Shown here: piece by piece, positions 1 through 64,000 of the stretch
How the letters are laid out: each line of letters opens with the position of its first letter
How positions within the stretch are numbered: the stretch's first letter is position 1
DNA from: an uncultured Bacteriovoracaceae bacterium
GTDB lineage: Bacteria; Bdellovibrionota; UBA2428
Reading direction: 5' to 3'
Length of the DNA stretch: 64,000 bases
Assembly (NCBI GenBank): GCA_964477895.1
Contig: CAYZFQ010000001.1
Location: 343,750-407,749, forward strand
Translations under genes and position numbers: made by a program
Notes under the pieces: model-generated
Told to the model about the DNA's origin: nothing
What the model saw: the letters and a program-made list of their open reading frames with translations, nothing else
Databases searched by the model: none

Positions 1-177
1 TAGGGGGTCTTCAGATTTTGGCCGAGAGGACGCCGCCTTTTTCGGTTTTGATCCGCAGGACCAAAGAGTCCCAAGAAGACTCAAGCTCAAGATTAAATAG
101 AAGTTTTTTCCCTGCACCACTCCATTAAATCCCAAAATCGCCTAGGAGCCTACATTGCAACGTGTTACTATACATAT

Positions 178-420
178 ATGGCGAGGAAGAAGGTTTCCAC
201 CACGGTATACCTCACCGAAGAACAAGTGGTGGCCCTCAAAGAACTACACAATCGAACCCGCGTACCCATCGCAGAATATATTCGCTTGGGCATTGATTTG
301 ATTTTGGATCGTTATGCCGAGAATTTGCCGGGGCAGGTTTCTTTGTTTGATGGAGTGGCTAAGGATCAGCTGGGGTATCGCAAGAAGGCGCCTGGGGATG
401 AGGGACCTGATTTGGTGTGA
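178..420 (+). CDS. ribbon-helix-helix (CopG/ParG/Arc-like) DNA-binding protein, 80 aa
   Basis: The N-terminus TTVYLTEEQVVALKELHNRTRVPIAEYIRLGIDLIL fits a beta-strand plus two helices as in RHH repressors/antitoxins. No SD; ATG sits directly after TATACATAT (possibly leaderless). No partner toxin gene on the same strand. Confidence 0.4.
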   Translation: MARKKVSTTVYLTEEQVVALKELHNRTRVPIAEYIRLGIDLILDRYAENLPGQVSLFDGVAKDQLGYRKKAPGDEGPDLV

Positions 421-483
421 GGGTCCTCACGAACGAGGCGAAGCTTTCTATGCTTCTTTTGTTACGGGGTTATCCGTCCAGAT

Positions 484-624
484 TTAAGACCGGTTCTTGC
501 GTGAACTCCGTCGTCTTTTCCATGACTTATAAATACGGCTCAACTTCTCGATCAATGTGACGATAAGAACCATGCAGTACAGCATGGCTCCAACAAGACG
601 CAGGATATTGTTAGTATCTTGCAT
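484..624 (-). CDS. small membrane peptide A, 46 aa (MQDTNNILRLVGAMLYCMVLIVTLIEKLSRIYKSWKRRRSSRKNRS); type-I-toxin-like or small regulatory membrane peptide
   Basis: ATG at 624 is preceded by a perfect SD AAGGAGG with a 5-nt spacer. A hydrophobic helix is followed by a polybasic tail. Paralog of the 905..1024 peptide, with the same N-terminus and identical SD/spacer geometry. Confidence 0.45.
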   Translation of the reverse strand: MQDTNNILRLVGAMLYCMVLIVTLIEKLSRIYKSWKRRRSSRKNRS

Positions 625-833
625 AGTGGCCTCCTTTTGAGAGGACCATCCTTGGGCCGACCTCGTTCCGTGAGGACTAGGTTGGCCCAAGCAATTTTAG
701 TGCCTAGATTATTCTGCGCAGAGTTCGAAACATAATTAGGATTGGTGTTGAGGCGCGTTTGAGTCGTATTGATTAATAGAACCTCAGCACTTTGGAATAT
801 TATCAGCGTAAAAAACTTGGCATGAATAATGTA

Positions 834-872
834 GGGTCCGACCTCAACCCTCAACGGATTGAGGTCGGACCC
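834..872. repeat. perfect palindrome/hairpin: 14-bp stem GGGTCCGACCTCAA / TTGAGGTCGGACCC with 11-nt loop; contains tandem CCTCAAC heptads
   Basis: Read directly from the sequence. It lies about 30 nt upstream of the SD of peptide B. The 5' arm (GACCTC) could alternatively pair with the SD region (GGAGGTCC). The motif recurs at 13514..13542. Confidence 0.7.
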
Positions 873-904
873 ACGGATGGACAATCCTAAAGAAGGAGGT
901 CCAT

Positions 905-1024
905 ATGCAAGATACTAACACTATCCTGCAACTGATCCGAGAGCTAGTGAACATACTGGTTCTCCTATCGGCACTTGCCGATAGAGTCTTGAGCCGAAAA
1001 AAGAAGAAAAGGAAGAAATCTTAA
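905..1024 (+). CDS. small membrane peptide B, 39 aa (MQDTNTILQLIRELVNILVLLSALADRVLSRKKKKRKKS)
   Basis: Below the 60-aa ORF-track cutoff. Found by hand: AAGGAGG-tccat-ATG at 893-907. Hydrophobic core plus KKKKRKK tail. Paralog of peptide A, divergently oriented. Confidence 0.45.
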   Translation: MQDTNTILQLIRELVNILVLLSALADRVLSRKKKKRKKS

Positions 1025-1183
1025 ACAGACCTCAAGGATGAGCCTTTCTAGTGGAAAAACTTAACTTTTAACAAATGACGCAGGAATAGCGTCGCCCAAT
1101 CCGTTGGGGGCCTTTGATGGGCCATGGCCTTCTGTGCTGAAAATCCTAGATTTAAATCTCAGATTCTATGGACAAAGCTAGGT

Positions 1184-1528
1184 TCAAGTCATCCACTGAT
1201 GCGCGGAGAATTTCACAATGACGAAGATGTATACGATCCAAATTATCCAGGAAATGAAAAGGTATCGTCCAATGGCAACCAAATGCTGAACAGAGGAAAG
1301 CCTATGGCTCCTAGGCAGATAAAAGAAAACGGCCAGTGAAAGCACCAAATATGCCAATAAATTTAGCCCCGAAGCTAAAGAAAGAAGAACGGTTGAAAGG
1401 GCTAACAAGAAAATTTCAAGATAAAGCCTTCGGGGGGAGCGCCGTTTTACAAGAAAAAATAGAATCAAAGCCGCGAAGCCAAGTAGGCCCGGCAACAACA
1501 GAGTTGGATTCTTGTTTAGAAGCTCCAC
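1184..1528 (-). CDS. possible small integral membrane protein (114 aa, GTG start), uncertain
   Basis: Hydrophobic multi-TM-like ORF in an AT-rich (about 40% GC) stretch. No SD. Overlapping plus-strand ORFs at 1124..1339 and 1336..1569 are alternatives, so the coding strand is unresolved. Confidence 0.2.
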   Translation of the reverse strand: MELLNKNPTLLLPGLLGFAALILFFLVKRRSPRRLYLEIFLLALSTVLLSLASGLNLLAYLVLSLAVFFYLPRSHRLSSVQHLVAIGRYLFISWIIWIVYIFVIVKFSAHQWMT

Positions 1529-1676
1529 TATTTTATTGTATCCGGTTTTTTGGAAAATTTAATTTATAAATATCCAACGACTAAAACGCTCAACTTGCAT
1601 CGATAGCTCCGAGATTTTCCGAACATGCCAATTCACTTCCTTTTTTAACAACCCTAGCCTCCAAATCCCCCCCCCC

Positions 1677-1686
1677 ACGTCCCCTC
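1677..1686. repeat. homopolymeric C10 tract in a C-rich leader about 50 nt upstream of lepA
   Basis: Counted directly: positions 1677-1686 are all C, followed by CACGTCCCCTCCCCACCACC. Confidence 0.9.
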
Positions 1687-1734
1687 CCCACCACCTTCGA
1701 CGCCATCCCCGATCTCGTGTAAGAAAAGCTCTCC

Positions 1735-3591
1735 ATGCCAAGCACACCCGTAAACCGTATCCGCAATTTCTCGATCATCGCTCACATTGACCATGGCAAA
1801 TCTACTCTGGCCGACCGACTTATTGAATTCTGCGGGGGCCTCACCAAACGCGAAATGCAGTCCCAAGTCTTGGATTCCTTAGAGATCGAGCGCGAGCGTG
1901 GCATCACTATCAAGGCCCAAACGGTGCGCCTTAAGTACAAGGCCAAAGACGGCATCGAGTATATTTTAAACCTTATCGATACCCCCGGGCATGTGGACTT
2001 CACCTACGAGGTTTCGCGCTCACTTGCCGCCTGTGAAGGTGCCGTGCTGGTGGTGGACGCTTCTCAAGGCGTTGAGGCCCAAACTCTAGCTAACGTGTAC
2101 ATGGCCTTGGATGCCAATCTTTCCATCGTGCCTGTGATCAACAAAATCGACTTACCTTCAGCCGATATCGAGGCGGCTCGGGCGCAAATTGAAGATGTGA
2201 TTGGTATCGATGCTAGTGAGGCCATTCCTTGCTCGGCTAAAGAGGGAATCGGCATCCAGGAAATTTTAGAAGATATCGTTCGTAAGGTTCCCCCGCCTAA
2301 AGAAATTCTCAATGAGCCTCTGCGCGCACTCGTGATGGACAGCTGGTACGACAACTACCAAGGTGTTGTTTTGCTCGTGCGCATTATGGGAGGGATTCTA
2401 CGCAAGGGCGAACGCGTTCAGCTTATGTATATGAATGCGCAGATTCCCGACGATGAAACAAAAAAACAATATCTCGTCACTCGAGTGGGTTACTTCACTC
2501 CCAAGGCTACCGACATAGAAGAAGCCGGCCCGGGCGAGGTGGTCTTTGTGGTTTCGGGAATTAAGTCGGTGCGTGAAACCCGCATTGGTGACACCCTCAC
2601 TCATTGGCATCAGCAAAGTTCCGATAAAACTTTTGAAGTGGCCAAAGAGCCCCTGCCTGGATTTAAAGAAGTGAGATCAGTCGTTTTTTCAGGAGTCTTT
2701 CCCACGGATTCTAAAGATTTTGAAAACCTCAAAGAAGCTTTGGAGAAGTTGGTTCTCAATGACTCGGCCCTCACTTTTGAGCCCGAGTCCTCGGCGGCCC
2801 TAGGATTTGGCTTTCGCTGTGGTTACCTAGGACTTTTGCATATGGAAATAGTACAGGAGCGCCTCGAGCGAGAGTATGGCTTGGCGCTGATCTCCACCGC
2901 CCCTAGTGTGAAATATAAAATTCGTAAAACCAATGGCGAAGAGATTGAGATCGAAAATCCTTCTAAGATGCCAGCGCCTACTCTGATTGAAAAAATCGAA
3001 GAGCCTATGATTATGGGCACAATCCATACTCCCGCGGAATATGTGGGTGCGGTAATTACTCTCTGTGAAAAGCGTCGAGGAATCCAAGAGCGCATCGACT
3101 ATATTACTTCTGATCGCTGCGCCGTGATTTACCGTATGCCCTTGGGCGAAATGGTATTTGATTTTTATGATCGTTTGAAATCTCTCACCAAAGGTTATGC
3201 AAGTTTTGAGTACGAACTCGCCAGTATGCAGGAAAGCGACCTGGTGAAGCTTGATATTATGATCAACGGCGAGAATGTAGACGCTCTTTCGCTGATAGTG
3301 CACCGGTCGAAATCCTACGAACGGGGTCGCGATCTCACCGCCAAAATGAAGGAAGTCATTCCTCGGCAGCAATTTGAAATAGCCATTCAGGCCGCTGTGG
3401 GTGCCAAGATCATTGCCCGGGAAAGTTTGGGCGCTTTGCGTAAGAACGTCTTGGCCAAGTGCTATGGGGGCGATATCTCGCGCAAGCGAAAGCTCTTAGA
3501 AAAGCAAAAAGAGGGGAAGAAGCGCATGAAGAACATTGGCGTGGTGGAAGTTCCTCAGGAAGCTTTTCTTGCCGTCCTTAAAGTAGAGTGA
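1735..3591 (+). CDS. lepA: elongation factor 4 (LepA), 618 aa
   Basis: N-terminal G-domain [24 protein letters not shown] and NKIDL motifs. Length and C-terminal LepA domain are typical. Confidence 0.95.
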
Positions 3592-3607
3592 TACGGTCCC
3601 ATTTTTA

Positions 3608-4504
3608 GTGAAAGCCATCCGACATTTGATTTCGATCTCGGATCTCAGCGATGAGCAAATCCAGGGCCTTGTATTTCAAAGTCTCCACAATCCCCCTCAC
3701 GCCCAGGCCCTCGACCCTCTGAAAAAGGCCGTTGGTCTTATTTTTTTAGAACCCTCTACTCGCACTCGAGTTAGCTTTGAACGAGCCGGTCAGAACAATG
3801 GCCACCATACGATCTTGATGGATTCTAAGGGTACTTCCGTTGAGAAGGGCGAAAGCTTGGCCGACACACTTCGTACCGTTGCGGCCTACGGGGTAGGGAT
3901 ATTTGTAATACGCACTCCTTTTACTGGTTCGTTGAATTCCCTTACCCACCTTGGCCTCGGCCCTGTGCTTAATGCCGGAGATGGAGTGGGTGAACATCCT
4001 ACCCAAGCTCTTCTAGACTTGGTGACGCTTGTTAAGACCTTTGGGGGCGGTAAATTGGAAAAAGTGAAGGGTCTACGCCTAGGCATCATGGGGGACCTCA
4101 AGCGGTCTCGAGTGGCTCGATCTTGGTCGCTTCTGGGACCCCGCGTTGGGATCGAGCTTTCTTTTGTAAGTCCTAACGACTGGAAGCCTACGGACTGGAC
4201 TCAGAAATATGAGTGGAGTGCCGATAAACGGGAGCTCCAGTCGGTGGATGTGGTCATGGCCCTACGCGTGCAAAAAGAGCGCATGGTAACACTCGATCCT
4301 GAGGAGTCGAAAAAGTTTGCATTGGACTTTCAAATTCACTCCGCCGACCTTAAAGAGAAGCAACGACTTATGCATCCCGGTCCGGTCAACTGGGGAGTGG
4401 AAATTCATGAAGATTGGATTTCCGATCCTCGGTCCTTAATTGGCGAACAGTTGCGAAGCGGGATGCTATTGCGATCAACTCTTTTAGAGAATTTAGATGT
4501 ATAA
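3608..4504 (+). CDS. pyrB: aspartate carbamoyltransferase catalytic subunit, 298 aa
   Basis: STRTR carbamoyl-phosphate binding motif and HPTQ motif. Typical ATCase length. Overlaps carA start by 8 nt. Confidence 0.9.
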   Translation: MKAIRHLISISDLSDEQIQGLVFQSLHNPPHAQALDPLKKAVGLIFLEPSTRTRVSFERAGQNNGHHTILMDSKGTSVEKGESLADTLRTVAAYGVGIFVIRTPFTGSLNSLTHLGLGPVLNAGDGVGEHPTQALLDLVTLVKTFGGGKLEKVKGLRLGIMGDLKRSRVARSWSLLGPRVGIELSFVSPNDWKPTDWTQKYEWSADKRELQSVDVVMALRVQKERMVTLDPEESKKFALDFQIHSADLKEKQRLMHPGPVNWGVEIHEDWISDPRSLIGEQLRSGMLLRSTLLENLDV

Positions 4505-5690
4505 AAAAACGGACTTTTCCAAAGCCTCTCAACTCGTTGCTCATGACGTAACATTTTATTTAGAAAAAGGCGCTTGTTTTGAGGGACGGGCCTACGGCGA
4601 TTTTTCTCAGCCTCGATCCGGAGAATTTGTTTTTTGTACGGCGATGAGTGGAATTGAAGAGTCTCTCACCGATCCTAGCTTTGCTCGGCAAATTTTGGTG
4701 AGCACGGTGGCCCATGTGGGCAATACTGGGTACACCGCTGAAGACGCTGAGAGCGAAAAAATTTGGGCAGAGGGGCTCATTTGCCGGCGTGTGGAAAGCC
4801 AACCTTCCAATTGGCGCGCCAAAAGTTCTATCCCAGAGTGGATGGTGGCCGAAGGACGCTTTGTAGTAGAGGGGGTCGATACACGGGCGCTGACCACGAT
4901 TTTACGTGAAGAAGGTAGTCAGCGCGGTGTGGTTTTTTTGCGCGGAAAGATGACGGCAGCCGAGGCTCTCGATTTCATAAAAAATAAGGTGCCCGAGATG
5001 AAGGGCCAAGATCTCACCGGGCTTGTGACTTGTGCGCATGAGTATTCTTTTGATGAGAGTAAGAATCCCTATGGTTACTGGCCCATGCTGGCCGAACTTC
5101 CAAAAAAACAGGTCGAAAAACGCGGGCGTATTGCGGTGTGGGATTTTGGAGTGAAGCGCAACACCTTGCGGATTCTCAATTCCCTGGGAGCTCCCGTTCA
5201 AGTCATGCCCGCCACGGCTAAAGCCGAAGAACTTCTGGCGGCAGCTGAAAGTGGAATTTTTCTCAGCAATGGACCCGGAGACCCTGCAGCCGCGACTCAC
5301 ATCATCCAAGAACTCAAAAAGGTGATTGGCAAAAAGCCTCTATTTGCCATCTGCCTGGGCCATCAGCTGGTGGCTCATGCTGTGGGTGCTAAAACTTTTA
5401 AAATGAAATTTGGCCATCGTGGAATTCACCATCCCGTGGTGCAGAAAGACTCCAGTGGGCGTAGTCTGCGAACTTGGATCACGAGTCAAAATCACGGCTT
5501 TGCCGTCGACCGAGAATCTCTTCCCGTCTCGGTGCATGTGTCCTTTGAGCATGGCGACGATGAAACTGTTGAGGGTTTGAGTTTGCCGAACTTGCGCGCT
5601 GAAACCGTGCAATTTCATCCGGAGGCTGGACCCGGACCTACCGACTCTTGTGTTCTTATTCGGGATTTTGTGTTGGAGGGAATGAAATGA
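4497..5690 (+). CDS. carA: carbamoyl-phosphate synthase small (glutamine amidotransferase) subunit
   Basis: Class-I GATase catalytic Cys motif AICLGHQL and the N-terminal CPSase small-chain domain. Exact start is uncertain (ATG 4497 overlaps the pyrB stop). Confidence 0.88.
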   Translation: MYKKTDFSKASQLVAHDVTFYLEKGACFEGRAYGDFSQPRSGEFVFCTAMSGIEESLTDPSFARQILVSTVAHVGNTGYTAEDAESEKIWAEGLICRRVESQPSNWRAKSSIPEWMVAEGRFVVEGVDTRALTTILREEGSQRGVVFLRGKMTAAEALDFIKNKVPEMKGQDLTGLVTCAHEYSFDESKNPYGYWPMLAELPKKQVEKRGRIAVWDFGVKRNTLRILNSLGAPVQVMPATAKAEELLAAAESGIFLSNGPGDPAAATHIIQELKKVIGKKPLFAICLGHQLVAHAVGAKTFKMKFGHRGIHHPVVQKDSSGRSLRTWITSQNHGFAVDRESLPVSVHVSFEHGDDETVEGLSLPNLRAETVQFHPEAGPGPTDSCVLIRDFVLEGMK

Positions 5691-6328
5691 TTCAGTTGCG
5701 GGGCTATCTCGACCGGGTGCTCGAAGCCTATTCTAAGGGCGCTTATTACGAAGAAGTAAAATTCGCCAAAGAAGAGTTTTTTGAGAGGGCTGGACGTGTG
5801 GCCGAGGGCTCGGAAGTTTTCGAGACTCAAATGCGTGCTTTCTTGGACTGGTATATTTTTGATCGTCCTTTGAAAATTCACGACGTTGCGCCAGTGAAAA
5901 TGTTTGTGCTGGAGCATGTCGATACTTTAACCGAAGAAGATCAGCAGATTTATATTGCTCTGGCCAAATCAGTACATTCTCTTTTTGAGCTTACCAAAGT
6001 GAAGGGGTCCGACATTTACATCAAAGATCTCTTTGATGGAGTCAAATATGTGGTGCGAGAGTCTGAGGTTAACACTGGCTTCAGCAAAAAAGATCTTTTC
6101 GAAGCCCGACTTATTGAAATTGGCGACCGGCTTTATTTTGGAAACTCTTTTATTTTTCATCCCGGCGAAACCCGACCCTTCGTGTTGAAGCAAGTCAAAT
6201 CCACGCGTTATCTGGAGAGCAAGGAAAAGCTTAAGCTTTTGCATAAGCTGGCTAGTATGAAACTTAAAACCGACCAGTATTCACACATTGATGTGAAGCA
6301 TATCTATACGGAGAAACCGCTTTTTTAA
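5687..6328 (+). CDS. conserved hypothetical protein (213 aa) embedded between carA and carB
   Basis: ATG at 5687 overlaps the carA TGA (ATGA). Its TAA overlaps the carB ATG (TAATG), so it is translationally coupled on both sides. No recognisable domain. Confidence 0.6.
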
Positions 6329-9300
6329 TGGGAACCGTAGAGCTGAAAACCATTAAGAATGTTTTGATTCTGGGTTCGGGCCCCATCACTATTGGGCAGG
6401 CCTGTGAGTTTGATTACTCTGGCACTCAGGCCTGCAAAGCTCTCAAGGAAGAGGGTTTGCGGGTAGTACTTCTCAATTCCAATCCGGCCACCATTATGAC
6501 CGATCCGAATGTTGCGGATCGCACTTATATTGAACCGCTGGATCCCATGACCGTGATCGAGATCATTCGTAAGGAAGCTATTGACGCTATTTTGCCTACG
6601 ATGGGTGGGCAAACGGGTTTGAATTTAATTCTGGCTCTTTCAAAGATCCCTCGAGCCTTGGAGTCGGTCAGAATTTTAGGCGCCAACCTGAAAGCCATTC
6701 ACTTAGCCGAAGATCGCAGGGCCTTTAGGGAAGTGGTGACAGCTCTGGGAATGGACACTCCTAAGTCGGCCGTCATTCGTACTATTGAAGAATGCCAAGA
6801 ATTCGCCAAAGACACGGGGTTTCCCTTTATCCTGCGACCTAGCTTTACCTTGGGTGGCACCGGCCAAAGTTTTGTTTTTTCCAGCAGCGAGTTAATTGAG
6901 AAAACTCGCACGGCTCTTATGGAGTCTCCTATTGGGGAGGCCCTAGTGGAAGAAAGTGTTTTGGGTTGGAAAGAATACGAACTCGAAGTGATGCGCGATC
7001 GCCAAGACAACGCCATCATTGTTTGTTCGATTGAAAATTTAGATCCGATGGGTATTCACACGGGTGATTCCATTACGGTGGCTCCCGCTCAAACTCTTAC
7101 AGATCGTGAATACCAATCAATGCGCACGGATTCTTTGCGTCTGATTCGACGCGTGGGAGTGGAGACCGGCGGATGTAACGTCCAGTTTGCGGTTGATCCC
7201 AAAACGGGTCGACGCATTGTCATTGAAATGAATCCACGAGTCTCGAGGTCTTCAGCCCTCGCATCAAAAGCCACGGGTTTTCCTATCGCCTACGTCGCCA
7301 CTAAACTGGCTCTGGGATATACGCTGCCAGAAATTCAAAACACAATTACGAATACTACCAAAGCTTGCTTTGAACCTCCCATCGACTATGTGGCGCTAAA
7401 GATCCCGCGCTTTCACTTTGAAAAGTTTCCGGGAGCGAAAGACGAACTTCTCCCTCAGATGCAAAGTGTGGGAGAGGTTTTGGCTTTTGGGGGAAGCTTT
7501 GGTGAAGCTTTTCACAAGGCTCTAAATAGTTTGGAAAGAAAGTGGCCGATCTTTGATCCTGTGGACTCCAAGAATCCTGTAGAAGCATGGGAGCAAGAGG
7601 CGGATGCACTCTTAGTGAAATCTCACTCACGTCGAGGTTTCGCGATTTGGGATGCCTTGGCCTGCGGATTTGAGCCTGATCTTCTCGCTAAGATCATGTG
7701 CTTTGATCCTTGGTTCACTCGGGAGTTGCGCCGCTACCAAAAAATGACGGGCTTAGGTCCTCGCGCCACAAATTTCCCAAAGAGTCCGGTGCGTTTTGAA
7801 ATGATCGATACCTGTTCGGCTGAAACACGCGCTCAAACTCCCTTTTATTATTCCACGCGCGAGCCCTTGGGTCGCCCGGCAGACTTTATGGAAAAGTATG
7901 GAGCTTCTATTCTGAGCCCTGACTTTGAGAAAAAGCGCGGCCGGGTAGTCATTTTAGGCTCAGGGCCCAACCGCATCGGCCAGGGTGTAGAGTTTGATTA
8001 CTGCTGTGTTCATGCTTCTCTCGCTTTGCAACGAATGGGTTTTGAAACCATCATGGTAAATTGCAATCCTGAAACGGTAAGCACCGACCCGACGACCTCT
8101 ACTCGCCTTTATCTTGAGCCTTTGGCGGATGATTCTGTAAAAGCGGTGCTGGAAAAAGAATTAGATCCCTGTGTGAAGGCCGGCAAAGAAGCCTATGTGC
8201 TGGTGCAAACGGGGGGACAAACCCCACTTAAGCTTGCCGCGAATATCGAAGCTTGGGGATATAAAATTTTAGGAACAAGCAAGGCGGCGATAGATTTGTG
8301 CGAAGATCGCTCACTCTTTGCCAAGCTTTTGACCGAGCTAGATGTGGCTTATCCAGACTTTGCCGAAACCTCTACCTTTGATGAAAGTCTCACAGCTGCA
8401 CGTCGATTGGGTTATCCCATCCTCGTGCGCCCCTCTTATGTGCTGGGTGGGCGCGGCATGAAGATTTGTGGTTCCGATAAAGACTTGGCCAATGCCTTCA
8501 CCGAAGCCAAAGAAGTAAGTGAAGAGTATCCGCTCTACCTAGATAAGTTTTTAGTCAGTGCCATTGAGTTTGATGTAGATGGAATTTGTGATGGCACGAA
8601 TGCCTGGGTGGCGGGCATTATGGAACACGTCGAAGAAGCGGGCATTCATAGTGGTGATTCTTCGTGTGTCATTCCACCTTTTCGAGCCACTCCAGCTACG
8701 GTTCAAGAGATGGGCAAACTTGCGATTCGCATAGCCTTGGCTTCTAAGGCCAAAGGTTTGTTTAATATCCAAATGGCTGTAGTGAATGAGCGCATTTATG
8801 TTTTGGAAGCCAATCCCCGGGCTTCGCGTACGGTGCCCTTTTTAGCCAAAGCTACGGGATATCCCATCATTGAATGGGGTTTGCGCGCCGCTTTGGGTGA
8901 GCCGCTAAAAGACTATTTAAAATTAGCGCCCCGCTCGGAAGAATATCTTTTGCCCAGTGGGGGCTATGCCGTGAAGAGTCCGGTCTTTCCTTTTTCTAAA
9001 TTTAAAAATGTCGATCCGGTCTTGGGACCCGAAATGCGCTCCACTGGGGAAGTCATGGGAATGGATGCCTCTCCCGGAGCTGCTTTTGCCAAGGCTTTTA
9101 TGGCTGCTGGGGTAAGTTTGCCTACCAGTGGTGCGATTTTATTTAGTGTGAACGACACGGAGAAAAATCGTGCCCTCCAAACAGCGCGCAATCTGCAGCT
9201 GATGGGCTTTAAAATCATAGGCACTCCGGGGACGGCTAAGTTTTTCAGTCGTGCTGGGGTGAAGACGGAATCCATTGCTAAGATTGGCCAGGCACCTTTA

Positions 9301-9543
9301 GGTGAAGATTTGCTAGCCCTCCTTAAAGACTCCCATGTACAACTTGTAGTGAACACGACCGGCACTTTAGATTCTTACCGGGACGGACTTACTATCCGCC
9401 AGGCGGCCCTGCGCTACCGGGTCCCCTTACTTTCTACACTCTCAGCGGCGGAAATGGCCGCAATGGCCATTCAGACACTAACTCAAAGTGGGGTACGTAC
9501 TGTTTGCCTGCAGGATTTTACGCTTGGATCGTATACGACCTAG
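6328..9543 (+). CDS. carB: carbamoyl-phosphate synthase large subunit, 1071 aa
   Basis: Two ATP-grasp halves, oligomerisation domain and C-terminal MGS-like domain. Typical length. Confidence 0.95.
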
Positions 9544-9681
9544 AAAAGGCGTCAGTGAACTTTTTTCAGACGTCACCCACCTTAGATAATGTCTTCCGCG
9601 TCCGAGGAAACGATTGACCTTGCCCCGTATCAAGGCGCCGTTTGACGACAGCGGCGCTATCTGGCACTTTTACACCTCGAA

Positions 9682-10155
9682 ATGTCTGACAAGCTCCCCC
9701 TTACCGTTGAAGGTAAATTAGCTTTAGAAGAGGAATTAAAACGCCTCAAGCATGTCGATCGCCCTGCGGTGATTGAGCAAATTGCTATTGCTCGGGCACA
9801 TGGTGATCTGTCAGAAAATGCGGAATATTCCGCCGCCCGTGAAAAGCAAAGTTTTATTGAAGGTCGTATCTTAGATATCGGCGATAAATTAGCGCGTGCC
9901 GAAGTCATCGACGTGAGAAATATCCAGTCTGATAAAATCGTCTTTGGTGCTCACGTGGTAGCCCAAGATCCCGATGGCAAAGAAATTTCCGTGCAAATTG
10001 TGGGCGAGCCCGAAGCTGACTTAGCTCGCGGCAAGCTTTCCGTTTCAGCACCCCTGGCCCGCGCTTTGTTAGGCAAAGTTGAAGGTGACGAAGCCATTGT
10101 TAAAAGTCCTAAAGGCGACATCGCCTACGACATTATCAAAGTCGAATACAAATAG
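9682..10155 (+). CDS. greA: transcription elongation factor GreA, 157 aa
   Basis: N-terminal coiled-coil (LTVEGKLALEEELKRLK...) plus C-terminal FKBP-like domain. Typical length. Confidence 0.9.
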   Translation: MSDKLPLTVEGKLALEEELKRLKHVDRPAVIEQIAIARAHGDLSENAEYSAAREKQSFIEGRILDIGDKLARAEVIDVRNIQSDKIVFGAHVVAQDPDGKEISVQIVGEPEADLARGKLSVSAPLARALLGKVEGDEAIVKSPKGDIAYDIIKVEYK

Positions 10156-10165
10156 GATTTTACTC

Positions 10166-12349
10166 ATGCAAGCGGGGACAAGCCCTTCTGTGCGTCCCTG
10201 GGATCTCAAAGTTCAGTTTTTAAAGGGAGTCGGCGATAAAATCGCCAAGCTCTTTGCCCATGGTGATATCTACACTCTCTGGGATCTCTTTCTCTTTCTC
10301 CCCCGCACCTACGAAGACCGGAGACACTTCTCTAACTTTGACGAGATCGAGCAGGCTTCTCTCACGCAGTCGATGGTGATCGGCCGGGGTTGGATCGATC
10401 GCTACAATCATCGACCCGTAGGAGGGGGGCGAAAACGCGTTCTGGAAGCCGTGCTGCGCATGGAGAAGAACAATGCCCTCTCGCCTTATATTAATTTCAC
10501 TTGGTTCAACGACTTTGGCGGCTCGCTGATGAATCGCTTTCCTGCCGGGTCGGAGGTGATTTTTCGGGGCAAGGTCCAGGGCTTTCGTGGAGCTCTACAG
10601 ATTGTGCATCCTGATTTACTGGATGCGAACACCGTGTTGCCCGAATGGGAATTCGGCGCCTATGTGCCCGTCTACCGAGAAATCGGTGGACTTTCGACCA
10701 AGGTCATTCGCAAGATGATTTTCTACGCCTTTGGGCGCAAAGAATTTTTAGCCATTCCAGAGCTTCTTCCGCGCTCACTTCTCGATCGTTACAGTCTCCC
10801 CACTTTTCGGGAGAGCTTAAAAGAGATCCACTTTCCCAAGAAATGGGAACCTTCGGGGGCAGATCTGCGGGCGGATGGAATTTATTTTCGAAGAATTGTA
10901 TTTGAAGAACTTTTTATGATGGCCCTGGCTTTGCATTTGCGAAAAGCCCAGTGGCGAGCGGAAAGTGCCCGCGAAGTGGATCGCATTCCAGAGATAAAAT
11001 ACTCTGAGGCAAAACTTAGCCAGGAAATAAAGAAACTTCCCTATACTCTTACGGGCGATCAGCAAAAATCCTTGAATGATATTCTTCAGGATTTGTCACT
11101 AAGCAAAGATCGATCGCCCATGCATCGTTTGGTCCAAGGAGATGTGGGTAGTGGCAAAACCATAGTTGCCTTTTTATCAGCCCTAGCTGCTATGGATGCA
11201 GGATTTCAGGTGGCCTATATGGCGCCCACTGAAATTTTAGCTGACCAGCACTACCAAAATTTCTCAAAATTTTTCCCCGAGCACTCCCACCTGGCTTACC
11301 TGCTTAAGGGTGCTCTCACTCTAAAAAATAAAAAAGAAGTCAGGGCTAAGGTTGAAAGTGGCGAAGCAAGATTTGTGATCGGAACCCAGGCTCTGCTTAC
11401 CGAAGACACACTTTTTGAGAAACTTGGGCTTATCATCGTAGACGAACAACATCGCTTCGGTGTGGAGCAGCGCCTGGGCCTGAAGAGACAGAGCGCAAAG
11501 CTTTGGCCTCATTTACTTGTGATGACCGCCACTCCTATTCCGCGTTCGCTAGCGCTCAGTCTCTATGGCGACCTCAGTATGAGTGTAATTCGTGAGAAGC
11601 CTCCGGGGCGAACGCCTATTCGTACCCACATTGTAAAGCAGCGGGCTTATGCGGCTCTTAAAGAAAGGCTTCAGAAATTTTTAGATGAGGGTCGGCAGAT
11701 TTATATTGTCTACCCTCTGGTGGAAGAGTCTGAGGAGCTGGATCTTAAAGATGTGCAGAATGCTTTTAAAGAGTGGTCTCAGACTTTTGGCGAAAACCAA
11801 GTTGGGCTTTTGCACGGACGACTTAAGTCCAAAGATAAAGAGCAAGTCATGCGGGATTTCAAAGACGGCAAGATCAAAGTCTTGGTCTCCACCACGGTTA
11901 TCGAAGTCGGCGTGGACGTTCCTCAAGCCAGTGTGATTGTGATATTCCATGCCGAGCGCTTTGGCTTAGCCCAACTTCACCAGCTGCGCGGTCGGGTGGG
12001 GCGAGGTGCTACCCAAAGCTATTGTGTTTTAGTGGGGCCCGACAACCCGGGCCTACTCGTGGATGAGCGATTGAAGATTTTAGAACAAAGCGAAGACGGC
12101 TTTCTTGTGGCCGAAAAAGATTTGGAGATTCGCGGACCCGGTGAATTTTTAGGCCGCAAGCAAAGTGGTTTGCCCGGATTTCGGGTGGCTCATATTTTAC
12201 GGGATGTGGAGTTGCTCGAGGTCGCGCGCGAGGAGGCTCGGAAGATTTTGGAGGATGATCCTACGCTTAGGAAGGCGGAGAATCAGGCGCTGCGCGAAGG
12301 CTTGGTTTATTGGTGGAAGGGTCGCTTGGAGCTTACGCAGAGTGGGTGA
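10166..12349 (+). CDS. recG: ATP-dependent DNA helicase RecG, about 727 aa
   Basis: Helicase motifs GDVGSGKT, DEQHRFGV and QLRGRVGRG plus a wedge domain. Start chosen at ATG 10166 just after the greA stop; the track ORF begins earlier at 10079, inside greA. Confidence 0.9.
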   Translation: MQAGTSPSVRPWDLKVQFLKGVGDKIAKLFAHGDIYTLWDLFLFLPRTYEDRRHFSNFDEIEQASLTQSMVIGRGWIDRYNHRPVGGGRKRVLEAVLRMEKNNALSPYINFTWFNDFGGSLMNRFPAGSEVIFRGKVQGFRGALQIVHPDLLDANTVLPEWEFGAYVPVYREIGGLSTKVIRKMIFYAFGRKEFLAIPELLPRSLLDRYSLPTFRESLKEIHFPKKWEPSGADLRADGIYFRRIVFEELFMMALALHLRKAQWRAESAREVDRIPEIKYSEAKLSQEIKKLPYTLTGDQQKSLNDILQDLSLSKDRSPMHRLVQGDVGSGKTIVAFLSALAAMDAGFQVAYMAPTEILADQHYQNFSKFFPEHSHLAYLLKGALTLKNKKEVRAKVESGEARFVIGTQALLTEDTLFEKLGLIIVDEQHRFGVEQRLGLKRQSAKLWPHLLVMTATPIPRSLALSLYGDLSMSVIREKPPGRTPIRTHIVKQRAYAALKERLQKFLDEGRQIYIVYPLVEESEELDLKDVQNAFKEWSQTFGENQVGLLHGRLKSKDKEQVMRDFKDGKIKVLVSTTVIEVGVDVPQASVIVIFHAERFGLAQLHQLRGRVGRGATQSYCVLVGPDNPGLLVDERLKILEQSEDGFLVAEKDLEIRGPGEFLGRKQSGLPGFRVAHILRDVELLEVAREEARKILEDDPTLRKAENQALREGLVYWWKGRLELTQSG

Positions 12350-12539
12350 GGGGGCTAGTGAGGTTTTTGGGTGGGGTTTGCGCTGTTAAGGTATTATCTG
12401 TCAGATTTATAGTGCGGCAGTTGGGGTGAAATCTAGGGGGAAACAATCAAGAGGCCCATGCATTTCGCAACAATAGTCGATCGGTAGGCTTTAGTTTAAA
12501 ATCATGGGTTGAAATTTTACTTTAAGTCTTCATCATTCT

Positions 12540-13343
12540 TTAGTGCTTCTTCAACGGACTTGACGCCTGATCGCGGGGGTCCTGAGGTATTTTGATAGTT
12601 ATTATCGCGACTGGAACGAATTCGGAAACACTCTTAAGACTGCCTTCTTCTTCATAGGTGACTTTAGTGTCTCCGTATGAAAAATATGGGACCTCTATGC
12701 CATTCACTGGAATTTTCCCTTGTATTGGAGCAATAATTCTCATCTTTGGATCGCTGGGATCTCGGAGAACTATATTTTTTCCATCATATGACTCTATGAT
12801 TTGAGCATGACTGAATGCGACTTCCTTTGACGAGGGTTTCAAAAAAGCGGTTATTAAAAGCTTTAATTCATTAGGACCTGGTTTTAATCGATTCGCGTCA
12901 AATTTACTTATGGGTATTAACGAAGGGGAAACCGGGCCGACTTCTATTCCCATTTGCACTCCCTCGACATCAAATTTAAGGGGTGAAATTTTCTTCTGCA
13001 GTTCTTTAAGTGCGTTAACCACCTCAAGTGGGGTCATACCCCCATTAGGTTTAACTGCATCCTTAACAAAAACCTCTAATAATCGCTGAGGATTTTCAAT
13101 AGGATCCTGACCGGAAGCTGCCGCGGCTCCTTGAAGGACATTCACGATACAAGTTGCGCCACATAGACCGCGCCTGCCGATAATGGAGGTCTGGTTGACC
13201 AAAAGATTTTTCGATGCAAGATCTTCCCACGAAAACGGATGTAGGAGTTTCGCGGCCGAAGGTTCTTCTAAATCAGCTGTACCATGATCGGCCGCAAATA
13301 TCGCCCAGCTCAAAAACATAACCCAACAGCAAAAACGATTCAT
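12540..13343 (-). CDS. secreted protein with peptidase-C39-like (papain-fold) domain, 267 aa
   Basis: Signal peptide. A Gln lies 13 residues before CGATCIVNVLQ, and HAQIIESYDGKNIVLRDP follows later, matching the C39/C39_2 Q...CG...H..DP catalytic pattern. Confidence 0.4.
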   Translation of the reverse strand: MNRFCCWVMFLSWAIFAADHGTADLEEPSAAKLLHPFSWEDLASKNLLVNQTSIIGRRGLCGATCIVNVLQGAAAASGQDPIENPQRLLEVFVKDAVKPNGGMTPLEVVNALKELQKKISPLKFDVEGVQMGIEVGPVSPSLIPISKFDANRLKPGPNELKLLITAFLKPSSKEVAFSHAQIIESYDGKNIVLRDPSDPKMRIIAPIQGKIPVNGIEVPYFSYGDTKVTYEEEGSLKSVSEFVPVAIITIKIPQDPRDQASSPLKKH

Positions 13344-13513
13344 TTTTAAAATTTTAACATATTGAGCACCTGCGTTTCAGAATTTAAGTACCCCTGGATT
13401 TTCGGTCATACGCCGTCAAAAATCCATCTGCCTTATTGACCAATGATTTCCTAAGTAATCTTGCATCAATAACCGCGAAATTTTCCGCCCAACAACCTGG
13501 CACGAAAAATCTA

Positions 13514-13542
13514 AGGTCCAACCTCAACCCTCAACGGATTGA
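13514..13542. repeat. second copy of 29-nt motif GGTCC(G/A)ACCTCAACCCTCAACGGATTGA (28/29 identical to 835..863)
   Basis: Direct comparison of the two loci. This copy lacks the 3' stem arm and sits in the divergent intergenic region between 12540..13343(-) and 13615..14667(+). Confidence 0.7.
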
Positions 13543-13556
13543 AAGCAAAACGCCGG

Positions 13557-13567
13557 CCCCCCCCCCC
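13557..13567. repeat. homopolymeric C11 tract, 15 nt downstream of the motif and 48 nt upstream of gene 13615
   Basis: Counted directly (gg-CCCCCCCCCCC-tcactcc). Confidence 0.9.
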
Positions 13568-13614
13568 TCACTCCTTCTTGACATGATGCGCAAAAACCCA
13601 CTATCACTGCGAGG

Positions 13615-14667
13615 GTGATTCTAAGCAAATGCCGAGCCAAGCTCCTTATATCGCTGATATTTTTTTCAGGCGCTGCGCAGGCTAAATTAGATTTTGCTAC
13701 AGCAACTGAAATACTCCGGACTTCCAGAAGTCATAGCAGTCAGGTAATAGCAGCGGCCATTTCCGAGCTTTTTTCCTATCAAAGAATTGAAGGACAAAGG
13801 CGGCAAGTTTTCGAAAGTCTGCCTTTGGCCGACAAAACTCTTTTTTTAAAACAAATCTCGAAACTCAGTCCAGCGGAAGCTTTTTCCTACTTAGAGTTTG
13901 CACCAACTTATATAGGACTCGCGAGTGCCCAGGTCAGCTCTGATTTGGAGATGAAGGCCTACGTTGAGGTCTACCTCGAAGTGCTTTCCCAATTTCAAGG
14001 ACGAGGAGTTAATTATCTCTGGGGGATCGTATCGACTCTTCCGCACTCTCCTTTTAGTCCGCAAGCGATCTCCCAAAAGGATGCTGCCATCGCTGAAATA
14101 TATTCTCGGCTGAGTCTGCTTGAGCATGATGAGAGCTTTTTGAACGTTGAAATTAATCAGGTTCAAAGCAGCTATAAGGTGACTGATATTCAGCCTCTGG
14201 AACTTCTCGAGACCCAGATGAGGGAAGGGGCTGCTCCCTTAGCTTTTTCTGCATGGAATCGCCTAGCCTTTGGCCTTACTAACCACCGAGGTCCACGTGC
14301 CCAGGCCCTGCGTCAAGACATCTTAGATCGCGCGTCTCCCGACATGGCCATCGCCGTGCTGACCGGTCTTCTTCGAGGCCATAACGACGCCGATACCTTC
14401 TATATTTTGCTCCGGGCCCTAGGTGAAAACTTTCGACCGGACTCCCTTGCTATTCGGCAAGCGGCTTTAAGGGGCCTTCTACACTTCGAGGGGCCTGGCG
14501 TTGAATTTCTACTGGGGCGCGTGCTCTCGTCCACCTATGCCAAACAGGGCTTTGAGAAAGACCTCATTAAGCACCTTCGCACGCATAAGCTCGGTCGCCT
14601 TCTGTCGTGCCCGGGCGCCTTCCCCAATTCGGCATTGCCTGCCACTCCCGAATCCTCTAAAAGGTAA
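13615..14667 (+). CDS. hypothetical secreted protein, 350 aa
   Basis: N-terminal signal peptide (LLISLIFFSGAAQA). No recognised domain. Confidence 0.55.
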   Translation: MILSKCRAKLLISLIFFSGAAQAKLDFATATEILRTSRSHSSQVIAAAISELFSYQRIEGQRRQVFESLPLADKTLFLKQISKLSPAEAFSYLEFAPTYIGLASAQVSSDLEMKAYVEVYLEVLSQFQGRGVNYLWGIVSTLPHSPFSPQAISQKDAAIAEIYSRLSLLEHDESFLNVEINQVQSSYKVTDIQPLELLETQMREGAAPLAFSAWNRLAFGLTNHRGPRAQALRQDILDRASPDMAIAVLTGLLRGHNDADTFYILLRALGENFRPDSLAIRQAALRGLLHFEGPGVEFLLGRVLSSTYAKQGFEKDLIKHLRTHKLGRLLSCPGAFPNSALPATPESSKR

Positions 14668-14669
14668 GC

Positions 14670-14867
14670 ATGATTAGCTTTGGTCACCTTATTATTCTTC
14701 TCGTGATCCTCCTTCTCTTTTTTGGCCCCACACGCATTGAAGGCGTGGGTTCGGCTTTGGGCCGTGCTGTACGCGGCTTTAAAAAGGGATTGGATGGGTC
14801 GGAAGATGAAGTGGCCAAAGCCAAAGACGTTACGCCGCCCAATGAGAAGAGCAGCACTCCGGCTTAA
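14670..14867 (+). CDS. tatA: twin-arginine translocase subunit TatA/E, 65 aa
   Basis: MISFGHLIILLVILLLFFGPTRIEGVGSALGRAVRGFKKG matches the TatA TM helix, hinge FG(P) and amphipathic helix. No tatB/tatC adjacent. Confidence 0.85.
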   Translation: MISFGHLIILLVILLLFFGPTRIEGVGSALGRAVRGFKKGLDGSEDEVAKAKDVTPPNEKSSTPA

Positions 14868-15982
14868 GGCCCCACTTTTGCTGGAAACCCTAGGGTTGAT
14901 CGATGCAACTGGCCCTTGGCCTTTTCTACAAATACTTTGTTGTTCTTCGTTGAAAAGCGAATCAACTCGCCTTCCAAAACTTCCCGACCTTTTTTTACGG
15001 AGGCAATTTTCTCGAGAATAATGTCGCCCGTAGCTGGGAAAAACTGCGCTTCTTGGCAGGTGGCGTGGCGCTCGTCTACGTAAATTTCCACCTTGCCCGA
15101 CATTAAAATTCTCTGAACTCCGTCCACCTCGTCCATGGTCATTTTCTCAGCGCTCATGCGCACATTGTCTTTGGTCGTGGACGTTACGTTGCCAATGGCC
15201 TCCGATTTTTTCATGGATCCATCTTCGGCAAATTCAATATTTAAGCCCAAGCATTCAATTCGCATATTCTGCACATGGGCTTTAATTTTTTGGGCCGGAC
15301 GAGTTCCCAAGCCCGGAGTGTCGAGGGTCATTTTCTTGGGGCGTTGTTGATCGAATAAAATCAGCAGGCGTTCACCCTGGAGGTCGAGGGCTTCTGATTT
15401 TACATTCACAGAACGCAAAAAGTAGGCTTGGTGAAGGTCGGGATAAACTGTGGCGTTCTGAGCTTTGATTTCTAGACCCTTTCCCTTAGCAATTTTTTGT
15501 TCGGCCACCACATTTTGAAGGATCTGATACTTTTTCTGGATGAGTTCAATTTTTAGCCCCTGACCGGTCATTCTCAGGCTGGCGTCTTTGCGAGCGGCAG
15601 CCTCATTATGGGCCTCTACCTTCTCGTTGCTCGTCAAAATCTTCTCAGTTGCGTTGTAGGCTGCGTCGGTGGTTTTGAACAAAAAACCATCGGGACTTAA
15701 AACCTGGGATTCTCCGAAAATCTGGAAGTCTTGGTTGGCCGTGTTGAGCAGTCCCTGTCGTCCGCGCAGCTCGAAGGGCTCTTCCTTCTCCCCGTAGAGA
15801 AGGGCTAGGATCTGGTCCAATACGCTCAGGTTTTCGGCCTTAAAGATGCGGGCACTGTCGGCTCGAAGCTCCAGATTTCGCTTCTGCATTTTGCTTTCAA
15901 TCATGTGGAAGCCCTGAATCTCTACGGTGGGGCGTCCGTGAGGCATAACTAATGCGGCGAGTAACAGCGTGCCTCTCTTCAT
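14864..15982 (-). CDS. periplasmic protein, possibly OstA/LptA-like; about 372 aa from ATG 15982
   Basis: Track ORF runs to 16303, but a signal-peptide-like MKRGTLLLAALVMPHG begins at 15982. Beta-rich and lysine-rich. Functional call is weak. Confidence 0.45.
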   Translation of the reverse strand: MKRGTLLLAALVMPHGRPTVEIQGFHMIESKMQKRNLELRADSARIFKAENLSVLDQILALLYGEKEEPFELRGRQGLLNTANQDFQIFGESQVLSPDGFLFKTTDAAYNATEKILTSNEKVEAHNEAAARKDASLRMTGQGLKIELIQKKYQILQNVVAEQKIAKGKGLEIKAQNATVYPDLHQAYFLRSVNVKSEALDLQGERLLILFDQQRPKKMTLDTPGLGTRPAQKIKAHVQNMRIECLGLNIEFAEDGSMKKSEAIGNVTSTTKDNVRMSAEKMTMDEVDGVQRILMSGKVEIYVDERHATCQEAQFFPATGDIILEKIASVKKGREVLEGELIRFSTKNNKVFVEKAKGQLHRSTLGFPAKVGP

Positions 15983-16000
15983 GATGAAAAGTAATTTACA

Positions 16001-17668
16001 ATGGTGGGCATGGCCTTGAATACCGCAGTAGTGAAAAAATATATTTCTTTGGGCTTCCTTCTTTGGTCTGGGGTCATGCTCTTCTCCCCGGAATTGGGGG
16101 CCCAGGCGAAGAAAGCCCCGCTCCCGAAGGCCGCTGAGGTAAATAGCTCCACTAGCCCCTGGCCCTTTGATCATCGCCAGATCCTCCTCGTTAAGGACGA
16201 GAAACAGAACTTTCCCGACGATGCCGCAGTGGCGCAGTTGATGGATATTTTTGTTAAGAGGGGCCGGGTGCGCTGGGTGACCATGAAGGCAGGAACCGCG
16301 CAAATACTTCCTGTAGATGTTCCTCAGGATTTTGCCTGGCAGTCTACAAACGCTGTGCGTGAATTGGGTTTAAAATACAAAGTCGACGGCATTGTGCTCC
16401 TGGTTCAAAAAGGTGTGCAGCTTGATTTGCGTTGGTACGCCACTTTAGATGGGCAGCCACTTTTTTTTGAAACCCTCAGCTTGCCAGCAGCGGGTAGTCC
16501 GGTGGAGGAAGCTTTGCGCAAAAAGCGACTCCAGGATTGGACTCATGAAATCTGGGATCGAATTCCAGGCTTAGGTTATGTGGTGAATCGCGATTTGGGC
16601 ACTCTTAAAATTGAGGGGGTTGCACAGAATAATGTGAAGGTGGGGACCTCTTTAGAAATTCGCAGACTTGTAGATATGGAGCGACACCCACTTTTGAAAA
16701 CTTTAAATGGGATGAAAACGCAGCTTACGGGACGGGCCACTTTAGCAGATGTGGCGGACCCACTTTCGACTGCAAAAATTGATTACGAGTCTCAGGTGGA
16801 TCCCATTCAACCAGGTGATCGCTACTTAGTGGTGCTTGGAAAGAAAGTTGACCCAGCACCCGGCGAAGCCGTCGCGACGGCAAAGCCAGAGCCAAATATC
16901 GACGAACAAGGTCGGGAAAAACTTTCACTCTTTGGTGAAGAAAGTACTGAAGAGAAAAAAATTAGTGAGCCCAACTCGGGCGGACTCGTGGATGCTTGGG
17001 CGGGGATTGCCTTGGGAACAGCACGCTACCAGGAAAATACCAATAACAACGTGTATAAGAGCACGGGTTTCGCGCCCAGTGTTGAGATGGGGGCGCGGCT
17101 TTACGTAACCAGTGAATGGATTTTAGAGGGCGACTTCGCCATGTCCTTTATCAACTATCGCAACACGCCTGATGCCTATGGTTCATCCATTTCTTCCACC
17201 ACCAACAAAGTGGGGATGGGTGCGGCTTACCGATTTGTATTTATGGATGAGGGCCCTCAAAAAGGGGAAATGATCATGGGTTTAGGCTACCAACGCTTCG
17301 GAATGTCTATGAGCCAAGTGCGAGCTGCCATTTCACCCTCCAGCAAAAATTATTCAGGTTTCAATGTTAACTTCGCGGTGCAAATTCCCGTGATCGACAA
17401 CTATGCCGCCTTCCTCAAAGCAAATCGCATGTTTGGCACCAATCTTACTGAGAGCCCCGCCAGTTCCGGCGCCGATAGTTCTGATACATACTGGGATGTG
17501 ATGATGGGGGCGAAGTATCGCTTGAATCCGAGTGCCGACATTTTCGGAGGTTATCGAATGGTTACGGCGAGCAGTGATTTCACTCGGCAGGGAAGTCGGG
17601 CGACTATGGCCGATAGCTCGCTGTACCGAGCTAATTTATTTTTTGCGAATTATTTGTATCGGTTTTAG
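16001..17668 (+). CDS. outer-membrane beta-barrel protein, 555 aa
   Basis: Signal peptide and alternating amphipathic strands. C-terminal ...ANYLYRF ends in Phe, as in OMP signatures. Divergent from the gene starting at 15982. Confidence 0.55.
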   Translation: MVGMALNTAVVKKYISLGFLLWSGVMLFSPELGAQAKKAPLPKAAEVNSSTSPWPFDHRQILLVKDEKQNFPDDAAVAQLMDIFVKRGRVRWVTMKAGTAQILPVDVPQDFAWQSTNAVRELGLKYKVDGIVLLVQKGVQLDLRWYATLDGQPLFFETLSLPAAGSPVEEALRKKRLQDWTHEIWDRIPGLGYVVNRDLGTLKIEGVAQNNVKVGTSLEIRRLVDMERHPLLKTLNGMKTQLTGRATLADVADPLSTAKIDYESQVDPIQPGDRYLVVLGKKVDPAPGEAVATAKPEPNIDEQGREKLSLFGEESTEEKKISEPNSGGLVDAWAGIALGTARYQENTNNNVYKSTGFAPSVEMGARLYVTSEWILEGDFAMSFINYRNTPDAYGSSISSTTNKVGMGAAYRFVFMDEGPQKGEMIMGLGYQRFGMSMSQVRAAISPSSKNYSGFNVNFAVQIPVIDNYAAFLKANRMFGTNLTESPASSGADSSDTYWDVMMGAKYRLNPSADIFGGYRMVTASSDFTRQGSRATMADSSLYRANLFFANYLYRF

Positions 17669-18539
17669 ATTTGGAAGCTCGTCCTAAACTTTTACTCAAA
17701 AGATACAGCATCCCCGCCCAAATAAAGGTGAAACCCAAAAGCTTTAGCGAGGTCATGCGCTCACCATAAATTCCCACTCCGCACAAAAACATAAGTGTGG
17801 GCGCAATGAACTGAAAAAATCCCATGAGGTAATAAGGTAGTCTTCGAACAGCTTCGGCAAACCAGAAAAGGGGTAGGCCGGTGACTATACCTGAAGCTAT
17901 TAAAAGCCCCCATTGGTAGCTGCTATGGGCCGCGAGGTTTTCACGGGAGAAATAAAAAAATATAATTGTGAAAGGCAAAAGTAATAAGGTCTCCAGCTGA
18001 CCTCCGGCCAAGCTATCAATCGGTAAGAGCTTTCTCACGTAACCATAAAGACTAAAAGACACCGCGAGAGCCAGGGCGATCCATGGAATGCGGTGGGCTT
18101 CGAGCGTGATAAGCAACACGCCCACACTTACAATTGCGATGGCGAGTTTATGATATCCCTTAAGTCGCTCTTTGAGGAAAACAGTTCCCAGTAAAATATT
18201 TACAAGGGGATTTATAAAGTAGCCCAAACTCGATTCAACAATTTTTCCGGAATTCACCGCCCAAATGTAGAGAAACCAGTTTCCTGAAATAAGCACGGTG
18301 CTCAAAAATAAATAGATTGTGTGGCGTAGTGTGAGGGCGGAAAAAGGCAGGAATTTTTTATCTCGATAAAATCGTAGCAAGCTGTAAAAAATGCAGGCCC
18401 AAAAAAGTCGGTGGCAGAGGACTTCAAAGGCCGGGATGTCTTTGAGGAGCTTCCAGAAGATAGGTAAAAAACCCCAGCTGACATAGGCGAGCAGAGCGTA
18501 ACGTACGCCTTCGTCGAAGGAGCGGTTTTCGGACTTCAC
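17631..18539 (-). CDS. rarD: EamA/RarD-family (DMT) transporter, 302 aa
   Basis: Ten predicted TM segments. N-terminus GVRYALLAYVSWGFLPIFWKLL resembles the RarD signature. Confidence 0.75.
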   Translation of the reverse strand: MKSENRSFDEGVRYALLAYVSWGFLPIFWKLLKDIPAFEVLCHRLFWACIFYSLLRFYRDKKFLPFSALTLRHTIYLFLSTVLISGNWFLYIWAVNSGKIVESSLGYFINPLVNILLGTVFLKERLKGYHKLAIAIVSVGVLLITLEAHRIPWIALALAVSFSLYGYVRKLLPIDSLAGGQLETLLLLPFTIIFFYFSRENLAAHSSYQWGLLIASGIVTGLPLFWFAEAVRRLPYYLMGFFQFIAPTLMFLCGVGIYGERMTSLKLLGFTFIWAGMLYLLSKSLGRASKSKTDTNNSQKIN

Positions 18540-18540
18540 G

Positions 18541-18813
18541 CTATTTTTTCTTAGGCTGAGGAAGGTCGCGCTGAATGACAGAATCGTTGGCGCGCACGCT
18601 ACCTGCTCGATCGCGATTCTGATGAATTTCTATCTCGCGGTAGGCCTCACTTGTTCCGGGTGCCGTGGGTGGAGCCGGAAAGGGAGAGGGACTACCCGTG
18701 GGTATAGGAGGGGGCGGCAAAAGATGCACATTTGGCGCCTTCTTTTCAGAAGTCGCAAAGACAGATAGGGATAAAAAAGCACTTAGTTTAAGTGTGGTTC
18801 TTAGTGCGGTCAA
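18541..18813 (-). CDS. small proline-rich secreted protein, 90 aa
   Basis: Signal peptide plus a PPPPIPTGSPSPFPAPPTAP tract. Confidence 0.35.
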   Translation of the reverse strand: MTALRTTLKLSAFLSLSVFATSEKKAPNVHLLPPPPIPTGSPSPFPAPPTAPGTSEAYREIEIHQNRDRAGSVRANDSVIQRDLPQPKKK

Positions 18814-19072
18814 AGCGAGCTTTCTGGCGATTAAACCAATCGCGAAATTTGTCGTAAGACTCGTCTAATTCCAAAAGATTATCGAGACTTAGGTAATCCG
18901 TTCGAGCCGATACTTTTACTTTATCGGCATTGTAATAGGAATATTCGTCTTGGTTTAGTTCAACGGCTTCGACCCAGGCTTTAATGGCGTCTTTGAGCCA
19001 CATAGGAACGTTTCTGAGGTCGGCCTCGCGGGTATAATTTACCAGCTCCATTTTGATGTCATGTTGGTTCAT
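18788..19072 (-). CDS. hypothetical protein, 94 aa
   Basis: ORF only; acidic and helical. Confidence 0.35.
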   Translation of the reverse strand: MNQHDIKMELVNYTREADLRNVPMWLKDAIKAWVEAVELNQDEYSYYNADKVKVSARTDYLSLDNLLELDESYDKFRDWFNRQKARFDRTKNHT

Positions 19073-19075
19073 TGC

Positions 19076-19927
19076 TTATTCTTTTATCCTATCTAGGAGC
19101 CATTTGTGAAGAAATCCGTTGGAAGAAAGGATTTCTCCTGAAAAAAAATTAAGCTCTGAGCCATCGTGGTGACTGCATTCGCCGCCGGCTTCTTCCACAA
19201 GTAAAATTCCCGCTCCCGTGTCCCAGGGAGAAAGTCCCCATTCCCAGTAAGCGTCGATTCTTCCATTCGCAACAAAGGCCAAATCAAGGGCAGCAGAGCC
19301 GTCTCTTCTGACGCCTAGCGTTAATTTGGTAAGCTTTTTAAACAATTCAAAGGCTCTTTCCCCCGAGCTGGATCTTTCCGAGGCAAAGCCTGTGGTGAGG
19401 AGGGCCTGCGGGGGCTCTTTGACCTGGCTGACCCGAAGCTTTTGTCGGTTTAAAAAAGCTCCGTTGCCTCGGGAAGCCGTGAAGAGCTCATCGTTTACAG
19501 GGTTGTAGGTCACCGCACTTTGAACTTTCCACTTTCCATTTTTCTTTTCCGCAAACGCGGCCGTGGTGCAAAAAAAAGGATAGGCCCGGCTAAAGTTGGT
19601 GGTGCCATCGATGGGATCAAAAATCCAGAACGCATCAAAGTTTTTGGCAATTTCTTCGACCGACTTTTTGCCTGCAGCTACATTTTCTTCGCCAATTACG
19701 GGAATCCCGGGAAAGGCCGCTTCAAATTCGCTCTTTAAAAATTCGTCCATCCGTTTGTCGTAAAAAGTCACCAAATCTTTATGGGACGATTTTGTTTTCA
19801 TTTGCATGGAAGCGGTCCGACCCACAGCCGAGCCCGGGTTGGGAGCGTAGCCTTCCATGATCAAGGGTGAGCCTCGGCGTAGAATTTCTTCAGCCCGCTG
19901 GCTCATTTCAAGATAGGTTGCCTTCAT
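19076..19927 (-). CDS. suhB: inositol monophosphatase family protein (SuhB-like), 283 aa
   Basis: IMPase motifs WIFDPIDGTTNF and WDTGAG. Confidence 0.85.
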   Translation of the reverse strand: MKATYLEMSQRAEEILRRGSPLIMEGYAPNPGSAVGRTASMQMKTKSSHKDLVTFYDKRMDEFLKSEFEAAFPGIPVIGEENVAAGKKSVEEIAKNFDAFWIFDPIDGTTNFSRAYPFFCTTAAFAEKKNGKWKVQSAVTYNPVNDELFTASRGNGAFLNRQKLRVSQVKEPPQALLTTGFASERSSSGERAFELFKKLTKLTLGVRRDGSAALDLAFVANGRIDAYWEWGLSPWDTGAGILLVEEAGGECSHHDGSELNFFSGEILSSNGFLHKWLLDRIKE

Positions 19928-20931
19928 TCTTGAATTTCTCCGGCCAGATTTTTTTCAAATAATTTACGAAAAGGTTCCAGTGAGTAACCACGGCCAAGGA
20001 GGACCATCATTTTTACCAGGGCCGTTTCCCAGGTCATGTCACCTGCCGAAATCGCGCCCGACTCTGCGGCGGCTCTCCCGGTTTCATAGAGGGATAGATT
20101 CACGGAGCCGAAGAGAGCTTGAGAGCAGATTACAGTGGGGATTCCGCGTTCCGTGAGACTACGAATAAAGTGAAGAACGGATTTTTCTTCCATGGGGATG
20201 TCGCCCGGGCCAAAGGCTTGGAGCAGGACACCCTTAATTCCGCTGTGAATGAGTTTCAAAAATACCTCGGCGTCCACACCTGGAAAAAGAGTGAGGCACA
20301 ACACGCTGGTTTCAATTCGCGGGTCAAAGCTGTAAGGTCCTCGCGGAAGGGGAGAGTTATTGTACTCTGTTTTCACTCCCACCTTAGCCAGGGCGGGAAG
20401 ATTGGGGCTTTCAAAGGCACTGAAGCTCGGAATGGAAACTTTTTTGCTGCGATTTCCACGTATCAAAACAGAATCAAAAAAAACGCAAACCTCTTTCACT
20501 ACGGCTTCAGCGGCGATCTCAACAGCATAGAGAAGATTTCGGGGCGCATCAGACTTGGGATCTTCTAGTGGTCTTTGGGCCCCCGTTAAAATCACGGGCT
20601 TGGGCACGTTCTGCAGCATGAAACTCAAGGCGGCTGCCGTGAACGACATCGTATCGGTTCCGTGGGTAATTACAAAAGCGTCCCACTCATTCATTTGGCT
20701 GTGAAGCTTTTTGCCGAGTTCAATCCAATCTCGAGGCACCATATTGCTGGAGTCTTTGTTGAAAAGAATTTCAAAGTGAATGTGCGCGATGTCAAAAATA
20801 CGTGGCACGTATTTGCGTAGAGCCATTAAGAAGTTCTCGGCGCCGGCGCTGCCGGACAAAGTCATGCCGATGGTGCCACCCGTGTGTAAAATGCAAATAC
20901 GTTTTTTGGCAGACTGCTTAATTACGGACAT
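19924..20931 (-). CDS. ansA: L-asparaginase type I, 335 aa
   Basis: Threonine active-site motif ILHTGGTIGM, plus HGTDTM. 4-nt overlap with suhB. Confidence 0.85.
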   Translation of the reverse strand: MSVIKQSAKKRICILHTGGTIGMTLSGSAGAENFLMALRKYVPRIFDIAHIHFEILFNKDSSNMVPRDWIELGKKLHSQMNEWDAFVITHGTDTMSFTAAALSFMLQNVPKPVILTGAQRPLEDPKSDAPRNLLYAVEIAAEAVVKEVCVFFDSVLIRGNRSKKVSIPSFSAFESPNLPALAKVGVKTEYNNSPLPRGPYSFDPRIETSVLCLTLFPGVDAEVFLKLIHSGIKGVLLQAFGPGDIPMEEKSVLHFIRSLTERGIPTVICSQALFGSVNLSLYETGRAAAESGAISAGDMTWETALVKMMVLLGRGYSLEPFRKLFEKNLAGEIQE

Positions 20932-21349
20932 TGGAAATATCCTTAAATATGGCTTTCATTAAATCGCGGCGCGACACCACCCCCATTAGTTTTTTTCGAT
21001 CGTCCACCACCGGGAATCGTTTCACTCGATATTTAACAAGTAGAAGGAGCACATCTCGAAAGGGGGCCTTCAGGGGAATGGTTTTCGCAGGCTTGGAATA
21101 GGTGATGGGGCCATCGAGTTTCTGTCCGGCTCCCTGCAGCATGGCATCGAGCTCTGAATAGACTCCCAAAACAGTTTCGCTCTCGTCTACCACAACGAGT
21201 CCGCTGATTTTGTGATTGATCATCATTTCCATGGCGTGGCGAATGGTGGTGCTGGGCGTGGCGTAGATAACTTTCCGCGACATGAAATGAGAGATAGGAG
21301 TGAGGGCTAACTCAGTGGAGATGGGGGGAAGGGAGCTGGAATCGACCAT
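20918..21349 (-). CDS. CBS-domain pair protein, 143 aa
   Basis: Two CBS-like repeats (VIYATPSTTIRHAMEMMINHKISGLVVVD... and LKAPFRDVLLLLVKYRVKRFPVVD). Confidence 0.7.
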   Translation of the reverse strand: MVDSSSLPPISTELALTPISHFMSRKVIYATPSTTIRHAMEMMINHKISGLVVVDESETVLGVYSELDAMLQGAGQKLDGPITYSKPAKTIPLKAPFRDVLLLLVKYRVKRFPVVDDRKKLMGVVSRRDLMKAIFKDISNVRN

Positions 21350-21385
21350 AGGGTCTTTTTAACCGATAGAAATTCTTTTTTCGCC

Positions 21386-21835
21386 GTGGGGATGTTACTT
21401 TATTTCTTAGGGCAAAGAGGGGATGGGGTGATGGTCGCTAAAGGTAATAAACTAAGTACGGCGATGATCTTCACTCGTTCTGAGGAAAATGCAGCTTTGT
21501 TGCAGTCATTGCTGGAAAAAGAAGGGGTGCGTCTTTTGGAGTGGGTGGCGTCAGGAGTGAACTGGGCGGATGCCTGGACCAAGCATAAGCCGCAGCTCAT
21601 TATTGTGGATTTGCACCTTCCCAGACGCGATGGGTTGTTTTGTTTGGAGAAGCTGAGGGGACTAGATCCAGATTGTAATGTCATTCTCACCCATGCCTAT
21701 CTGGGCCAGATGGCCAACCAGTTGGAAATTTTAGCTTTGGCTAAGGGCGCGGAAGCCGTTTTGCAGCGACCTTTTACTGCGGCAAGATTTTCAAACACTC
21801 TTGCGCGGGTGGCCCGAAAAGTGGCGATGTCTTAG
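21386..21835 (+). CDS. stand-alone response-regulator receiver (CheY-like) domain protein, 149 aa
   Basis: LIIVDLHLPRRDG provides the phospho-acceptor Asp context and T/K positions are present. The N-terminal acidic pocket is atypical (TRSEEN). Confidence 0.55.
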   Translation: MGMLLYFLGQRGDGVMVAKGNKLSTAMIFTRSEENAALLQSLLEKEGVRLLEWVASGVNWADAWTKHKPQLIIVDLHLPRRDGLFCLEKLRGLDPDCNVILTHAYLGQMANQLEILALAKGAEAVLQRPFTAARFSNTLARVARKVAMS

Positions 21836-21862
21836 GGGCGCAAGGCATAGTCAGTTTTCTTT

Positions 21863-22477
21863 CTAGGAAAAGCCCAGCGAAATAAGATTTTGTTCCGCCC
21901 GAAGCTGTGCAATTTTTTGCAGCATCTCGTGCGCACTCAAGCGGTCAATTCCCAATAAATCCAAACGATTTTTCATTACGTAATTTTTTATCCCGACATA
22001 GTCCTTCCCCCACTCTACAATGCGAGTAAAGGGCCGGGCCTGCCAAAAATGTTTAAGTGAAGAAGCTTTTCTCCAGGCTCTACCTTTCTGAGCATCAAGA
22101 ATAGTGCGGGCCAAAATCCCGCTAAGAGCGCGGATAAATCTGCGATAAGCGTAAATAGACTTGGGCTGAATCACAAGATGGACATGGTCGTGAGCCACTG
22201 CGATATCTCGAAGTTGCACTAGGGTTTTATTTCCCACATCCCTAGTGATTTTCTCAATCTGACTCGCCATTAAGATAAGACTCGTGACACCTCCGACGTT
22301 GGAGGTGGAAAGCTTCATCCACGCCGATTTCATCACCAAATGCATAGGCCGCTTCACGGCAATAGGACGAGCGGTGCGGGGATTGCCTTTGGCTTTCCCC
22401 GCACCTCCAAAAGCCTGCGACTTTTTCCAATCAAATCCGGGGAGAGGTATTTGAACGGATCGAGCTGCGAACTTCAT
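21863..22477 (-). CDS. IS200/IS605-family HUH tyrosine transposase-like protein (REP-associated tyrosine transposase, RAYT-like), 204 aa
   Basis: HuH motif HDHVHLVIQP, then WQARPFTRIVEW, then the catalytic-Tyr region KNYVMKN, in the order expected for a Y1 transposase. No IS ends or subterminal hairpins flank it. Confidence 0.55.
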   Translation of the reverse strand: MKFAARSVQIPLPGFDWKKSQAFGGAGKAKGNPRTARPIAVKRPMHLVMKSAWMKLSTSNVGGVTSLILMASQIEKITRDVGNKTLVQLRDIAVAHDHVHLVIQPKSIYAYRRFIRALSGILARTILDAQKGRAWRKASSLKHFWQARPFTRIVEWGKDYVGIKNYVMKNRLDLLGIDRLSAHEMLQKIAQLRAEQNLISLGFS

Positions 22478-22720
22478 AAGGACTTTCTACTCCAATATTT
22501 TACCAATGTAAATGACATCGCTGAAAATAGTTTGACGGCTGTTTTTTACTCCGTATTTTGTATGGTCTAAAAATGGAATTTTGTTCGGCGCTAACCCATC
22601 TTGGTTTTTTTTCTGATTGGGGGGTCTTCACTTTGATGTTGTTGAGGCACTTGCGCGGTTCCCCCGATCCTCTGCAGGGTGGGTGACGTGTGCAAAAAGT
22701 TCTCTGACGCCTTCTAAAAC

Positions 22721-22764
22721 TAAAAAACCAGCGGGCCAGGATTTTGAAGTCCTGGCGCCGCTGG
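22721..22764 (-). terminator. rho-independent terminator downstream of flagellin gene 1
   Basis: Hairpin CCAGCGG-GCCAGGA-ttttgaag-TCCTGGC-GCCGCTGG, followed on the minus strand by TTTTTT. Confidence 0.5.
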
Positions 22765-22909
22765 CACGATGTTTCGGGCGAAAAAATCCGTCTCCGACGG
22801 ACACTCCGTTCCTTTAAGTTAGAGCTAAAGAAGGGAGGTTCTCCAACCCCGTCCTACTGGACAGAGTGCAAGTCGGTGGACCTCCCGCCCAAACCAAATT
22901 GGGCCTTAG

Positions 22910-23737
22910 TTACAAGAGCTTCAGAGCAAGTCCAGTGCTTTGGTTCGCTTGAGCCAAAGTTGCTACACCGGCGTTCTGAAGAATTGAAGTCTTGGCAAGC
23001 TCGGCCGACTCTACAGCCAAGTCAGCGTCCTTGATTCGGCTGTTCGCTGCCGACAAGTTCTCACGGTAAACTTCGATGTTGTTAATTGTAGAGCTCATTC
23101 GGCTTTGAACCGCACCGAAGTTAGAGCGCATTCCGGCTACCTTTGCGATGGCTTCTTCAACGCTATCCAAAGTGTCGCGAGCCGAAGACTTGGAATCTAC
23201 AGATATGCCCGATACCCCAAGTGACGACACTGTAGCGTTAGCTTTGCTGGCGTCGTAAGTGATGCGGTTATTTTCGCTACCACGAATACCTACTTGGAAG
23301 TCGAGTTCGCTAGCGCTTCCGTCCAGCAATTTGGTTCCGGAATATTCGGTAGTTTGGGCGATCCGTTCCATTTCTTGTTTGAGTTGTTGCACTTCGATGT
23401 TTACGAAGCCACGTTCTTTTTCGCCGATAGTATCGGAAGCGGCTTGAGTGGCCAATTCACGAAGTCGAACCAAGATGTTCGAAGTTTCGCTCAGTCCACC
23501 TTCTGCCACTTGCACGAAAGAAATACCGTCTTGGGCGTTACGTTGTGCTTGGCCGAAGGCTCTGATCGATCCGCGCATTTGTTCGGAGATCGCGAGGCCG
23601 GCCACGTCGTCCATCGACTTGTTGATGCGATAGCCAGAAGACAGACGCTCCATGGCTTTCTCTAATCCTGAACCGTTTTGGCGCAGGTTGCGTTGCGCGT
23701 TCACGCTCGCAATGTTTGTTTGAATTCTCAGACCCAT
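22910..23737 (-). CDS. fliC: flagellin, 275 aa
   Basis: Conserved flagellin N-terminus MGLRIQTNIASVNAQRNL and C-terminus LQNAGVATLAQANQSTGLALKLL. Confidence 0.9.
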   Translation of the reverse strand: MGLRIQTNIASVNAQRNLRQNGSGLEKAMERLSSGYRINKSMDDVAGLAISEQMRGSIRAFGQAQRNAQDGISFVQVAEGGLSETSNILVRLRELATQAASDTIGEKERGFVNIEVQQLKQEMERIAQTTEYSGTKLLDGSASELDFQVGIRGSENNRITYDASKANATVSSLGVSGISVDSKSSARDTLDSVEEAIAKVAGMRSNFGAVQSRMSSTINNIEVYRENLSAANSRIKDADLAVESAELAKTSILQNAGVATLAQANQSTGLALKLL

Positions 23738-23846
23738 AAAAAACCCTCCCTAAAACTCTGGGCACCATGCTCAGAGTTGTTTTCGATTGGGATGCTGGGT
23801 TGAGGCTTTGGGCCTCTAACGCATCGCATCAAAAACTGATATACCG

Positions 23847-23873
23847 GGATCGGCAGAGGGCGAAAAATCTTTA
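23847..23873 (-). promoter_or_regulatory. sigma-28 (FliA)-type promoter for flagellin gene 1
   Basis: Minus strand reads TAAAGATT-N11-GCCGATCC against consensus TAAAGTTT-N11-GCCGATAA. Located about 110 nt upstream of ATG 23737. Confidence 0.55.
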
Positions 23874-23945
23874 ATGCATTGCGTTGTGAATGGGCGGGGG
23901 GTTGGTGCGAAGTGCTGTGAGTTCAGCAACTTAAAGAATTATATA

Positions 23946-24013
23946 AAGTTTGTGTAAAAAAAAGACCCACCCCCAGGAACCCCTTTAAAGGGGTTCCCGA
24001 GGGTGGGTCTTTT
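23946..24013. terminator. bidirectional rho-independent terminator (long GC hairpin flanked by A-run and T-run) downstream of flagellin gene 2
   Basis: AAAAAAAA-GACCCACCCCCAGGAACCCC-tttaaa-GGGGTTCCCGAGGGTGGGTC-TTTT. A second small hairpin GTCCGCC-aga-GGCGGAC lies at 24033..24053. Confidence 0.6.
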
Positions 24014-24059
24014 AGATCTGATTAGAAAATTGAGTCCGCCAGAGGCGGACCCATCACAA

Positions 24060-24893
24060 TCAACCGATTAACTTCAGAGCCATTCCAGTGTTCTGGTTGG
24101 CTTGAGCTAATACCGAAGTCGAAGCTTGAGTCTTCACGGTGTCACGAGTCAGGCTCGCAGTCACATCCGAGAAGTCAGTATCACGAATTCGGCTCTTAGC
24201 AGCGCTGAAGTTCTCGATCGCAACTTCCGTGTTGTTGATCGTAGAACCTAAACGGTTTTGAAGGGCACCGAGGTTAGCACGATTGCTGTTCAACACGATC
24301 AGCGATTTATCGAGAGCATCCAAGTTGCTTTGAGCAGCTTGTTTGGTTCCGATATCAACTTTGCTCAGGCCAAGCGAATCCAAAGTCACGTTGGTTTCGC
24401 CAGGATTGTAGCTAATACGGTCCAAGAATTCGTCGTTCTTCACACCGATTTGAAACTCAAGCTTTTCGCCTTCTCCGCGAAGAAGGGGCGTGCCGTTATA
24501 CTCAGTAGACTGAGCAATTCGTTGCACTTCAAGTTTCAATTGTTGGGCTTCACGGTTGAGGTATTCGCGCTCTTTTAATCCGATAGTGTCGGAAGCGGCT
24601 TGTACGCTCAACTCACGAAGACGAACGATCATGTTAGAAATTTCGTTCATGCCACCTTCGGCCACTTGAACGAAAGAGATACCGTCTTGAGCGTTACGCG
24701 CTGATTGACGGAAGCTTCGGATGTTGGCATTCAAGTTCTCGCTGATCGCAAGACCTGCCGCATCGTCGGCTGATTTGTTGATTCGCGAACCGGAAGAGAG
24801 TTTCTCATATCCAGACGCTAGTTCGGCTTGGTTCGTACGCAAGTTTCTTTGCGCGTTGATGGCCGACATGTTTGTATTAATTCGCATTCCCAT
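24060..24893 (-). CDS. fliC: flagellin (second tandem copy), 278 aa from ATG 24893
   Basis: MGMRINTNMSAINAQRNL... and ...LAQANQNTGMALKLIG. AGGAG SD lies 8 nt upstream of ATG 24893. The track ORF extends further upstream without an SD. Confidence 0.9.
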   Translation of the reverse strand: MGMRINTNMSAINAQRNLRTNQAELASGYEKLSSGSRINKSADDAAGLAISENLNANIRSFRQSARNAQDGISFVQVAEGGMNEISNMIVRLRELSVQAASDTIGLKEREYLNREAQQLKLEVQRIAQSTEYNGTPLLRGEGEKLEFQIGVKNDEFLDRISYNPGETNVTLDSLGLSKVDIGTKQAAQSNLDALDKSLIVLNSNRANLGALQNRLGSTINNTEVAIENFSAAKSRIRDTDFSDVTASLTRDTVKTQASTSVLAQANQNTGMALKLIG

Positions 24894-25238
24894 TTTTAGT
24901 CTCCTGTATAAAGGTTCATAATTTTCCTTCCGTGTATAATTTCCAGGTGGAGCGTCCTGCCGGGACATCTCGCTTCATCCGAACCTGGGCTGCCATCAGT
25001 GGCATGTGGTTAAAGGTCAAAAAAAATTTTTAGGTCTATGACCGCCGCAAATGAATACTTCACTCGCAGAGTCCATCCTTAGCCCGAACAAAATGTTCTC
25101 AGTCTTCCGAACCCCCTTTCTCTCTGACCCGTAACCGCGTGCACCTTTAGGCTGTGAGCCTCGAGGAGCGTTTAGCGCCACGGAATCTTCAAGCTGAACC
25201 GAGAAAGTTTTTTGACGACTTTTCTCGATACATAGTGT

Positions 25239-25265
25239 CTATCGGGAAATTGACGCTGAACTTTA
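25239..25265 (-). promoter_or_regulatory. sigma-28-like promoter, candidate for flagellin gene 2 (would give about a 335-nt leader)
   Basis: Minus strand reads TAAAGTTC-N11-CCCGATAG. The distance to ATG 24893 is unusually long. Confidence 0.35.
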
Positions 25266-25370
25266 GGCAAAAACGAAAGAATTTCAGTGTTTTAAGGCGA
25301 GTTTTGTAATGCTGCGCGTAAAGTGCTCACAATCATTGTTGCTTTGCCTCGCTGACGATATGCTGAAAGA

Positions 25371-26237
25371 GTGAATCTGCAGCACATTTCAGTCTTGTTG
25401 GACGAGATTTTGGACTCAGTGCCGTCAAAATCTATGGGTTCTTACTTAGATCTCACGGCAGGTGGGGGCGGTCATTTAGCCGGAGTCTTAAAAAAATGTC
25501 CGACTTGGCTCGCGGAGGCCTGGGACCAAGACCCCTTGGCTGAAGCTCGCATCCGCCAACGCATCGGCAAACACTCTGGATTTGATTTTAAACTTAAAAA
25601 CTTTCGCGAAGAGCCGCGTGATGGGAAAAAGTACACCTACATTTTGGCTGATCTCGGGATTTCTTCCTTTCAGGTAGATGATCCAGAGCGCGGAATGAGT
25701 TTGTTTTCCGACCAACAACCAGACTTTCGTATGAACCCGCAAAAGGGTGAGAATTTTCTCACCTGGTTGAGGACAAAGAGTATAGAAGAGCTCAGGGCGA
25801 TCTTCGAAAATTTTGGCGAAGAGCCCCGGGCTGAGAAATTGGCTTCCGCGATGAAGTCGTGGGCCCCAGATTCTTTTCAATCCTCCAAAATTTTGGCGCA
25901 GAAAATTGCCGACACTCTTTCCTATAAAAGTCCTAGCCGTAATCATCCCGCAACCCGGGCTTTTCAGGCCCTGCGCATGGCGATAAATGGGGAGTTAGAT
26001 GCCCTCAAAGAGCTCTTGGACTGGGCTCCACAGGCCCTAGAGTTGGGGGGGCGCTTGGCTATCATCACCTTTCACTCTCTCGAAGATCGGCTGGTAAAAA
26101 ATCGCTTTCGTCGCTTGGCCCAAGAAGGCTCCTTCGTTATTCTAACAAAGAAGCCTGTGCTGCCTTCTTTGAGGGAGCTTGAGGAGAATCCTCGGTCTCG
26201 GAGTGCGAAATTGCGTATTCTTGAGCGGGGCGCCTGA
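25371..26237 (+). CDS. rsmH: 16S rRNA (cytosine1402-N4)-methyltransferase RsmH/MraW, 288 aa
   Basis: GTG start. N-terminal HISVLLDEILD and SAM-binding DLTAGGGGH motifs. First gene of the dcw cluster; no mraZ upstream. Confidence 0.85.
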   Translation: MNLQHISVLLDEILDSVPSKSMGSYLDLTAGGGGHLAGVLKKCPTWLAEAWDQDPLAEARIRQRIGKHSGFDFKLKNFREEPRDGKKYTYILADLGISSFQVDDPERGMSLFSDQQPDFRMNPQKGENFLTWLRTKSIEELRAIFENFGEEPRAEKLASAMKSWAPDSFQSSKILAQKIADTLSYKSPSRNHPATRAFQALRMAINGELDALKELLDWAPQALELGGRLAIITFHSLEDRLVKNRFRRLAQEGSFVILTKKPVLPSLRELEENPRSRSAKLRILERGA

Positions 26238-26265
26238 GGACCAGGATCAAAAGGGGGATGGGATT

Positions 26266-26553
26266 TTGAGACCTTGGTTAAAATTGTGTTCTTTTTTTCT
26301 GCTGTGCGTGGTCTTTCTTCTTTTTCATATTTGGACTCGCACCAAAGTTGTGGAGCTAAGTTACCGCAGCGCCGGGGTGCAGAAATCGGTTCAAAGCCTC
26401 GAAGCAAAGCTTATTCGTCTGCAAAGTGAACGTAGTCGGCAGCGAAGCGGAGAAAATCTAGAAGCCTGGGTGAGGCGCTATTCAGCCAAAGGGTTGATTT
26501 TTGAGAACCCAAAGCCCGAGCAAATACATTACTTTTCCACTGAGAGTCTATGA
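26266..26553 (+). CDS. ftsL: cell-division protein FtsL-like (about 96 aa from TTG 26266; start uncertain)
   Basis: Single TM helix followed by a coiled-coil (LEAKLIRLQSERSRQ), positioned between rsmH and ftsI. GGGGGA SD-like sequence lies 9 nt upstream of the TTG. Confidence 0.5.
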   Translation: MRPWLKLCSFFLLCVVFLLFHIWTRTKVVELSYRSAGVQKSVQSLEAKLIRLQSERSRQRSGENLEAWVRRYSAKGLIFENPKPEQIHYFSTESL

Positions 26554-28478
26554 TTCGGATTCGCTTGTATATTCTCAGTGGCTTCTTTGTGGGAATTTTT
26601 GCCCTTATTCTTTTCCGATCTTTTCAATTGCAACTTTTGCCTCACGAAAAGATAGAGGCTCTGGCCCGACGTCAATCTTCTCAAAAAATTGAAATCGCGG
26701 GACGGCGTGGGCCCATTAGCGATCGAGAAGGGCGCATTCTGGCCGTTTCTGTGAATTCTCAGTCACTCTTTGCCCACCCTCATCAAATTGCAAATCCTCA
26801 AAAAACTGCGCGCGCCCTCGCTCGCAAATTGGGATTGTCGGAGCGCCACATCTTGAACCGACTTAAGGAAAATCCCGAAAAAAGATTTGTTTGGCTTTCC
26901 CGTCAGCTTTCCAATCGTCAGCTTCAGAACTTATCCAAAATGAATCTGAAAAATTATCCTGGCATAGGTGTGGTGCAGGAATATCGTCGGGAATACCCGC
27001 GGGAAACTCTAGCTTCTCATATCCTGGGCTTTGTATCCTTAGACGGCAAAGGACTTGAGGGAATCGAAAAAAAGTTTGATGCTCAGTTGCAGGGCGAAGC
27101 CTCTGAGCTGAGTTTCAAGAGAGATGCCAAGGGCCGTGCACTTTTTCTGAGTTCTGAAAAACGCGATAGTCTTAGCCATGCCGGTCAATCGGTGGAGCTC
27201 TCGATCGACGCCAACCTCCAAGCTTCTACGGAACGGGCTTTGGCTCGGTCCGTAGCAAAATTTTCGGCCAACGGTGGGATTGCCATTGTGATGGAACCCA
27301 ACAGCGGTGAGATTCTTGCGATGGCCGTAAGCCCCGGATTCAATCCTAACGAAGCGGGAAAATTTGCAGCCGAACAGCGTCGCAACCGCAGCATCACCGA
27401 CCCCATTGAGCCCGGAAGTGTGGTGAAGCCCCTGGTGGTGGCCAAAGCCATCGAAGATAAAATTGTCACAGAAAAAAGTTTAATCAATGCCGGCCAAGGC
27501 TTTGTTCGGGTAGGTCGTAAAACAATTGGCGAGGCGGATGCAAAACATCGTTTTGACCGCGTAAGTATTGCAGATCTGATTCGAGTCTCGAGCAATGTGG
27601 GGACGGTTTTTCTACAGCAGAAAATGGGTTTTGAGAAAGTCGAAGAGATTTTTTTACGACTGGGTTTTAATAAATCGACGGGGCTTGAGGTGCCCGGCGA
27701 ATCTCGCGGACTTTTTAAGCCCGTGGGGCGCAATCAATTGCTCGAACAAGCGACAATGAGTTTTGGCCAAGGTTTTGCGATTACGCCGATGCAGATTATC
27801 AAGGCCTACGCGCCTCTAGCTAACGGAGGTTTTAATATCCAACCTCGTTTGGTCAAAAACGCTCCTTTGGCAGAGGGTGGAGTGCCCGACCGAGTTTTCT
27901 CTGAGTCCACGGTTGTAGCTATGCGAAAAATTTTAGAGCGGGTGGTGCAAGACGAAGGCACGGGCGTTCAGGCCAAAGTTGAGAATTTTTCTGTGGCTGG
28001 GAAAACCGGAACTTCCCAAAAAGTAGATTTCAAGAATGGTGGGTATAAAAGTGGGGCGTACTGGTCGTCCTTTGTGGGCTTCTTACCGTCTCAAAAGCCT
28101 CGATTTTTAATCTACACGATGATCGACGAAGCTCGGGGCCTTGAGTACTACGGAGGGCAAGTTGCAGCCCCTCTCTTTTCGGAGATCGCTCGGGATGCCT
28201 TGCGGCTGATACCCGAAAAACGAACTCCCCCTAAAGCCCAGGCAGGAGTTCAGTTGGCAAAAAAAAATAAGAAGGTTCTTCCCGAGGCAAGACCTCCGCT
28301 GATGGAGAAGGATGGCCCAGAATCTTTGCAGGAATTGCCGCTTCGCCAGGCTTTGCGAAAGTTAGAAGGTCATAAGGCGCGAGTGGAAATTCTCAACGTG
28401 GGAACCAAGGTCGACACAGCCGAGTATATTTACGACAAAAATTCGGAGCTCACCAAGGTCCGACTCAGGCTACGGTAA
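26550..28478 (+). CDS. ftsI: peptidoglycan D,D-transpeptidase FtsI (PBP3-type), 642 aa
   Basis: Transpeptidase motifs SVVKP (SXXK) and KTGTS (KTG) plus an N-terminal membrane anchor. Confidence 0.9.
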   Translation: MIRIRLYILSGFFVGIFALILFRSFQLQLLPHEKIEALARRQSSQKIEIAGRRGPISDREGRILAVSVNSQSLFAHPHQIANPQKTARALARKLGLSERHILNRLKENPEKRFVWLSRQLSNRQLQNLSKMNLKNYPGIGVVQEYRREYPRETLASHILGFVSLDGKGLEGIEKKFDAQLQGEASELSFKRDAKGRALFLSSEKRDSLSHAGQSVELSIDANLQASTERALARSVAKFSANGGIAIVMEPNSGEILAMAVSPGFNPNEAGKFAAEQRRNRSITDPIEPGSVVKPLVVAKAIEDKIVTEKSLINAGQGFVRVGRKTIGEADAKHRFDRVSIADLIRVSSNVGTVFLQQKMGFEKVEEIFLRLGFNKSTGLEVPGESRGLFKPVGRNQLLEQATMSFGQGFAITPMQIIKAYAPLANGGFNIQPRLVKNAPLAEGGVPDRVFSESTVVAMRKILERVVQDEGTGVQAKVENFSVAGKTGTSQKVDFKNGGYKSGAYWSSFVGFLPSQKPRFLIYTMIDEARGLEYYGGQVAAPLFSEIARDALRLIPEKRTPPKAQAGVQLAKKNKKVLPEARPPLMEKDGPESLQELPLRQALRKLEGHKARVEILNVGTKVDTAEYIYDKNSELTKVRLRLR

Positions 28479-29911
28479 TGGGATTAAAAGATTTGCTCAT
28501 CCAAAAGTTTCCTGAAGGGATATGGAAGGATCGGCGATTGGTTTGGGACAGTCGGCAAACGGTGGGAGATGAGAATCCCGAATGGGTCTTTCTCCCCACG
28601 GACTATCCGCTTTCGCCGGAGATCCAGCAAGATTTATTGAAGCGGCCTCAGGCCCAGCCCCTCGTTAAATCTCGTAAAGAGTGGGGAATGATTTGGTCGC
28701 AAATCTATCAGAACCCTAGTGCCCGCCTCAAAGTGTGGGGAGTTACTGGCACCAATGGAAAAAGCACCACGGTGGCCATCTTGCGCCAACTTATTCTTGC
28801 CTTTGGTGAAGACGTGGCGGAGTTGGGAACCTTGGGGCTTAGCTACTATAAAAACTTGAAAAGCGAAGAAGCTCAGCAACACTGGGAGACCGGTTTCACA
28901 ACTCCCGAGGCTCCCACATTGCAGAACTTAATGGCCCAGCTTCGGGACGCGGGCGTAAAAAATCTTGTGATGGAAATTAGCAGTCATGCTTCGACCTTGG
29001 GGAGAGTGGCAGGAGTGGATTTTGATGGACTCATATTCACCAATCTCAGCCAAGATCACTTAGACTTTCATCACAGCATGGAGGCCTACGAAGCGGCAAA
29101 GGCGGATTTGTTTTTAAAGTACTTGCCCCTAGAAAAATCGCACAAACGCAAGTGTGTAGCTATTAACACTCAGGATCCTGCGGGACTTCGAATATTTAAA
29201 CAGTTGCCTGAAGATTTTGCGGCGAAGCCTTTTGCCCCGCAGAAAAACTATCAAATACTTAAGAGTGAGGCCTGCGGATTAAAAATTCAAAGCGAATGGG
29301 GAGACGTTGAGAGCCCTCTAGTCGGGGACTTTAATGCCGAAAATATTATGGGAGCTCTCTCCCTGCTCAGCTTTCACCCGGCCTTTAGTTTTGACCGAGC
29401 TCGGGATGTTCTTAAAAATTTTAATGGTCCCCGAGGCCGTATGCAAAAGGTTCCCGACCCTTTGTCCAGGCGACATGTTTTTGTGGACTATGCCCATAGT
29501 CCCGATGCCCTCGAGAAAGTTCTTCTCACTTTGCAGAAAATTAAAAAGCCTGGCCAAAAGCTTAGCGTGGTTTTTGGCTGTGGTGGAGATCGAGACCGTT
29601 TGAAGCGGCCCCTCATGGGGAAAATTGCCAGCCTTGTTGCCGACCGTATTATAGTTACGAGCGATAATCCGCGCGGTGAAGACCCTCAGTCCATAATTGA
29701 CGAGATTGCTTTGGGAATCTTAGCAAGAGAGGGCATGGAGTGGAGTGAGGAAGTGTCGCGTGAAAAGGCCATCGGCCTAGCCATTCAAGCCATGAAAAAT
29801 GATGACTTAGTTCTGATTGCGGGCAAGGGCCATGAGGAATTTCAAATTATCGGCACTCAGAAAAATCGCTTTTCCGATTTTGAAGTGGCCCTCTCCTTCA
29901 TGCAATCTTAA
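28478..29911 (+). CDS. murE: UDP-N-acetylmuramoyl-L-alanyl-D-glutamate--2,6-diaminopimelate ligase MurE, 477 aa
   Basis: Mur ligase P-loop GVTGTNGKSTT and the MurE DNPR motif (TSDNPRGEDP). Confidence 0.9.
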   Translation: MGLKDLLIQKFPEGIWKDRRLVWDSRQTVGDENPEWVFLPTDYPLSPEIQQDLLKRPQAQPLVKSRKEWGMIWSQIYQNPSARLKVWGVTGTNGKSTTVAILRQLILAFGEDVAELGTLGLSYYKNLKSEEAQQHWETGFTTPEAPTLQNLMAQLRDAGVKNLVMEISSHASTLGRVAGVDFDGLIFTNLSQDHLDFHHSMEAYEAAKADLFLKYLPLEKSHKRKCVAINTQDPAGLRIFKQLPEDFAAKPFAPQKNYQILKSEACGLKIQSEWGDVESPLVGDFNAENIMGALSLLSFHPAFSFDRARDVLKNFNGPRGRMQKVPDPLSRRHVFVDYAHSPDALEKVLLTLQKIKKPGQKLSVVFGCGGDRDRLKRPLMGKIASLVADRIIVTSDNPRGEDPQSIIDEIALGILAREGMEWSEEVSREKAIGLAIQAMKNDDLVLIAGKGHEEFQIIGTQKNRFSDFEVALSFMQS

Positions 29912-29918
29912 CTCTTAA

Positions 29919-29940
29919 TTCACGCAATCTTAATATTTGC
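29919..29940. promoter_or_regulatory. conserved motif TTCACGCAATCTTAAT (copy 1; GCAATCTTAA also at 29902) upstream of CHAP-like gene
   Basis: Identical 16-mer at 31362..31377 upstream of the metalloprotease gene. Each copy is followed by a C-run and a TACAAT/TATAAT -10-like hexamer. Confidence 0.4.
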
Positions 29941-29968
29941 CCCCACTTTTTTACGTACAATAGAAGAG

Positions 29969-30892
29969 GTGAAAAACATCGGGCTATCTATTTCTAAGGC
30001 CAGCCTAGGATTGATTTTTCTATTTGCAGTTGAGGAAGCGGCACAGACAAGTCCGGTTGAGGCCATTAGGCGGGGAAACACTCAAGAGGTGGTGACGGCG
30101 GCAAGAGAAGGCGCTCAGAATGTGATCGAGATTTCAAAAAGAGCACCCAAGTCTTCTTCACGTTCACCAGCGGCTTCAAAAGTTCCGAGTAAAAAATCAC
30201 CAAAGAAAAAGGCGAGTTCTGTGGGGGAGCCTGACGGCGGTCCTCCCACTTCGTCGGCAACCTTTAATTTTCAAGATGCCCAAGAGGTCGAGGATTCAGA
30301 CGACAGTCCACGATCTTCCAGCCGCTCGTCCGGCTTTTTTTCTAATTTCGGGCAAAGGTCTGGACACAGGAGCACCCCTAGCGGCGATAGTGATATCAAC
30401 GGCGAAGATAGAGAATCTTCCAAAGATGCTTGGAAGAACTTTAAAGGTGGAAAGTATCCCAATCTCGATCGCTTATTTGATTCTGCAATTAGGCTGTCTC
30501 GAGGAAAGTTTCCAAGAAATATGTGTTACCGAGCTGTAAAGCATATGCTCTACGATGCCGGCTGTTTACCCAATCAAAGCTTACAGAGTAACGATGCCCG
30601 TCGAGCTATTAATTTTTTAAATAACGTCAATAAGTTTCCGGGGCACTTTCAAAAAATCAGCGTTCGTAGTCCGGAGGCGGCGCCTCCCGGAGCTATTCTA
30701 GTTTTCGCTTTTGCTGGAAAAAGCTGTTCTACGACTATGAGACACTCAAAGTTTGCTGGGCACATCGAGATTAAGTCACCGGTAGGGTATCATCACTTCT
30801 CCACCCGCAGTGGGGCCTTTGGTCGTCAGTTGTGTGGAGCTTATATGCCCCTTAAGTGTGGTACTTATGGATCTAAGAAAGGAAAGCGATGA
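29969..30892 (+). CDS. secreted protein with disordered S/P/K-rich N-terminal half and C-terminal CHAP-like Cys/His peptidoglycan amidase/peptidase domain, 307 aa
   Basis: Signal peptide. Putative catalytic Cys in NMCYRAVKHML and His in AGHIEIKS about 75 aa later, the spacing and context typical of CHAP. Confidence 0.4.
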   Translation: MKNIGLSISKASLGLIFLFAVEEAAQTSPVEAIRRGNTQEVVTAAREGAQNVIEISKRAPKSSSRSPAASKVPSKKSPKKKASSVGEPDGGPPTSSATFNFQDAQEVEDSDDSPRSSSRSSGFFSNFGQRSGHRSTPSGDSDINGEDRESSKDAWKNFKGGKYPNLDRLFDSAIRLSRGKFPRNMCYRAVKHMLYDAGCLPNQSLQSNDARRAINFLNNVNKFPGHFQKISVRSPEAAPPGAILVFAFAGKSCSTTMRHSKFAGHIEIKSPVGYHHFSTRSGAFGRQLCGAYMPLKCGTYGSKKGKR

Positions 30893-31335
30893 AAGCTCTA
30901 AAAGTCATTATTCTCGGACTCCTTCTAAACTCCTCAGCATTTGCCCAGTCTCTTATGCAATTAAGGACCGAGGCTGGTGTTTTAGAGGCGGGACTAGAAC
31001 ACATTTTAGAAAAGAAAAAAGAGGAGCGAGCGGCCGGTATTCAAGCCATCGTCACTCGTTCTGTAGAAGTCCTTTCTAAAGCCGTTGAGGAAATGGAGAA
31101 AAGACCACCTGAGCCCTTGGTTTTGGAAAAATTCCTATCCCTTGCCCTAAAAATCAATCGCTACGAGGGAACTCTAGCGATGGCCGAAGTCTTTGTTCCT
31201 ATCTACGAGACAAAGGAACAAATTGCTTTGTTGGATTCTGTCCTTAGGCTTAAGAAATTCGACTCTAAAGAAGTGAAAAAATTTCGCGAAGAACTTAAGG
31301 CTAAGCGTCTCGAAGCTACCGAAGGAAACGGCTAA
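30889..31335 (+). CDS. secreted all-helical protein, 148 aa, translationally coupled to the CHAP-like gene
   Basis: Its ATG overlaps the upstream TGA (ATGA). Signal peptide LLLNSSAFAQS. Possible inhibitor/immunity partner (inference). Confidence 0.55.
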   Translation: MKALKVIILGLLLNSSAFAQSLMQLRTEAGVLEAGLEHILEKKKEERAAGIQAIVTRSVEVLSKAVEEMEKRPPEPLVLEKFLSLALKINRYEGTLAMAEVFVPIYETKEQIALLDSVLRLKKFDSKEVKKFREELKAKRLEATEGNG

Positions 31336-31361
31336 AAGTTCTTCAGTTTTTCTTTCGTAAC

Positions 31362-31377
31362 TTCACGCAATCTTAAT
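31362..31377. promoter_or_regulatory. conserved motif TTCACGCAATCTTAAT (copy 2) upstream of metalloprotease gene
   Basis: Exact 16/16 match to 29922..29937. Confidence 0.4.
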
Positions 31378-31412
31378 TATTTTTTAGCCCCTACTACCCG
31401 TATAATGACGTA

Positions 31413-33194
31413 GTGCGTTACGGAATTTCTATGGCAATTTTATTGGGTGCAATCCTCTCAGGTTGTGGCCAAAGCAAACTCTCCAAGCAGTTCAACTCGG
31501 CCGCAAAAAAGCAAAGCGACTTAGATAGCATGCAACTGGAACTTTTTAGGCGCAGTCCCACTATTGATGGGGCAAATTTTAGTCTTACAGCTCGGAGCAA
31601 TATCGATGGAGTCCCGCGCTCACCTATCAGCTTTCCCAACTTAAAATCAGTTACGGGAACTCTTCAGAGCTCGCAATTTGATGTGGTTGACGACTTAGCA
31701 CAACAGTATTCACCAAGTTTTTTTACCTGGGCTGGCAAACTAGTTCCTAACTTTAGTTCGGATTTTCGCACCCTCATGGCTTACTCCCACCTCCAAAAAG
31801 CTTACAACTATGCCCAGGGAGTTCTTGGCTCTTCTTATAATTTGGAAGATCCAATTTACGATCCCAACAGCACAAGTACGGCAGAAACCTTTCATGTCTT
31901 TCCCCTCATTGTTGAAGCCAACAAAGTGGGCGACGCCACTCAGACTCAGTACGATTATCTCAATCGGAGCATACTTTTTTACCGAGACTATATCGAAACT
32001 CGCTATGCTACCGCCGATGAAGCCGATGTGATTTATCATGAGTTTGGGCACGTGGTGCAGCATGTGATCAACCCCCTTCTTTTCGTCGTGCCCGGCAATC
32101 GTGACCTCAATGCCATGTATGAAGGCCTTAGCGACTTTTTTGCCGCAGCTGTTGCTCGCGACGATAAAGTTTTGACTTATCTTGAGAGCAATTCCCCACC
32201 GCTTTTTTCAGATACTAATCAGCAGGGTCCCATTCACTCTCGTAGGATAGATAATAACCTTGCCTTCCCTGCGGCCTTCACCGGAGCCCATCACTTAGAC
32301 GGAAGAGTGCTGGCCAGTGCCCTTAACGAGTTTAGAAAGTATCTTCAGGGCAGCGGCATGGGTGAAGAGGCCGCCTGGGACAATACCTTTAAACTTTCCC
32401 ATACGGCCCTTAACCTGATGACTTCCAACTTGAGTTTTCGTGGTTACAGCAGCGCTCTTATTTCGCAATGTGGAAGCTTGAGTTGGTGTGACGCCACCAA
32501 GTCGTCCGTACTTTCGAGAATTCTTACAGAACGAGGTATACGCCTAGCCACGCTCAGTGCCCCTGTGACAACGGCACTGCCTATGTATGAAAGTCCAAGT
32601 TCGGGACTTTCTCTAAACTCTGTCCCACTTGGCTTTATGGAAATTCCCGGGCTCTCCAATCAAAACGGAAAGGTGGATCCCTGTGAGGTGGTCCTCATTT
32701 ATCCTAACGTCAAGGGTCACTCCACCCACGAGCTGACCAACGCCACCATGCAACTTCTCAATCTAGCGGCGCCCATTGGCTTTACGCCTTATTCGGCAAG
32801 AAACTCTGCTGGAGACGTGGGATCCGTGGAGCGAAACTGGATAGGTGAGCAGGTCACCAACAGCGGTGTGGTTCCGGCGCACTATACAAACATTACGCTA
32901 AAAGATTTTCCACGTTTGGCTCCCGGGGAAAACTATTCCGCACTGGCTTCCAATTTGAATTCGCGTCTGTACCAGACCCAGCAGAAGGCCTACTTTTCTC
33001 GCCGACCGAGCTCTACTACTTTTCCGGCGACTACGGGATGGATGGTGCGGGCGACTCAGGGTCAGGCCCGGATCCAGGCTAACTTTAAGATGATTGCTCG
33101 GTCGGCTTCTTCGCTTAATGACGTCTACGGAGCGCAGACTTTTAGTCAGCAGGTTACGATTGAGTCTACGAGTCCGCCGGTGAGCTGCAATTGA
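31413..33194 (+). CDS. thermolysin-like (M4/M36 gluzincin) zinc metalloprotease lipoprotein, 593 aa
   Basis: Lipobox LSGC. HEXXH in VIYHEFGHVVQH, and a downstream Glu motif MYEGLSDFF resembling the third zinc ligand (NEAFSD/EGWSD). Confidence 0.65.
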   Translation: MRYGISMAILLGAILSGCGQSKLSKQFNSAAKKQSDLDSMQLELFRRSPTIDGANFSLTARSNIDGVPRSPISFPNLKSVTGTLQSSQFDVVDDLAQQYSPSFFTWAGKLVPNFSSDFRTLMAYSHLQKAYNYAQGVLGSSYNLEDPIYDPNSTSTAETFHVFPLIVEANKVGDATQTQYDYLNRSILFYRDYIETRYATADEADVIYHEFGHVVQHVINPLLFVVPGNRDLNAMYEGLSDFFAAAVARDDKVLTYLESNSPPLFSDTNQQGPIHSRRIDNNLAFPAAFTGAHHLDGRVLASALNEFRKYLQGSGMGEEAAWDNTFKLSHTALNLMTSNLSFRGYSSALISQCGSLSWCDATKSSVLSRILTERGIRLATLSAPVTTALPMYESPSSGLSLNSVPLGFMEIPGLSNQNGKVDPCEVVLIYPNVKGHSTHELTNATMQLLNLAAPIGFTPYSARNSAGDVGSVERNWIGEQVTNSGVVPAHYTNITLKDFPRLAPGENYSALASNLNSRLYQTQQKAYFSRRPSSTTFPATTGWMVRATQGQARIQANFKMIARSASSLNDVYGAQTFSQQVTIESTSPPVSCN

Positions 33195-33195
33195 T

Positions 33196-34425
33196 ATGCG
33201 CGTCCGACTTTGGATGTTTTTTCTTTCAGCTCTTGCAAGTAATTTTACTGGGGCTCAGACCACTCACAATAATTCAAATGGTGATTTAAAAAACGAAGCC
33301 CGAGCTTCAATTGCAGCTCGCTTTGGCAAGCCCGTTTTTTGTGAGAATCCGGAGCCCTTTAAGGCGAAGCCTCGGCAAATGCTATCGGGAGTTCTTTCCG
33401 TAGTTGCCCCCCACAATTTACAAATGGAAAACGCCGAACCCTACTTTTATGCCCGGCGAATTGAGGGCAAGGGTCTACGAGTGTACTATCACGACGCGCG
33501 ACGAATCGAATCTCCTAGCACTTTGGTGGCCTACTTAGCGGACTCTGACTCAAATGGGGAGATCCAGCAAATTCTCTTTGTTCGGGGTAATCAGCGGGAG
33601 ATTAAGCTCGCAAAAATGCTAGATCTCGGGGCGGGCCTTTCTTCGGACCAAGAGGAAGCTGCGCCCTTTCGTGAAAAATTAGACAATATGGGAAAAAATT
33701 TTTTCAGAGTCGAAAACGCACCTAATGCCCACGGTCAGAAAGCCTTAAGTGAGCCAGAGCGAGAAAAAATCGCGGCTTGTTCCAATATGGATGATCTCAT
33801 GCGAGCGGTTGTAAGCGCGGGCAAGAGTGTGGGATGGAAGCCCTCAATGGCAGTAGACGATGGAGCCGGCGAGGATTTAGTTCGTGCTATTGGTGTGAAG
33901 TTCGCCAACCCTGCTCATTCCTACCTTGGGGCTCCCGCGCGCTTTGTGGGATCGGTTATAGACTTGGGCGAGGCCCGTAATGATTTTGTGGAGAATGAGA
34001 AAAAATGGGTAAAGAATGCGAAAATGGACGGAGCTTTGTCTGTTATCCCGCAGGGTGTTCAGCGAAATCTAGCTAAAGTCATGCTGCTGGACACTGCCCT
34101 ACAAAATGAAGCTAGCATTAGAACAGGCGCAAACTTTGTCGCCTCTATGGGGACAGGGATCGTGGGCAAAGGCAAAGCATTTATTAAAAGTGATTGGGAT
34201 GAAATGCAGCAGGTCGTTACAAATTCTGCAGCTGACCTCATATTTATCGGTGGAATTATAAAAATGGCTACCCCTCATGTGAAAGCTCCAAAAATAAACC
34301 TTCGTAAAACACCCGTCGTGAGTCAGGCCGCCGTTATAGATCAGACGGTGAACAATGTGGACCGACTCGGAAATACTGTGGGAGTGGGTGAAGAAGAGCG
34401 AGAAGCCAAGGAGCCTGCTCGTTAA
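33196..34425 (+). CDS. hypothetical secreted protein, 409 aa (same operon as the metalloprotease)
   Basis: Signal peptide. Starts 2 nt after the metalloprotease stop. Confidence 0.55.
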   Translation: MRVRLWMFFLSALASNFTGAQTTHNNSNGDLKNEARASIAARFGKPVFCENPEPFKAKPRQMLSGVLSVVAPHNLQMENAEPYFYARRIEGKGLRVYYHDARRIESPSTLVAYLADSDSNGEIQQILFVRGNQREIKLAKMLDLGAGLSSDQEEAAPFREKLDNMGKNFFRVENAPNAHGQKALSEPEREKIAACSNMDDLMRAVVSAGKSVGWKPSMAVDDGAGEDLVRAIGVKFANPAHSYLGAPARFVGSVIDLGEARNDFVENEKKWVKNAKMDGALSVIPQGVQRNLAKVMLLDTALQNEASIRTGANFVASMGTGIVGKGKAFIKSDWDEMQQVVTNSAADLIFIGGIIKMATPHVKAPKINLRKTPVVSQAAVIDQTVNNVDRLGNTVGVGEEEREAKEPAR

Positions 34426-34495
34426 CGAATTCTTAACACTTCGCTAACCGTATCTTGTTTGGATTGCTTCTATGCTCAACCACTACAATAGATAA

Positions 34496-35821
34496 ATGAA
34501 GGATATTTCCCGTCTTTTCTATTTGGGATTATTCGTTTTTGCGCCGGCACTTCGTGCCCAAGATACACCTGTGTTGGATAATACTAATAACGATGAGGTG
34601 GTTGAGAAGGCCAAAAAGGACGCCGAAGAGAGTGTGGCAAATCTTGAGAAGAATAAACAGAAGTTAGATGAAGCCGCTCAAGCCGGTGAATCGCTCCGCG
34701 AAAAACTTAAAGAATCTTTTTCTAAGTCTAAGGGTGGGGGCAGTAAGGACTCCGGCAATTCCGATAAGGAAGCGGGCGGAGCTGGAGCTCCGGCAGGAAC
34801 AACTACAGGCACTGGACATGGCAAAGCCGATGAGAATGGCGAAGCTATGGCTCCCCGCAAAGACGGCTCTACAGGTTATTACGCAGAATCGAAGGACCCC
34901 TCCGAAGTCATGGGTCCCAAAGAAGCCTACCGAAAACAAAACTTTAAAGGTCCGGCTGAATCTAACTTAAACTGGGAAGAAATAAGCGCACGACGCAGAG
35001 CTCGTTCGGACGCCCCCTTTGAACTCGGTTCGGACGCACTCAATGAATTTAAAGATGTGAATTGTGAAAATGGACAGTTCCCCCAGAACTCCCTTCAATT
35101 TATGTTGGAGGCGGGCCGAAATCGCCTAGAACAAGAGGGCAATCCCTCGGCCGAACGGTGTCGGATGGTCGGAGCCCAAGTTGCCAAACTGGCGGGTATG
35201 GCCGAAGGAGAAAGTAGTTTTAACTTTTCCTGCCTAACTTTGCACGGATCGGAAAAAGAGTCTGGTCGAGCAGGCTTTCGCTCCGTTTACACCCCCGACA
35301 ATAAACGATGGCAAATGTCTTCCTATGCATCTTATAAAAATGCACTCTCTGAGTTTGGTGGGAGTGTTAACCACACCACCAACAATGGGGTGATGCAGAT
35401 TTCTCCAGATCAGTTTATTCGTAAGGGAGCTACAGAACTTCTGGATTTCTACTCAAGCGGAAGTCCCGACGAAATCCTGAAAAAGTGTGGAACCGGTCGA
35501 GCATTCCATGACAGCGCCGATGCTCTGGCTGGAGAAATTGAAGAGTTAGCTGGACGTCGTACTTTGATGTTCAAGGAAAGAAATGGTCAAAAAATCTACA
35601 CTAACTTCGCTCGGAGCGCGCGCGACGTAAGTAGATGGCTAACCATATGTCCTGCCCTGAACTTTGCTATGGCTCAAATAATTTTAGATGACTACGGGTA
35701 CTCAGGCGGAGATTCATCCAAAATTCGAGCCTATTTCGGCACGGCCGCCAAAAAACCTCGTTGTGAACAAGTCATCCAACAAGCCCTCTGCGGCAGCTCA
35801 GGCCAGCTAGCAAGTAATTAG
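34496..35821 (+). CDS. hypothetical secreted protein, 441 aa, with charged low-complexity N-terminal region
   Basis: Signal peptide LFVFAPALRAQ, then a K/E/G-rich tract, then a Cys-containing globular part. Confidence 0.55.
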   Translation: MKDISRLFYLGLFVFAPALRAQDTPVLDNTNNDEVVEKAKKDAEESVANLEKNKQKLDEAAQAGESLREKLKESFSKSKGGGSKDSGNSDKEAGGAGAPAGTTTGTGHGKADENGEAMAPRKDGSTGYYAESKDPSEVMGPKEAYRKQNFKGPAESNLNWEEISARRRARSDAPFELGSDALNEFKDVNCENGQFPQNSLQFMLEAGRNRLEQEGNPSAERCRMVGAQVAKLAGMAEGESSFNFSCLTLHGSEKESGRAGFRSVYTPDNKRWQMSSYASYKNALSEFGGSVNHTTNNGVMQISPDQFIRKGATELLDFYSSGSPDEILKKCGTGRAFHDSADALAGEIEELAGRRTLMFKERNGQKIYTNFARSARDVSRWLTICPALNFAMAQIILDDYGYSGGDSSKIRAYFGTAAKKPRCEQVIQQALCGSSGQLASN

Positions 35822-35860
35822 CCCAGGCGCGTTAAGGTCCTCAATATTTTCGCAAGATCG

Positions 35861-35877
35861 CCGATAAGAGATATCGG
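35861..35877. promoter_or_regulatory. inverted repeat CCGATA-N5-TATCGG overlapping a GCCGATAA (sigma-28 -10-like) octamer, just upstream of flp1 SD
   Basis: Read directly. Candidate operator or FliA-type element for the pilin operon. Confidence 0.3.
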
Positions 35878-35891
35878 AAGGGGAGATAGAT

Positions 35892-36077
35892 ATGAACGTT
35901 AAGAAGAACAAAAAAAGAGGCCAAACTTCGGTGGAGTACATTCTCATTATCGGAGTCATTGTGGGCGTGATTATGCTTTTCGGAAAAACATTCCGTGAAA
36001 AAATCGCGGTTATCACGGATGGTCTTTTCTCGAACATCAACAGCAATATTCAGAGCAGCACCAACCCCGGAGGTTGA
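35892..36077 (+). CDS. flp: Flp/Fap-family type IVb pilin 1, 61 aa
   Basis: Basic leader then G/QTSVEYILIIGVIVGVIML: the Flp motif, with a prepilin-peptidase site after Gly and the conserved E-Y. Confidence 0.8.
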   Translation: MNVKKNKKRGQTSVEYILIIGVIVGVIMLFGKTFREKIAVITDGLFSNINSNIQSSTNPGG

Positions 36078-36078
36078 T

Positions 36079-36264
36079 GTGAAAAAACGAAAAGGACAGG
36101 CTCTTATCGAGTATGTCCTTCTCGTTGCCCTGCTTTCTACCGCGACATTGGTCTACGTGAAATTTTACGGCAAAGAAGTGTTGGGGAATGGTCTTAGGGC
36201 TTTGAAGGGGAGGATGGGGGATTGTATCTCTCATACGAATCGACAATGCAAATCTGGCCAATAA
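36079..36264 (+). CDS. flp: Flp-family pilin 2, about 62 aa from GTG 36079
   Basis: KKRKG/QALIEYVLLVALLSTATL. GGAGG lies 5 nt upstream of the GTG. The track ORF start at 35995 overlaps flp1. Confidence 0.7.
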   Translation: MKKRKGQALIEYVLLVALLSTATLVYVKFYGKEVLGNGLRALKGRMGDCISHTNRQCKSGQ

Positions 36265-36524
36265 AGAAGAAGCGAAAAAAGAATAAACGCAGCGGTCAGA
36301 CCGCCGTGGAATATATTCTGCTTCTGGCCGTTCTCACGAGTGTCCTTGTAGCAGGTCGCAAAGCTATGATGGAACCCCTCAATCAATTTTTTTCGATTTA
36401 CGTGCGCGGTTTTTCCAATACCTATAATCCCGAGACTTCCGCATCCACAGGCGGCAAAGATTTTACCCTTTATTACCTCAACGGCGGCTCCCCTGCCCCT
36501 ACCTCCACGGTCAAGGTACGTTGA
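36246..36524 (+). CDS. flp: Flp-family pilin 3 with C-terminal extension, about 92 aa
   Basis: KRSG/QTAVEYILLLAVLTSVLV. Start assigned at the internal ATG 36246. Confidence 0.6.
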   Translation: MQIWPIKKKRKKNKRSGQTAVEYILLLAVLTSVLVAGRKAMMEPLNQFFSIYVRGFSNTYNPETSASTGGKDFTLYYLNGGSPAPTSTVKVR

Positions 36525-36525
36525 T

Positions 36526-37146
36526 ATGAAAGGCGCATCTTCACGTTCTAAAAGCGGCCAAACAGTTATTGAGTTTTCTTTTGTTATTATTCTTTTTGTT
36601 TTTATGATGATGGTCACCATCAATGCGGTGATTGCCTTTTGCACCCACCAGTACGTATCTTATGCCGTTTTTATGTCGGCTCGGGCCTACCAGGCTGCGG
36701 GGGGCACGGCCGACGAATCTCACACCCGAGCTGTGGCAGCTCTTCAATCCTACCTACCGGGCATTCCCGACGACAGCGGTGAAGGCCTTAGTATTCCTCT
36801 CACCATGCCGGGGATGGCCAAGCCCATTGCCACTATCGAGGGCGTGAACGTGCGTTCCCCCCAGCTTTATGACTATGGCCCCGCTGGTGAAATCGCAAAC
36901 GTAGAAATTTATGTGGATTTTTCTGTTCCTTTTGTGGACCTCCCCTTAGGACCGGAAATGCGGGCGCGGTTCGGAAAAATTCCTCTCCGGGCCAGTTCAT
37001 TTTTTGGCCGAGAAGCCTCACAGCAAGAATGCCAAGCTTTTTTTAAAAGATTCTTAGAGTCTTTTAAGATTTCCGGAGAAGTCGCGGGAGCTTACGAGAA
37101 CTTTTCCTCGGAGTTTTTTGGAAATATGGAGGACAACGGATGTTGA
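36526..37146 (+). CDS. tadE: TadE-like pseudopilin, 206 aa
   Basis: N-terminus SKSGQTVIEFSFVIILFVFMMM, as in the TadE/TadG N-terminal domain. Confidence 0.65.
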   Translation: MKGASSRSKSGQTVIEFSFVIILFVFMMMVTINAVIAFCTHQYVSYAVFMSARAYQAAGGTADESHTRAVAALQSYLPGIPDDSGEGLSIPLTMPGMAKPIATIEGVNVRSPQLYDYGPAGEIANVEIYVDFSVPFVDLPLGPEMRARFGKIPLRASSFFGREASQQECQAFFKRFLESFKISGEVAGAYENFSSEFFGNMEDNGC

Positions 37147-37604
37147 TCACTTCAAAAAAAGGCCAGGCCATTACAGAGTTTCTTCCGGCCTGCATTATTT
37201 TATTTATGGTGATGACGGCCGCCCTTTCGTATTACCGGGTGATGCGCGCGGCTTCCATTCGCCAAGAAGTGGTGCGCAATTTGACCTTTGCTAAAATTCG
37301 CAATTCTGGACCTCTCACCACCACACCCGACCAACTCGCCGGTGGTTCAGGGTCGGGACTTCCGCGACTTAACATGGAGCGCATCAGCGTTTCCGGTGGG
37401 CGCAATGCCATTGCCGAGACTCCGGTGATGAATGCCGGAAATCACGACTTTATTCGCTTTGATTCCAACTGTTTCACCGTTTATCCGGCGGATCCCAAGG
37501 TCACGATAAAACTGGGTCCCCTCATGATGGCCGGTGACCTAGGGGATTTAGATTTTAGCACCTACGCCGTGATGTACCGGGGCCCGGGGGGCGGCTGTCC
37601 TTAG
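37140..37604 (+). CDS. TadE/TadF-like pseudopilin, 154 aa
   Basis: KKGQAITEFLPACIILFMVM N-terminal motif. Overlaps the previous gene by 7 nt. Confidence 0.6.
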   Translation: MLITSKKGQAITEFLPACIILFMVMTAALSYYRVMRAASIRQEVVRNLTFAKIRNSGPLTTTPDQLAGGSGSGLPRLNMERISVSGGRNAIAETPVMNAGNHDFIRFDSNCFTVYPADPKVTIKLGPLMMAGDLGDLDFSTYAVMYRGPGGGCP

Positions 37605-37662
37605 GCCAATTTAAGAATTTTCCGAAAAGTTCCGACAAGAACTTGAAAGAAATGGGGGATTT

Positions 37663-38580
37663 GTGAACCAGTCGAGAGCCTTCTTGATGAGCATCGTGTT
37701 TGCCGGCCTCGCCATGCTTTTGGTTTACTTTTACGTTTCCGAGCGTGAGAGCAGCATTTCCGCCGAATACGGCACGCCCATTGCGGTGATCGTTGCCGCC
37801 AAAGACATCAACGAGTTCGAAGAAATTCAGCAAAGCATGTTGGCCGTAAAAGTCGTGCCCATGAAATTTGCTCAGCCAGGCGCTTACAACATGATCAAAT
37901 CGGGTAAGACCGAAAAACTTTCGCAGTTTACGGTAGAAACTTTTGTGGGCGCCGTGGCTTCGGCTCCCATTCGTAAGGGTGAGCAGGTCCTCTTAAATAA
38001 AGTTTTACTCAAGGGCGTGGAAACAGGCTTGGCCTCACAAGTCGCCATTTCGCGCCGAGCTCTTTCGATTCCCGTGAACGACACCACGGGAGTGACTAAA
38101 CTTTTAAAACCCGGCGACCGCGTGGATCTTATCGCGAGCGTTCAGTACAAGGGTCAGGGCGGTCAGGAATCTGAAGTTAAAACCCTCATGCAAAACGTTC
38201 ACGTTTTGGCCGTGGGTGAAGTGATCCAAAATAAAATTCCTACAGCCTTTGAAGTGGATCCTCTTTCAGGAACCCGAAAGGCTTTGAACCTTCGGGGGAG
38301 CCGCCAGTTCGGAACCATCACCGTAGAGGTCACCCCCGGCGAAGCTCAAAATATTATATGGGCTCTTCAAAACGGTTCTGAAATTTATACCAGCCTTCGA
38401 AATCCCGTAGATCGTGTGGTGGCCTCCGTCCCCACATCAACTGTGGACGAAGTCTTGGGACCTAACTCCAAAAAGGCCGAGCGGGAGCGAGTCAAACCCG
38501 TTATCAAGCCCGTGGAAAAAGCTCCGCCTCCGCCACCGCCTTCCAGCTTCAGCAACTCGGGTGGGGGATTATTTAAATAA
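37663..38580 (+). CDS. cpaB: Flp pilus assembly protein CpaB/RcpC, 305 aa
   Basis: N-terminal TM anchor then SAF/beta-rich domains. Gene order conserved with the Tad locus. C-terminal PPPPPPSS tract. Confidence 0.75.
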   Translation: MNQSRAFLMSIVFAGLAMLLVYFYVSERESSISAEYGTPIAVIVAAKDINEFEEIQQSMLAVKVVPMKFAQPGAYNMIKSGKTEKLSQFTVETFVGAVASAPIRKGEQVLLNKVLLKGVETGLASQVAISRRALSIPVNDTTGVTKLLKPGDRVDLIASVQYKGQGGQESEVKTLMQNVHVLAVGEVIQNKIPTAFEVDPLSGTRKALNLRGSRQFGTITVEVTPGEAQNIIWALQNGSEIYTSLRNPVDRVVASVPTSTVDEVLGPNSKKAERERVKPVIKPVEKAPPPPPPSSFSNSGGGLFK

Positions 38581-38581
38581 T

Positions 38582-40414
38582 ATGAGAAAGTCTTTCTTAA
38601 AGTTTTCTCTTTTGGTACTCGGAGTTTTTATAGGCTCCCTTCGAGCTCAGGACGCCGAGCCGGCTCCAGATTCCTCAACTAACCGAAATCCAGCCATGGT
38701 TCCTCCGGCGGGTTCACCGGCCGAAGCTGAGCCCGCACCCACTCCCTTGGCTGAAGAAACCCCAGCTCCCACTCCGCTTAAGGAAACCCTTTCATTAATA
38801 GACGGGATTAAAAGCGATGTTCCTGGATCCATTGCAGATACCAACGTTAACCGAATCATGGAATCTAAGGTTAAGTCCCAAACTTTAAATCCTGACAAAG
38901 GCTTTGAAGACCTCTTCTTAACTAAGAACTCCAGTGCGGTATTAGACATTCATAAACTGCCCGTGAAAAATCCCGGGGAAGATTTGGAATGGCTCCAAAC
39001 CAATATTGGCATTGTGGCCAAATCAGAAAAAGACCCCTCAGGTGGTTTTCGTGTTTATGCGGGAACCCAAGTGGGTTCGACTCAAATTCTTGTTTACGAG
39101 CGCAAGGCCGCTGTTGCCGGTAAACGAGATCGTGGAAATCTCCTTAAAGTCTACCGAGTAACGGTAACCAGCGAAGACCTTCTTTCACTGCTCCAAGAAA
39201 TTAAGGCCCTAATCGGAAATGTGGAAGGTCTAGATATTCGAGTGGTGGGCACCCAAGTCGTGATTGATGGAGCGGTCCTTGTCCCCAAAGACATGCGCCG
39301 AGTGGTGGCCGTGGTGAGCAAATATCAAACAGAGAAAAAGCCAGTGATTAACTTAGCTGAGATCTCTCCTCTAACTACCAAGCTTCTGGCTGAAAAAATG
39401 GAAGAAGAAATTGCGGGTGGAAAAGACCGACCCCGCGAAATTAAAGTTAAAGTCGTGAACGGAAGGTTTTTCCTAGAAGGTGCGGTAGACAAACAGGCTG
39501 AGCGTGAAACCGCCGTTCGAATTTGCCAAGCCTACATTTCAGAGCGCTACACCCTTGAAAACTCAGCCTCGGTGCAATCGCCTCGAATTCCAGGCCTTAA
39601 TGAATGTGTGCTGATGGTAAAGATTCGCCAAGGCCAGCCGGCGGATCCCGATCCCATCATTAGTGTACGCGTGGATTTTGTTACTTTAGATCGAAACTAC
39701 CTTAAGAGCTTTAACTTTAGGTGGGCGCCTGGAATGAACTTGAAGGGCGAAGTGGGTTATTCCAGTGACGCCGGAAAATTTCTCACTTCCTTTGTGGGCC
39801 TCTTGGATAATCTATTTCCCAAGTTAGAAACAGCGGCTTCTCATGGACATGCGCGTATTCTTAAAACGGCAACTCTTCTTGTGCGAGACGGCGAGAACGC
39901 GGCCAAAGGTGGGGGAGCGCCGCCCGAGGCTCAAATATCTGAAGTGTTAAAACTTCCTGTAATGATTCAGGGCACCGCTAATTCGCCAGGATCTTTCACC
40001 ACGGTTCCGGTTGAAACCTACATTAAAATTTTGGCCAAATCGGTGCCAGGGTCCGACAAAGTGAATATGGATATCTCAGCCAAGCAGTCTGAGATTAAAA
40101 GCCAAAACAAAGAGCAAGGTCCCACCGTCTTAGACAACATGATCCAAACCAGTATCGTGGTGGCCAACGGTGAAAGTGCGGCCTTAGGTGGCTTGATTGC
40201 CGAACGTCGCAACGTAGATATCACCCGGGACCCGGCCTCCGATGGTAACGCGGCCACTTCAGCCCAAAATAAATTTGAACTCTTCGACATCGGTCGAGGT
40301 CATAGCTTCAGCGACTCCAAAGTGCAGTTTATTGTCTTTGCCACACCCGAGAAACTGCGCACACCCTCTGAAGGAACCGAAAAACTTAAGCGTAAGTTTA
40401 GGTTGAGGAAGTAA
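38582..40414 (+). CDS. cpaC: Flp pilus secretin CpaC/RcpA, about 610 aa from ATG 38582
   Basis: Signal peptide MRKSFLKFSLLVLGVFIGSLRAQ. C-terminal secretin signature VVANGESAALGGLI. The track ORF begins inside cpaB. Confidence 0.8.
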   Translation: MRKSFLKFSLLVLGVFIGSLRAQDAEPAPDSSTNRNPAMVPPAGSPAEAEPAPTPLAEETPAPTPLKETLSLIDGIKSDVPGSIADTNVNRIMESKVKSQTLNPDKGFEDLFLTKNSSAVLDIHKLPVKNPGEDLEWLQTNIGIVAKSEKDPSGGFRVYAGTQVGSTQILVYERKAAVAGKRDRGNLLKVYRVTVTSEDLLSLLQEIKALIGNVEGLDIRVVGTQVVIDGAVLVPKDMRRVVAVVSKYQTEKKPVINLAEISPLTTKLLAEKMEEEIAGGKDRPREIKVKVVNGRFFLEGAVDKQAERETAVRICQAYISERYTLENSASVQSPRIPGLNECVLMVKIRQGQPADPDPIISVRVDFVTLDRNYLKSFNFRWAPGMNLKGEVGYSSDAGKFLTSFVGLLDNLFPKLETAASHGHARILKTATLLVRDGENAAKGGGAPPEAQISEVLKLPVMIQGTANSPGSFTTVPVETYIKILAKSVPGSDKVNMDISAKQSEIKSQNKEQGPTVLDNMIQTSIVVANGESAALGGLIAERRNVDITRDPASDGNAATSAQNKFELFDIGRGHSFSDSKVQFIVFATPEKLRTPSEGTEKLKRKFRLRK

Positions 40415-40417
40415 ATC

Positions 40418-42607
40418 ATGGCTGATCCAAACCAAAGTCCGGGCGGTCACATCATCGCCATCGTAGGTGGTAAGGGTGGAGTTGGAAAATCAGTTTTTGC
40501 CGCCAACTTTGCCCTCTCCATGGCCATCGATGCCAAGAATGGCCCGGCTCTAATTGATATGGATCCTCAGGGTACCGGCGACTTAAATTTGATCTTAGGC
40601 ATCAAGCAGGTCAAAGGTTTCGGTGAGCAAGTGCTCGAGGGAAAGATTCGAGATTCTGCGGCCCTAAAGCAATTTCTGACCCCAGCTCCTAACACACAGA
40701 GCCCACTTTACACCTTGCAGATGATGAGCAACCCTGAGCGCCTTCTCGTCCAAGATGATGAGCGTGTGGATTTAGCCTTAAAATCTTTGCGCAAAGCCTT
40801 TCCTGTAACCATCATCGACTGTGGCACTTCACTTGAAGGGCCGATTCTTAAAGTTTTGGATTTGGCTTCGATGATCATGGTAGTGACCAACCCCGAGATT
40901 CTTGTTCTCAACCAGACGAAGAAGATCTTAGATAAAATCCAAACCCTGCTTTATCCGCCCGACATGACAAAAATAGTTTTAAACAAGGTTTCACCTCAAA
41001 GTCCCTACACGGCGCAATTTTTAGAGCAAAGTCTTAAGCGCCAGGTGATATCTGTGGTCCCTGAAGATGTGGCTGCCGCCAGTATGGGTTTGGCCAAAGG
41101 ATCTCCTTTTGTGGTGTCTTCACCTCAGTCCGGCGCCTCCAAAGCTCTTTTCCAGCTCAGTCGCCTGCTCATTGAGCGCAAAGTCTTAGATCAGCTCCAA
41201 ACTCTAAGTCGCCCCCCTCGTCCCAAAGCGGCCTTGGAAGTTATTGAGGGCGGAGCCTCATCGGTGGCTGCAGGCTCCAGCGGTAACAATGAGGTTAAGC
41301 ACGGACGTTTTGGAAAGGATCCCAGAGATCCGCGCAGCATTTTTAAACTCCGAGTCCATGCTCAGCTTGTTGAAAAAATGGATTTAAAAAAAGAACAGCT
41401 CGATCGGGCCTTAGACAACGAGAAAAAAGTGGAGCTTAAGAACAAAGCTCTTAAAATCGTGAGTGAGATCATGAATAACGAAGACCACCCTTGGAAGAGC
41501 CGCGAAGACAGCGCTCAACTCATCAAGGAAGTCTTAGATGAGGCCCTAGCCCTGGGGCCCTTAGAAGATTTGATAGCCGATGATTCCGTTACCGAAATCA
41601 TGGTGAACCGAGCTGACCTAATTTATATTGAGCGCGCGGGTCGCAATACTAAGTCTAAAGTAACTTTTTCAAGCAATACCCAGTTGATGGCGGTCATTGA
41701 GCGGATCGTCAATCCTATCGGCCGGCGCATTGATGAAAAAACCCCCTACGTAGACGCCCGTTTAGCAGACGGAAGCCGGGTCCATGCCATCATTCCTCCC
41801 CTTTCATTAGATGGTCCCATGGTCACCATTCGTAAATTTCCTAAAAAGCGATTGGGCCCTGAAGATTTAATTAAATACGGTTCGGTCACACCCGAAATGT
41901 CAGATTTTTTACGAGCCTGCATTGAAGCCCGCCTCAATGTGATTGTGAGTGGGGGTACGGGTTCTGGTAAAACCACTCTTTTAAATATTTTATCAAGTTT
42001 TATCCCAGCAACTGAACGTATCCTTACCGTGGAAGACGCGGCCGAGTTGCGGCTTAACCAAGAGCACGTGGGCCGTTTAGAAACACGTCCTCCCAATATC
42101 GAAGGCGCCGGTGCTGTTACTATTCGAGATCTGGTACGCCAAACTCTGCGTATGAAACCTGACCGCATCATCATTGGTGAAGTGCGAGCCGGTGAGGCGC
42201 TCGACATGCTTCAGGCCATGAATACGGGGCACGATGGTTCAATGGCCACGGTCCATGCCAATACTCCGCGAGATGCCATCGCTCGTTTGGAAACTCTCGT
42301 GATGATGGCGGGCATGGACTTACCCGCCAAGGCCATTCGCGACCAAATTTCTAGCGCTGTGCATTTGGTGGTTCAACAAAGCCGTTTATCCGATGGGTCT
42401 CGTAAAGTGACTTACGTGACGGAGATCACCGGGATGCAGGGAGATGTGATTTCTTCCCAAGATATATTTCAGTTTAAGCAACAAGGTTTGGATTCCAATC
42501 GCAAGGTAATCGGTAAGCACGTGGCGACCGGTTTTATTCCTAAGTTTATCGAGAGGATTGAGGCTTTGGGAATCAAAATTCCCCGAGGACTCTTTAAAGC
42601 GGCATGA
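40418..42607 (+). CDS. fused TadZ/CpaE-like ParA-type ATPase (N-terminal about 260 aa) and TadA/CpaF secretion ATPase (C-terminal), 729 aa
   Basis: Deviant Walker A IVGGKGGVGKS near the N-terminus (ParA/MinD). Later VSGGTGSGKTT, DRIIIGEVR and GHDGSMATVHAN (VirB11/TadA). A single uninterrupted ORF. Confidence 0.8.
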   Translation: MADPNQSPGGHIIAIVGGKGGVGKSVFAANFALSMAIDAKNGPALIDMDPQGTGDLNLILGIKQVKGFGEQVLEGKIRDSAALKQFLTPAPNTQSPLYTLQMMSNPERLLVQDDERVDLALKSLRKAFPVTIIDCGTSLEGPILKVLDLASMIMVVTNPEILVLNQTKKILDKIQTLLYPPDMTKIVLNKVSPQSPYTAQFLEQSLKRQVISVVPEDVAAASMGLAKGSPFVVSSPQSGASKALFQLSRLLIERKVLDQLQTLSRPPRPKAALEVIEGGASSVAAGSSGNNEVKHGRFGKDPRDPRSIFKLRVHAQLVEKMDLKKEQLDRALDNEKKVELKNKALKIVSEIMNNEDHPWKSREDSAQLIKEVLDEALALGPLEDLIADDSVTEIMVNRADLIYIERAGRNTKSKVTFSSNTQLMAVIERIVNPIGRRIDEKTPYVDARLADGSRVHAIIPPLSLDGPMVTIRKFPKKRLGPEDLIKYGSVTPEMSDFLRACIEARLNVIVSGGTGSGKTTLLNILSSFIPATERILTVEDAAELRLNQEHVGRLETRPPNIEGAGAVTIRDLVRQTLRMKPDRIIIGEVRAGEALDMLQAMNTGHDGSMATVHANTPRDAIARLETLVMMAGMDLPAKAIRDQISSAVHLVVQQSRLSDGSRKVTYVTEITGMQGDVISSQDIFQFKQQGLDSNRKVIGKHVATGFIPKFIERIEALGIKIPRGLFKAA

Positions 42608-43473
42608 ACGTTTGGCTTATCTCCATACTTTCAGCGCTGCTTTTCTTTTTTTCGCTGTATCTTTCTTTTGATTATTGGTTCGAAAAACTCTGGCTGGGTA
42701 ACATGGTCAAAACCACAGAAGAAGCCGTGCGAGTTTTTGAAGATGTCTTTCAGCCCAAAACTATTGAACAAATGCGCAACCTGCAACTATCTATTGCCGG
42801 TGGCTCTTCGGCTCTAATTTTATTCCTGTGTTGGCCGGAAGTGGCCATAGGTATCCCCGCAGCTTTAATTACTTTTTGGTACACCTGGAAGCTGCCCCTT
42901 GTTTATATCAAGTATTGGGTGCGCCCCCGTCGAATTACCCAGTTTTCCCACCAAATGGTGGACGCTCTGACTCTTATGGCTAACGGTCTTAAGTCCGGGC
43001 TCAACATCTCCCAGGCTTTGCAAATTGTGGTGGACGAGATGCCGGCCCCCATTCGGGAAGAGTTTGGTTTAGTGCTCAACGAGAATAAAATCGGGGCCAC
43101 CTTAGAGAAGGCTTTTGAGAACATGGGAGCTCGGATGCCGTCAGAAGACGTGAGCATGTTTGTGACCTCGGTAAACATTTTGCGCGAAACAGGCGGTAAC
43201 ATCGCCGAAACTTTTGAAACCATTACCAAAACCATCCGCGAACGCATCAAATTACAGAATAAAATATCAGCCATGACGGCCCAAGGGATGACTTCAGCCT
43301 TCATTGTAGGAGCCATGCCCTGGGGCATTGGCATCATGCTCTATGGGATCGACCCTGACACGATGCGGCCAGTCTTCACTCGGGCCGCGGGCATTGTGAT
43401 CTTAATGATTATTACGGCACTCGAGGTGCTAGGTTTCTACGTGATCGTCAAAATTGTGAGGATCCGCGTATGA
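42604..43473 (+). CDS. tadB: TadB/TadC-type (T2SS-F domain) inner-membrane platform protein, 289 aa
   Basis: Three TM segments with a T2SS-F fold. Only one copy present. 4-nt overlap with the ATPase gene. Confidence 0.75.
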   Translation: MNVWLISILSALLFFFSLYLSFDYWFEKLWLGNMVKTTEEAVRVFEDVFQPKTIEQMRNLQLSIAGGSSALILFLCWPEVAIGIPAALITFWYTWKLPLVYIKYWVRPRRITQFSHQMVDALTLMANGLKSGLNISQALQIVVDEMPAPIREEFGLVLNENKIGATLEKAFENMGARMPSEDVSMFVTSVNILRETGGNIAETFETITKTIRERIKLQNKISAMTAQGMTSAFIVGAMPWGIGIMLYGIDPDTMRPVFTRAAGIVILMIITALEVLGFYVIVKIVRIRV

Positions 43474-43553
43474 TACAGAGGGCCCATGAAAAACTATTGA
43501 CGCCTTACCGGATGAGAAACCGGGTTAGACTATTAAAAAGTTCAGGAGGGATT

Positions 43554-45149
43554 ATGGCTCGTACTCGAAATCTTTGGCTTCTTGGAGTTCTTTTATTCAG
43601 TGCTTCTATCTCGCAGGCGGGAGTGAACGTGAACAACGGGAATTTCTACATTGCGTATACGGATTTTTTCCTTCCCACTCCGGGACTGAATGTGGAAATC
43701 ACCCGCACCTACAATAGCCGATCAAACTATGCCAAAGGCTACTTTGGGATGGGTTGGTCCTCTGAAATGGAAGGTTACCTAGTTTTCGATAAGAGCACCT
43801 TGGTTTACTTCGAGGGAGGCGGAGGTAACGCCGTTCGCTTCGAGCCTGTGAAAGGTAAAAAAGGGGAGTGGTCTAACTCCATCTACGGAAATCAAAATAT
43901 TCGGCAAATCAAAAATGGCTATGTGCTGCGCACTCCCGTGGCTAAGGACCTCCAGTTTGATATGAAGGGCCGGCTGGCCAAGATTTCCGACCGCAATCGC
44001 AATTACATTGAGTTTGTCTACAAGGGTGTTCGCCCGCAGATGATCAAAGACAACCACAATAACCAAATCAAAATTAGCTGGAAAGACTTCGGAAAGTTCC
44101 CCCGAATTGTGGCTCTCGAGCGTGGTGAAATGAAAGCCCGATATGAGTATTCACCAACCGGTGATCTTGTTAAGGCCTCCGGCCTCGATGGCAACCCTTT
44201 CGAGTACGCCTGGGATGACGAACACAATCTCACCAAGATTTCTTATAAAGACGGCACCTACCGAGAAATCGCTTACAACAAAGTTCGCGACTGGGTTGTG
44301 AAGTACCGGGAGCGCGACAAATGGATTACCGACTACGAATATATCTCGGATACTTTAGATCCAGAGAATAAATTTGGAACCGTTGTGAGCCGCTACAAAG
44401 AGGGCTCAAAAGATAAAGAATCATCGCGCTACTGGTACGAGTTCCGCCGGCGCGCGGATGGCAGTCGTTACAATTACAAAGCCGTAACGCTAGCCAATAA
44501 CTTAGCGACAGAGTCCATCTTCACGGAGTGTTGCAATACTCCACTTGTCATTTCGCAGTGGAACAGCAATGACCCCAAACGAAGTGACGCACCGGATGCC
44601 TGGATTACAGCCAAGGGTCAAAAGCGCTCCACTTTTTTTGAATATTATGCCGATGGATTGTTAAAGAAGAAAACGGCTCCGGATGGAGCTGTAACTTTCT
44701 TAACCTACGATCCTAAAAATGGGAAAGTGGCCTCGGTAAGCCGTGCCGGTCGTAAAGTGGAATACAACTACGATGTGCGCGGAAACTTAGACTGGGCCTA
44801 CGATAGTGGCGACAATAAGCGCATTGACCTGACCTACGACCTTAAGGGTCGAATCACGGTAGTTAAAGAAGCGATCAATGGTGCCAAAGCCAGCTCTCGA
44901 CTCGTGTACTTCCGCTACAATGCTGAAGGAAAACCGATTGAGGTGAAAGAAAAAACTTCAGACGGCAACCAAGGATCCATTCAAATTGCCTACGATCGTA
45001 ACGGCGAAGTCTTAGCCATCACCAACAGTAAGGGTCGGGCCGTAGCTTCTGAGAACGAAATCGCAACGGCTCAGCGAGTGGCCATGACTTTCCAGAACTT
45101 AATGGAAATCGTGCAGCCCGCAGGGGTTAGCCTGAGTCCGGAAGGGTGA
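43554..45149 (+). CDS. secreted YD/RHS-repeat protein, about 531 aa from ATG 43554
   Basis: Perfect SD CAGGAGGG plus signal peptide. Repeated Y-x-YD/YEY motifs (YEYSPTGDLV, FEYAWDDEHNL, VEYNYDVRGNL, LTYDLKGRI). Plausible counterpart of Bdellovibrio hit-locus partner protein. Confidence 0.7.
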   Translation: MARTRNLWLLGVLLFSASISQAGVNVNNGNFYIAYTDFFLPTPGLNVEITRTYNSRSNYAKGYFGMGWSSEMEGYLVFDKSTLVYFEGGGGNAVRFEPVKGKKGEWSNSIYGNQNIRQIKNGYVLRTPVAKDLQFDMKGRLAKISDRNRNYIEFVYKGVRPQMIKDNHNNQIKISWKDFGKFPRIVALERGEMKARYEYSPTGDLVKASGLDGNPFEYAWDDEHNLTKISYKDGTYREIAYNKVRDWVVKYRERDKWITDYEYISDTLDPENKFGTVVSRYKEGSKDKESSRYWYEFRRRADGSRYNYKAVTLANNLATESIFTECCNTPLVISQWNSNDPKRSDAPDAWITAKGQKRSTFFEYYADGLLKKKTAPDGAVTFLTYDPKNGKVASVSRAGRKVEYNYDVRGNLDWAYDSGDNKRIDLTYDLKGRITVVKEAINGAKASSRLVYFRYNAEGKPIEVKEKTSDGNQGSIQIAYDRNGEVLAITNSKGRAVASENEIATAQRVAMTFQNLMEIVQPAGVSLSPEG

Positions 45150-45161
45150 TAGGGGAAGAAA

Positions 45162-45584
45162 ATGAAAATAAAAATTTTATCTCTTCTCAGTATTTTTACT
45201 CTCACAAGCTCCGCTTTTGCCCAAGGCTACATTCAGGGTAGGGGCGGCGGAGGCTGGGATCAGCAAGGCGGCACCCAAGAAACGATTCGTTATCGTGAAA
45301 GCTATAACCAGCAGGGCGGTCAGCAGGGCGCCTACGTGAATTGTATGCCGAATTGTCCACCCTCGGTGGTGATGCCACAGCGCTCCCAGGTGCTAGTTGC
45401 TGAAACCGGTGACATCATCAATGGTTGCGACACGGGCCGCTTTGATAAAAAAGAATGGCGCAACGACTACCGTGATGAAGGCGACGAACGCGAGCACGTG
45501 ATCAGAGAAAGAGTGTATGTACCACCTCGGTCAGAAGGCGATGGTAAAGAAGTGCCTCCAAGAAGTAACGGTTTAAAGAAGTAA
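45162..45584 (+). CDS. small secreted Gln/Gly-rich, four-Cys protein, 140 aa; candidate hit-locus (Bd0108-like) protein
   Basis: Signal peptide. GGGGWDQQGGTQ...NQQGGQQG repeats encoded by imperfect direct repeats CAGCA(A/G)GGCGG at 45261, 45309 and 45321. Position immediately after the tad genes and the YD-repeat gene. Confidence 0.5.
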   Translation: MKIKILSLLSIFTLTSSAFAQGYIQGRGGGGWDQQGGTQETIRYRESYNQQGGQQGAYVNCMPNCPPSVVMPQRSQVLVAETGDIINGCDTGRFDKKEWRNDYRDEGDEREHVIRERVYVPPRSEGDGKEVPPRSNGLKK

Positions 45585-47729
45585 TTACTTCGTAACTCCA
45601 CCTGTGTAAGAAGGCAGCCAGCTCCAGCCCCAAGTGCTGGGCTTATTCCAAATGCGCTTTGGAGGTCCCGCTTTTTTCGGCTGCCAGTTCCATCCGGGCA
45701 TTCCCTTAATGGAATAAGTTTGCTTTCGTTCTATTTCCCTTTCTTCAGCGGCAATTCTAATGGAACTTTCGCTCCACTGATCCGCTCTTTCAAAAGCCAA
45801 GCTAAGAGACTTAGCATCGTGCTGAGCACTGTCTAAGCGATTCAGGGAAGTGGTCTCTCTCCAGAACGGCTGGGTGGGTGTGGAAATTTCTGGCGTGGGC
45901 AGCTGGGCTTCCGCTTCAGGCAAATTAATTACCGCCACTACCCCTGGATGCTTTTCCAGATTAGCCATTTTTTCGGGACTGTGAGCTTCTTTTTCAGCGG
46001 CAGCCTCAGCTTCTTTGGTCATTGTCTTAATTTCTTCTTCAAGACCCTTTATGGCCTTGTCCAAGTTGGCAATGTCGCTAATGTCGAAGTCGCTTTTAGG
46101 AGGCCCAATGTCGTTTTTCTCTTGTATAAGTTTATACATTTCATCGCTTTTCGCCCGAATGGCCAAGTGGTCTTCTTTCGACATCATAGGACGAGCAATA
46201 ATCACAATAGACTTAGTCTCGGACGGTGGAGCCATGGGCATTGGGGGGCCTTCTAGCGCTGGCGCACCAGGCGGTAGCTTTCTAAACTCGAGTTGGGGTA
46301 TTTCTTCGTTGCCAGTCTTGGTGACATCGACCTCGATGAAGGGCACTAATTTTTCAACCGGAGCTTGTACTCTTTCTAAGGGCCAAAATCTTTTAGCAAA
46401 GGCGCCTTCAATCGCTGTGATAACATCTTCGGTTTTAGATAGGGCGCGAGCCACGTAAATCTCGCTATTCTTCGCATTGACTAATGCCGGACCATCGATG
46501 CCATTGTAAGTTCCAGCAAGATAGGCCGGTGAAAAGAATTTTTGGAGCATGGAGCGCACGAGCAGAAGATCTTCCCGATTTTGCTTCCACTGCTGATAAA
46601 AGGCACGAAGTTCTTCTTCTCTTTCCACTTCAGCAAACGAATTTTGTCCCAGATTCGAATGAATTCCTTCTAAATCAGGCATGAAATCATTTTTAACCAC
46701 ATCGAGATAGAGATCGCTGATATCTTTTTGAGCCCGGGCAAGGCTGTCGGCCACAGGATCTACACGGTAAACAGTGACCTTGGCTCGATAGGCCGTTTCA
46801 AGAGCGCCGACAACAATTCCCGCAATTGCAAGGCCAGAGGCGGTTTGACTCATGTGCCGACTCATCCCATCCATTAAATCTGGAATAAAGACCCGATTGC
46901 CGTAGCCTAAAAGGAGAGTGCCTGGCGCTGCAGGATTGGCGGGAGCCGTTGGAATCGCACCTTTCTTGGCGCGTTTCGCCAACACGCGTTTCCACTGTAA
47001 GTCGGAAATTCGTTTAGCATACCTGTTGCTAAACCAAAGTTGAGGTCGATGAGCTCGGCTTTGTAAACGATTGCCCGCCATCGAGAGGCCACCAATAACC
47101 ATGCGTCCGGTAAAGAGGGCGGCCGATGCCATGAGCCATCCTTCCGAGGCGTTATAGAAATTATTTGAGTGATATGAGAACTCTCCGTTTTGTTCGCGGT
47201 TTCGTTTAACTTCAAGCTCATTGCGCATTTTTGCTTGTAACGTGCTCATCAGCATGGAAATGGCGTCCCAAATGACGTCGGGCTTTTGAGGAAAGGTGAC
47301 GAGAGCGGTTCGAGAATAAACTTCTGTAATTTCTCCCATCATGGCTGCAAATGAAGCCTTCTCAGTGAGAGTATCAAAAAGCAAAGTTGCCACTTCGTCG
47401 GCTGCTTGCTCCGGGCTCAGAGAAAGAAGTACGGAGTTGGCGTAACGGTCGCGGCACCGCTTTCCATCGAGGCGTAACTCTTCGGCGGAAGCCTTGCCCT
47501 CCGGACTTTGAAGATTTTCATCAGGAGGCAAGAGCTTTCGATAAGTCTTAAAAGGTTCAGCGCGAGGGGTGGTGTCGAGTGCGGAGGCCTCTCTGTCTGC
47601 CAGAATACTTACGCACAGATATTCCGTGATTTTTTGCCGAGCGAGTTCGAAATCATCTTTAACTTCAGCCCCCTGGGCAGATAAAAAAGTGCCAGAAATC
47701 AACGCTAAGAAAAGGGTTTTGTAACTCAT
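45585..47729 (-). CDS. hypothetical secreted protein, 714 aa, Trp-rich C-terminal tail
   Basis: Signal peptide. C-terminus GMPGWNWQPKKAGPPKRIWNKPSTWGWSWLPSYTGG. Its stop codon abuts the stop of 45162..45584 (TAATTA). Confidence 0.6.
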   Translation of the reverse strand: MSYKTLFLALISGTFLSAQGAEVKDDFELARQKITEYLCVSILADREASALDTTPRAEPFKTYRKLLPPDENLQSPEGKASAEELRLDGKRCRDRYANSVLLSLSPEQAADEVATLLFDTLTEKASFAAMMGEITEVYSRTALVTFPQKPDVIWDAISMLMSTLQAKMRNELEVKRNREQNGEFSYHSNNFYNASEGWLMASAALFTGRMVIGGLSMAGNRLQSRAHRPQLWFSNRYAKRISDLQWKRVLAKRAKKGAIPTAPANPAAPGTLLLGYGNRVFIPDLMDGMSRHMSQTASGLAIAGIVVGALETAYRAKVTVYRVDPVADSLARAQKDISDLYLDVVKNDFMPDLEGIHSNLGQNSFAEVEREEELRAFYQQWKQNREDLLLVRSMLQKFFSPAYLAGTYNGIDGPALVNAKNSEIYVARALSKTEDVITAIEGAFAKRFWPLERVQAPVEKLVPFIEVDVTKTGNEEIPQLEFRKLPPGAPALEGPPMPMAPPSETKSIVIIARPMMSKEDHLAIRAKSDEMYKLIQEKNDIGPPKSDFDISDIANLDKAIKGLEEEIKTMTKEAEAAAEKEAHSPEKMANLEKHPGVVAVINLPEAEAQLPTPEISTPTQPFWRETTSLNRLDSAQHDAKSLSLAFERADQWSESSIRIAAEEREIERKQTYSIKGMPGWNWQPKKAGPPKRIWNKPSTWGWSWLPSYTGGVTK

Positions 47730-49141
47730 TCGGCAGCTCCATTTTTAGTGGTTCGGGGAAAGGTGGTCATATAATCATCAATGATAATTTCTACGGCTTT
47801 AGATGTGCGGCCATGGCGGTACATCTCACTTAAAGCTTGGAGGGCGAGAATTCCGGCATTTTGGGTGGATAGTCTCTGTGCTTCAAGACTGAGCGAAAAA
47901 GCAGCGGGATCCGCATCAAAGCGTTCCCATTCGGAGTAAAAAAGCTCGATGACTTTTGGATTGTTAAGCGCTTGGGAGCTATCCAAAAACTCTGCCGTGT
48001 CTCGGGCGACTGTTGCTTCATCAGTGGCCTCACGCACTTTTTCATAATGACTTTTTATAAGAACATGGGTTTTATCCATCGTGAGGCGGTAAAGATTAAT
48101 TGTTTGGGATTCGAAGCGGCGGAAGGCACTTTCTATATCCCAGGAATTGGCGGTTGATCTTAGCTTGCGAAATTCTTCTAAAGCCTCGAGGTATTTCTTT
48201 TCTGCCTTCAAATCCTGGTTGTAAAATTTGTTAACCCCAACGGCGATTCCAGCCGTGAGTAACATGGAAGAAAGCAACTGTTCGGGTTGAATGGTGTTGT
48301 AAACAGCTCTCCCTCCCTGCAGCATTTTTTTGGCCAAGCGCGGCCAGAGAGCCTTTTCATCGCTCAGAGCAAGTTGAGCTAAAAAAGAACAATTCTTTGA
48401 ATTTGACCACCGGCTAAAAGCCGAGGTCTCAAAAGCTTTTTCAACTACAAAGTTGGCCAAGGTGTTTTCCGCGCCGGCTAAGTAAAAATCTTCCACGTAT
48501 TCACGCAGAGCATTTTCCTCTAGGTCTACCGGAGCAACGTCGAGCTTTACACCTAGGATTTCAGCAGGTGATGTGGGGATTTTAAAAGAAGCCAAGGAGT
48601 TGCTCACTCCCTCGATGCCCTTAATCGACCCTGCCAGCGAAGCTGCGGGAATCGCCGAATAACCCAGTCGTAAAGCATTCTTTGACCAGGACCCACGAGC
48701 TGAGGCCAATAGATTGAGGTAGCGGCGCCTAAACACCGGGGTGCGGATTAAGCCGTTGAAGGCAAAGGCGGTATAAAGACCGTACTGAGCGCTTCGACCC
48801 AGAGACTCTTTTTTGAGGTCTGCAACTGTTGTTTCGTAGTTGGCGGTCCAGCGCTGTTGGGCTTTCCATAGCAAATCTAAATAAGCGTCATCAGTTTCTG
48901 AGAGTTCAGAAAAGTGTTCTAAAGTTTTGCGGTAGATAGGAGCAAAGGGGTCACGAAAGATTTCCGCGAGTATTTTGTTAGAATAGCGCCGCGCTAAATC
49001 CGGTTTTTGAGCATGATAATTTTTTACAAATTCGGCAGACCAGTTCTCGATCGGCATCTCCTCGGCATGCAAGAAGGCAGACAAAGCGAGGCCCAGAAAG
49101 GGACCTTTTTTCGCTAATGTCGTTAGAGCCTTCATTTTCAT
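47726..49141 (-). CDS. hypothetical secreted protein, 471 aa
   Basis: Signal peptide. ATGA overlap with the downstream 714-aa gene. Confidence 0.6.
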   Translation of the reverse strand: MKMKALTTLAKKGPFLGLALSAFLHAEEMPIENWSAEFVKNYHAQKPDLARRYSNKILAEIFRDPFAPIYRKTLEHFSELSETDDAYLDLLWKAQQRWTANYETTVADLKKESLGRSAQYGLYTAFAFNGLIRTPVFRRRYLNLLASARGSWSKNALRLGYSAIPAASLAGSIKGIEGVSNSLASFKIPTSPAEILGVKLDVAPVDLEENALREYVEDFYLAGAENTLANFVVEKAFETSAFSRWSNSKNCSFLAQLALSDEKALWPRLAKKMLQGGRAVYNTIQPEQLLSSMLLTAGIAVGVNKFYNQDLKAEKKYLEALEEFRKLRSTANSWDIESAFRRFESQTINLYRLTMDKTHVLIKSHYEKVREATDEATVARDTAEFLDSSQALNNPKVIELFYSEWERFDADPAAFSLSLEAQRLSTQNAGILALQALSEMYRHGRTSKAVEIIIDDYMTTFPRTTKNGAAE

Positions 49142-49160
49142 GCCTTCCTTAAAGTTTTCC

Positions 49161-52100
49161 CTAGTAACGCTCTTGGTAAAATTCTACGAGTTTTTGCTGC
49201 CGGATATTTGCCTCTTGATCGCGGCCCAATTTCCAGAGCTTTGTTTCCCAAGAAGTTAAGCCCGTAGATTTTTCGGCCAACAGAGCATCGACTCGGTAGG
49301 TTTTACCTAAGTTAATTTGCTCAATGAGGAAGTTACGGGCTTGCTCAATGGCGGTTGCATCAGCCTGAGCGTTGCGGGCTTTGGCAAGGTCAGAAAGAAT
49401 GCGAGCCTGCTCATTGATTTGAGCAACGTCCCACTCTCCCTCTTTAACCGCCAGGCGTTGAAAGGAAGACTTGGTCTGCAGAAGCCATTCGTAAAGTTTT
49501 CCGGGGGCTCCAAGACGCAGGCTGACGAGTTTGTATAGACCATAGCCACCCAGGCCGGTAAAAATCACCCCTGGAATAAAAAGGCGCAAGGCACTGGACT
49601 TGGCTTCGTCCTGGAATACGGCAAGCGCCGAAATATTATAAAAAGAAGAATTGGTGAGAGAGGATTGTTGGAGGTCATTTGCCAAATTGAGTTCCACCTT
49701 GTGGCGGCTAAAGTAGTCGCGTCCATCGTAATACATGTTAATGGCGATAAGGGGAATGATGGCCTTAAGCACTGTTCCTCCGAGGTGTGAAACGCCTCGA
49801 GAAAAACCTTCAGCTGCGATAATCCACATATTGCTGCGACCCACAAAGCGACGGGTCCCGAGGCGAGCGGCGTCTACGATAAGTAGGGCCCACAAACCCG
49901 CATTTACTGGCTGTAAAACCTGTTGGACGTAGTCTCGCGTGAAAACTTCAAAGGGATCTTTGTCGCTTAAGCCGTCGATGAACTCTTTCATGGGCTTTTG
50001 GTATTCTGGGAAACCTTCTAAAATCATTCTTCGAAGAATTGCAGATTTTAAGAGACCATCGAGCTCATAGTTTTTGTCGGACGTGAGGGCACTAATTTTT
50101 TGAATATTTGCCCGCGTTTCAATTTCTTGGATTTCCAAAGCCTTAGTGACGACCTTAGTGAGCATTCCGGGGAATTTTTTTGCCTCCAGAATCACTTCGT
50201 GTAGGGGGTGTGTTCCATTGGAAAGTTCCGTGAATTCAGTGCCTCGACCGGTTTTTAGGGGCATATTCAAGAAAGGTTCCGCTTCAAACTGAGCTTCTTG
50301 TTGTGCCGCTCGGTAGGAACTCAGGGCTGCAGGATTGTATTTGAAAACCGTTGCGGCATTGATGGACTGACGTTGGGCCGTGACGGGGTCAAAGAAGCGC
50401 AATTCCTTGCCCACGCCAACCCAGGCTTTAACCTCATCTTTAAGAATAGTCGCTTGGCTAGTGGCAATGCGCTGGTCGTACTTATCTTTAATGTTGGAAT
50501 CGGCGATCGCCTCATGTCCTTCCACGAATTTAAGGGCCGATTCCGCAGGATTGGTGGGATCCAACAATTTGGGGTCGATAAGCTCATAAAAACGCGAGAA
50601 GAAAACTTCACGCGCTCCAAGGTAGGTGCGGGGTTGGGGCTTAAGAGGATTCGTTTTATCAAGACCTAAGTCCACGAGCCACGGGCTAAGGCGCACGGAT
50701 TTGCCAAGGTGCAGCTTGGAGTTCGCTAAGGCGGAAGAAATGGCTTGGGGCATGGAGAGTGGCTGTAGGGCCGAATCATTTTTATAATCTTCAGCAGCCT
50801 TCACGATATGATAGGGAAAATCACTTTTACGCAAATCTTTTTCTTCGTTTTCCAAAGCAAGGACATTGCTGCGTTCAAGAAAGTCTTCGGCGTCTAAATT
50901 GAGGCGTTTTCGATAAGCCGCTTTCTGTTCTTCTAAACTCTGCTCAAGGCGATAGATGAGGGGCGCGAGTTTTTTATTTCGTTCCATGGCAGCTGCCTTT
51001 TGTGAGTCATCTTTCATGGCTGCAATAGCTGAGGGTCTCTGCCGAGCGAGAAAGGGAGACTTAAGCATGAGGCGAACTTTGGCTGTTTCAAACTGCGCTT
51101 CTACGATAGTTTTAAGAAGCATCTCTTCTCGAAGTTTGCGGGTGGTGCCTGAAAATACGTATTCGTGATTCTTTAAAATATTTGAGAAATTTTCCGGAAA
51201 GTCGATACGGAAGCCTTCGTTTAATTGAAGTCGGGCATTGTCCATCTGCATTTTTTTGTCGTCTGCGGTGATCTCGGGAATTTCTTTTATGAGCTCATCA
51301 AAAAATGAACTTAAATACTCGTCGGTGATAAAGGGTGGCAGCTGGGAATATTCCTTGTTTATCAACTCTAAAAGGGCGCGTCGAAAGCTGCTTTCCTTGG
51401 CGAGAATGGAATCTTCTCTGATCATTTCTGGCATCACTTTTAAGGCGGAATACTGGGCAGAAAAGGTCTTATTAAGTTCTCCTGGGCGACACTCTTCGCT
51501 CTTTTGACCGCGACGGCGACAGATGACTTTGAGATTGTCTTGCAATTGTTGAATGGCCAGAAATTGAGTGAGCTCAAAAAGAGCTTTTTTGTCGATGTTT
51601 TGTTTGTAGATGCGCTGGCCTTCGACCACCCCATGGATAAACCAAAGACTCAGTTGAACATTTACAACTTTGTCTTCTTTGGCTCTCGACCAGTCAAAGC
51701 TAAGGCTTCTGGATTTTCTTGGAAAGCGATCATCCACCTCATAGTTCATAAAGGGGAGGTTCATGGCCACCATTACAGGAACTCGAACGGTGAAACGTCG
51801 GCTAAAGTCATAGACTGAACTTTCGAGTGTAATTTCAGGGTTGCGCTCTCGGGCTAGGACCCGCAATGAGATAAGGCTTCGAACCAAATCGCGGTGGATC
51901 AAAATAAATCTCGCGAAATCGCCAGTAGTGCCCTGGAGGATTTGATCGCTTTCTCCATAGACTTCCATGAGCTTTGCCAGTTCACCGAGTTTGGTGTTGA
52001 GCAGGTGAGTAAATCCATCCACTTCTTTTTCGATGGCAAGAAGATCTTCGGTATTTACTAATTTGCTGATACCCGTGGTAGTCCCGTTGGGGTTCGTGGT

Positions 52101-52448
52101 CCCAGAATTTAAGAGCTCAAGTTTTTTCTCAATTGGCTCGGCATAGTTAAGGACTTCGGCGAAAGTTTTAAGCTTAAAATTGCCTAAAAGACTCGCGCGC
52201 TCTCCTTTGAGAATAATATGGCTTCCGTCCGCACTGACTTCGAAATTTTGCCCAGATGAGGGGGATTGAGTGGGGGGCGTTGGGGAGGGGGTCGAAGGAC
52301 TAACCGGAGATGAGGCTTCCTTCCCTTCGGTCGAGCCTCCAGAGGGTGAGCATCCCGCTAAAATCAGCGAGAATACGCTGAGAGCACCAAGTAAAAAATC
52401 CTTTTTTTGCCTTGCAAGTTTTTCCACGAGCCGCGGATTATAGCGCAT
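49161..52448 (-). CDS. large hypothetical lipoprotein, 1095 aa
   Basis: Lipobox LILAGC followed by an S/P/T-rich linker. No recognised catalytic motif. Confidence 0.6.
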   Translation of the reverse strand: MRYNPRLVEKLARQKKDFLLGALSVFSLILAGCSPSGGSTEGKEASSPVSPSTPSPTPPTQSPSSGQNFEVSADGSHIILKGERASLLGNFKLKTFAEVLNYAEPIEKKLELLNSGTTNPNGTTTGISKLVNTEDLLAIEKEVDGFTHLLNTKLGELAKLMEVYGESDQILQGTTGDFARFILIHRDLVRSLISLRVLARERNPEITLESSVYDFSRRFTVRVPVMVAMNLPFMNYEVDDRFPRKSRSLSFDWSRAKEDKVVNVQLSLWFIHGVVEGQRIYKQNIDKKALFELTQFLAIQQLQDNLKVICRRRGQKSEECRPGELNKTFSAQYSALKVMPEMIREDSILAKESSFRRALLELINKEYSQLPPFITDEYLSSFFDELIKEIPEITADDKKMQMDNARLQLNEGFRIDFPENFSNILKNHEYVFSGTTRKLREEMLLKTIVEAQFETAKVRLMLKSPFLARQRPSAIAAMKDDSQKAAAMERNKKLAPLIYRLEQSLEEQKAAYRKRLNLDAEDFLERSNVLALENEEKDLRKSDFPYHIVKAAEDYKNDSALQPLSMPQAISSALANSKLHLGKSVRLSPWLVDLGLDKTNPLKPQPRTYLGAREVFFSRFYELIDPKLLDPTNPAESALKFVEGHEAIADSNIKDKYDQRIATSQATILKDEVKAWVGVGKELRFFDPVTAQRQSINAATVFKYNPAALSSYRAAQQEAQFEAEPFLNMPLKTGRGTEFTELSNGTHPLHEVILEAKKFPGMLTKVVTKALEIQEIETRANIQKISALTSDKNYELDGLLKSAILRRMILEGFPEYQKPMKEFIDGLSDKDPFEVFTRDYVQQVLQPVNAGLWALLIVDAARLGTRRFVGRSNMWIIAAEGFSRGVSHLGGTVLKAIIPLIAINMYYDGRDYFSRHKVELNLANDLQQSSLTNSSFYNISALAVFQDEAKSSALRLFIPGVIFTGLGGYGLYKLVSLRLGAPGKLYEWLLQTKSSFQRLAVKEGEWDVAQINEQARILSDLAKARNAQADATAIEQARNFLIEQINLGKTYRVDALLAEKSTGLTSWETKLWKLGRDQEANIRQQKLVEFYQERY

Positions 52449-52541
52449 CGCGTCATGAATATCAAGGCTATAGAAATAAAAAAACCGACCCTTCCTGACG
52501 GAAGGATCGGCTGATCTGTGGATAAGGTTAAAGGTCTATAA

Positions 52542-53519
52542 TTATTGGGCGTAGGCTGCAGTTTGCATGTCGTCTGCATCAGGAAAACTAATACCTGCAG
52601 GGGCTTGTAATACTCGGCAGTTACCTGTGTAGAGGCCGGCACCTAAGCGTTTCATTATTTCAAGTTCACTCATTGCTTTGTAGGTAGCAGCCATTGCAGC
52701 TTTGAGGGCATTAAATACCGCTACACGAGCAGGTTCTCCGCTTTTACCCTCTGCGGCGCTAACGCCAGTCCATGCAATCTGAGCTGAATTACGCGATGCG
52801 GGACCAAAACCTTCGTTTTCTTCTGTGGCAGGGTTGTCTTTAAGACACGCTACGTCCGGTCCGAAAATCGAGGATACTGTAGGTGCACTGGCTAAAACCG
52901 ATCGGATAGCTTTAATGTTTGGGTTTGAGCAGTAACCTTCTTGAGTGCCACCACAATCCTTACGAACTGTAGCCATCAAGGCGGCGGCCTCAGCGCTGCT
53001 AATCTTAGTTTCAGCAACGGCAGTTTTCTCGGTGGAAGTGTTGAGACTCACCAATTCACCCATGGTGGATCCAGCAAGGGCATCAATACGAGCTGTGGAA
53101 AGGGGCTTTCCGTTTTCGGCGGCCACATCTGTAGCAATTTTTTGAACTAAAGAGGTCAATGAAGCGGCAACTTCCTTAGCGGCGGGGTTGGTGCTCGAGC
53201 TAAGAGCTTCGATCACTTGGCCTAGCTTTTGAGCGTTTAATTCTCCCGCGGGCATAACTTTTCCGGCAGTTTGCATTGCTTGGCGAGTTTCAGTGAAAAT
53301 ACCGCTCGATGTTTTAGCTGAACGATTGAGAACTGCTACGGCAGATTCGCCTACAGCAGGGTTCAACAGTGCTTCTAAAGCAGTTGCGCTGCGAGTTGCG
53401 GCACTCACATTGCCGCTGGCATTCGCCACTCCGATGCAGCCACCATGAGCCGCAACAGCAAGACTAAGAATTAAAGGAAATTTGTTCAGTTTCTTCATTG
53501 ATCCTCCACAATTGATCAT
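52542..53519 (-). CDS. hypothetical secreted Ala-rich protein, 325 aa
   Basis: Signal peptide. First gene of the minus-strand operon 53519 -> 45585. Confidence 0.55.
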   Translation of the reverse strand: MINCGGSMKKLNKFPLILSLAVAAHGGCIGVANASGNVSAATRSATALEALLNPAVGESAVAVLNRSAKTSSGIFTETRQAMQTAGKVMPAGELNAQKLGQVIEALSSSTNPAAKEVAASLTSLVQKIATDVAAENGKPLSTARIDALAGSTMGELVSLNTSTEKTAVAETKISSAEAAALMATVRKDCGGTQEGYCSNPNIKAIRSVLASAPTVSSIFGPDVACLKDNPATEENEGFGPASRNSAQIAWTGVSAAEGKSGEPARVAVFNALKAAMAATYKAMSELEIMKRLGAGLYTGNCRVLQAPAGISFPDADDMQTAAYAQ

Positions 53520-53728
53520 TTGATTTGTTGAGTGTGCTTAACGCAGAAAGCTATAAGACGCAATGCATTATCTCCCTTAAAAAGTATTTTATGCAGCTGC
53601 CTAAACTTTAGACAGTTCTGGCCAGAGACTAGTCAGATTAAGCCTTTTAAAATCAATGACTTACAGCTGGGCCCTTCATTGTAAACGCTGGCATAGCTTC
53701 TGCAACATTGTCAGAAGGAGGCTTTTTT

Positions 53729-53995
53729 ATGTTCCATGTCGGGAAAATTTCGCTCTTAGTATTATCAGTTTTGGTGGGTTCTAAGGCCTTCGCAGCTCCA
53801 TCTCATCAAGCTAATGCCCAACCACAAATGTCGAGGTCTGAAGCCACCCAGGGCAGCCGGGGTGCGGGTTATGATTTGAATTTTAATGCCGCTCTTTGTG
53901 GCGTAGATGGACCGAATATTGGTCGATTCCAAACCGACAGTCGCAGCGAAAATCCTCGCAACCGTGGATTCGACGATCACAATAACGACAGCTAA
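53729..53995 (+). CDS. small secreted protein, about 88 aa
   Basis: AGGAGG SD 7 nt upstream of ATG 53729. Signal peptide ISLLVLSVLVGSKAFA. Confidence 0.45.
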   Translation: MFHVGKISLLVLSVLVGSKAFAAPSHQANAQPQMSRSEATQGSRGAGYDLNFNAALCGVDGPNIGRFQTDSRSENPRNRGFDDHNNDS

Positions 53996-54308
53996 TTCCT
54001 ATCACCGAGCTTGGACGGCTTCCGTGGCCTCTTCTTGAGCTTCGCGATTTTTCCGTAGTCGTGGAGCAAACTCCACATAGAGAGCTTGGATCTTTTCACC
54101 TGTCCAGGTGAGGGGTCGCGCGATTGTCCAAAAAGTTTTCTGAAATTTCGGGTGATTCACCGCCTGATGATATCTATTCTCTAGGCTCTTTCCCTGAATC
54201 GGGATTTGGCCCAAAAGTGTGATCCACAAAAAAAACAACGCAATTCGGCCTATGTAACGAAGCATCCCCATATCGTCATTATAATGATTTCGAGATAGAA
54301 CTCTAGGG

Positions 54309-55619
54309 ATGTATCCATCGCTGAGTGTGGAAGATATCTTCCAAGGGAAAAAAAACGAGAACGACTCCGTAAAAATTCAGGGCTGGGTTTATAACGCCCG
54401 GTCGAGTGGAAAGATTAAGTTTCTTCTCTTGCGCGATGGATCAGCCACTATTCAGTGTGTCTTTTTTCCGGCCAACACATCGCCTGCGGCTATGGAGGAG
54501 TTCTCTAAGCTGAGCCAAGAGAGCTCGGTGGAGGTCGACGGTTTTTTGACGAAGTCGCCTAAGTCACCTGGTGGTTGGGAAATTCAGGTGAAAGAGCTCA
54601 AAGTGCTGCAGCAGGCGGTAGACTTTCCCATCACCCCTAAAGAACACGGCCCTGCCTTTTTGCTGGATCAAAGACATCTTTGGATTCGCTCAAAACGACA
54701 ACACGCCATTTTGCGCATTCGGGCTGAAGTGGTTTCGGCAGTGCGGACGTTTTTTGATGAGCGTGGCTTCATCGGTTTTGATGCCCCCATCTTCACACCC
54801 AATGCTTGTGAAGGCACAACAAATTTATTTGAAGTGAATTACTTCGATGATGCCAAGGCCTATCTGACTCAAAGTGGTCAGCTTTATGGTGAGGCCGGAG
54901 CGATGGCTTTCGGTAAGGCCTATGTTTTTGGGCCCACCTTTCGGGCGGAGAAATCTAAAACTCGTCGGCACCTTACGGAATTTTGGATGGTGGAGCCAGA
55001 AGTCGCCTTTATGGATTTGCAGGGCAACATGGAACTCGCTGAAGACATGATGTGCTACATCGTGGAGCGAGTGATAAAAAATCGTAAGCGAGAACTTGAG
55101 GCTTTGGAGCGCGATATGTCGAAGCTGGAGTGTGTGAAAAAGCCTTTTCCTCGAATTCATTACAAAGAAGCTGCCGCGATCTTAGAAAAAGAATCCAAAG
55201 ACAATTTTAAGATGGGGATGGATTTTGGCGGGGGTGATGAAACCATCTTGGCTTCAAAATTTGACCGTCCGGTTTTTGTCCATGGTTTTCCCACAGCGAT
55301 CAAGGCTTTTTATATGAAGGAGGATCCTTCGGACCCTACTTACACTTTGTCGTGCGACTTGTTGGCGCCCGAGGGTTATGGAGAAATTATCGGTGGGGCG
55401 CAGCGGGAAGAGGACATCGAAGTTTTAAAACGAAAAATTGCGGAACACGGTTTAGATCAGAAGGTTTTCGAGTGGTACTTGGATTTGCGTCGTTATGGGT
55501 CGGTTCCTCATGCGGGATTCGGAATGGGCATAGAACGCTGTACCGCGTGGATTTGTGGGACCGAACATGTGCGTGAGTGCATTCCGTTCCCGCGGATGTT
55601 GTATCGACTGAATCCTTAG
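54309..55619 (+). CDS. asnS: asparaginyl-tRNA synthetase (class IIb), 436 aa
   Basis: N-terminal OB-fold anticodon-binding domain (VKIQGWVYNARSSGKIKFLLLRDG). Class II motifs FRAE, GGAQREE and GFGMGIERC. Confidence 0.85.
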   Translation: MYPSLSVEDIFQGKKNENDSVKIQGWVYNARSSGKIKFLLLRDGSATIQCVFFPANTSPAAMEEFSKLSQESSVEVDGFLTKSPKSPGGWEIQVKELKVLQQAVDFPITPKEHGPAFLLDQRHLWIRSKRQHAILRIRAEVVSAVRTFFDERGFIGFDAPIFTPNACEGTTNLFEVNYFDDAKAYLTQSGQLYGEAGAMAFGKAYVFGPTFRAEKSKTRRHLTEFWMVEPEVAFMDLQGNMELAEDMMCYIVERVIKNRKRELEALERDMSKLECVKKPFPRIHYKEAAAILEKESKDNFKMGMDFGGGDETILASKFDRPVFVHGFPTAIKAFYMKEDPSDPTYTLSCDLLAPEGYGEIIGGAQREEDIEVLKRKIAEHGLDQKVFEWYLDLRRYGSVPHAGFGMGIERCTAWICGTEHVRECIPFPRMLYRLNP

Positions 55620-55987
55620 GCTGCGCTTTTAAGAAGGCGGCCTGTGCTGTTGCCAGAAAATCTATTTAAATAGATATCAATGATCTGTTCGTAGGGAAGG
55701 TGCCGAAGGACTTCGCCATTAGCTTTGCGAACGACCAGATGGGGTGCCACTCCCTCTTGCTTCACAAGTTCGGCTTTAAGACCGGCTTGAGCAAAAGCGG
55801 GCAGCTCGTTTAGCTTTTTGATGGCTTCTGATTCTTGTTCTGCACTCAGTACAGTAGGTTTTCGCTGGGGCTGGTAACCTGCGGATCCTTGGGAATCTCG
55901 ATCGGTAGAAGTCGGCACGGCTTTTTCCGCTTTGTTCATCAGCGAAGAGATTCCGCTTTTGATGCGATTGATGCCACCGATGTCCAT
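55616..55987 (-). CDS. FlaG-family-like flagellar protein, 123 aa
   Basis: C-terminal region LKAELVKQEGVAPHLVVRKANGEVLRHLPYEQIID resembles the FlaG signature (...vVkv.D..tgEviRqIP.e..l). Confidence 0.4.
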   Translation of the reverse strand: MDIGGINRIKSGISSLMNKAEKAVPTSTDRDSQGSAGYQPQRKPTVLSAEQESEAIKKLNELPAFAQAGLKAELVKQEGVAPHLVVRKANGEVLRHLPYEQIIDIYLNRFSGNSTGRLLKSAA

Positions 55988-56103
55988 ATGCCCTTATCGA
56001 CATCTTTTTAAAAAAGATTAGTCGGAGATTTGGCGCATACTTTATTCAAGAGGGGGGGGCTGCTTATTGCGGATTTCGCTAAGTGGTTCTAGTCTTAGGA
56101 GAT

Positions 56104-57255
56104 ATGGCGCAAGCGTTACCTATCTATAAAGAAGCAATGGATAAAGGCCTCGAAGGCGTCGTGGCCTGTAGCACGAAAGTAAGCAGTATCCAGGATGCCA
56201 CTCTGTGTTATCGAGGCTACACTATCGAGGACCTTGTCGAAAATTCTACTTTTGAAGAGACGATTTTTTTGCTTTGGAATTCCCGCTTGCCAACGGCCTC
56301 GGAATTGGCTGCTTTTCGAGGACAGTTGGGCGAACATATGTCTCTAGAGCCCGAGTTACAGGCCCTGTTGGCGTCTTACGCAAAGGCACTCCCGACCAAA
56401 ACTCATCCCATGGATTTTTTACGAACAGCAGTGTCGATGATATCGGCCTTTGATCCTGACGCGACAGATATGTCGGAAGCTGCAAATAAGAAAAAAGCCC
56501 TTCGTCTCACTGCCAAAATGGGCACGGCGGTTGCGGCATTTGAGAGGCTTCGCAAAAAGCAATCTCTTATTGCTCCAGAGCCGAGCAAATCATTATCGTG
56601 GAATTTTTTGAATATGCTTTTCGGTCAGGCACCAAAAGCAGAATATGAGAAAGTTTTTGATACTGCGCTCATCTTGCACGCTGACCATGAGCTCAACTGC
56701 AGCGCTTTCTCGGCGCGGGTGACAGCTTCTTCGCTCAGCGACTTTCATTCGGCTATTGTTTCGGCAATTGGGACCCTTAAGGGGCCACTGCATGGCGGAG
56801 CGAATGAAGCCGTTATGAAGATGCTGAAGGAAATTGGGACTGTAGATAAAGCTCGGTCCTTTGTAGAAAAAGCTTTGGAGGGCAAAGAGAAGGTGATGGG
56901 AATTGGCCATCGCGTATATAAAAATGGGGACCCCCGAGCAAAAATTCTACGAAAAATGAGTGAAAAGCTCACTCGTGACACCGGTCAGCCCGAGCTTTTT
57001 GAAATGAGCATATTGATAGATGACACTATGCAAGACAAAAAGGGCCTCATGCCCAATGTCGATTTTTATTCAGCTACGGTTTATAACGCGATGGGTATCC
57101 CAACAGATATCTTCACCCCAATTTTTGCAGTGAGTCGCATCGCGGGGTGGTCGGCCCATATTCTCGAGCAGTACTCTGTAAATCGGATTTATCGCCCCCG
57201 AGCTGAATACAACGGTCAGACGGGACTTCTTTGGAAACCAGTTGCGTCTCGCTAG
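56104..57255 (+). CDS. gltA: citrate synthase (type II, about 383 aa)
   Basis: GHRVYKNGDPRA and catalytic His/Asp context. AGGAGA SD before ATG 56104. Confidence 0.88.
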   Translation: MAQALPIYKEAMDKGLEGVVACSTKVSSIQDATLCYRGYTIEDLVENSTFEETIFLLWNSRLPTASELAAFRGQLGEHMSLEPELQALLASYAKALPTKTHPMDFLRTAVSMISAFDPDATDMSEAANKKKALRLTAKMGTAVAAFERLRKKQSLIAPEPSKSLSWNFLNMLFGQAPKAEYEKVFDTALILHADHELNCSAFSARVTASSLSDFHSAIVSAIGTLKGPLHGGANEAVMKMLKEIGTVDKARSFVEKALEGKEKVMGIGHRVYKNGDPRAKILRKMSEKLTRDTGQPELFEMSILIDDTMQDKKGLMPNVDFYSATVYNAMGIPTDIFTPIFAVSRIAGWSAHILEQYSVNRIYRPRAEYNGQTGLLWKPVASR

Positions 57256-57338
57256 CCAACTTATTCACGGAACGGTCGTCCTTTTGTTAAGGCCACATTT
57301 TATTAAGTTCCCAGGGTTAAACTCCGATAAAAAGGAAG

Positions 57339-58508
57339 ATGAAAGCTCTAAAGCAGCTCTTTGCCTTTTTCTTTTTGGTCGTGGCGGCTTTGGGCTTCGT
57401 TTATTTCGGTCCACGAGAATACACTAAAATTCTTACCGACAACTTAGTGTTCAAGGTTTATCTAAAACCCCTTTTTGATCGTTTGGAAGTTTTAAGCGGT
57501 ACACAAAGTGAAATCGTAGGCCTGCTTATAAAGTCGAAGGGAGATATCCAATTTCGCCCGGACACCGAACTTCTTTATAAAAATGCATCGACGGGACAAA
57601 AGTTTTCTCGTCGTACGCTGGTTTCGAGCGCAGGCAAATCTTCTGCGATCATTCGGCTCATCGATGATTCTATGCTTCGTTTGGATGAAAACAGCGTAGT
57701 CCTAATCGATTTGAAGCCCCAGATGGGAAGCAATAATTCAACCCTCACCCTGAAAGTCGTGCAGGGGGCCATGGTGGCTCGCAAAGCTGCGACTTCAAAA
57801 ATGGCCGTGAAAGTTTTGACCACAAAAGGTGTTGAGCGCGAACTAACTGAGGAAAAGCTACAAATTGTGGCTCCCCGAAAAATTCGAAATTCATCGATGG
57901 TGGCGGACGGGCAAGTCTCTGACCTGAGCTTGGAAACTGAAGAATATATCGGCGAACCGGTGCAGGATACTCAAGCCTTGGTCCAGGAACTTGAGGCTAA
58001 AAAACAAACTGAGATCGCCCAGCAAGAAGTTGAAAGAGCCGCTGCCGAAAAGCTTTTAGCGCAGCCGCCCTCTAACTTAGAAAGGGTGCCGGCAACTGTG
58101 GCAAGCTCCCAGGAGCTTGCCACTCCAGAAAAAGAAGCTGAAAGCTTAGTTCCTGATCGAATCATTCCGCGAGTGGTGCGTGAAAGCCAGTTGAGATGGA
58201 AGGCTCCTCCCATCGAGAATCATCTAACGCGCGCGATTTATGCTAAAAAACTCGGGAAAGATAGCGAAGCCCGTCGCTATGTAGCTCTAGCGACTTCCAA
58301 CCCAGGTTTTTTTGAAGACACCTTCAATGATGCCACTAGAATTGCAGCTGAGGGTTTGTTAGATGCTTATGTAGCGGAGTCAAAATGCCAAGTGGTCAAT
58401 GACACCCTTGGAAATATCCAGCGCCGTTATGCTCATGATGCCGCAGCTCGAGAGTGGGCTAGCGGCTGGCGCCTAAAAGCCGAAAAGTCTGGCTGCTCAC
58501 TGCGCTAG
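57339..58508 (+). CDS. hypothetical secreted/anchored protein, 389 aa
   Basis: N-terminal hydrophobic segment. Central coiled-coil and E/A-rich region. Confidence 0.5.
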   Translation: MKALKQLFAFFFLVVAALGFVYFGPREYTKILTDNLVFKVYLKPLFDRLEVLSGTQSEIVGLLIKSKGDIQFRPDTELLYKNASTGQKFSRRTLVSSAGKSSAIIRLIDDSMLRLDENSVVLIDLKPQMGSNNSTLTLKVVQGAMVARKAATSKMAVKVLTTKGVERELTEEKLQIVAPRKIRNSSMVADGQVSDLSLETEEYIGEPVQDTQALVQELEAKKQTEIAQQEVERAAAEKLLAQPPSNLERVPATVASSQELATPEKEAESLVPDRIIPRVVRESQLRWKAPPIENHLTRAIYAKKLGKDSEARRYVALATSNPGFFEDTFNDATRIAAEGLLDAYVAESKCQVVNDTLGNIQRRYAHDAAAREWASGWRLKAEKSGCSLR

Positions 58509-58571
58509 ACCAATACTGCTTCGTTTTTACTCTTCATTGTGAAAAATTCGTTTCCGCCGTAAATTTAAAGC

Positions 58572-59669
58572 ATGTGGTTGAAACTCCTAATGACTTCTTT
58601 TTGTTTTTCACCACTAGTGTTGCACGCCCAGACCGACATTCATAAGTTTCGTTTACAAGAGATCAGCTTTCAGTACACATCCACTTTGCCGGGGGTCGGA
58701 CGCTGTTTACAGTGGCTGCCGCTTGACGAAGACAACGCTCGACCCACCTTGGAATACGACGCTCAGGGGAATCCGTTTCTTCGAGCGAATGTGCGCGCTC
58801 GAGTGAGTGGAGACTGTCGGATAAAAATTGAAAATCAAAGCGCCATGAAGATTCTGGACCGAGAAGGCGAAATCGCCTCCTTTGAGGTTAGAGTATTGCC
58901 ACCGGCAACTCGCGTGGTTGTGAGTGGGAAAGATTTTCGTGACGAGCTTTTGCTAGAAGCCCCAATAAAAAAAATTGAAGAAACAAGTTTCCTAACAGTT
59001 TTTCGCAGATCCCGAGTGGCTTTTGAGACACGCTATGCGCGACTTAGCACCACAAATTCCGTTGCTCAAAAGTCGGCCACTATTTTTCCTGTGTTCGGTG
59101 GAGTATTCGTTTTTCCTCTGTGGGGGAATTTTCACTCTGGCTTTTCCATTTTTAATAATCTCGGTAATCTCAGCTCAAATAAACTCGTAGATGTTCAATA
59201 TAGTGAATTCGCCTTTGATGTGCGTTATTTGTTTCAACCTATTTCGAGAAATCCAGACTCTTTACTTTTGACTCCGGTGTTGGACTATAGGGGGCGAAAT
59301 ATTTATCAGACAAGCTTTACCCGCCCCTTCATTATTGGCTCAGTGGCACTGCCTGGATTTGGTTTTGATCTCCAAAGCTTTCCGTTTTTGAGTGCGAACG
59401 GAACTTCATCCAAGTTGAGGAACTTGGCATTAGACTTTTCGACCCGACTTTATTTAGGGGGAAGGGTGGGCGGCAGACCCTATCGTGCCTACCTTTACGA
59501 CATTGCGGTAGGCTATAAAGTAAATAAGAAATGGGCGCTCAGTTTGGGTTATGCGAGTCTCAACCAACAAGCGACTTTTTCAGGGGTAACAGCGACAAAA
59601 GTGACGGAGAAAATGAGCAGCGTCTTTGCGCGAATCAGCCTCATTCCCTACAGCCGAGGTCCCAAATGA
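58572..59669 (+). CDS. hypothetical secreted beta-rich protein, 365 aa
   Basis: Signal peptide MWLKLLMTSFCFSPLVLHAQT. ATGA coupling to the next gene. Confidence 0.5.
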   Translation: MWLKLLMTSFCFSPLVLHAQTDIHKFRLQEISFQYTSTLPGVGRCLQWLPLDEDNARPTLEYDAQGNPFLRANVRARVSGDCRIKIENQSAMKILDREGEIASFEVRVLPPATRVVVSGKDFRDELLLEAPIKKIEETSFLTVFRRSRVAFETRYARLSTTNSVAQKSATIFPVFGGVFVFPLWGNFHSGFSIFNNLGNLSSNKLVDVQYSEFAFDVRYLFQPISRNPDSLLLTPVLDYRGRNIYQTSFTRPFIIGSVALPGFGFDLQSFPFLSANGTSSKLRNLALDFSTRLYLGGRVGGRPYRAYLYDIAVGYKVNKKWALSLGYASLNQQATFSGVTATKVTEKMSSVFARISLIPYSRGPK

Positions 59670-60871
59670 TTCTTTTGAAACCTAGGTGTTATTTCCTTCT
59701 TTTAGGCCTAATTTTTGGGGCGCCCACATATGCTCAAGATCGGATAGCTTCTCGAGCCCCAAGGGGAACGTCGACGACTTCTTCCTATGTGCCAGCCCCA
59801 GATACTCCTCAAAGGTTTCGTTCGCAAAAAACCTGGCAAGGCAGTCGGTGGTATGTGTTGGGGCGCCTCTTTGATGCGAATAAAATTCAATGGATCGATG
59901 GAGGGATTTCTGAAATAAAATGGGATTCCCGGACCTGCTCCCCCGCGCGACTGGCGACACTACACCAAAGTAATTTTCAGATTCGTCGTGGCGAAGGCGC
60001 GGGGCTCAATCTGGAAATTCTCAAAAGCCGCGATTGGGTAGCTATAGAGGTGAACCCGGCTTATCTTAAAGAGGAATTTATAGTGAGCGTGGGATCTGCC
60101 GGGCGGGAGAATGCGTGCACGGGCATTGTGGCCATGACCTACATTTGGGATGCGGCTCAGGGAACTACTCAACCCCTCTTTTTCATATCGAAAACAGGCA
60201 ATCGATATTTTGGTAGTGAATTTTTGATCGAGAGCTCCGAATTTGAAGAACGAGCCGATATCCAATTGGATCTCCTGCTGGGTATCTCTCACAATCGCTT
60301 TCCAAATGCGGCGGCGGGAACAAAGTCTTCACTCATTTTCGCTCCCAACGCCATCGCTCGAGGTGAATGGCAGGTGCCTACCTTGCCTCAACTGGGGCTC
60401 ACCCTTGGACTCAGTCAAACGGTAGCCAGCATTGGGGGGGTAGCGAATCAAAACGCTCTCTATTCGGATTGGGCCCTGGGTTTGTTTTACCAAAAGATGT
60501 TGCGTGTGAGAGATGGTTTGCAGCTCCGAGCTTCACTGCGTTTTGCCCAACATTTATCAGACGACAATCAAACTTTGAGCACGATCGCGACTGCTAATAA
60601 AAATGCTCAGTATTTTATTTGGGGCTTTCTCGCCCAGATCTACCACTCTGAGCGTTGGTTAACTGGAGCGGAGTTAAGCTATGGCCTTCCCAATTCAATG
60701 GCGGGCCGAGGTGTGAAGCAGAGTTACATGAGTGCCCTGGCCCGCTTGGGTGTGAGAATGACCACCTCAATGTTTTTGATTTCGGAAGTAGATTATCAAT
60801 CCTTTATGGCGGCCACTTACAACCCCGAGACACAGCTTGCCGTCAATTTGGGCATGCGACTTGAGCTTTGA
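59666..60871 (+). CDS. hypothetical outer-membrane-like beta-rich protein, about 401 aa
   Basis: Signal peptide MILLKPRCYFLLLGLIFGAPTYAQD. Alternating hydrophobic pattern at the C-terminus (LAVNLGMRLEL). Confidence 0.5.
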   Translation: MILLKPRCYFLLLGLIFGAPTYAQDRIASRAPRGTSTTSSYVPAPDTPQRFRSQKTWQGSRWYVLGRLFDANKIQWIDGGISEIKWDSRTCSPARLATLHQSNFQIRRGEGAGLNLEILKSRDWVAIEVNPAYLKEEFIVSVGSAGRENACTGIVAMTYIWDAAQGTTQPLFFISKTGNRYFGSEFLIESSEFEERADIQLDLLLGISHNRFPNAAAGTKSSLIFAPNAIARGEWQVPTLPQLGLTLGLSQTVASIGGVANQNALYSDWALGLFYQKMLRVRDGLQLRASLRFAQHLSDDNQTLSTIATANKNAQYFIWGFLAQIYHSERWLTGAELSYGLPNSMAGRGVKQSYMSALARLGVRMTTSMFLISEVDYQSFMAATYNPETQLAVNLGMRLEL

Positions 60872-60875
60872 TTCC

Positions 60876-62615
60876 CTAAAAACTTTGATCGAGGCTCGAA
60901 AAGCCCCTTTGTAACATGCCAAGGACATCTGGGTTTAGGAGGGCGAGATTTTTGAGCTGGGCATGCGAGGCCTCTTTTAGAGATTGTAGACTTAAATCTA
61001 TCAAAGAAAGTTCAAAGATCTCGTAAGTGAGAAGCCAGTCGAGAGGAAATTGCTGCTCAAGTTTTTTTACGATCTTGAAGAGTTCGGAGGCCCGCTCAGC
61101 GACGTGACCGCTTTGGCGAATGTCGCGAACCTGGGAATAGAGCTCGTTTAGTTCGAGATTAGCAGGGGTAAGATTTGTTTTTGCAGAAAGATTTTGTGAT
61201 ACCCCAAGATAGTCGGGGGATATCGGCGCAAAGCGACTGCGGTCAGCGGCATCACCAAATACTGAAATAACTCTTTCCCCGCATGCTAGGTCAAAGGACC
61301 CCCAACTCGGATCAAAGAGCGTTTCCCCACCTAGCGTAACGCGACAATTTTTCAGTTGCACAAATAGGTTTTTCCCGGCGCGTTTGAGGTGCTTTACGTA
61401 AGATCCCTTAACTTCGATGCCGGAGGCAAAAATAAAGTGGGCTTTGCGAAGTTCGGCTTCAGTTAAAGCCGTGAGAGGAGCCGAGAAGTTTTTCAAAGGT
61501 CCCAGTGGAGTGCTGAAACCCATAGGGTGATGTGGGGGGCCTTGGTCAGGTAGTTCATGATCTTCAAAAGAGAGTTGGCAGGGGCCGGAATATTTTAAAA
61601 AGCAGGGGAGGGATTCATGAGTGCGAAAAGATTCCAACATTCCCGAAATTTGCAGCCCACTGTCGAACACCGTTGTGCTGAGGGCTCGTGCAGATCGGGC
61701 GCGTTCAATGGCGATAAGGCCACCCATACGGAACGACATTTTTTGAGAAAGTTCTTCCAAGGCATTCTCGAGAACTTGAAAATCTTGAGCTACAAAAAGT
61801 TGCGGTTGGGGTTTGGTGATGTCAAAATCTTGGCCAATAACCTCCAAGCTAAAGGGAATTTTAGGCACCTGGGGTCCTAAGCAGTGAAAGGACTCTTGTA
61901 CTGAGGATAAAAGACCGGCTCCGTAAATTTTGGGATCTTGCAGATCTCCCACAAGCCCATATTCAAAAGTCCACCATCCCATCCGGGATACCTGGGTCGC
62001 CTCGCTCACAAAAGTTATGGAGTCAATGGCAGCTTTGAGAGCCCTTTCGGCCTGGGCAATCATAGTCGGAGTCGATAACGGATTTTCCTTGATATCAGAG
62101 AGTCTGCGAATGGCATTATATACGGTGAGATCTTCGGAGGAATAAATGGCTTTGCGAGCCAATTCACCATAGCTTCGAAGGTAACGGGCATATTCTGGAT
62201 CAGCCAGAATGGGGGCGTGTCCTGCGGCTTCGTGAACAATATCTGGGGCCGGTGTATAAGCTAAGTGTTCCAGGGTCCGCATCTCGCAGGCAATGGGCAG
62301 CACACCCAAAGCAAAAAATTCCATAAAGGCCCCGGGCGGTATAAATCCACTCACGGGTACGGCGCGCCAACCGAAGCGGCGCAATTTTTCATCAATTTCG
62401 GAAATCAAAGGAATTTGTTCGGTATGAATCCCAGTTTCTTCGAGTCCACGCAGATATTTCTCATGCGCATGGTCTTTAAAAAAATGTTGGGAAAGTTTTA
62501 GAATAAAACGCCATCCCGCATGATCCATGGGGGTGTAGAGTTCAGGGCGTTGAGTCGCAATGTGAATACGTAGATGTGGAGGAATTTCTGAAAAAGCTCC
62601 GCCCGTTTGCTCCAT
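60876..62615 (-). CDS. phhA: biopterin-dependent aromatic amino acid hydroxylase (phenylalanine-4-hydroxylase-like) with about 280-aa C-terminal extension, 579 aa
   Basis: Iron-binding PDIVHEAAGHAPILADP (His-x4-His). WWTFEYGL, KIYGAGLLSS and IPLISEIDEKLRRFGW closely match bacterial PAH motifs. The C-terminal half has no match that I recognise. Confidence 0.7.
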   Translation of the reverse strand: MEQTGGAFSEIPPHLRIHIATQRPELYTPMDHAGWRFILKLSQHFFKDHAHEKYLRGLEETGIHTEQIPLISEIDEKLRRFGWRAVPVSGFIPPGAFMEFFALGVLPIACEMRTLEHLAYTPAPDIVHEAAGHAPILADPEYARYLRSYGELARKAIYSSEDLTVYNAIRRLSDIKENPLSTPTMIAQAERALKAAIDSITFVSEATQVSRMGWWTFEYGLVGDLQDPKIYGAGLLSSVQESFHCLGPQVPKIPFSLEVIGQDFDITKPQPQLFVAQDFQVLENALEELSQKMSFRMGGLIAIERARSARALSTTVFDSGLQISGMLESFRTHESLPCFLKYSGPCQLSFEDHELPDQGPPHHPMGFSTPLGPLKNFSAPLTALTEAELRKAHFIFASGIEVKGSYVKHLKRAGKNLFVQLKNCRVTLGGETLFDPSWGSFDLACGERVISVFGDAADRSRFAPISPDYLGVSQNLSAKTNLTPANLELNELYSQVRDIRQSGHVAERASELFKIVKKLEQQFPLDWLLTYEIFELSLIDLSLQSLKEASHAQLKNLALLNPDVLGMLQRGFSSLDQSF

Positions 62616-62629
62616 ACCACGAGCCTAGC

Positions 62630-63970
62630 TTAAGCAAAGAGAGCAAGCCAATGGCCGAAGTGACGCTTTGCGCGCGTCACAAGCTTTTGTTTCTTTTCTT
62701 TGTCTCGTTCGTCAATGCCGCTGAGCGGAACGAGCCCCCAGTTGATATTCATGGGTTGAAAATTCTTAATTTTGCCGTTTACAATAGCGTGAGCCAGGGC
62801 GCCCAGAGCTGTTGTGGCGGGAGGCAGGGGCACCTCTTCCATTCCCTTTAAACGCCGTCCCAACATTTTTCCCACTAAGGCCCCAATGGCCGTACTTTCC
62901 AAATACCCCTCCACACCAGTGATTTGGCCTGCAAACATTAAATGAGGAAAGCCTTTCAAGCGAAAGTTGCTATCTAGAAGTGCGGGGGAGGAAATATAGG
63001 TGTTGCGATGCAAACTGCCAAAACGATAAAATTCAGCTTGGGCGAGTCCAGGAATTAACGAAAAAACTTTTTTCTGCTCAGAGTATTTAAGTTTGGTTTG
63101 GAAACCCACCATATTCCATGAGCGGCCTTCTGCATCTTCCTTTCGAAGCTGCACCACTGCGTAGGGACGGGAATTGCTACGAGGATCGGACAAGCCGACC
63201 GGTTTCATTGGGCCAAAAGCTAGGGTGCGCCGACCGCGCTCCAATAAGGCCTCGATGGGTTGGCAGCCCTGAAAGTAAATGGCTTTCTCGAAGTCTTGGA
63301 ATTCCACTTTTTCGGCTTTTGCCAGGGCATCGATAAAGGCTTCATATTCCCCCTCGTTGAGGGGGCAATTGAGATAGTCGCCATCGTCACTCGAACCCTC
63401 AGCACCTTTGTCGTGACGATTTTGCATAAAGGCGATGCTGCGATCGATACTTTCACCCGAAATGATAGGTGCAATGGCATCATAAAAATAAAGTTGTTCC
63501 CCGATCACCTTTTTAAGGCTTTGGGCAAGGTCTTTAGCGGTGAGGGGACCTGTCGCTATCACCACAGGTTTCAAGAGGCCTCCTTCGCTGGGAATTAACA
63601 CTTCTTCCAAATGAACAACGGGCTCTCGAATTAAGGTGATGAAGGAGTTTTTTTCGAGTGCCTGAGTAATTTGCTGACTGAATTTATCGCGGTCAACGGC
63701 CAGCGCCTGACCTGCCGGAACCCGATTATCCATGGCTGATTGGAGGACTAAGGAGTGAAGAGCCTCAAGCTCAAATTTGAGTTGGCCAGGTGCGGATTCA
63801 GCATCCAAGGATTTGAGAGAATTGCTACACACAAGTTCGGCGCAAAGGGAACCTGTGTGAGCCTCAGTGCTACGCTGAGGTCGTTGTTCAATAAGGGCTA
63901 CGCGTAAACCCATTTGTGCAAGCTGCCACGCACATTCGGAGCCGGCCAAGCCTGCTCCAACTACGATCAC
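62630..63970 (-). CDS. trmFO: methylenetetrahydrofolate--tRNA-(uracil54-C5)-methyltransferase TrmFO (Gid), 446 aa
   Basis: N-terminal FAD fold MIVVGAGLAGSECAWQLA. Length and overall pattern typical of TrmFO. Confidence 0.85.
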   Translation of the reverse strand: MIVVGAGLAGSECAWQLAQMGLRVALIEQRPQRSTEAHTGSLCAELVCSNSLKSLDAESAPGQLKFELEALHSLVLQSAMDNRVPAGQALAVDRDKFSQQITQALEKNSFITLIREPVVHLEEVLIPSEGGLLKPVVIATGPLTAKDLAQSLKKVIGEQLYFYDAIAPIISGESIDRSIAFMQNRHDKGAEGSSDDGDYLNCPLNEGEYEAFIDALAKAEKVEFQDFEKAIYFQGCQPIEALLERGRRTLAFGPMKPVGLSDPRSNSRPYAVVQLRKEDAEGRSWNMVGFQTKLKYSEQKKVFSLIPGLAQAEFYRFGSLHRNTYISSPALLDSNFRLKGFPHLMFAGQITGVEGYLESTAIGALVGKMLGRRLKGMEEVPLPPATTALGALAHAIVNGKIKNFQPMNINWGLVPLSGIDERDKEKKQKLVTRAKRHFGHWLALFA

Positions 63971-64000
63971 ATCGGAGGGAGTGGATTTGAGCTGGCCGTG

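Follow-up and report, generated by a model that had tools for sequence, protein, structure and literature searches.

Two inverted peptide genes beside the RHH gene

Positions 1-2400 of the window (the whole 64-kb stretch of DNA that was analysed) were read and ORFs of at least 20 aa were listed, which gave two mini-ORFs on opposite strands, peptide A on the minus strand and peptide B on the plus strand (Table 1). Both genes carry the same ribosome site, AAGGAGG-N5-ATG. Because AAGGAGG occurs only 9 times on the two strands of the 64-kb window, and because most long ORFs of the window lack a clear SD, two perfect SDs are not background. Reciprocal tblastn matched A with B (E = 5e-5 to 7e-5), and no third full copy was found by tblastn within the 64-kb window. 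The two genes share an inverted repeat of 71 nt (566-636 / 893-963, 72% complementary), and a 3-nt indel in their alignment stays in frame. Both are missing from a collection of 15 billion proteins. The other reading frames were also fairly open.

In all members of the family described below, the Kyte-Doolittle 19-mer hydropathy at residues 7-25 was 1.84-2.77 and the net charge was +5 to +9, concentrated in the tail. The peptide plan, as predicted from the translations, is a short acidic N-terminus, a hydrophobic helix (residues 7-25) and a polybasic C-tail, and it fits an N-out/C-in single-pass membrane peptide. Together with the tblastn match and a conserved motif, the predicted TM helix bears out the preliminary description of paralogous mini-genes for basic-tailed membrane peptides with identical ribosome sites. 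That description had also called the region AT-rich; it is so only mildly, with a GC content of 39-49% vs a window mean of 48.5%.

A Pfam search against the known toxin families (Hok/Gef, Ldr, TisB, Fst, Ibs etc.) gave no family match for either peptide; at E values up to 10, A returned only noise (DUF4231, HemY_N) and B returned nothing. PADLOC and PHROGs revealed no toxin-family similarity. No Rfam family reached its gathering score over the whole window, and miRNA-like Rfam matches at 833-873 were set aside as generic hairpin matches.

The conserved unit is an mRNA module of about 290 nt

Alignment of A with B indicated that the inverted duplication runs past the ORFs into both untranslated regions. 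The conserved unit is a ~290-nt mRNA module, present in the window as two inverted copies, with nucleotide conservation that includes both UTRs. Its elements follow the order upstream motif, hairpin H1, GGATGG with hairpin H2, ORF, hairpin H5, AACAAAA linker, hairpin H6 and a 17-nt tail. Common to A and B are the invariant GGATGG, the hairpin that encloses the SD (H2), a start-codon hairpin (H3) and a 10-bp hairpin within the ORF (H4).

Table 1. Features of the two modules and of the surrounding insertion (positions in the window; descending coordinates are read on the minus strand)
Feature	Position	Strand	Remarks
Module A, complete conserved transcript unit	423..705	minus	nhmmer and alignment with L009, L012 and L013
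A upstream motif	690..705	minus	AGGCACTAAAATTGCT; conserved in all modules
A 5' stem-loop H1, imperfect	688..654	minus	dG -21 kcal/mol; homologous to the perfect H1 of B
A long-distance 5' partner (H1 apical part and 3' arm)	677..660	minus	GTCCTCACGGAACGAGGT
A hairpin H2 around the ribosome site	625..651	minus	GGATGG and anti-SD UCCUC / SD AAGGAGG (636..630); dG -10.4
Peptide A ORF	624..484	minus	46 aa, ATG at 624; MQDTNNILRLVGAMLYCMVLIVTLIEKLSRIYKSWKRRRSSRKNRS; TM helix predicted at residues 7-25, basic tail
A start-codon hairpin H3	624..598	minus	within ORF A
A in-ORF hairpin H4	591..566	minus	within ORF A
A 3'UTR hairpins H5 (477..464) and H6 (456..440)	440..477	minus	AACAAAA between them; 100% paired, compensatory changes
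A 3' tail	439..423	minus	GCCTCGTTCGTGAGGAC; complementary to 677..660
Module B, diverged paralogous unit	818..1110	plus	same architecture; nhmmer E = 8e-73
B upstream motif	818..833	plus	TGGCATGAATAATGTA; -24 element good, GT in place of the -12 GC
B 5' stem-loop H1, perfect 14-bp palindrome	834..872	plus	dG -31.6
B long-distance 5' partner (H1 loop and 3' arm)	846-865	plus	AACCCTCAACGGATTGAGGT
B hairpin H2 around SD (893-899) and spacer	875..904	plus	dG -12.4
Peptide B ORF	905..1024	plus	39 aa, ATG at 905; MQDTNTILQLIRELVNILVLLSALADRVLSRKKKKRKKS
B start-codon hairpin H3	905-931	plus	within ORF B
B in-ORF hairpin H4	938-963	plus	within ORF B
B 3'UTR hairpins H5 (1056-1069) and H6 (1077-1093)	1056..1093	plus	
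B 3' tail	1094..1110	plus	GCCCAATCCGTTGGGGG; complementary to B H1; repeat finder match 14 nt, 93%
Lineage-specific insertion between RHH and lepA	421..1698		carries modules A and B and the orphan 114-aa ORF
Orphan 114-aa four-TM ORF	1184-1528	minus	convergent with B
Solo remnant of a B-type module	13497..13545	plus	upstream motif, H1 5' arm and loop; nhmmer E = 0.006

The 39-nt perfect hairpin with a 14-bp stem that had been described upstream of B is exact: its arms (834-847 / 859-872) flank an 11-nt loop, and its end lies 20 nt upstream of the SD and 32 nt upstream of the ATG. It had been regarded as an element that separates the two genes, but it is the 5' stem-loop of B itself, and A has a homologous one. 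As for the suggestion that this hairpin could pair with the SD of B, its CCTC tracts could do so, but the conserved predicted partner of the SD is the local anti-SD UCCU (885-888) within H2.

The modules lie in a lineage-specific insertion

The gene next to module A (178-420) encodes an RHH_3 protein (PF12651, E = 2e-13), and downstream of the modules lies lepA, whose closest named protein relatives come from Bdellovibrionales and Bdellovibrionota MAGs (82% and 76% identity). Five relatives (L015, L016/L017, L018, L019; LepA 81-88% identical) have only 13 nt between the end of the RHH_3 gene and lepA, and none of the five was found to hold a peptide module at this RHH-lepA site. In the window 1.3 kb separate the two genes, and a 31-nt relic of the old RHH end and spacer is located at 1699-1729, matching L015 at 26/32 positions. 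The empty site in five relatives and this relic identify 421-1698 as an insertion.

By synteny, the RHH gene is the ancestral neighbour of lepA and a bystander to the modules; the relatives of the peptides have no RHH neighbour. The preliminary description was right that an RHH gene adjoins the pair, but the adjacency carries no relationship, as the RHH-lepA pair predates the insertion. A type II-like role for the RHH protein as TA partner was ruled out by the same synteny, since RHH adjoins lepA in five relatives that lack the peptide. The 64 kb hold two full module copies and one remnant, and no module copy was found in the loci of eight other relatives.

The peptide family is conserved in other genomes

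A profile HMM search over 1.84 billion representative proteins recovered four relatives (E = 1.5e-17 to 9e-6) with the common motif MQD..IL.L...IVLIV.LIEKLSR..K..KRR. P0003 has 46 aa, whereas the gene calls for P0004 and P0005 include about 60 residues too many, and their true start is M61; P0006, a protein record without DNA, probably uses an alternative start codon. Three of the four relatives have DNA, and in these the UTRs and all helices are kept. The SD is present in all five members with DNA, and the start codon is ATG in 5/5. Each contig of the relatives carries one module copy, in unrelated contexts: the L009/L010/L011 module adjoins ybeY, the L012 module adjoins rsmB, the L013 module lies on a 506-nt contig without called neighbours, and genes for a peptidase M17 and a DUF2400 protein flank the P0006 peptide. 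A 46-aa gene at 2018-2158 of L012 was found to be unrelated to the peptide family.

Compared with L013, the most distant member with DNA, dN/dS was 0.11-0.21, with a third-position excess. Among the three closest members it was 0.5-0.8, a value based on few changes and on synonymous sites constrained by RNA structure. Judged by these substitution patterns, the ORF is coding and under purifying selection, and the peptide family is conserved beyond this genome. The alignments place A with the conserved type and show B to be a diverged paralog without called relatives. Because the relatives are all single-copy, the divergent pair is peculiar to the window. The idea that the pair forms a functional unit was abandoned on this evidence; the two copies are paralogs, not partners.

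The other searches added no further members. A word-indexed protein search gave no match with the A+B alignment, and with the five-member alignment it returned P0003 and P0006 only. A degenerate DNA scan of 185,579 GTDB species genomes, representatives outside which the genome of the window falls, gave four matches to GGAG-N4-9-MQDTNxIL; all four fall at the N-terminus of a long unrelated protein, against a chance expectation of about 5. L014, from a metagenome profile scan (72 pattern stretches), was rejected as a false positive that falls within a 404-aa gene of the opposite strand. A viral scan with an invariant 17-mer gave a single chance match inside a phage gene, and viral contigs, plasmids and phages yielded no relatives (tblastn for plasmids and phages).

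Conserved RNA structures are predicted to hide the SD and pair the two ends of the mRNA

The fold z-scores against dinucleotide shuffles were -6.9 for B and -3.5 for A. RNAalifold recovered H1-H6, with double changes in 17 pairs. Covariation was then counted on a MAFFT alignment for a named structure comprising H2-H6 and a long-distance helix between the 5' segment and the 3' tail; in this set of only five DNA sequences, four of which are ~85% identical, 89.6% of cells were paired vs 40-48% with the partners slid, and both sides had changed in 14 pairs vs 0-3 when slid, a level reached by 0/500 shuffles. The long-distance helix alone had 85.9% of cells paired and three double changes. The local H1 was 90.7% paired, which was matched by 2/500 shuffles.

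RNAduplex predicted cognate 5'-3' duplexes of 17-21 bp and -31 to -35 kcal/mol in 5/5 sequences (p <= 0.002). For A the value was -33.0 kcal/mol, and 0/1000 shuffles were as good. The 5' segment of A reached -24.7 kcal/mol with the tail of B vs -33.0 with its own, and that of B reached -27.0 with the tail of A vs -32.6 with its own; cognate ends thus pair 6-8 kcal/mol better than A/B cross-pairs. The 5' end is predicted to adopt two mutually exclusive conserved structures, either the local H1 or a 17-21-bp duplex with the 3' tail. Since the same nucleotides serve both H1 and the end pairing, these would be two alternative RNA states, both of them selected.

H2 was stable in 5/5 sequences (dG -10.4 to -13.1 kcal/mol) and contained compensatory changes. 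The predicted unpaired probability of the SD core was 0.00-0.20 in every construct, namely full-length, tail-less, H6-less and alternative 5' end (0.02-0.19 for A). Because the SD core was mostly paired in all of them, translation is predicted to be off by default. Comparison of full-length with 3'-truncated RNA in silico predicted no change in SD exposure upon removal of the 3' tail. As the SD stays hidden after tail removal, the long-distance pairing alone does not explain activation, unlike in aapA1.

RNA-level control of the peptide genes, which the preliminary description had suggested, is strongly indicated by the predicted occlusion of the SD in H2 and by the covarying helices. The conserved 3'UTR and the 5'-3' long-distance pairing were absent from that description.

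Promoter, antisense RNA and terminator signals

The upstream motif of A is sigma54-like: AGGCAC-N5-TTGCT has one mismatch to TGGCAC-N5-TTGCW (-24 GG / -12 GC, GG-N10-GC). The fit is good in A, L012 and L013 and imperfect in L009, B and the remnant. Sigma54-like motifs were not above chance in the window (38 observed vs 30.8 expected), and a sigma54 activator gene is found near the locus in relatives. The motif suggests that the module promoter may be of the sigma54 type; it could alternatively be a -10 element (TAAAAT) or the U-tract of an antisense terminator. Use of sigma54 would place the transcription start within the 5' arm of H1, and the RNA would in that case begin precisely with its tail-pairing segment. 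A scan for sigma70 -35/-10 elements gave nothing at a fitting position, and a sigma28 reading was dropped on spacing. Another small gene with a strong SD and a sigma54-like promoter was noticed at 53689-53995.

No antitoxin RNA was matched by Rfam, and no conserved sigma70-type antisense promoter was found inside the module. Across the loci there was no conserved sequence upstream of the motif able to encode a divergent sRNA, and a divergent upstream sRNA after the tisB/zorO model was dropped because the flanks are not conserved. A par/fst-like model was also rejected: it needs direct repeats that are read oppositely, and the repeats here are inverted, so that a convergent RNA would mimic the 5' segment instead of pairing with it.

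Terminator-like features were found on the antisense strand, consisting of the mirror image of H1 followed by CAAUUUU, and of H6 followed by UUUUGUUA. In A, the plus strand of H6 with TTTTGTTAC reads as an intrinsic terminator, and in B the minus strand of H6 with ATTTGTTAA is terminator-like. No sense-strand terminator was recognisable for the module. For each of the five modules whose context is known, the 3' end of a facing convergent gene lies 0-75 nt away. No dedicated convergent promoter was conserved beyond the tail, so any convergent RNA would have to arise by read-through of the gene next to the module.

A candidate type I-toxin-like family

Type I TA systems are defined by a toxic peptide and an antisense RNA that base-pairs with the toxin mRNA (PMC8594479). 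Their toxin mRNAs have 150-400 nt, encode 20-60-aa, usually hydrophobic peptides, and show SD/anti-SD pairing, 5' stem-loops and 5'-3' long-distance interactions (PMC8594479). In aapA1 and hok, an end-paired inert mRNA is activated through 3' processing (PMC5416894). The unit described here has ~290 nt and encodes peptides of 39-46 aa with a predicted TM helix; H2 is conserved with an SD unpaired probability of <= 0.20; and the 5'-3' interaction competes with local 5' structure in 5/5 sequences. The exposure of the SD by 3' removal that marks hok and aapA was not predicted in silico. On this analysis we put at about 0.5 the probability that the modules represent a new type I-toxin-like family with hok/aapA1-style mRNA gating, of which the toxicity and the antitoxin are putative. 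The type-I-toxin-like reading of the preliminary description, held with that same confidence, is the best available in view of the ~290-nt mRNA, the SD occlusion and the end pairing.

According to this proposal, each peptide gene would be a self-contained ~290-nt module whose mRNA is built for default-off translation. Sequence comparison shows that the chromosomal site of the module varies from genome to genome; here it came with the 1.3-kb insertion and then underwent inverted duplication and divergence, leaving one solo remnant. By analogy with hok and aapA1, the full-length RNA would be stable and translationally inert, locked by 5'-3' pairing, and 3' trimming or another trigger would allow the 5' end to refold. 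The peptide would then enter the inner membrane and be harmful or growth-arresting, and its antitoxin would be a cis-antisense RNA that covers the 5'UTR/RBS; such an RNA could end at the mirror image of H1 followed by CAAUUUU.

The main rival reading, which we hold to be less likely, takes the peptide for a small membrane protein without toxicity, such as a regulator induced by stress or a factor that stabilises a membrane complex. The structure of its mRNA would serve stability and let translation depend on conditions (temperature, processing or sigma54-dependent induction), and no antitoxin would be involved. An antisense gene or promoter was not detectable, the SD hairpin is local and constitutive like those of RNA thermometers or translational tuners, and regulators are common among small single-pass membrane proteins (PMC12648545). 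The sigma54-like motif upstream, the sigma54 activator gene near the locus in relatives and the second strong-SD small gene with a sigma54-like promoter point the same way. However, the distribution is patchy and non-syntenic, with insertion, duplication and a remnant, as is typical of selfish TA-like loci, and competition of end pairing with a 5' hairpin characterises, among known cases, the mRNAs of toxins (PMC5416894, PMC8594479).

With considerably more doubt, the module may be regarded as a selfish toxin gene that has no antitoxin or a 'borrowed' one, being wired post-transcriptionally to whichever gene it lands behind and possibly driven by sigma54. Its terminator would work only against oncoming transcription, and the module would always sit tail-to-tail with a host gene, so that transcripts reading in from the neighbour would end right after copying the anti-tail sequence. 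Whether the 5'-3' lock is kept or cut would then depend on expression of the neighbour.

A reading of the module as structured non-coding RNA, or as a small MITE-like mobile repeat with inverted ends, in which the ORF would be incidental, is improbable. Such an element would account for the complementarity of the 5' segment and the 3' tail, which form an inverted repeat, for the variety of sites, each directly next to the 3' end of a gene that converges on the module, and for a very high nucleotide conservation that includes synonymous sites, and the alternative reading frames are fairly open as well. However, a strong, optimally spaced SD and an ATG are present in 5/5 members with DNA, the amino-acid motif and the hydrophobic/basic plan are kept even in the diverged B and P0006, and both the dN/dS against L013 and the in-frame indels argue for a coding sequence. 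Furthermore, the inverted repeat is internal on the 5' side: its left arm lies inside a larger hairpin and conserved sequence continues further upstream, so that it is not a terminal repeat. Two full copies and one remnant in 64 kb, and none in the loci of eight other relatives, also differ from what defines a MITE (terminal inverted repeats and many near-identical non-coding copies), and this classification was rejected.

Least probable of all are secreted or lytic peptides (bacteriocin- or holin-like) with the 114-aa four-TM ORF as immunity protein. That orphan ORF shares the insertion and converges with B, but it has no homologue near the peptide relatives, and the peptides have neither leader or processing motif nor transporter, nor were phage, plasmid or viral homologues found.

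Significance

Type I-like systems have not been described in Bdellovibrionota so far (PMC12390103), and a literature search gave no relevant Bdellovibrio paper. Such genes are hard to detect because the peptides are tiny and unannotated. If the type I-toxin-like assignment is confirmed, the hok/aapA1-style design, in which an end-paired mRNA is inert, the SD is occluded and the 5' end refolds, would extend to Bdellovibrionota, a phylum that includes predatory bacteria, and the lack of sequence similarity to known families would suggest that the RNA architecture is ancient or repeatedly reinvented. A and B differ at many paired positions while every helix is kept, and they form a natural series of compensatory mutations for the folding model.

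Comparison with known systems

In the Gram-positive systems txpA/ratA, bsrG/SR4 and fst RNAI/RNAII, a convergent transcript overlaps the 3' end of the toxin mRNA. The module resembles them in that H6 and the U-run form a terminator for the opposite strand only and in that every copy faces a convergent gene, but it has no conserved dedicated convergent promoter beyond the tail. The tisB/istR-1, zorO/orzO, shoB/ohsC and dinQ/agrB systems likewise encode a small hydrophobic or amphipathic peptide, and in them the RBS is structurally blocked until processing. They have a divergent sRNA gene upstream, whereas nothing is conserved upstream of the motif in the module, and the divergent neighbour of A is a second toxin-like copy, not an sRNA gene of the tisB type.

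The sequences of the module and of aapA1/IsoA1 from Helicobacter pylori are unrelated. In aapA1, 3' trimming exposes the SD and the antisense IsoA1 has been mapped over the 5'UTR, neither of which was found for the module. The two have in common a 30-50-aa peptide with a basic end, an mRNA of ~250 nt in the case of aapA1, an inert form (for the module, a proposed one) locked by 5'-3' pairing, SD-sequestering hairpins, and the lack of a canonical terminator besides the end-pairing helix. Both also occur as single or multiple loci with ghost copies (PMC5416894, PMC6733600).

From hok/sok (plasmid R1 and enterobacterial chromosomes) the module differs in sequence (Pfam Hok_Gef was unmatched), in that no Sok-like RNA was found, and in that a conserved mok-like overlapping frame is not apparent. 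Its SD is hidden by a local hairpin, independent of end pairing, and its host phylum is Bdellovibrionota. It shares with hok/sok a small membrane peptide whose mRNA, a few hundred nt long, is stable and extensively folded, and 3'-5' pairing (fbi/tac in hok) in a full-length form that is inert in hok and proposed to be so in the module. The alternative 5' structure that hok adopts once the 3' end is gone is counted among the shared features, as are the multicopy loci with decayed chromosomal copies (PMC5416894, PMC8594479).

Convergent neighbours of the peptide modules

Every module with known context, counting the two paralogous membrane-peptide mRNA units of the window (A and B) and their single-copy relatives, is met by a convergent gene whose stop codon lies 0–75 nt from the module 3' end (5/5; the probability of all five being convergent by chance is approximately 3%). 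A predicted terminator formed by the 3' hairpin and a U-run exists only for the oncoming direction, at 440-460 (+) and 1077-1100 (-) in the window.

Features in and around the peptide modules
Feature	Location	Strand	Remarks
Convergent genes at module 3' ends	window, L009, L012 and P0006 contig (the last three carrying single-copy relatives)		RHH, 114-aa ORF, ybeY, rsmB, DUF2400
Orphan 114-aa ORF	1184-1528	-	lies in the inserted block and converges on module B
Relic of ancestral RHH 3' end and spacer	1699-1729		31 nt, directly 5' of lepA
Solo fragment of a B-type module	13497-13545	+	CTGGCACGAAAAATCTAAGGTCCAACCTCAACCCTCAACGGATTGA
88-aa ORF with sigma54-like promoter	53689-53995	+
Over-extended gene calls	L012 6995-7309; L013 33-350		104 and 105 aa

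The insertion between RHH and lepA

The gap between RHH and lepA measures 13 nt in five related genomes, and in the window a 1.3-kb block (421-1698) separates the two genes; therefore, lepA must have gained a new promoter. The assemblies of two close relatives end 69 and 21 nt 5' of lepA (L019, 1-69; L020, 1-21), and both ends fall at or inside the RHH 3' end, which could be due to chance or to an assembly break at a repeat. The orphan ORF within the insertion encodes approximately four hydrophobic segments, had no match in Pfam, NCBIfam, PADLOC or PHROG, and was placed by clustering in a cluster of one; the peptide's relatives have no such ORF beside them. In the spacer between the modules, at 711-720, TCTGCGCAGA forms a perfect palindrome of 10 bp. 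It lies directly upstream of the promoter-like motif of module A and is a possible regulator site. A partial Rfam match to AsrC at 1757-1822 (-) falls within the 5' part of lepA in antisense orientation, with an E-value of 2.7e-5 and 26 bits versus a gathering score of 111. This match most likely reflects the conserved GTPase coding sequence of lepA, not an RNA gene.

A solo module remnant and other sequence features

The solo fragment consists of the upstream motif, the 5' arm of H1 (the 5' stem-loop of each module) and the loop, and the ORF at 13615-14667 begins approximately 70 nt downstream of it. Because the remnant keeps 14 nt complementary to the 3' tail of module B (1097-1110), its RNA, if transcribed, could pair with B mRNA. 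Long C-runs, CCCCCCCCCC, are present in the leaders of both this ORF (13556-13567) and lepA (1665-1700), and the lepA leader also has CCCCTCCCCACCACC farther on. Elsewhere in the window, TGGCAT-AGCTT-CTGCA is a good match to the sigma54 -24/-12 elements and is followed by AAGGAGG-N7-ATG, among the few other perfect Shine-Dalgarno sequences in the window, and by the 88-aa ORF, which has a signal-peptide-like N-terminus (MFHVGKISLLVLSVLVGSKAFAAPS...) and no Pfam match.

Annotation and ORF ends of the peptide family

The peptide family is systematically mis-annotated or unannotated. Two members were called 60 codons too long upstream, through the structured 5'UTR, and neither window peptide (A or B) was found in a collection of 15 billion proteins. 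In the relative at L012, the stop codon has shifted upstream (7295-7330, …AAGAGCTGA), and the ancestral ORF end, CGGTCTTAG, persists within the 3'UTR. That this stretch stays unaltered past the earlier stop suggests that it is retained for a reason at the RNA level.

Follow-up and report, generated by a model that had tools for sequence, protein, structure and literature searches.

The window analysed here is a 64,000-nt stretch of DNA from an uncultured Bacteriovoracaceae bacterium, in which the 28-mer GGTCCRACCTCAACCCTCAACGGATTGA occurs in two exact copies, A (835-862) and B (13515-13542), both on the plus strand; none of 100 shuffles contained a match. The original prediction described a 29-nt motif, but the 29th base differs between the copies (G834 versus A13514). 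Both copies lie, as predicted, between divergently transcribed ORFs, copy A between ORF C (minus) and ORF A (plus) and copy B between ORFs at 12540-13343 (minus) and 13615-14667 (plus). Copy A was correctly recognized as lying within a perfect palindrome (arms of 14 nt, loop of 11 nt) and copy B as having no 3′ arm; the C11 tract reported 3′ of copy B is also present, 14 rather than 15 nt from the motif. The full repeat is 52 nt long (811-862 and 13491-13542, 87% identity) and adds 24 nt upstream of the 28-mer. A third, diverged copy (C), which comes with a hairpin of its own and a small paralogous ORF, is located on the minus strand at about 651-705. No fourth copy was found in the window or across 162 kb of related loci.

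The motif proved to be the 5′ end of a gene module of approximately 300 nt, which comes close to the earlier suggestion that it was the conserved end of a small repeat element. Modules A and C stand head-to-head at 418-1115 and share the order -24/-12-type element, stem-loops 1-3, ORF of 39-46 aa, and 3′UTR (Table 1), the 28-mer corresponding to the 5′ arm and loop of stem-loop 1 plus 4 nt of its 3′ arm. The alignment of the two modules extends from the promoter-like element as far as codon 8 and resumes in the 3′UTR. Two homologous modules from metagenomes for which DNA is available, L031 and L032, have the same architecture, and in this comparison conservation runs from the GG of the -24-like element to about 65 nt past the stop codon. 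An nhmmer profile of the four modules matches module A with E = 1.9e-74. The conserved part of the 3′UTR measures about 65-85 nt, and at its end it carries about 17 nt of complementarity to the stem-loop 1 loop and inner stem; for the 3′ element of module A a weak reverse match is also seen.

Relative to related genomes the repeated module is an insertion, located between a gene for an RHH protein and lepA. In four related genomes the RHH gene abuts lepA directly and the insertion is absent. Immediately beyond it the window carries a 3′-terminal relic of the RHH gene (1699-1722) together with the RHH-lepA spacer, 26 of 32 columns (31 window bases) of a local alignment matching L024 at 5964-5995.

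Table 1. Features of the modules, the insertion and copy B (coordinates refer to the window)
Feature	Position	Strand	Description
Lineage-specific insertion	421..1698		1.28 kb; modules C and A, 108-nt spacer, ORF, C10 tract
Module C, complete	418..707	-	Head-to-head with module A; profile E = 2.6e-91
-24/-12-type element, module C	705-691	-	AGGCAC-N5-TTGC
Stem-loop 1, module C	690-652	-	
SD hairpin, module C		-	Between stem-loop 1 and ORF in module order
ORF of module C	624-484	-	46 aa
3′UTR terminal element, module C	438-422	-	Complementary to stem-loop 1 loop
Module A, complete	816..1115	+	Promoter-like element, three leader hairpins, 39-aa ORF, 3′UTR
-24/-12-type element, module A	818..832	+	TGGCAT-N5-ATGT
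Stem-loop 1, module A	834..872	+	Arms 834-847 / 859-872, loop 848-858
5′ element, module A	848..865	+	CCCUCAACGGAUUGAGGU; complementary to 3′UTR end 1094-1110
Stem-loop 2, module A	877..904	+	Sequesters Shine-Dalgarno (SD) AAGGAGG (893-899)
Small ORF A	905..1024	+	39 aa, MQDTNTILQL...SRKKKKRKKS
Stem-loop 3, module A	906-930	+	Covers start codon of ORF A
5-bp hairpin, module A	1077-1093	+	Directly 5′ of the 3′ element
3′ element, module A	1094..1110	+	GCCCAATCCGTTGGGGG; complementary to 848-865
114-aa membrane-protein ORF	1184-1528	-	Inside insertion
C10 tract	1667-1676		Inside insertion
Relic of RHH gene 3′ end and RHH-lepA spacer	1699..1734	+	Duplicated by insertion
Copy B, 5′ fragment of A-type module	13496..13542	+	Element, 5′-arm equivalent, loop, TTGA
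Promoter-like element, copy B	13498-13512	+	TGGCAC-N5-ATCT
Hairpin pieces, copy B	13514-13527, 13528-13538, 13539-13542	+	5′-arm equivalent, loop, TTGA
C11 tract	13557..13567	+	Between copy B and GTG start (13615) of orphan 350-aa secreted-protein gene

A profile search with the small ORFs found four relatives, and the alignment of the six sequences reveals the conserved pattern QD..IL.L....V....L...LSR..K..KR; the ORFs belong to a small but genuine protein family. Neither the module nor its small proteins matched any entry in Pfam, NCBIfam or Rfam. In several members the hydrophobic stretch is short or broken by charged residues, making a role as membrane toxin uncertain.

The 81-nt stretch of module A that holds stem-loops 1 and 2 (830-910) folds with -44.7 kcal/mol (z = -7.6). 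All three leader hairpins are kept across the four modules, two from the window and two from metagenomes, despite sequence change, and compensatory changes are found at four pairs of the conserved hairpins; the covariation statistics are weak because only four full modules exist for comparison. With the whole leader (834-934) folded, stem-loop 1 of module A is this conserved helix with compensatory pairs. Codons 1-3 and 7-8 of the ORF show no variation, synonymous sites included, whereas the codons of the loop do vary, and we attribute the invariance to stem-loop 3. The leader also resembles those bound by CsrA/RsmA, in which the known pattern is one GGA in a hairpin loop and another in the SD: the loop of stem-loop 1 carries an invariant CGGA, another GGA comes after the hairpin (AAGGAUGG or ACGGAUGG), and the SD holds one more. 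This likeness is, however, one of sequence only, and the window contains no csrA gene; complementarity to the 3′UTR accounts for why the loop is conserved, so that CsrA is not needed.

All five copies retain the GG of the -24-like element at a constant spacing from the hairpin, and C, L031, and L032 have GG-N10-GC in full, as TTGC or CTGC; GG and GC at this spacing are the defining features of sigma-54 promoters (PMC2831329). Further features shared with such promoters (consensus TGGCAC-N5-TTGC) are a conserved block that begins at -25, a TGC 10 nt downstream of the GG in three of the four full modules, and the lack of a conserved -35 element. Unlike in such promoters, the -12 element is poor in copies A (GT) and B (CT), where GC would be expected, and the modules carry a G+C-rich inverted repeat over -10 to -1, which is no known sigma-54 feature. 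They also differ in that module comparison revealed no conserved upstream activator site, a lack which fits the sigma-54 activators encoded by relatives, as these possess an AAA+ domain but no DNA-binding domain. No rpoN or activator gene was found in the window. From the element we infer that the modules may use sigma-54, with transcription predicted to start near 844 in module A and near 678, on the minus strand, in module C. With a start at this site the RNA would lack the outer 10 bp of the palindrome, in which case their conservation, and one compensatory change between A and C (T-A to G-C), would be unexplained.

Folded from the predicted start through to the 3′ limit of the conserved block, the RNA of each of the four modules takes a minimum-free-energy structure in which 17 pairs connect the first 30 nt with the last 35 nt, the duplex beginning 1-4 nt after the predicted start. 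This pairing is kept though the pair types vary among the modules, A-type and C-type differing on both sides. The duplexes of C and L031 are better than those of 1000 out of 1000 shuffles; those of A and L032 exceed the shuffles only modestly in energy, 38 and 42 of 1000 shuffles, respectively, reaching them, and the 5′ element of A has no energetic specificity for its own 3′UTR. Part of the complementarity would be automatic were the 3′ element an inverted copy of the hairpin tip, and for a transcript that begins at the hairpin base, the local stem-loop 1 beats the 5′-3′ helix in two of the four modules.

These features suggest a mechanism in which transcription would begin about 12 nt after the -12 element, inside the DNA palindrome, giving an RNA whose first 18 nt or so (CCCUCAACGGAUUGAGG in module A) could pair in two alternative ways. 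Early on, the 5′ end would pair with the sequence just downstream to form the inner stem of stem-loop 1; after synthesis of the 3′UTR it would pair with the 3′ end instead, closing the mRNA as a stable, translationally silent panhandle in which the SD and AUG would remain buried by stem-loops 2 and 3. Such regulation by a closed mRNA is proposed by analogy, the logic being that of the tac/fbi fold-back of hok (PMC9841398). Our preferred reading, to which we assign a probability of roughly 0.6, is that the motif, at about -9 to +19, represents the promoter-proximal segment of a gene module of some 300 nt for a 39-46-aa protein, with this as the proposed mechanism.

Copy B is matched by the module profile at positions 2-46 only (E = 0.0028), with no small ORF or 3′ partner in its surroundings and no further module parts elsewhere in the window. 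It is a truncated 5′ piece of an A-type module that comprises promoter, left arm, and loop, and is most likely a relic. We consider it less likely that it serves as a working promoter and 5′ leader captured by the operon of tatA and the orphan 350-aa secreted-protein gene, in which case its RNA might also form a duplex in trans with module A's 3′ element. Copy B retains exactly -30 to +19, which is the promoter and the predicted transcribed part up to the inner hairpin, and is oriented toward the gene 73 nt downstream; by hand count the 28-mer is identical to A at 27 of 28 positions and six of the seven differences fall in the upstream 24 nt (p ~0.03). Its duplex with the 3′UTR of module A has an energy of -23.1 kcal/mol, as compared to -25.9 for the 5′ element of A itself. 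Against capture, the CT at -12 has neither the expected G nor the expected C, a sigma-70-like TTGACA-N18-TATCAC (read by eye, and not listed by the scan) lies nearer to the gene, and no 3′ partner was found in the operon; the gene being an orphan, there are no orthologous upstream regions for comparison.

It is unlikely, in our estimation, that the hairpin is instead the terminator of a cis-antisense RNA of about 85 nt, a type I antitoxin beginning in the first codons of the small ORF and running back across the SD, in which case the apparent sigma-54 spacer would be the reverse complement of its U-rich tail. The antisense strand does fold the hairpin better, with G.U in place of the A.C mismatches of A, C, and L031 (A, -48.2 versus -44.7; C, -41 versus -35.1), but in L032 the asymmetry is reversed and the G.U pair is on the sense strand. 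On the antisense strand a U-rich tract lies 3′ of the hairpin in all copies; it starts, however, 3-6 nt past the stem, and the terminator scan made no call. An extended -10-like TGTTAGTAT can be read by eye on the antisense strand of modules A and C at codons 3-6, but by eye it is absent from L031 and L032, and no conserved antisense-RNA promoter was found. Nor does a terminator tail explain the invariant positions of GG and TGC. Antisense transcription is compatible with the preferred reading, since both RNAs could exist.

Slightly less probable still is a DNA operator, in which the palindrome (GGNCCRACCT ... AGGTYGGNCC) or, as originally proposed, the tandem CCTCAAC heptads would bind a dimeric regulator that represses the small genes. 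The site would span the transcription start, with the adjacent RHH protein as candidate and copy B as a half-site. Consistent with this, the outer 10 bp of the 5′ arm, at -10 to -1 and perhaps untranscribed, are nevertheless conserved as an inverted repeat in the four modules, and an RHH gene adjoins the module in the window. However, within 3 kb of L032 there is neither an RHH gene nor another regulator gene, and relatives have the RHH gene without the module; the arm spacing is variable (loops of 11-15 nt), and the heptads are confined to copies A and B, being missing from copy C, L031, and L032. Moreover, the arms have no fixed half-sites, the variable positions changing in a pair-preserving manner (T-A versus G-C), which is how an RNA helix and not an operator behaves, and the heptad proposal is unsupported.

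We regard as very improbable the proposed link to REP/REPIN elements, by which the motif would be a mobile non-autonomous palindrome and substrate of the RAYT-like transposase ORF at 21863-22477: this is indeed a short repeated extragenic palindrome, partly found apart from a small ORF (copy B), with a TGTAG before copy A that resembles the GT(A/G)G head of REPs (PMC2817692) and a Y1_Tnp-domain ORF (36 bits) in the same window, but REPs are defined by that head, by loops of 2-4 nt, and by flanking of the RAYT gene (PMC2817692), whereas here the head is missing from B (TCTAA), C (TGCTT), L031, and L032, the loops measure 11-15 nt, copies A, B, and C account for all five GGNCCRACCT matches in the window, none of which flanks the Y1 ORF, this ORF falls below both NCBIfam cut-offs (RAYT 27 versus 80, IS200 34.7 versus 55), the exact 21-mer was not found in the genome and metagenome collections, and each full copy is continuous with a conserved ORF, leader, and 3′UTR, as part of a gene module.

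Among known systems the modules come closest to the type I toxin mRNAs of hok/Sok and to AapA/IsoA of Helicobacter, to which they have no sequence or family relationship. They differ from these also in that the promoter looks sigma-54-type rather than sigma-70-type and that some members of the family have only a weak hydrophobic segment. They share with both systems a very small ORF with hydrophobic core and cationic tail, a leader that buries the SD, and a 5′ element able to pair either locally or with the 3′ end and so to close the full-length mRNA (PMC9841398), as well as a narrow phylogenetic range, the presence of paralogs, and a position within an indel. By this analogy we infer that the small proteins of the family may have a toxin-like function.

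The 28-mer GGTCCRACCTCAACCCTCAACGGATTGA occurs exactly at two plus-strand sites (copies A and B in the table) and was matched in none of 100 dinucleotide-preserving shuffles; the repeat that the original prediction placed at 835-13542 is thus real, as is the perfect palindrome of which copy A was said to form part. The full extent of the repeat is greater than reported, 811-862 being 87% identical to 13491-13542 over 52 nt. The heptad pair CCTCAACCCTCAAC is confined, within the window, to these two copies. In copy B the similarity does not extend beyond TTGA; 14 nt further on lies a C11 tract. A third, diverged copy (C) possesses its own hairpin, and a profile built from the three copies found no fourth in the window. 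The proposal that the tandem heptads form a site for a DNA-binding protein is not supported. Instead, the motif is explained as the front end common to duplicated gene modules: on computational evidence, it forms the regulatory 5′ portion of a module encoding a small, unannotated protein.

Coordinates and characteristics of the features discussed (positions in the window unless a locus is named)
Feature	Position	Strand	Remarks
Block before RHH start codon	143-176; L024 5711-5744		34 nt
Insertion	421-1698		1.28 kb, between RHH gene and lepA; module C, module A and a 114-aa membrane-protein ORF
Module C	418-707	-	AGGCAC-N5-TTGC; GG-N10-GC kept
Copy C	~705-651	-	diverged
ORF C	624-484	-	46 aa; strong Shine-Dalgarno; downstream of copy C
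Module A	816-1115	+	GG kept; -12 dinucleotide GT
Copy A	835-862	+	exact 28-mer
Palindrome arms, copy A	834-847, 859-872		loop 11 nt
ORF A	905-1024	+	39 aa; strong Shine-Dalgarno; downstream of copy A
3′UTR hairpins	1077-1093, 440-456		modules A and C; 5 bp
RHH 3′-end relic	1699-1722		
Copy B	13515-13542	+	exact 28-mer; GG kept; -12 dinucleotide CT
350-aa secreted-protein gene	13615-14867	+	
Module in L031			AGGCCC-N5-CTGC; GG-N10-GC kept
Module in L032			GGGTCT-N5-TTGC; GG-N10-GC kept
Stem-loop 1			5′ arm and loop are the reported motif
Stem-loop 2			Shine-Dalgarno paired with upstream CCUCU-like tract
Stem-loop 3			UGCA-GAUA ... UAUC-UGCA; covers AUG
Homopolymer tracts	1667-1676, 13557-13567, 56052-56059		C10, C11, G8
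Inverted repeat pair	9546-9581, 22678-22713		36 nt
Y1-transposase-like ORF	21863-22477		
Tandem flagellin paralogues	22910-24968		
Near-perfect palindrome	23960-24013		54 nt
RHS-repeat/DUF6531 protein gene	43470-45149		
Activator genes of relatives	L024 4644-5564; L027 2618-3550; L029 1950-2945		divergent from RHH-lepA unit

The products of ORFs A and C are 47% identical to each other. Neither matched a Pfam or NCBIfam family, and a word-based homology search with the small proteins returned no relatives; four emerged when 1.84 billion representative proteins were scanned in full with HMMER. The pattern QD..IL.L....V....L...LSR..K..KR is common to all six sequences, which argues that the small ORFs constitute a real, rare protein family. 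Hok-like type I toxins are small proteins (under 60 aa) of hydrophobic or membrane-active character. In the present family, the members of which are 39-46 aa in length, the core is hydrophobic and conserved (IVLIV.LI) and the tail is rich in K and R; in several of them charged residues break up the helix.

Module C and its homologues at the metagenome loci of two of the four relatives (L031 and L032) can be aligned over approximately 300 nt. The first conserved bases are exactly the GG of a -24/-12-type element, and conservation extends to approximately 65 nt past the stop codon; the DNA upstream of the GG is unrelated among the three. The promoter-like layout is identical in all five copies (A, B, C, L031 and L032): a -24 hexamer containing GG, an A-rich spacer of 5 nt, (T)TGC, 2 nt, and the arm GGNCCRRCC. 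All four full modules (A, C, L031 and L032) retain the three leader hairpins listed in the table, and double, pair-preserving changes are found at four of the hairpin pairs. Stem-loop 3 accounts for the invariance of codons 1-3 and 7-8, which includes their synonymous positions, alongside variation in the loop codons and the remaining ORF. There is no intrinsic terminator on the sense strand, which lacks a U tract after the hairpin; on the antisense strand a U-rich run begins 3-6 nt past the stem, and the terminator scan called neither strand. The 3′UTR hairpin of both window modules has its U tract on the strand opposite the small ORF, where it would halt transcription entering the module from downstream, for instance from the RHH gene. 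A CsrA-bound leader was not favored, GGA motifs being present but the window containing no csrA gene. Integron attC and dif-like readings were rejected, the core sequences being unfit and no integrase lying nearby.

The conserved 3′UTR ends in ~17 nt complementary to stem-loop 1, specifically to its loop and inner stem. In module A, 848-865 (CCCUCAACGGAUUG) pairs with 1094-1110 (CAAUCCGUUGGGG), and in module C the pairing is that of AGUCCUCAC-GGAACGAGG with CCUCGUUCGUGAGGAC (438-422). RNAs were folded from the start predicted for a sigma-54-type promoter, 12 nt past the -12 element, to the end of the conserved block. In the global minimum-free-energy fold of each of the four modules, the 30 nt at the 5′ end and the 35 nt at the 3′ end are joined by 17 pairs, and the Shine-Dalgarno and AUG hairpins stay intact inside the closed structure. 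The identities of the pairs vary between modules with the pairing kept, A-type and C-type modules differing on both strands of the helix. This fold-back helix starts 1-4 nt past the predicted start, without reaching the outer 5′ arm, and its 3′ end coincides with the end of the conserved block. Shuffle controls of the duplex are decisive for C and L031 only, where 0 of 1000 shuffles reached the observed energy; they are modest for A (38/1000) and L032 (42/1000), and the module A duplex is not energetically specific to its own 3′UTR.

In hok mRNA the 5′ tac element has two successive partners, initially the sequence directly downstream of it and subsequently the 3′ fbi element; the tac-fbi pairing yields a closed, untranslatable full-length mRNA (PMC9841398). 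The predicted 5′-3′ lock of the module mirrors this logic. [quoted passage not shown] Computationally, therefore, we are dealing with a candidate unannotated small-protein module of hok-like predicted mRNA architecture. As for a possible antisense RNA antitoxin, encoded in cis or in trans as in type I systems, an antisense extended -10, read by eye, is present in A and C and absent from L031 and L032.

Sigma-54 promoters are characterized by GG at -25/-24 and GC at -13/-12, 10 nt apart (PMC2831329). Whether a promoter of this -24/-12 type drives the modules, with sigma-54 using the promoter-like element, is in our estimation an evenly balanced question. In its favor, GG is present in five of five copies and TGC in every C-type module (C, L031 and L032, three in all), with canonical spacing; conservation begins at -25, with neither a -35 region nor an upstream site kept; and the fold-back helix has its 5′ limit at the predicted start. 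Furthermore, a Sigma54_activat protein is encoded beside the syntenic RHH-lepA locus in four related genomes, these activators being of the AAA+-only kind without a DNA-binding domain. On the other hand, copies A and B are poor at -12, the window contains neither rpoN nor an activator gene, and the palindrome's outer 10 bp, which occupy -10 to -1 and would be untranscribed, are nevertheless conserved, with one compensatory change from T-A to G-C between A and C. No upstream activator site common to the A/C spacer and the region 5′ of B was found. Left of RHH, the source genome has a gene for a different protein from the relatives' activator.

Transcription may instead start weakly, from a sigma-70-type promoter, at the base of the hairpin; when transcripts are begun there, the local stem-loop 1 wins over the fold-back in two of four modules. 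The promoter scan called no sigma-70 site upstream of the hairpins, and by eye only weak -10-like hexamers (AANANT) can be seen, with no conserved -35; the sigma-70 reading is therefore not preferred to the -24/-12-type one.

Against the module profile, copy B covers positions 2-46 only, which take in the promoter-like element and 5′ arm together with the loop and TTGA. No further module parts were found near it or elsewhere in the window, and a 3′ partner sought within its own operon gave background-level duplexes only. Copy B is probably the relic of an A-type module. That it has been co-opted as a promoter and leader is a less likely, rather doubtful reading. It lies 73 nt upstream of the orphan 350-aa secreted-protein gene, which is followed by tatA, and a TTGACA-N18-TATCAC site is situated closer to that gene (read by eye; the promoter scan did not list it). 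The 350-aa protein has a signal peptide and no homologue among 5.8 billion proteins; the TatA-family gene immediately 3′ of its gene encodes 65 aa.

The original prediction also drew a speculative link between the motif and a RAYT-like (Y1-transposase-like) ORF, and this is not supported. REPs have a GT(A/G)G head directly before a GC-rich palindrome interrupted by 2-4 bases, and REP systems exceed ~100 copies per genome, mostly free-standing and extragenic (PMC2817692). The corresponding head is TGTAG in A, the only copy with GT(A/G)G, compared with TCTAA in B, TGCTT in C, TGCAA in L031 and TGCGA in L032; and loops of 11-15 nt do not fit the 2-4 of REPs. As to copy number, the 64-kb window contains three copies, both complete ones fused to small ORFs. 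All five GGNCCRACCT matches in the window sit in copies A, B and C, none near the Y1-transposase-like ORF, and no motif-like inverted repeat was found flanking it. This ORF scores below both NCBIfam cut-offs and gave no PDB match by sequence. A better REP candidate for it than the motif is a pair of 36-nt inverted repeats that are 92% complementary (AAGGCGTCAGTGAACTTTTTTCAGACGTCACCCACC), the first lying right after the carB stop and the second ~200 nt upstream of the ORF; only these two copies were seen, and they have no GTAG head.

Outside the window, an exact 21-mer had no matches in either the genome or the metagenome collection. A degenerate promoter-plus-arm pattern gave 6 genome, 12 metagenome and no viral matches, approximately the number estimated from its information content; none of the 18 runs on into CGGA or the hairpin arm, and the taxa are unrelated. 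Rfam gave no match at gathering thresholds across the window, the tRNA scan was negative, and a permissive Rfam scan of 400-1200 yielded spurious miRNA-type matches only. In one independent sample (Logan SRR13208889; loci L001 and L010) the assembly is interrupted on either side of module A's promoter-like element, one contig ending at window position 774 and another starting at 841, which could reflect low coverage or strain variation at that site.

The window is chromosomal, carrying lepA, pyrB, carAB, recG, lptC/A, two flagellin genes, the dcw cluster, a Tad pilus locus and an RHS protein. The closest LepA proteins are labelled Bdellovibrionales, which places the organism in that order. In four related genomes (LepA 81-88% identical) the order is activator, an optional gene, RHH, lepA, pyrB, carA, and in all four RHH directly abuts lepA. 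In the source genome a relic of the RHH 3′ end follows the 1.28-kb segment; the relic and the old RHH-lepA spacer together reach 1734, just before lepA. The intact junction in the relatives and the relic beyond the segment both point to the module pair being a lineage-specific insertion. The single module of L032 has unrelated genes on its two sides and neither RHH nor an activator gene in its vicinity, so conserved partnership of the RHH protein with the module does not apply. The reading of A and B as direct repeats that bound a 12.7-kb island was rejected, since lepA, pyrB, carAB and recG lie inside this interval in the same order as in the relatives.

Several other characteristics of the region deserve mention. 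The window and the related locus L024 agree at all 34 nt preceding the RHH start codon (TAGGAGCCTACATTGCAACGTGTTACTATACAT), whereas their RHH coding sequences are only ~78% identical, and the core TGCWACGTGTTAC is invariant in five genomes. Since the RHH start has no Shine-Dalgarno sequence, the mRNA may be leaderless, or the upstream block may be an autoregulatory operator. A conserved sigma-54 site at the RHH promoter was rejected, the GG-GC spacing being 10 nt in the window and L024 versus 9 nt in the related loci L027 and L029. The relatives' sigma-54 activators (306-331 aa) consist of an AAA+ domain and lid only, with no receiver and no HTH. In this genome of 48% G+C, homopolymer tracts (C10, C11 and G8) lie 24-59 nt upstream of the plus-strand starts of lepA, the orphan 350-aa gene and citrate synthase, and could be slippage-prone or C-rich leader elements. 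The flagellin paralogues have a common 233-nt repeat (74% identity), and the palindrome between them resembles a bidirectional terminator. The RHS-repeat/DUF6531 protein gene is directly 3′ of the Tad pilus genes (secretin, TadZ/TadA-like ATPase and TadB/C-like).

The modules present a lineage-restricted small-protein family in relatives of predatory bacteria (Bdellovibrionales), with an mRNA closed 5′ to 3′ in silico as in hok-type toxins, apparently driven by a -24/-12-type promoter and situated in a recent insertion beside lepA. The most far-reaching reading, to which we assign a probability of approximately 0.12, is that of a hitherto undescribed type-I-toxin-like family in the Bdellovibrionales that would be sigma-54-dependent and 5′-3′ locked. 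The melting region of its promoter would be the palindrome arm, coupling promoter opening to leader folding, and copy B would either have been exapted as a promoter or act as a trans RNA competing for the 3′ lock of module A. We know of no type-I-toxin-like regulation described in this phylum; if confirmed, the hok-like modules would extend such regulation to it and provide a compact case of overlap between a promoter and a leader hairpin. More generally, a short repeat between genes can turn out to be a piece of a small-ORF module that has escaped annotation.

Follow-up and report, generated by a model that had tools for sequence, protein, structure and literature searches.

A translationally coupled gene pair next to murE

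The window, by which we mean the whole stretch of 64,000 nucleotides analysed here, comes from an uncultured Bacteriovoracaceae bacterium and contains a pair of overlapping genes directly 3' of murE. The first gene encodes a CHAP-like enzyme and the second a smaller partner protein. The main features of the pair are:

29969-30892, forward strand: CHAP-like enzyme gene, GTG start, 307 aa
30419-30889, forward strand: C-terminal 157-aa domain of the enzyme (residues 151-307), a putative papain-like, CHAP-related thiol amidase domain according to an AF2 model and an hhalign alignment to Gss
30524-30526, forward strand: codon of the proposed nucleophile Cys186, aligned with Gss Cys59
30761-30763, forward strand: codon of the proposed general base His265, aligned with Gss His131
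about 30878-30886, forward strand: GGA-rich, Shine-Dalgarno-like stretch AAAGGAAAG for the partner gene, within the 3' end of the enzyme gene (read from sequence)
30889-31335, forward strand: partner gene, ATG start, 148 aa, with a predicted Sec signal (residues 1-19), a helix-rich mature part and a C-terminal Gly-Asn-Gly
31324-31332, forward strand: codons of the partner's C-terminal Gly-Asn-Gly, invariant in complete partners

Both ORFs were found exactly where an earlier note on this DNA had placed them, and so was the overlap that it described, in which the partner ATG (30889-30891) and the enzyme TGA (30890-30892) are joined in an ATGA. Because each of the two has homologues elsewhere, they are to be regarded as real genes and not as chance ORFs. 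The enzyme starts with a hydrophobic signal-like segment (residues 1-24, with a non-canonical cleavage site), which is followed by a helical stretch, a low-complexity linker and the C-terminal catalytic-type domain (residues 151-307). The linker (residues 56-165) contains 24% Ser, 11% Lys and 9% Pro and only 16% hydrophobic residues, in agreement with the S/P/K-rich N-region noticed earlier, while hydrophobic residues amount to 37% of the C-terminal domain, which is strongly basic (pI 10.3). The signal peptide that had been claimed for the partner also reads as a canonical Sec signal with an A-x-A site: the protein begins with MKALKVIILGLLLNSSAFA, and QS follows the predicted cleavage point. 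In the mature partner, helix-forming residues make up 63%. From this layout, the genes are predicted to be co-transcribed and translationally coupled, and both products have predicted N-terminal export signals.

Upstream of the pair are rsmH, ftsL, ftsI and murE; Pfam confirms murE, and the names of the other genes come from reading their ORFs. The ORFs annotated in the 34 kb that remain of the window include no further dcw gene, so the interruption of the dcw cluster after murE, pointed out in the earlier note, is borne out within the window. The pair is followed by three signal-peptide ORFs that have no family matches in Pfam and NCBIfam scans, a Tad/Flp pilus locus and an RHS-repeat protein. 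The 3' part of the window also contains several large ORFs without assignment, a class II tRNA synthetase and citrate synthase. A 441-aa neighbour was considered as a possible lytic transglycosylase, and the resemblance was not significant. No Rfam family covers the intergenic regions.

Among 80 murE loci of other genomes, none has relatives of the pair or of the three ORFs that follow it, and these loci are therefore uninformative on the ancestral state. The loci that do contain relatives of the enzyme, described below, have different flanking genes, with NADH dehydrogenase genes in one and SBP_bac_3-like genes in two. Since the flanking genes differ between loci, the unit of conservation is, by this comparison, the pair itself, and its place beside murE is a peculiarity of this genome.

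Repeats in the putative promoter regions

A 16-bp motif is repeated upstream of the enzyme gene and upstream of the gene that follows the pair, each time close to a -10-like box:

29897-29912: degenerate third copy of TTCACGCAATCTTAAT, forming the murE 3' end
29919-29934, forward strand: first copy of the 16-bp motif TTCACGCAATCTTAAT, upstream of the enzyme gene, an exact repeat of the second copy
29956-29961, forward strand: -10-like hexamer TACAAT, 7 nt before the enzyme GTG start (read from sequence)
31362-31377, forward strand: second copy of TTCACGCAATCTTAAT, upstream of the next gene, a 593-aa HEFGH lipoprotein-like ORF (31413-33194)
31401-31406: -10-like TATAAT, 6 nt before the GTG at 31413

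The two exact copies lie 21-23 nt upstream of the -10-like box, and the GTG start is found 6-7 nt beyond it. From the position of TACAAT, the transcript of the enzyme gene may be leaderless or have a very short leader; a generic sigma-70 scan did not call this hexamer. The repeats could be thought of as a recent insertion scar or target-site duplication. However, it seems more likely that TTCACGCAATCTTAAT is a regulatory site common to both genes, through which the pair and the secreted proteins encoded downstream would be regulated together, because the flanks of the copies have diverged while the 16-mer itself is perfect and stands at the same distance from the -10-like box and the GTG.

Orphan proteins from a sparsely sampled lineage

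Neither the enzyme nor the partner has a match in Pfam or NCBIfam. Both are singletons among about 15 billion proteins, and in word-seeded searches of 5.8 billion cluster representatives each protein matched itself alone. However, clustering of about 15 billion proteins at 90% identity leaves the MurE and the citrate synthase of the window as singletons too. By these counts, the source lineage is therefore very sparsely sampled, and orphan status alone means little. The closest MurE found in species-representative genomes, in a pattern-seeded and non-exhaustive scan, is 42% identical.

No match was found by tblastn in plasmid and phage records or in a scan of viral contigs. HMMER profile searches of PDB sequences gave noise alone (TolB, PafA, designed helical repeats). 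Two PDB matches, 4hz9 (a Tae3-Tai3 entry, E = 1.3) and 9jdd (a C39-like peptidase, E = 0.76), are marginal and were not used as evidence. The PHROGs endolysin matches, one family member each, are probably due to the PG_binding_1 domain of the relative P0006 and not to the catalytic domain.

A rare family of C-terminal domains

An exhaustive phmmer search with residues 151-307 against 1.84 billion representatives detected six remote relatives (E = 1.5e-7 to 7e-4). A profile built from these six gave six more (E = 9e-25 to 1.6e-7), and two further loci came from a metagenome scan. All relatives are unnamed metagenome proteins; a signal peptide is present in most, as is a low-complexity N-region that varies between them. 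With about a dozen members found among billions of sequences, the family is rare. In one member, P0006, the domain is fused to PG_binding_1 (E = 4.6e-10).

The alignment shows three motifs: C-Y-R-x-V-K-x-x-L, which contains Cys186, A-P-x-G-A-I-x-V and G-H-x-E-I, and among these the Cys and A-P-x-G are invariant. The only exception for the Cys is the first domain of P0003, a tandem copy that has Ala there; the other 14 of 14 copies keep it. The His of G-H-x-E-I is replaced by Asp in five of the 14 domain copies, including P0010, whose locus has a partner, and hence the Cys-His dyad is not universal in the family. Most relatives have S-D about 12 residues after G-H-x-E-I, and at this position the window protein has H-H (His275/His276). 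A survey of papain-like enzymes reports a widely varying third residue (Ser, Cys, His, Asp) but describes no such variation for the His (PMC10318531). The conserved residues of the family cluster at the canonical catalytic positions.

Remote relationship to CHAP amidases

The domain in the window has no match to the Pfam CHAP family (PF05257) even at E <= 10. Among its 12 relatives, one (P0014) reaches Pfam CHAP with E = 0.0088 and 17 bits, below the 26-bit cut-off. No Pfam match to NlpC/P60 (PF00877) was found for the window domain or for the family. More sensitive profile alignments were made with hhalign, in which a 14-sequence family profile was the query and genuine domains from annotated records were the targets. 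Against the E. coli Gss CHAP amidase (residues 1-200), the alignment scores 32.8 (P = 1.3e-4, 83 columns). In the controls, the highest score was 18.4 in 60 shuffles of Gss and 22.4 in 399 unrelated natural segments of 200 residues. The alignment brings Cys36 of the family (Cys186 of the enzyme) onto Cys59 and His115 (His265) onto His131, and Cys59 is the residue mutated in PDB entry 3a2y, titled 'Gsp amidase C59A'. For a second CHAP domain, that of phage phi11 LytA, the match is short and non-significant, yet in the correct P-x-x-A-x-P-G-D-x-V-V-F register, and for E. coli MepS (NlpC/P60) the hhalign probability is 0.2%.

A moderately confident AF2 model of the domain, based on a 12-sequence alignment, has a pLDDT of 72.9 and a pTM of 0.74. 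In this model the Cys lies in the first turn of a helix (36-46) and the His begins a strand (115-120), which is followed by a hairpin. As modelled, this Cys-helix and His-strand layout is the papain-like arrangement. The full 307-aa protein, predicted from the single sequence, gave no usable model (pLDDT 39.8). Foldseek with the domain model found no match at E < 0.05, with TM-scores of at most 0.49, and the weak, non-significant matches are enriched in Tae4, Gsp amidase, NlpC/P60 autolysins, CHAP lysins and C39 peptidases.

Taken together, the domain is likely to be a divergent member of the papain-like CHAP/NlpC-P60 cluster, closest to CHAP. As judged from these searches, it lies outside the Pfam CHAP family as now defined, and the link to CHAP is a remote superfamily relationship. 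The CHAP type assigned in the earlier note stands in this sense, i.e. as remote homology to Gss with Cys and His in register, but not as a family match in Pfam or NCBIfam.

The partner family and its co-occurrence with the enzyme

Co-occurrence of the partner with the hydrolase had been set beforehand as a test of the pair, and it is seen in part. Using a partner HMM, a partner homologue, one copy each, was found directly downstream of the enzyme gene in five of nine distinct loci, i.e. in the window and in the following four:

L083 (enzyme homologue P0011): ATGA overlap, then a 114-aa signal-peptide protein
L084-086 (enzyme homologue P0010): 12 nt gap, then a 153-aa signal-peptide protein
L088 (enzyme homologue P0014): 19 nt gap, then a truncated partner
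L089: ATGA overlap of the enzyme homologue, then a 144-aa signal-peptide protein

The ATGA overlap of the window is thus shared with L083 and L089, while short gaps are found in L084 and L088. In the other four loci, L081, L082, L087 (a short contig) and L090, the partner HMM found no homologue, and because of these four the partner is not obligatory for the family. The enzymes without a partner mostly belong to a distinct short subgroup (P0012, P0013).

The partners are related by sequence (BLASTP E = 5e-5 between the window and L084, E = 3e-14 between L089 and L084). Overall identity is just 18-30%, and despite this all four complete partners end exactly in Gly-Asn-Gly-stop. No relatives of the partner family were found in Pfam or PDB, and none among known immunity families. 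By these comparisons, the pair is conserved across deep divergence.

Proposed function of the pair and alternative readings

We suggest that the pair consists of a Sec-exported, CHAP-like peptidoglycan amidase and its cognate periplasmic inhibitor. This reading as a whole is tentative, and we give it a probability of roughly 0.45. The 307-aa protein would be exported through the Sec pathway. Its C-terminal domain would act as a thiol amidase or peptidase in which Cys186 is the nucleophile, His265 the base and the third residue probably His275 or His276. The bond that it cleaves would most likely be an amide in the peptides of peptidoglycan. The partner would be made from the same transcript through translational coupling and be exported to the same compartment, where it would bind the enzyme as a cognate inhibitor, serving as a self-protection or latency factor. 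Possibly, its invariant C-terminal Gly-Asn-Gly sits in the active-site cleft of the enzyme.

The different parts of this proposal draw on different evidence. Peptidoglycan is the probable substrate in view of the PG_binding_1 fusion in P0006 and of what enzymes of the CHAP/NlpC-P60 cluster predominantly do (PMC10318531). That the two proteins interact is suggested by conserved synteny and translational coupling. Binding and inhibition in the periplasm of the producer are proposed by analogy with Tae4/Tai4 and Bd3459/Bd3460, discussed below.

Synteny and translational coupling cannot, however, separate inhibition from activation or chaperoning. The partner could instead be a positive factor, comparable to the regulators of housekeeping autolysins: a chaperone in the periplasm, an adaptor for export or secretion, or a subunit that activates or targets the CHAP-like enzyme. 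The pair would then serve remodelling of the cell's own wall beside the dcw genes. The position directly 3' of murE fits this idea, and the four family members without a partner are easier to understand if the partner is accessory than if it is an antidote that the cell cannot do without. However, the dcw linkage is not conserved, as elsewhere the neighbours are NADH dehydrogenase subunits or SBP_bac_3-like, the partner has no similarity to known activators or adaptors, and the enzymes lacking a partner are mostly the distinct short subgroup. We consider a positive factor unlikely.

It is also possible, though rather improbable, that the substrate of the enzyme is not peptidoglycan and is instead another amide or the partner itself. 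The enzyme could process the Gly-Asn-Gly of the partner, or, much as a sortase or an L,D-transpeptidase anchors its substrate, transfer the partner via a thioester to an amine, for example a polyamine or the mDAP of peptidoglycan. The closest detectable relative, the Gss amidase, is no peptidoglycan enzyme and acts on a glycine amide; it cleaves the amide formed by the C-terminal glycine of glutathione. The retention of the Gly-Asn-Gly end at such low overall identity would also suit a substrate role. Further, CHAP and papain-like enzymes include amidases and transferases that do not act on peptidoglycan (PMC10318531), which counts for this alternative. Against it, PG_binding_1 in P0006 speaks for a setting in the cell wall, partnerless family members would be left with nothing to act on if the partner were the substrate, and no precedent was found in the literature. 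The idea is entirely inferential.

From the same features it can be speculated, with a still lower chance of being right, that the two genes encode a so far undescribed two-component envelope system in which the CHAP-like thiol enzyme works on or through the Gly-Asn-Gly of the partner. An acyl-enzyme would form at the terminal glycine, followed by ligation to peptidoglycan or another amine, or else Gly-Asn-Gly would be a pseudo-substrate latch that is released on secretion. Finally, the family could consist of inert or repurposed papain-like binding domains, with a structural or signalling role of the pair in the envelope, as the His to Asp changes and the Ala of the tandem copy in P0003 might indicate, but this is very unlikely given the Cys in all other copies, the Cys and His of the window protein in register with Gss and the conservation at catalytic positions.

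Returning to the amidase-inhibitor reading, it would, if true, define a Sec-dependent, T6SS-independent branch of the papain-like amidase/immunity theme. It would also provide an annotation handle for orphan secreted proteins of sparsely sampled lineages, and a small and tractable enzyme and inhibitor with which the protection of a producer's own wall could be studied. Independently of function, two protein families outside Pfam, NCBIfam and PDB are described here, one of catalytic domains related to CHAP and one of helical partners that invariably end in GNG. By its conservation the pair is solid as a module, and everything said about what it does we infer. The impact is modest owing to the rarity of the family, unless the GNG tail reflects new chemistry; ligation through GNG, if true, would be a new protein-anchoring chemistry.

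Comparison with known systems

The only statistically supported homology is to Gss, the representative of CHAP (PF05257), and in this alignment the nucleophile Cys and the His line up. The family and Gss share a further detail, as the strand before the His has 'G-A' and not 'G-D', with A-P-x-G-A-I-L-V in the family and A-P-V-A-G-A-L-L-I-W in Gss; the GD motif of CHAP enzymes is described in PMC10318531. However, Gss is cytoplasmic and fused to a synthetase, and its substrate is a small-molecule thiol conjugate, whereas the window protein has a predicted export signal, no Pfam CHAP match and a dedicated partner that is itself predicted to be exported.

In gene arrangement, the pair resembles Tae4-Tai4, as well as Tae1/Tse1-Tsi1 and Tae3-Tai3, where one gene of a two-gene operon encodes a small (about 160 aa) papain-like Cys-His amidase. 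PMC3695027 describes Tae4 as a papain-like amidase (Cys44/His126/Asp137) that is encoded in a bicistronic operon and neutralised by the periplasmic, purely alpha-helical Tai4. As in that system, the downstream gene of the window encodes a signal-peptide-bearing protein that is helix-rich, judged from its composition. Compared with Tae4 as given in the same text, the spacing from Cys to His is 79 residues in the window protein versus 82, and from His to the acidic residue about 12 in the relatives of the window protein versus 11. Tae4 is also the second-ranked, non-significant Foldseek PDB match to the AF2 domain model.

The differences are as clear. The Pfam Tae4 and Tai4 models match neither the enzyme family nor the partner family, and no Tae4 or Tai4 chain was matched in PDB sequence searches. 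There are no T6SS genes among the annotated ORFs of the window, and none were called in the related loci. Unlike Tae4, the window enzyme has its own Sec-type signal-like N-terminus and a long disordered linker, and at the third catalytic position it has His-His instead of Asp. The partner family, unlike Tai4 as described in the available text of PMC3695027, which mentions no GNG, has the invariant C-terminal GNG. Going by sequence and by T6SS delivery, the pair is not of the Tae/Tai type, while the bicistronic arrangement is present. A literature search found no description of a Sec-dependent CHAP/partner pair of this kind.

A functional analogy comes from Bdellovibrio, where the ankyrin protein Bd3460 gives self-protection against the DD-endopeptidase Bd3459 (PMC4686830), and it is this kind of arrangement to which the earlier note alluded. 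There, a secreted peptidoglycan enzyme crosses the periplasm of its own producer and is neutralised by a co-encoded periplasmic protein (PMC4686830). No sequence relationship exists between the two pairs, and the folds differ for enzyme and partner alike: Bd3459 is a PBP4-type serine endopeptidase and Bd3460 an ankyrin-repeat protein, whereas the window pair combines a papain-like thiol enzyme with a non-repeat helical partner. By analogy, we propose that the window pair follows the same logic of self-protection.

Repeat around the gene pair

The genes for the CHAP-like enzyme and its partner, the predicted exported protein encoded directly behind it, are bracketed by exact copies of a 16-bp direct repeat with a spacing of 1443 bp, and murE ends in a third, degenerate copy that makes up its final codons.

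Within 29897-29934: TTCACGCAATCTTAAT, exact copy
31362-31377: TTCACGCAATCTTAAT, exact copy

A -10-like box lies 21-23 nt downstream of each exact copy, and a GTG start follows 6-7 nt beyond. This layout suggests a common operator or promoter element, and the leaders at both GTG starts would be very short or absent. There are no further copies with up to three mismatches elsewhere in the 64 kb, and the repeat region has no match in Rfam.

Genes downstream of the pair

The 16-bp upstream motif is common to the enzyme gene and the first of the ORFs below, which lie downstream of the pair.

31413-33194: 593-aa ORF, lipoprotein-type signal (…LLGAILSGC) and HEFGH zinc-protease-like motif
34496-35821: 441-aa signal-peptide ORF containing GESSF…NGVMQISPDQF

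The 593-aa ORF has no matches in Pfam or NCBIfam. The motif of the 441-aa ORF, which has no Pfam match, resembles the ES…GLMQI signature of lytic transglycosylases; BLASTP against E. coli Slt70 aligned the motif, at a non-significant E-value of 9.9.

Partner and enzyme homologues

All four complete partner proteins, with overall identities of 18-30%, end exactly in Gly-Asn-Gly-stop.

Window, 30889-31335: partner
L083, 1061-1405: partner homologue
L084, 1244-1705: partner homologue
L089, 1459-1893: partner homologue

This tail is not known to fit any C-terminal sorting signal.

A divergent enzyme homologue is found at a further locus, L090.

L090, 3788-4612: enzyme homologue, motifs GGVCALGVRESL…AAPPGAILVF…GHVTIKG

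Its frame stays open without a stop into a signal-peptide-like segment, MMTWLNAPALALSLAGSMMAPTNA, and then through a helix-rich region to the contig end. This read-through ORF may be an enzyme-partner fusion, or it may be an artefact of assembly or frame; the partner HMM detects nothing in it.

Genomic context and lineage

The dcw genes of the window are closely preceded by a flagellin gene, and a second ORF of similar size may be another flagellin.

24060-24968, minus: flagellin gene (Flagellin_N and Flagellin_C)
22910-23737, minus: ORF of similar size

The lineage of the source genome is very sparsely sampled: MurE (28478-29911) and citrate synthase (56083-57255) are singletons at 90% identity among ~15 billion proteins, and the best match that a scan of GTDB species representatives gave for MurE has 42% identity.

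The window also holds a Tad/Flp pilus locus.

35892-45584: Tad/Flp locus, then RHS-repeat protein and 140-aa ORF

The locus contains two or three Flp-type pilins, TadE, RcpC/CpaB, a secretin, TadB/C and an ATPase that is a fused CbiA(TadZ-like)-T2SSE(TadA), and is directly followed by the 559-aa RHS-repeat protein (DUF6531 and RHS_repeat) and the 140-aa ORF. The Bdellovibrio hit locus has Tad genes next to those for an RHS-repeat protein, Bd0109, and a small protein, Bd0108 (PMC3818213). The Tad genes, RHS-repeat protein and 140-aa ORF of the window parallel this layout, which is not proof of a Bdellovibrio-like organism but hints at one.

Follow-up and report, generated by a model that had tools for sequence, protein, structure and literature searches.

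A Tad/Flp pilus locus with an appended YD-repeat gene in an uncultured Bacteriovoracaceae bacterium: a further example of the Bdellovibrio host-interaction locus

A compact run of tad genes in the DNA of an uncultured Bacteriovoracaceae bacterium, followed directly by genes for a YD-repeat protein and a small secreted protein, raises the question of whether this region is a counterpart of the Bdellovibrio host-interaction (hit) locus, for which an interaction between Bd0108 and Bd0109, a pilus phenotype and a host-independence (HI) switch have been reported (PMC3818213), or an ordinary pilus locus beside unrelated genes. The window analyzed here is the whole 64-kb stretch of DNA, and all coordinates below are positions in it on the plus strand. 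The locus proved to be a further example of the known Bdellovibrio system in an uncultured relative, and the system itself is not new. It is highly probable that the region forms one operon of ~9.7 kb, orthologous to the BALO TAD/hit locus Bd0119-Bd0108 and working by the mechanism proposed below. Since no cultured member has been identified in the clade of the window, we can only infer that the organism is a predator.

Gene content and order

A sequence-only reading had described nine contiguous plus-strand tad genes followed by a YD-repeat gene and a gene for a small secreted protein, and all eleven open reading frames (ORFs) were recovered where it had placed them, tightly packed and on the plus strand between 35892 and 45584. 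In order, they encode three Flp-type pilins, two TadE-like minor pilins, CpaB, the CpaC secretin, a TadZ-TadA fusion ATPase, and TadB/C; downstream of TadB/C come a secreted 531-aa DUF6531/YD-repeat protein and then a 140-aa secreted low-complexity protein. In the hit locus used as reference (B. bacteriovorus L083, CP160489.1), an Flp pilin (62 aa) is followed by proteins of 64, 82, 213 and 168 aa, CpaB, a secretin, a CbiA + T2SSE fusion (739 aa), a T2SSF protein (291 aa), a DUF6531/YD protein (550 aa, Bd0109), and Bd0108. The two loci thus have eleven slots each in identical, slot-for-slot order, in line with the hit-locus architecture claimed earlier, and orthology to B. bacteriovorus was established for nine of the eleven slots. 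A synteny comparison across Bdellovibrionota, suggested earlier as a check, found the same gene order in most of ~80 other loci, with a few rearranged. As the order recurs in B. bacteriovorus and in these ~80 other loci, the arrangement lies far outside what chance would give.

The same reading had noted that prepilin peptidase, TadD, RcpB and TadG are absent in cis and had called the locus unusually minimal. Pfam scans of window ORFs of at least 150 aa that do not overlap longer ones detected no peptidase A24, TadD, RcpB or TadG, and tblastn with a Halobacteriovorax TadV query (E<=10) gave no match anywhere in the 64-kb window; tadV is likewise absent in cis from the clade of the window and from Bdellovibrio. 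Compared with canonical Tad loci, the locus is indeed minimal; within the lineage, as judged from the loci compared, such content is the norm, a fusion ATPase and a single platform gene being universal.

Pilins, assembly machinery and promoter

In translation, all five pilin-like genes contain the motif G/Q-x-x-x-E-[YF] (the slash marks the predicted cleavage site). The first, flp1 (35892..36077), encodes a 61-aa Flp-type prepilin with the leader MNVKKNKKRG/QTSVEY and matches to Class_IIIsignal (4.6e-7) and Flp1_like (1.5e-5), and its homologues in relatives occupy the same position with 31-56% identity. The second, flp2 (36079..36264), also encodes a 61-aa Flp-type prepilin (VKKRKG/QALIEY), as indicated by its motif and by homologues; its start was revised to the GTG at 36079, most likely the true one, with GGAGG 5 nt upstream. 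For flp3 (36246..36524), the most likely start is the ATG at 36246 (the ORF as listed spans 36222-36524), and of all frames the annotated one has the top codon-usage score (0.211; the runner-up, at 0.025, lies on the opposite strand). Its 92-aa pilin-like product (…KNKRSG/QTAVEY), which has weak Class_IIIsignal and Flp_Fap matches, is probably a minor or adapter pilin. Then follow TadE-like minor pilin 1 (36526..37146; 206 aa, SKSG/QTVIEF), with a match to PF07811 TadE (3.4e-5) and homologues 33-40% identical in the close clade, and TadE/TadF-like minor pilin 2 (37140..37604; 154 aa, SKKG/QAITEF), which gave no Pfam match and was assigned from its prepilin motif, its position and close-clade homologues (28-52%).

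The machinery genes are 29-48% identical to those of B. bacteriovorus. CpaB/RcpC (37663..38580; 305 aa) matches TIGR03177 (3e-41) and is 36% identical to its counterpart there. The CpaC/RcpA secretin (38582..40414; 610 aa) has a signal peptide, a Secretin domain (1.4e-10) and a BON domain (5e-7), and shares 29% identity over 439 aa with the B. bacteriovorus secretin. The TadZ(MinD/ParA-like)-TadA fusion ATPase (40418..42607; 729 aa) combines a CbiA/MinD-like domain at residues 11-260 (CbiA, 2.9e-16, residues 13-221) with a T2SSE/TadA domain at residues 347-667 (T2SSE, 8.9e-65, residues 379-654); it also matches TIGR03819 (2.5e-99), at 332.7 bits slightly below the curated cut-off of 373. Its TadZ part contains GGKGGVGKS and is without an N-terminal receiver-like domain. 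The fusion is 48% identical end-to-end to the 739-aa protein of B. bacteriovorus, and a single HSP covers both the TadZ and TadA domains in 75 of 78 loci. The TadB/C-type inner-membrane platform protein (42604..43473; 289 aa), with one T2SSF domain (6.1e-22), is 36% identical to the 291-aa B. bacteriovorus protein; it is encoded by the only T2SSF-domain gene in the locus, rather than by one of a TadB and TadC pair, as is also the case in B. bacteriovorus. Flp prepilins with G/XXXXEY, a TadA/CpaF ATPase, a TadZ/CpaE-type ATPase, and a secretin with CpaB together mark the system as Tad (type IVc).

A consensus-like sigma-28 (FliA)-type promoter element, TCAA-N15-GCCGATAA (35841..35867), lies 25 nt upstream of the flp1 ATG. 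The string GCCGATAA occurs five times in the window (1.8 expected), and the flagellin gene of the window is preceded by a resembling element, TAAA-N15-GCCGATCC. Similar sequences, CTCAA-N15/16-[GT][CA]CGATAA, were found upstream of flp1 in five relatives (L003, L004, L006, L031 and L083). FliA control of BALO Tad operons has been demonstrated experimentally (PMC5430801), and the element upstream of flp1 is predicted to be a promoter of this type.

The two secreted proteins and their possible roles

The YD gene (43554..45149) encodes a secreted DUF6531 + YD-repeat half-shell protein of 531 aa (DUF6531, 1.2e-14; RHS_repeat, 4.8e-15). The start at 43554 assumed earlier is most likely correct, with AGGAGGG 5 nt upstream and an N-terminal signal peptide, and the NCBI annotation starts the gene at 43470. 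The similarity to hit-locus proteins expected by the sequence-only reading was present for this protein, which aligns with Bd0109 from end to end (177 bits at 28% identity, residues 9-527 vs 6-548), and absent at any detectable level for the small protein against Bd0108. Judged from this similarity and conserved synteny, the YD protein is the orthologue of Bd0109; the B. bacteriovorus genome encodes four other RHS proteins (PMC3818213). The AF2 model (pLDDT 82) consists of ~40 beta-strands and a C-terminal helix, and Foldseek matched it to Rhs, teneurin and Tc shells (E 6e-21), which establishes the fold.

The small gene (45162..45584) begins 12 nt after the YD stop and encodes a protein with a signal peptide (MKIKILSLLSIFTLTSSAFA/QG) and three Cys. 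The earlier description as Gln/Gly-rich fits the N-terminal half only, the C-terminal half being highly charged. The protein is an orphan of disordered-like nature: domain searches found no family, no BLASTP match to Bd0108 was obtained (hhalign P 0.34), comparison with the small proteins of its own clade gave no significant sequence similarity, and the charge-hydropathy analysis places it on the disordered side, as it does Bd0108, whose disorder has been shown experimentally (PMC4267844). It is therefore an analogue of Bd0108 only in position and physico-chemical character (signal peptide, Cys, predicted disorder). BALO small proteins without sequence similarity to Bd0108 have already been reported (PMC4267844, PMC10469934). 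Could the ORF be no real gene, or a decaying remnant beside a YD protein that functions alone? An exhaustive phmmer search of 1.84 billion cluster representatives (~15 billion predicted proteins) returned nothing but the protein itself, and its low-complexity sequence gave an AF2 model of pLDDT 36 with no secondary structure, as such a reading would lead one to expect. It is nevertheless very unlikely, given the good Shine-Dalgarno sequence (GGGGAAG), the canonical signal peptide with an AFA/Q site, a codon-usage score positive in frame 0 only, the small signal-peptide ORF that fills the slot after the YD gene in nearly all related loci, a weak local match to the protein that comes closest among those in the same slot, that of L084 (29% over 78 aa, E 9e-4 with no correction for composition), and the identical recovery of the ORF in two metagenome runs.

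Doubts of another kind concern what the pair does. Tad loci are widespread, as are Rhs proteins; the YD protein matches RHS_repeat and, far under its cut-off, NF041261 RHS_core, and its fold is like that of T6SS Rhs cocoons, so that a non-predator's ordinary Tad pilus, used in adhesion or biofilms, might by chance neighbour an unrelated Rhs polymorphic-toxin and immunity pair. This reading is extremely improbable and already largely refuted: the YD protein is about half a cocoon (531 vs ~1000 aa, TM on target 0.22-0.27), its sequence has no DPxGL aspartyl-protease (autoproteolysis) motif, domain searches found no C-terminal toxin domain, it has a Sec signal peptide, and the protein encoded downstream is itself secreted, unlike cytoplasmic immunity proteins. 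In addition, the tad-YD-small linkage is kept in ~80 Bdellovibrionota loci and B. bacteriovorus, with a few rearranged, and among 239 YD homologues every one with a named source is from Bdellovibrionota, Bdellovibrionales or Peredibacter. A less remote but still unlikely reading is that the Tad/Kil-like machine exports the YD half-shell onto prey as cargo or as a tip-associated effector, alone or together with the small protein (T2SS-like, or along the lines proposed for the Kil Tips), and that the half-shell is not a periplasmic growth-switch regulator. The two proteins are secreted and their genes close a pilus operon, YD shells elsewhere encapsulate or present cargo, pilus-borne effector delivery has been proposed for Kil (PMC8460266, PMC12075869), and the extremely fast evolution of the small-protein slot is expected of prey-facing molecules. 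However, no enclosed cavity is evident from the size of the half-cocoon model, Bd0108 and Bd0109 localized to the periplasm upon expression in E. coli, and what bd0108 mutations alter is piliation and dependence on prey, not killing (PMC3818213).

In the preferred reading, orthology to the hit locus, the sigma-28 (FliA)-type promoter would drive transcription of the operon alongside that of the flagellar genes, probably while the cell is in its motile attack phase. A prepilin peptidase encoded elsewhere would cleave all five pilin precursors (three Flp, two TadE/F-like) at G/QxxxE[YF], the TadZ-TadA fusion ATPase would assemble them on the single TadB/C platform, and the fibre, for which a role in prey invasion is presumed, would exit via CpaB and the secretin CpaC. 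The two genes at the end of the operon would supply a YD-repeat shell protein of half size, exported by Sec, together with a small partner that is probably disordered. By analogy with Bd0109 and Bd0108, the two may associate, either within the periplasm or on the cell surface, and may modulate pilus extrusion and retraction, and through this the signal that commits the cell to growth. According to published work on the locus, flp1 and flp2 are essential for predation (PMC5430801); the published Bd0108/Bd0109 model is indirect and ties both proteins to type IVa pili, not to the adjacent Tad pilus. Somewhat doubtful, though possible, is the further proposal that the 140-aa orphan corresponds in function to Bd0108 and that every slot after a Bd0109 orthologue holds a hyper-variable secreted disordered "switch" protein gating pilus activity and the growth decision. 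If so, inactivating the small gene could give prey-independent, hence culturable, variants of metagenome-only lineages, and the extreme divergence of the slot would mirror lineage-specific tuning of the interaction with the YD partner.

Comparison with known systems

Rhs/YD polymorphic toxins and Tc BC cocoons share the beta-spiral YD-shell fold and the N-terminal DUF6531 with the YD protein of the window, which differs in being about half the size and Sec-secreted, and in lacking DPxGL, a toxin domain, a link to PAAR/VgrG and an immunity gene. With canonical Tad/Flp pili (Aggregatibacter tad, Caulobacter cpa) the window has in common the Flp prepilin G/XXXXEY, TadE/F pseudopilins, RcpC/CpaB, RcpA/CpaC, ATPase domains of the TadZ/CpaE and TadA/CpaF types, and a platform of the TadB/C type; unlike them, it has TadZ and TadA fused, one platform gene instead of two, no TadV/CpaA, TadD, RcpB or TadG in cis, and a YD and a small secreted protein appended.

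Among predators, the TAD loci of Halobacteriovorax/Bacteriovorax (such as H. marinus BMS_0182 with BMS_0183/0184; PMC4267844, PMC5430801) contain the same cpaB-cpaC-tadZA-tadBC-YD core, with YD proteins 31-34% identical to that of the window and small signal-peptide genes after the YD gene. They differ from it by a tadV between the pilin genes (in 52 of the 52 loci long enough to show it) and by arrays of 2-4 short [DE]C-motif peptides. In the B. bacteriovorus hit locus, by comparison, the slots are the same in order and number as in the window, tadV is missing in cis, flp1 has a FliA-type promoter-like element before it, and Bd0108 is, like the small protein of the window, secreted, Cys-containing and predicted disordered, although identities are only 28-48%. 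The small proteins differ in length and Cys pattern (140 aa with CxxxC and one further Cys in the window, 101 aa with CxxC in Bd0108), flp2 of the window has a full leader whereas Bd0118 was described as a "trimmed" Flp, a convergent gene abuts the small gene of the window in place of a second small (Bd0103-like) gene, and the flanking genes differ.

The Kil system of Myxococcus xanthus (contact-dependent killing; PMC8460266, PMC12075869), compared by its description, is also Tad-derived and shares Flp-type major and TadE/F-type minor pilins, CpaB, secretin, ATPase and platform with the window locus. Kil differs in that its genes lie in several clusters and encode two platform proteins (KilG and KilH) and the prepilin peptidase KilA, its 14 minor pilins make up four Tips, and it cooperates with a T3SS*; no YD protein with a small partner is described in the Kil papers. 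A Kil-like Tad subclass confined to predatory lineages includes the Bdellovibrio locus (PMC8460266), and the window locus may be placed transitively in this subclass, via orthology to the B. bacteriovorus proteins assigned to it.

Gene content and flanks of the Tad locus

The feature at 35892-45584 comprises eleven ORFs on the + strand with a spacing of -19 to +80 nt in the ORF list of the window, and the succession claimed by the sequence-only reading, Tad genes followed by a YD gene and a small secreted gene, was recovered with the domains as assigned. Searches of Pfam and NCBIfam identified a Flp-type pilin, flp1 (35892-36077; Class III signal peptide 4.6e-7, Flp1_like 1.5e-5), a weak Flp match in flp3 (36222-36524, with the start revised to ATG 36246) and a TadE-like gene (36526-37146), while flp2 was assigned a revised GTG start at 36079, with GGAGG 5 nt before it. 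The gene at 37140-37604 had no Pfam match; its basic leader, with a terminal G and then Q-x-x-x-E-[YF], is the Flp/TadE processing signature also seen in the four remaining pilin-like genes, and on this ground it was assigned as a second TadE/F-like minor pilin. These are followed by CpaB (37663-38580; TIGR03177, 3e-41), the CpaC secretin with a BON domain (38582-40414), a TadZ-TadA fusion (40418-42607) and TadB/C, a single T2SSF platform protein (42604-43473). The fusion combines a MinD/ParA-like P-loop domain (residues 11-260, Walker A GGKGGVGKS) with a TadA-type T2SSE ATPase (residues 347-667). The YD gene (43554-45149; DUF6531 and RHS/YD repeats) has AGGAGGG 5 nt upstream of its start, which places the signal peptide at the N-terminus, and the small gene (45162-45584) received no family assignment. 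The best codon-usage frame was the annotated one, or the annotated frame lay within 0.03 bits of the best, in all nine genes tested (the three flp, two TadE-like, cpaC, tadB/C, YD and small genes), the cpaB and fusion ATPase genes having been used in training; for flp1 and flp2, one opposite-strand frame about equalled the annotated one.

An exact GCCGATAA is located 25 nt 5' of the flp1 ATG, with TCAA before it at 15-nt spacing (35841-35867). As a consensus match, this element would fit the FliA dependence shown for the Tad operons of B. bacteriovorus and B. exovorus (PMC5430801). It resembles a predicted textbook sigma-28 promoter, TAAA-N15-GCCGATCC, which lies ~120-150 nt before the start codon (roughly 23857-23883) of a flagellin gene at 22910-23737 (-). 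A strict FliA pattern was found in 3 loci only, and a looser reading adds several, with like elements 5' of flp1 in comparison loci L003, L004, L006 and L031 and in B. bacteriovorus; conservation of a FliA-type promoter across loci is thus suggestive only. Sigma-70 promoters and terminators were at or below shuffle expectation in scans of the locus.

Several observations were also made in the flanks. Scans with Rfam and for tRNAs revealed no RNA gene that could serve for phylogenetic placement. The window has two flagellin genes, the second at 24060-24968 (-), and an IS200-like Y1 transposase gene (21863-22477 (-); PF01797, 6.6e-9) lies between the housekeeping and flagellin genes. Directly upstream of the operon are genes for three secreted proteins without a Pfam family (31413-33194 (+), 33196-34425 and 34496-35821), the first of which encodes a lipoprotein with an HEFGH zinc-protease-like motif; homologues with 21-30% identity to it are encoded ahead of the Tad locus in L003, L004, L007, L013, L014 and L017. 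Downstream, the stop of the small gene (45584) abuts that of a convergent gene (45585) with zero intergenic bases. The convergent region, 45585-52448 (-), encodes three large signal-peptide proteins (714, 471 and 1095 aa) without a Pfam family, and a 24% identical homologue of the first occupies the same place in L084, a metagenome locus.

Correspondence with the hit locus and distribution in Bdellovibrionota

The proposed likeness to the Bdellovibrio hit locus was borne out by L083, 20 kb of B. bacteriovorus CP160489.1 around a retrieved protein, which was found via a 44-aa concatenation of Bd0108 peptide fragments from the text and primers of PMC3818213 (an artificial query, used as a look-up key only). 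The genes called in L083 encode Flp1_like (62 aa), proteins of 64, 82, 213 and 168 aa, CpaB (301), secretin (509), a CbiA and T2SSE fusion (739), T2SSF (291), DUF6531/YD (550 aa, Bd0109) and Bd0108, so that its eleven slots and those of the window are identical in kind and order. In BLASTP comparisons with the L083 counterparts, TadZ-TadA showed 48% identity end to end, CpaB 36% (5e-59), TadB/C 36% (1e-58) and the secretin 29% over 439 aa, and the similarity of the pilin-like proteins was confined to their N-terminal helices. For the final pair, similarity to hit-locus proteins held for the YD protein, residues 9-527 of which align with Bd0109 6-548 (28% identity, 177 bits), but not for the small protein, which had no match to Bd0108 in L083.

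A separate observation concerns L083 itself. In the deposited CP160489.1 genome, bd0108 (L083 9840-10150) has a frameshift near codon 33/34 and was called only as a C-terminal fragment of 49 aa; joined across the frames it gives 101 aa, with the length, Cys56/Cys59 and residues 73-101 as published. In view of this frameshift, the strain looks like a host-independent (hit-mutant) derivative.

A more extensive picture was provided by 239 homologues of the YD protein, among which all those with a named source were from Bdellovibrionota, Bdellovibrionales or Peredibacter. A scan of one genome per species gave 80 loci, almost all with Bdellovibrionota labels (Bacteriovoracaceae, Halobacteriovorax and similar), a few having generic or evidently wrong labels such as 'Sulfitobacter sp.'. 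When every window protein was searched by tblastn, the order and orientation of cpaB-cpaC-tadZA-tadBC-YD were found to be kept in most loci with enough sequence; the window gene order therefore recurs in most of these loci, and a few are rearranged. L010-L012 and L015-L016 have the tad block in inverted orientation to YD, and in L009 and L086 an insertion separates tadBC from YD. As side observations, the rearranged variants (L086/L087 7352-9863, L009, L010-L012 and L015-L016) all retain an unbroken YD-small pair, including those with the inverted tad block, and some carry an AAA_14/DUF4143 ATPase gene and a 410-aa gene between tadB/C and YD.

The window belongs to a distinct clade together with L003-L018 of the genome scan and the metagenome loci L084-L086, in which identity is 43-74% for YD and 63-80% for TadZA. 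Compared to Bdellovibrio, the corresponding values are 28% and 48%, and compared to the Halobacteriovorax type about 32% and 47%, which places the clade about equidistant from both by these two proteins. L003 (CAMCVE010000010.1), from a MAG labelled 'Bacteriovorax stolpii', has a locus of 54.6% G+C that groups with the window's clade and is not of Halobacteriovorax/Bacteriovorax type, and its species label looks doubtful.

The locus had also been described as unusually minimal, which holds in that no peptidase A24, TadD-, RcpB- or TadG-like domain was found by Pfam among window ORFs of at least 150 aa not overlapping a longer ORF. However, in 75 of 78 loci the two domains of the ATPase fall within a single HSP, so the fusion, like the single platform gene, is a lineage signature, and tadV is lacking throughout the clade. 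H. marinus (L067, 2528-3037) has a 169-aa polytopic TadV between its pilin genes, and tblastn with this protein detected tadV at the same place in every one of the 52 Halobacteriovorax/Bacteriovorax-type loci (L019-L082) of adequate length, some 2.5-3.1 kb into the locus, and found none in all 64 kb of the window, in its clade (L003-L018 and L084-L087) or in B. bacteriovorus. The presence of tadV in cis is therefore a clean clade-level dichotomy, restricted to the Halobacteriovorax type, which agrees with the absence of TadV from all Bdellovibrio genomes reported by Avidan et al. (PMC5430801) and extends this trait to a second clade. The paper of Avidan et al. also gives a core set of 43 attack-phase genes. 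Since no prepilin peptidase was found in the window, the five predicted prepilin-type substrates would have to be processed in trans, with PilD or an unlinked TadV as candidates.

The YD protein and the small secreted protein

The AlphaFold2 model of the YD protein, based on an 18-sequence alignment (mean pLDDT 82), comprises a helix at the signal peptide, about 40 beta-strands and a helix near the C-terminus (residues 500-520). Foldseek against the PDB retrieved T6SS Rhs cocoons, teneurin YD shells and Tc BC components (best E 6e-21), with TM scores on the YD query of only 0.39-0.46 to targets about twice as long. Such matches would also suit an Rhs toxin-immunity pair, a reading rejected on size, motifs and secretion signals; neither the Rhs DPxGL autoprotease motif nor a toxin domain is present in the YD protein. 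Rather than a polymorphic toxin, it is a YD shell of half size exported by Sec, which is also how Bd0109 has been described (PMC3818213, PMC4267844). The YD pair may act in the periplasm as a regulator of pili or, less probably, leave the cell as an effector.

The small gene appears to be real, as evidenced by a good Shine-Dalgarno sequence, a canonical signal peptide, a codon-usage score positive in frame 0 only, and recovery of identical copies from two metagenome runs. The metagenomes of the source samples are SRR13208906 and SRR13208889. The mature protein has a Gly/Gln-rich first half, three cysteines (CMPNC and one other) and a highly charged tail. It shows signs of disorder, with a mean hydropathy (0.363, Uversky boundary 0.416) essentially as in the experimentally disordered Bd0108 (0.373 vs 0.418), and a single-sequence AF2 model, weak evidence in itself, gave pLDDT 36 and no secondary structure. 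Homology searches returned the small protein itself only, whether word-indexed among 5.8 billion proteins, by exhaustive phmmer among 1.84 billion representatives, or by jackhmmer among all ORFs of the window and 85 loci. An HMM of eight close-clade small proteins, which recovered an independent, incomplete member in L004 (4e-12), left it unmatched at E<100, and in 14,845 ORFs searched with a core-motif HMM from 11 positional counterparts it reached E 9.4, at about rank 9 among the ORFs outside the family. Similarly, hhalign gave P 0.043 to the 11-counterpart family and 0.34 to Bd0108. The best signal was to the counterpart in L084, the nearest relative (29% over 78 aa, E 9e-4 without composition correction). 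A motif C-x-x-G-R-[FY]-D in the small protein, L017, L018 and L084 was rejected as lacking statistical support because the HMM and hhalign tests were not significant.

Although these tests of sequence homology failed, the slot is conserved: nearly every locus has a signal-peptide ORF of 55-160 aa within about 140 nt after YD. Those of the window's clade are rich in Q/G/M/P and contain one Cys. The Halobacteriovorax type (L019-L082) has arrays of two to four short secreted peptides with the motif [DE]-C-x5-7-[SDN]-x-R, encoded within 0-4 kb after YD (e.g., L069 11622, 12689 and 13159). Every E<1 match of an HMM for this motif was on the + strand downstream of the YD gene, and it matched neither the small protein nor Bd0108/Bd0103. 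In Bdellovibrio the slot holds Bd0108 (CxxC) and, presumably, Bd0103. Rapidly evolving small secreted proteins next to Bd0109 homologues have been reported in B. marinus and B. exovorus (PMC4267844) and in Bdellovibrionales MAGs (PMC10469934).

Proposed function and precedents

The best-supported reading of 35892-45584 is the predator-type Tad machine of this lineage, which may itself be predatory. It would be expressed together with the flagellar regulon, with a fibre of Flp pilins primed by TadE/F-like minor pilins, assembly driven by the fused TadZ-TadA ATPase upon one platform protein, and exit via CpaB and CpaC. In B. bacteriovorus, flp1 and flp2 of the Tad operon are essential for predation and dispensable for attachment (PMC5430801), and Bd0108 binds Bd0109, bd0108 lesions changing piliation and permitting prey-independent growth (PMC3818213); binding of this pair has also been assayed by ITC or NMR (PMC4267844). 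The same roles are suggested by orthology for nine of the eleven slots, and the small protein may, by analogy, act as Bd0108 does.

Among genetic handles on how Bdellovibrio switches between obligate predation and axenic growth, the hit/TAD locus is the best known, and its Tad pilus genes are indispensable for prey invasion. All eleven slots are retained in a divergent, uncultured clade as well as in some 80 other Bdellovibrionota loci, which argues that the YD protein and a small secreted partner belong integrally to the predator Tad machine rather than being a Bdellovibrio oddity, and the small gene offers a concrete target for seeking host-independent variants of uncultured predators. For the window, the result mainly confirms and extends published comparisons (PMC4267844, PMC5430801, PMC10469934). 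All structural features of the locus are already precedented in Bdellovibrio-and-like organisms; the novelty lies in the presence of the locus in this lineage, in the sequence-orphan small protein, and in a comparative picture in which tadV in cis is restricted to the Halobacteriovorax type, the fusion ATPase and single platform gene are universal, and nearly all loci have a small secreted gene after the YD gene.
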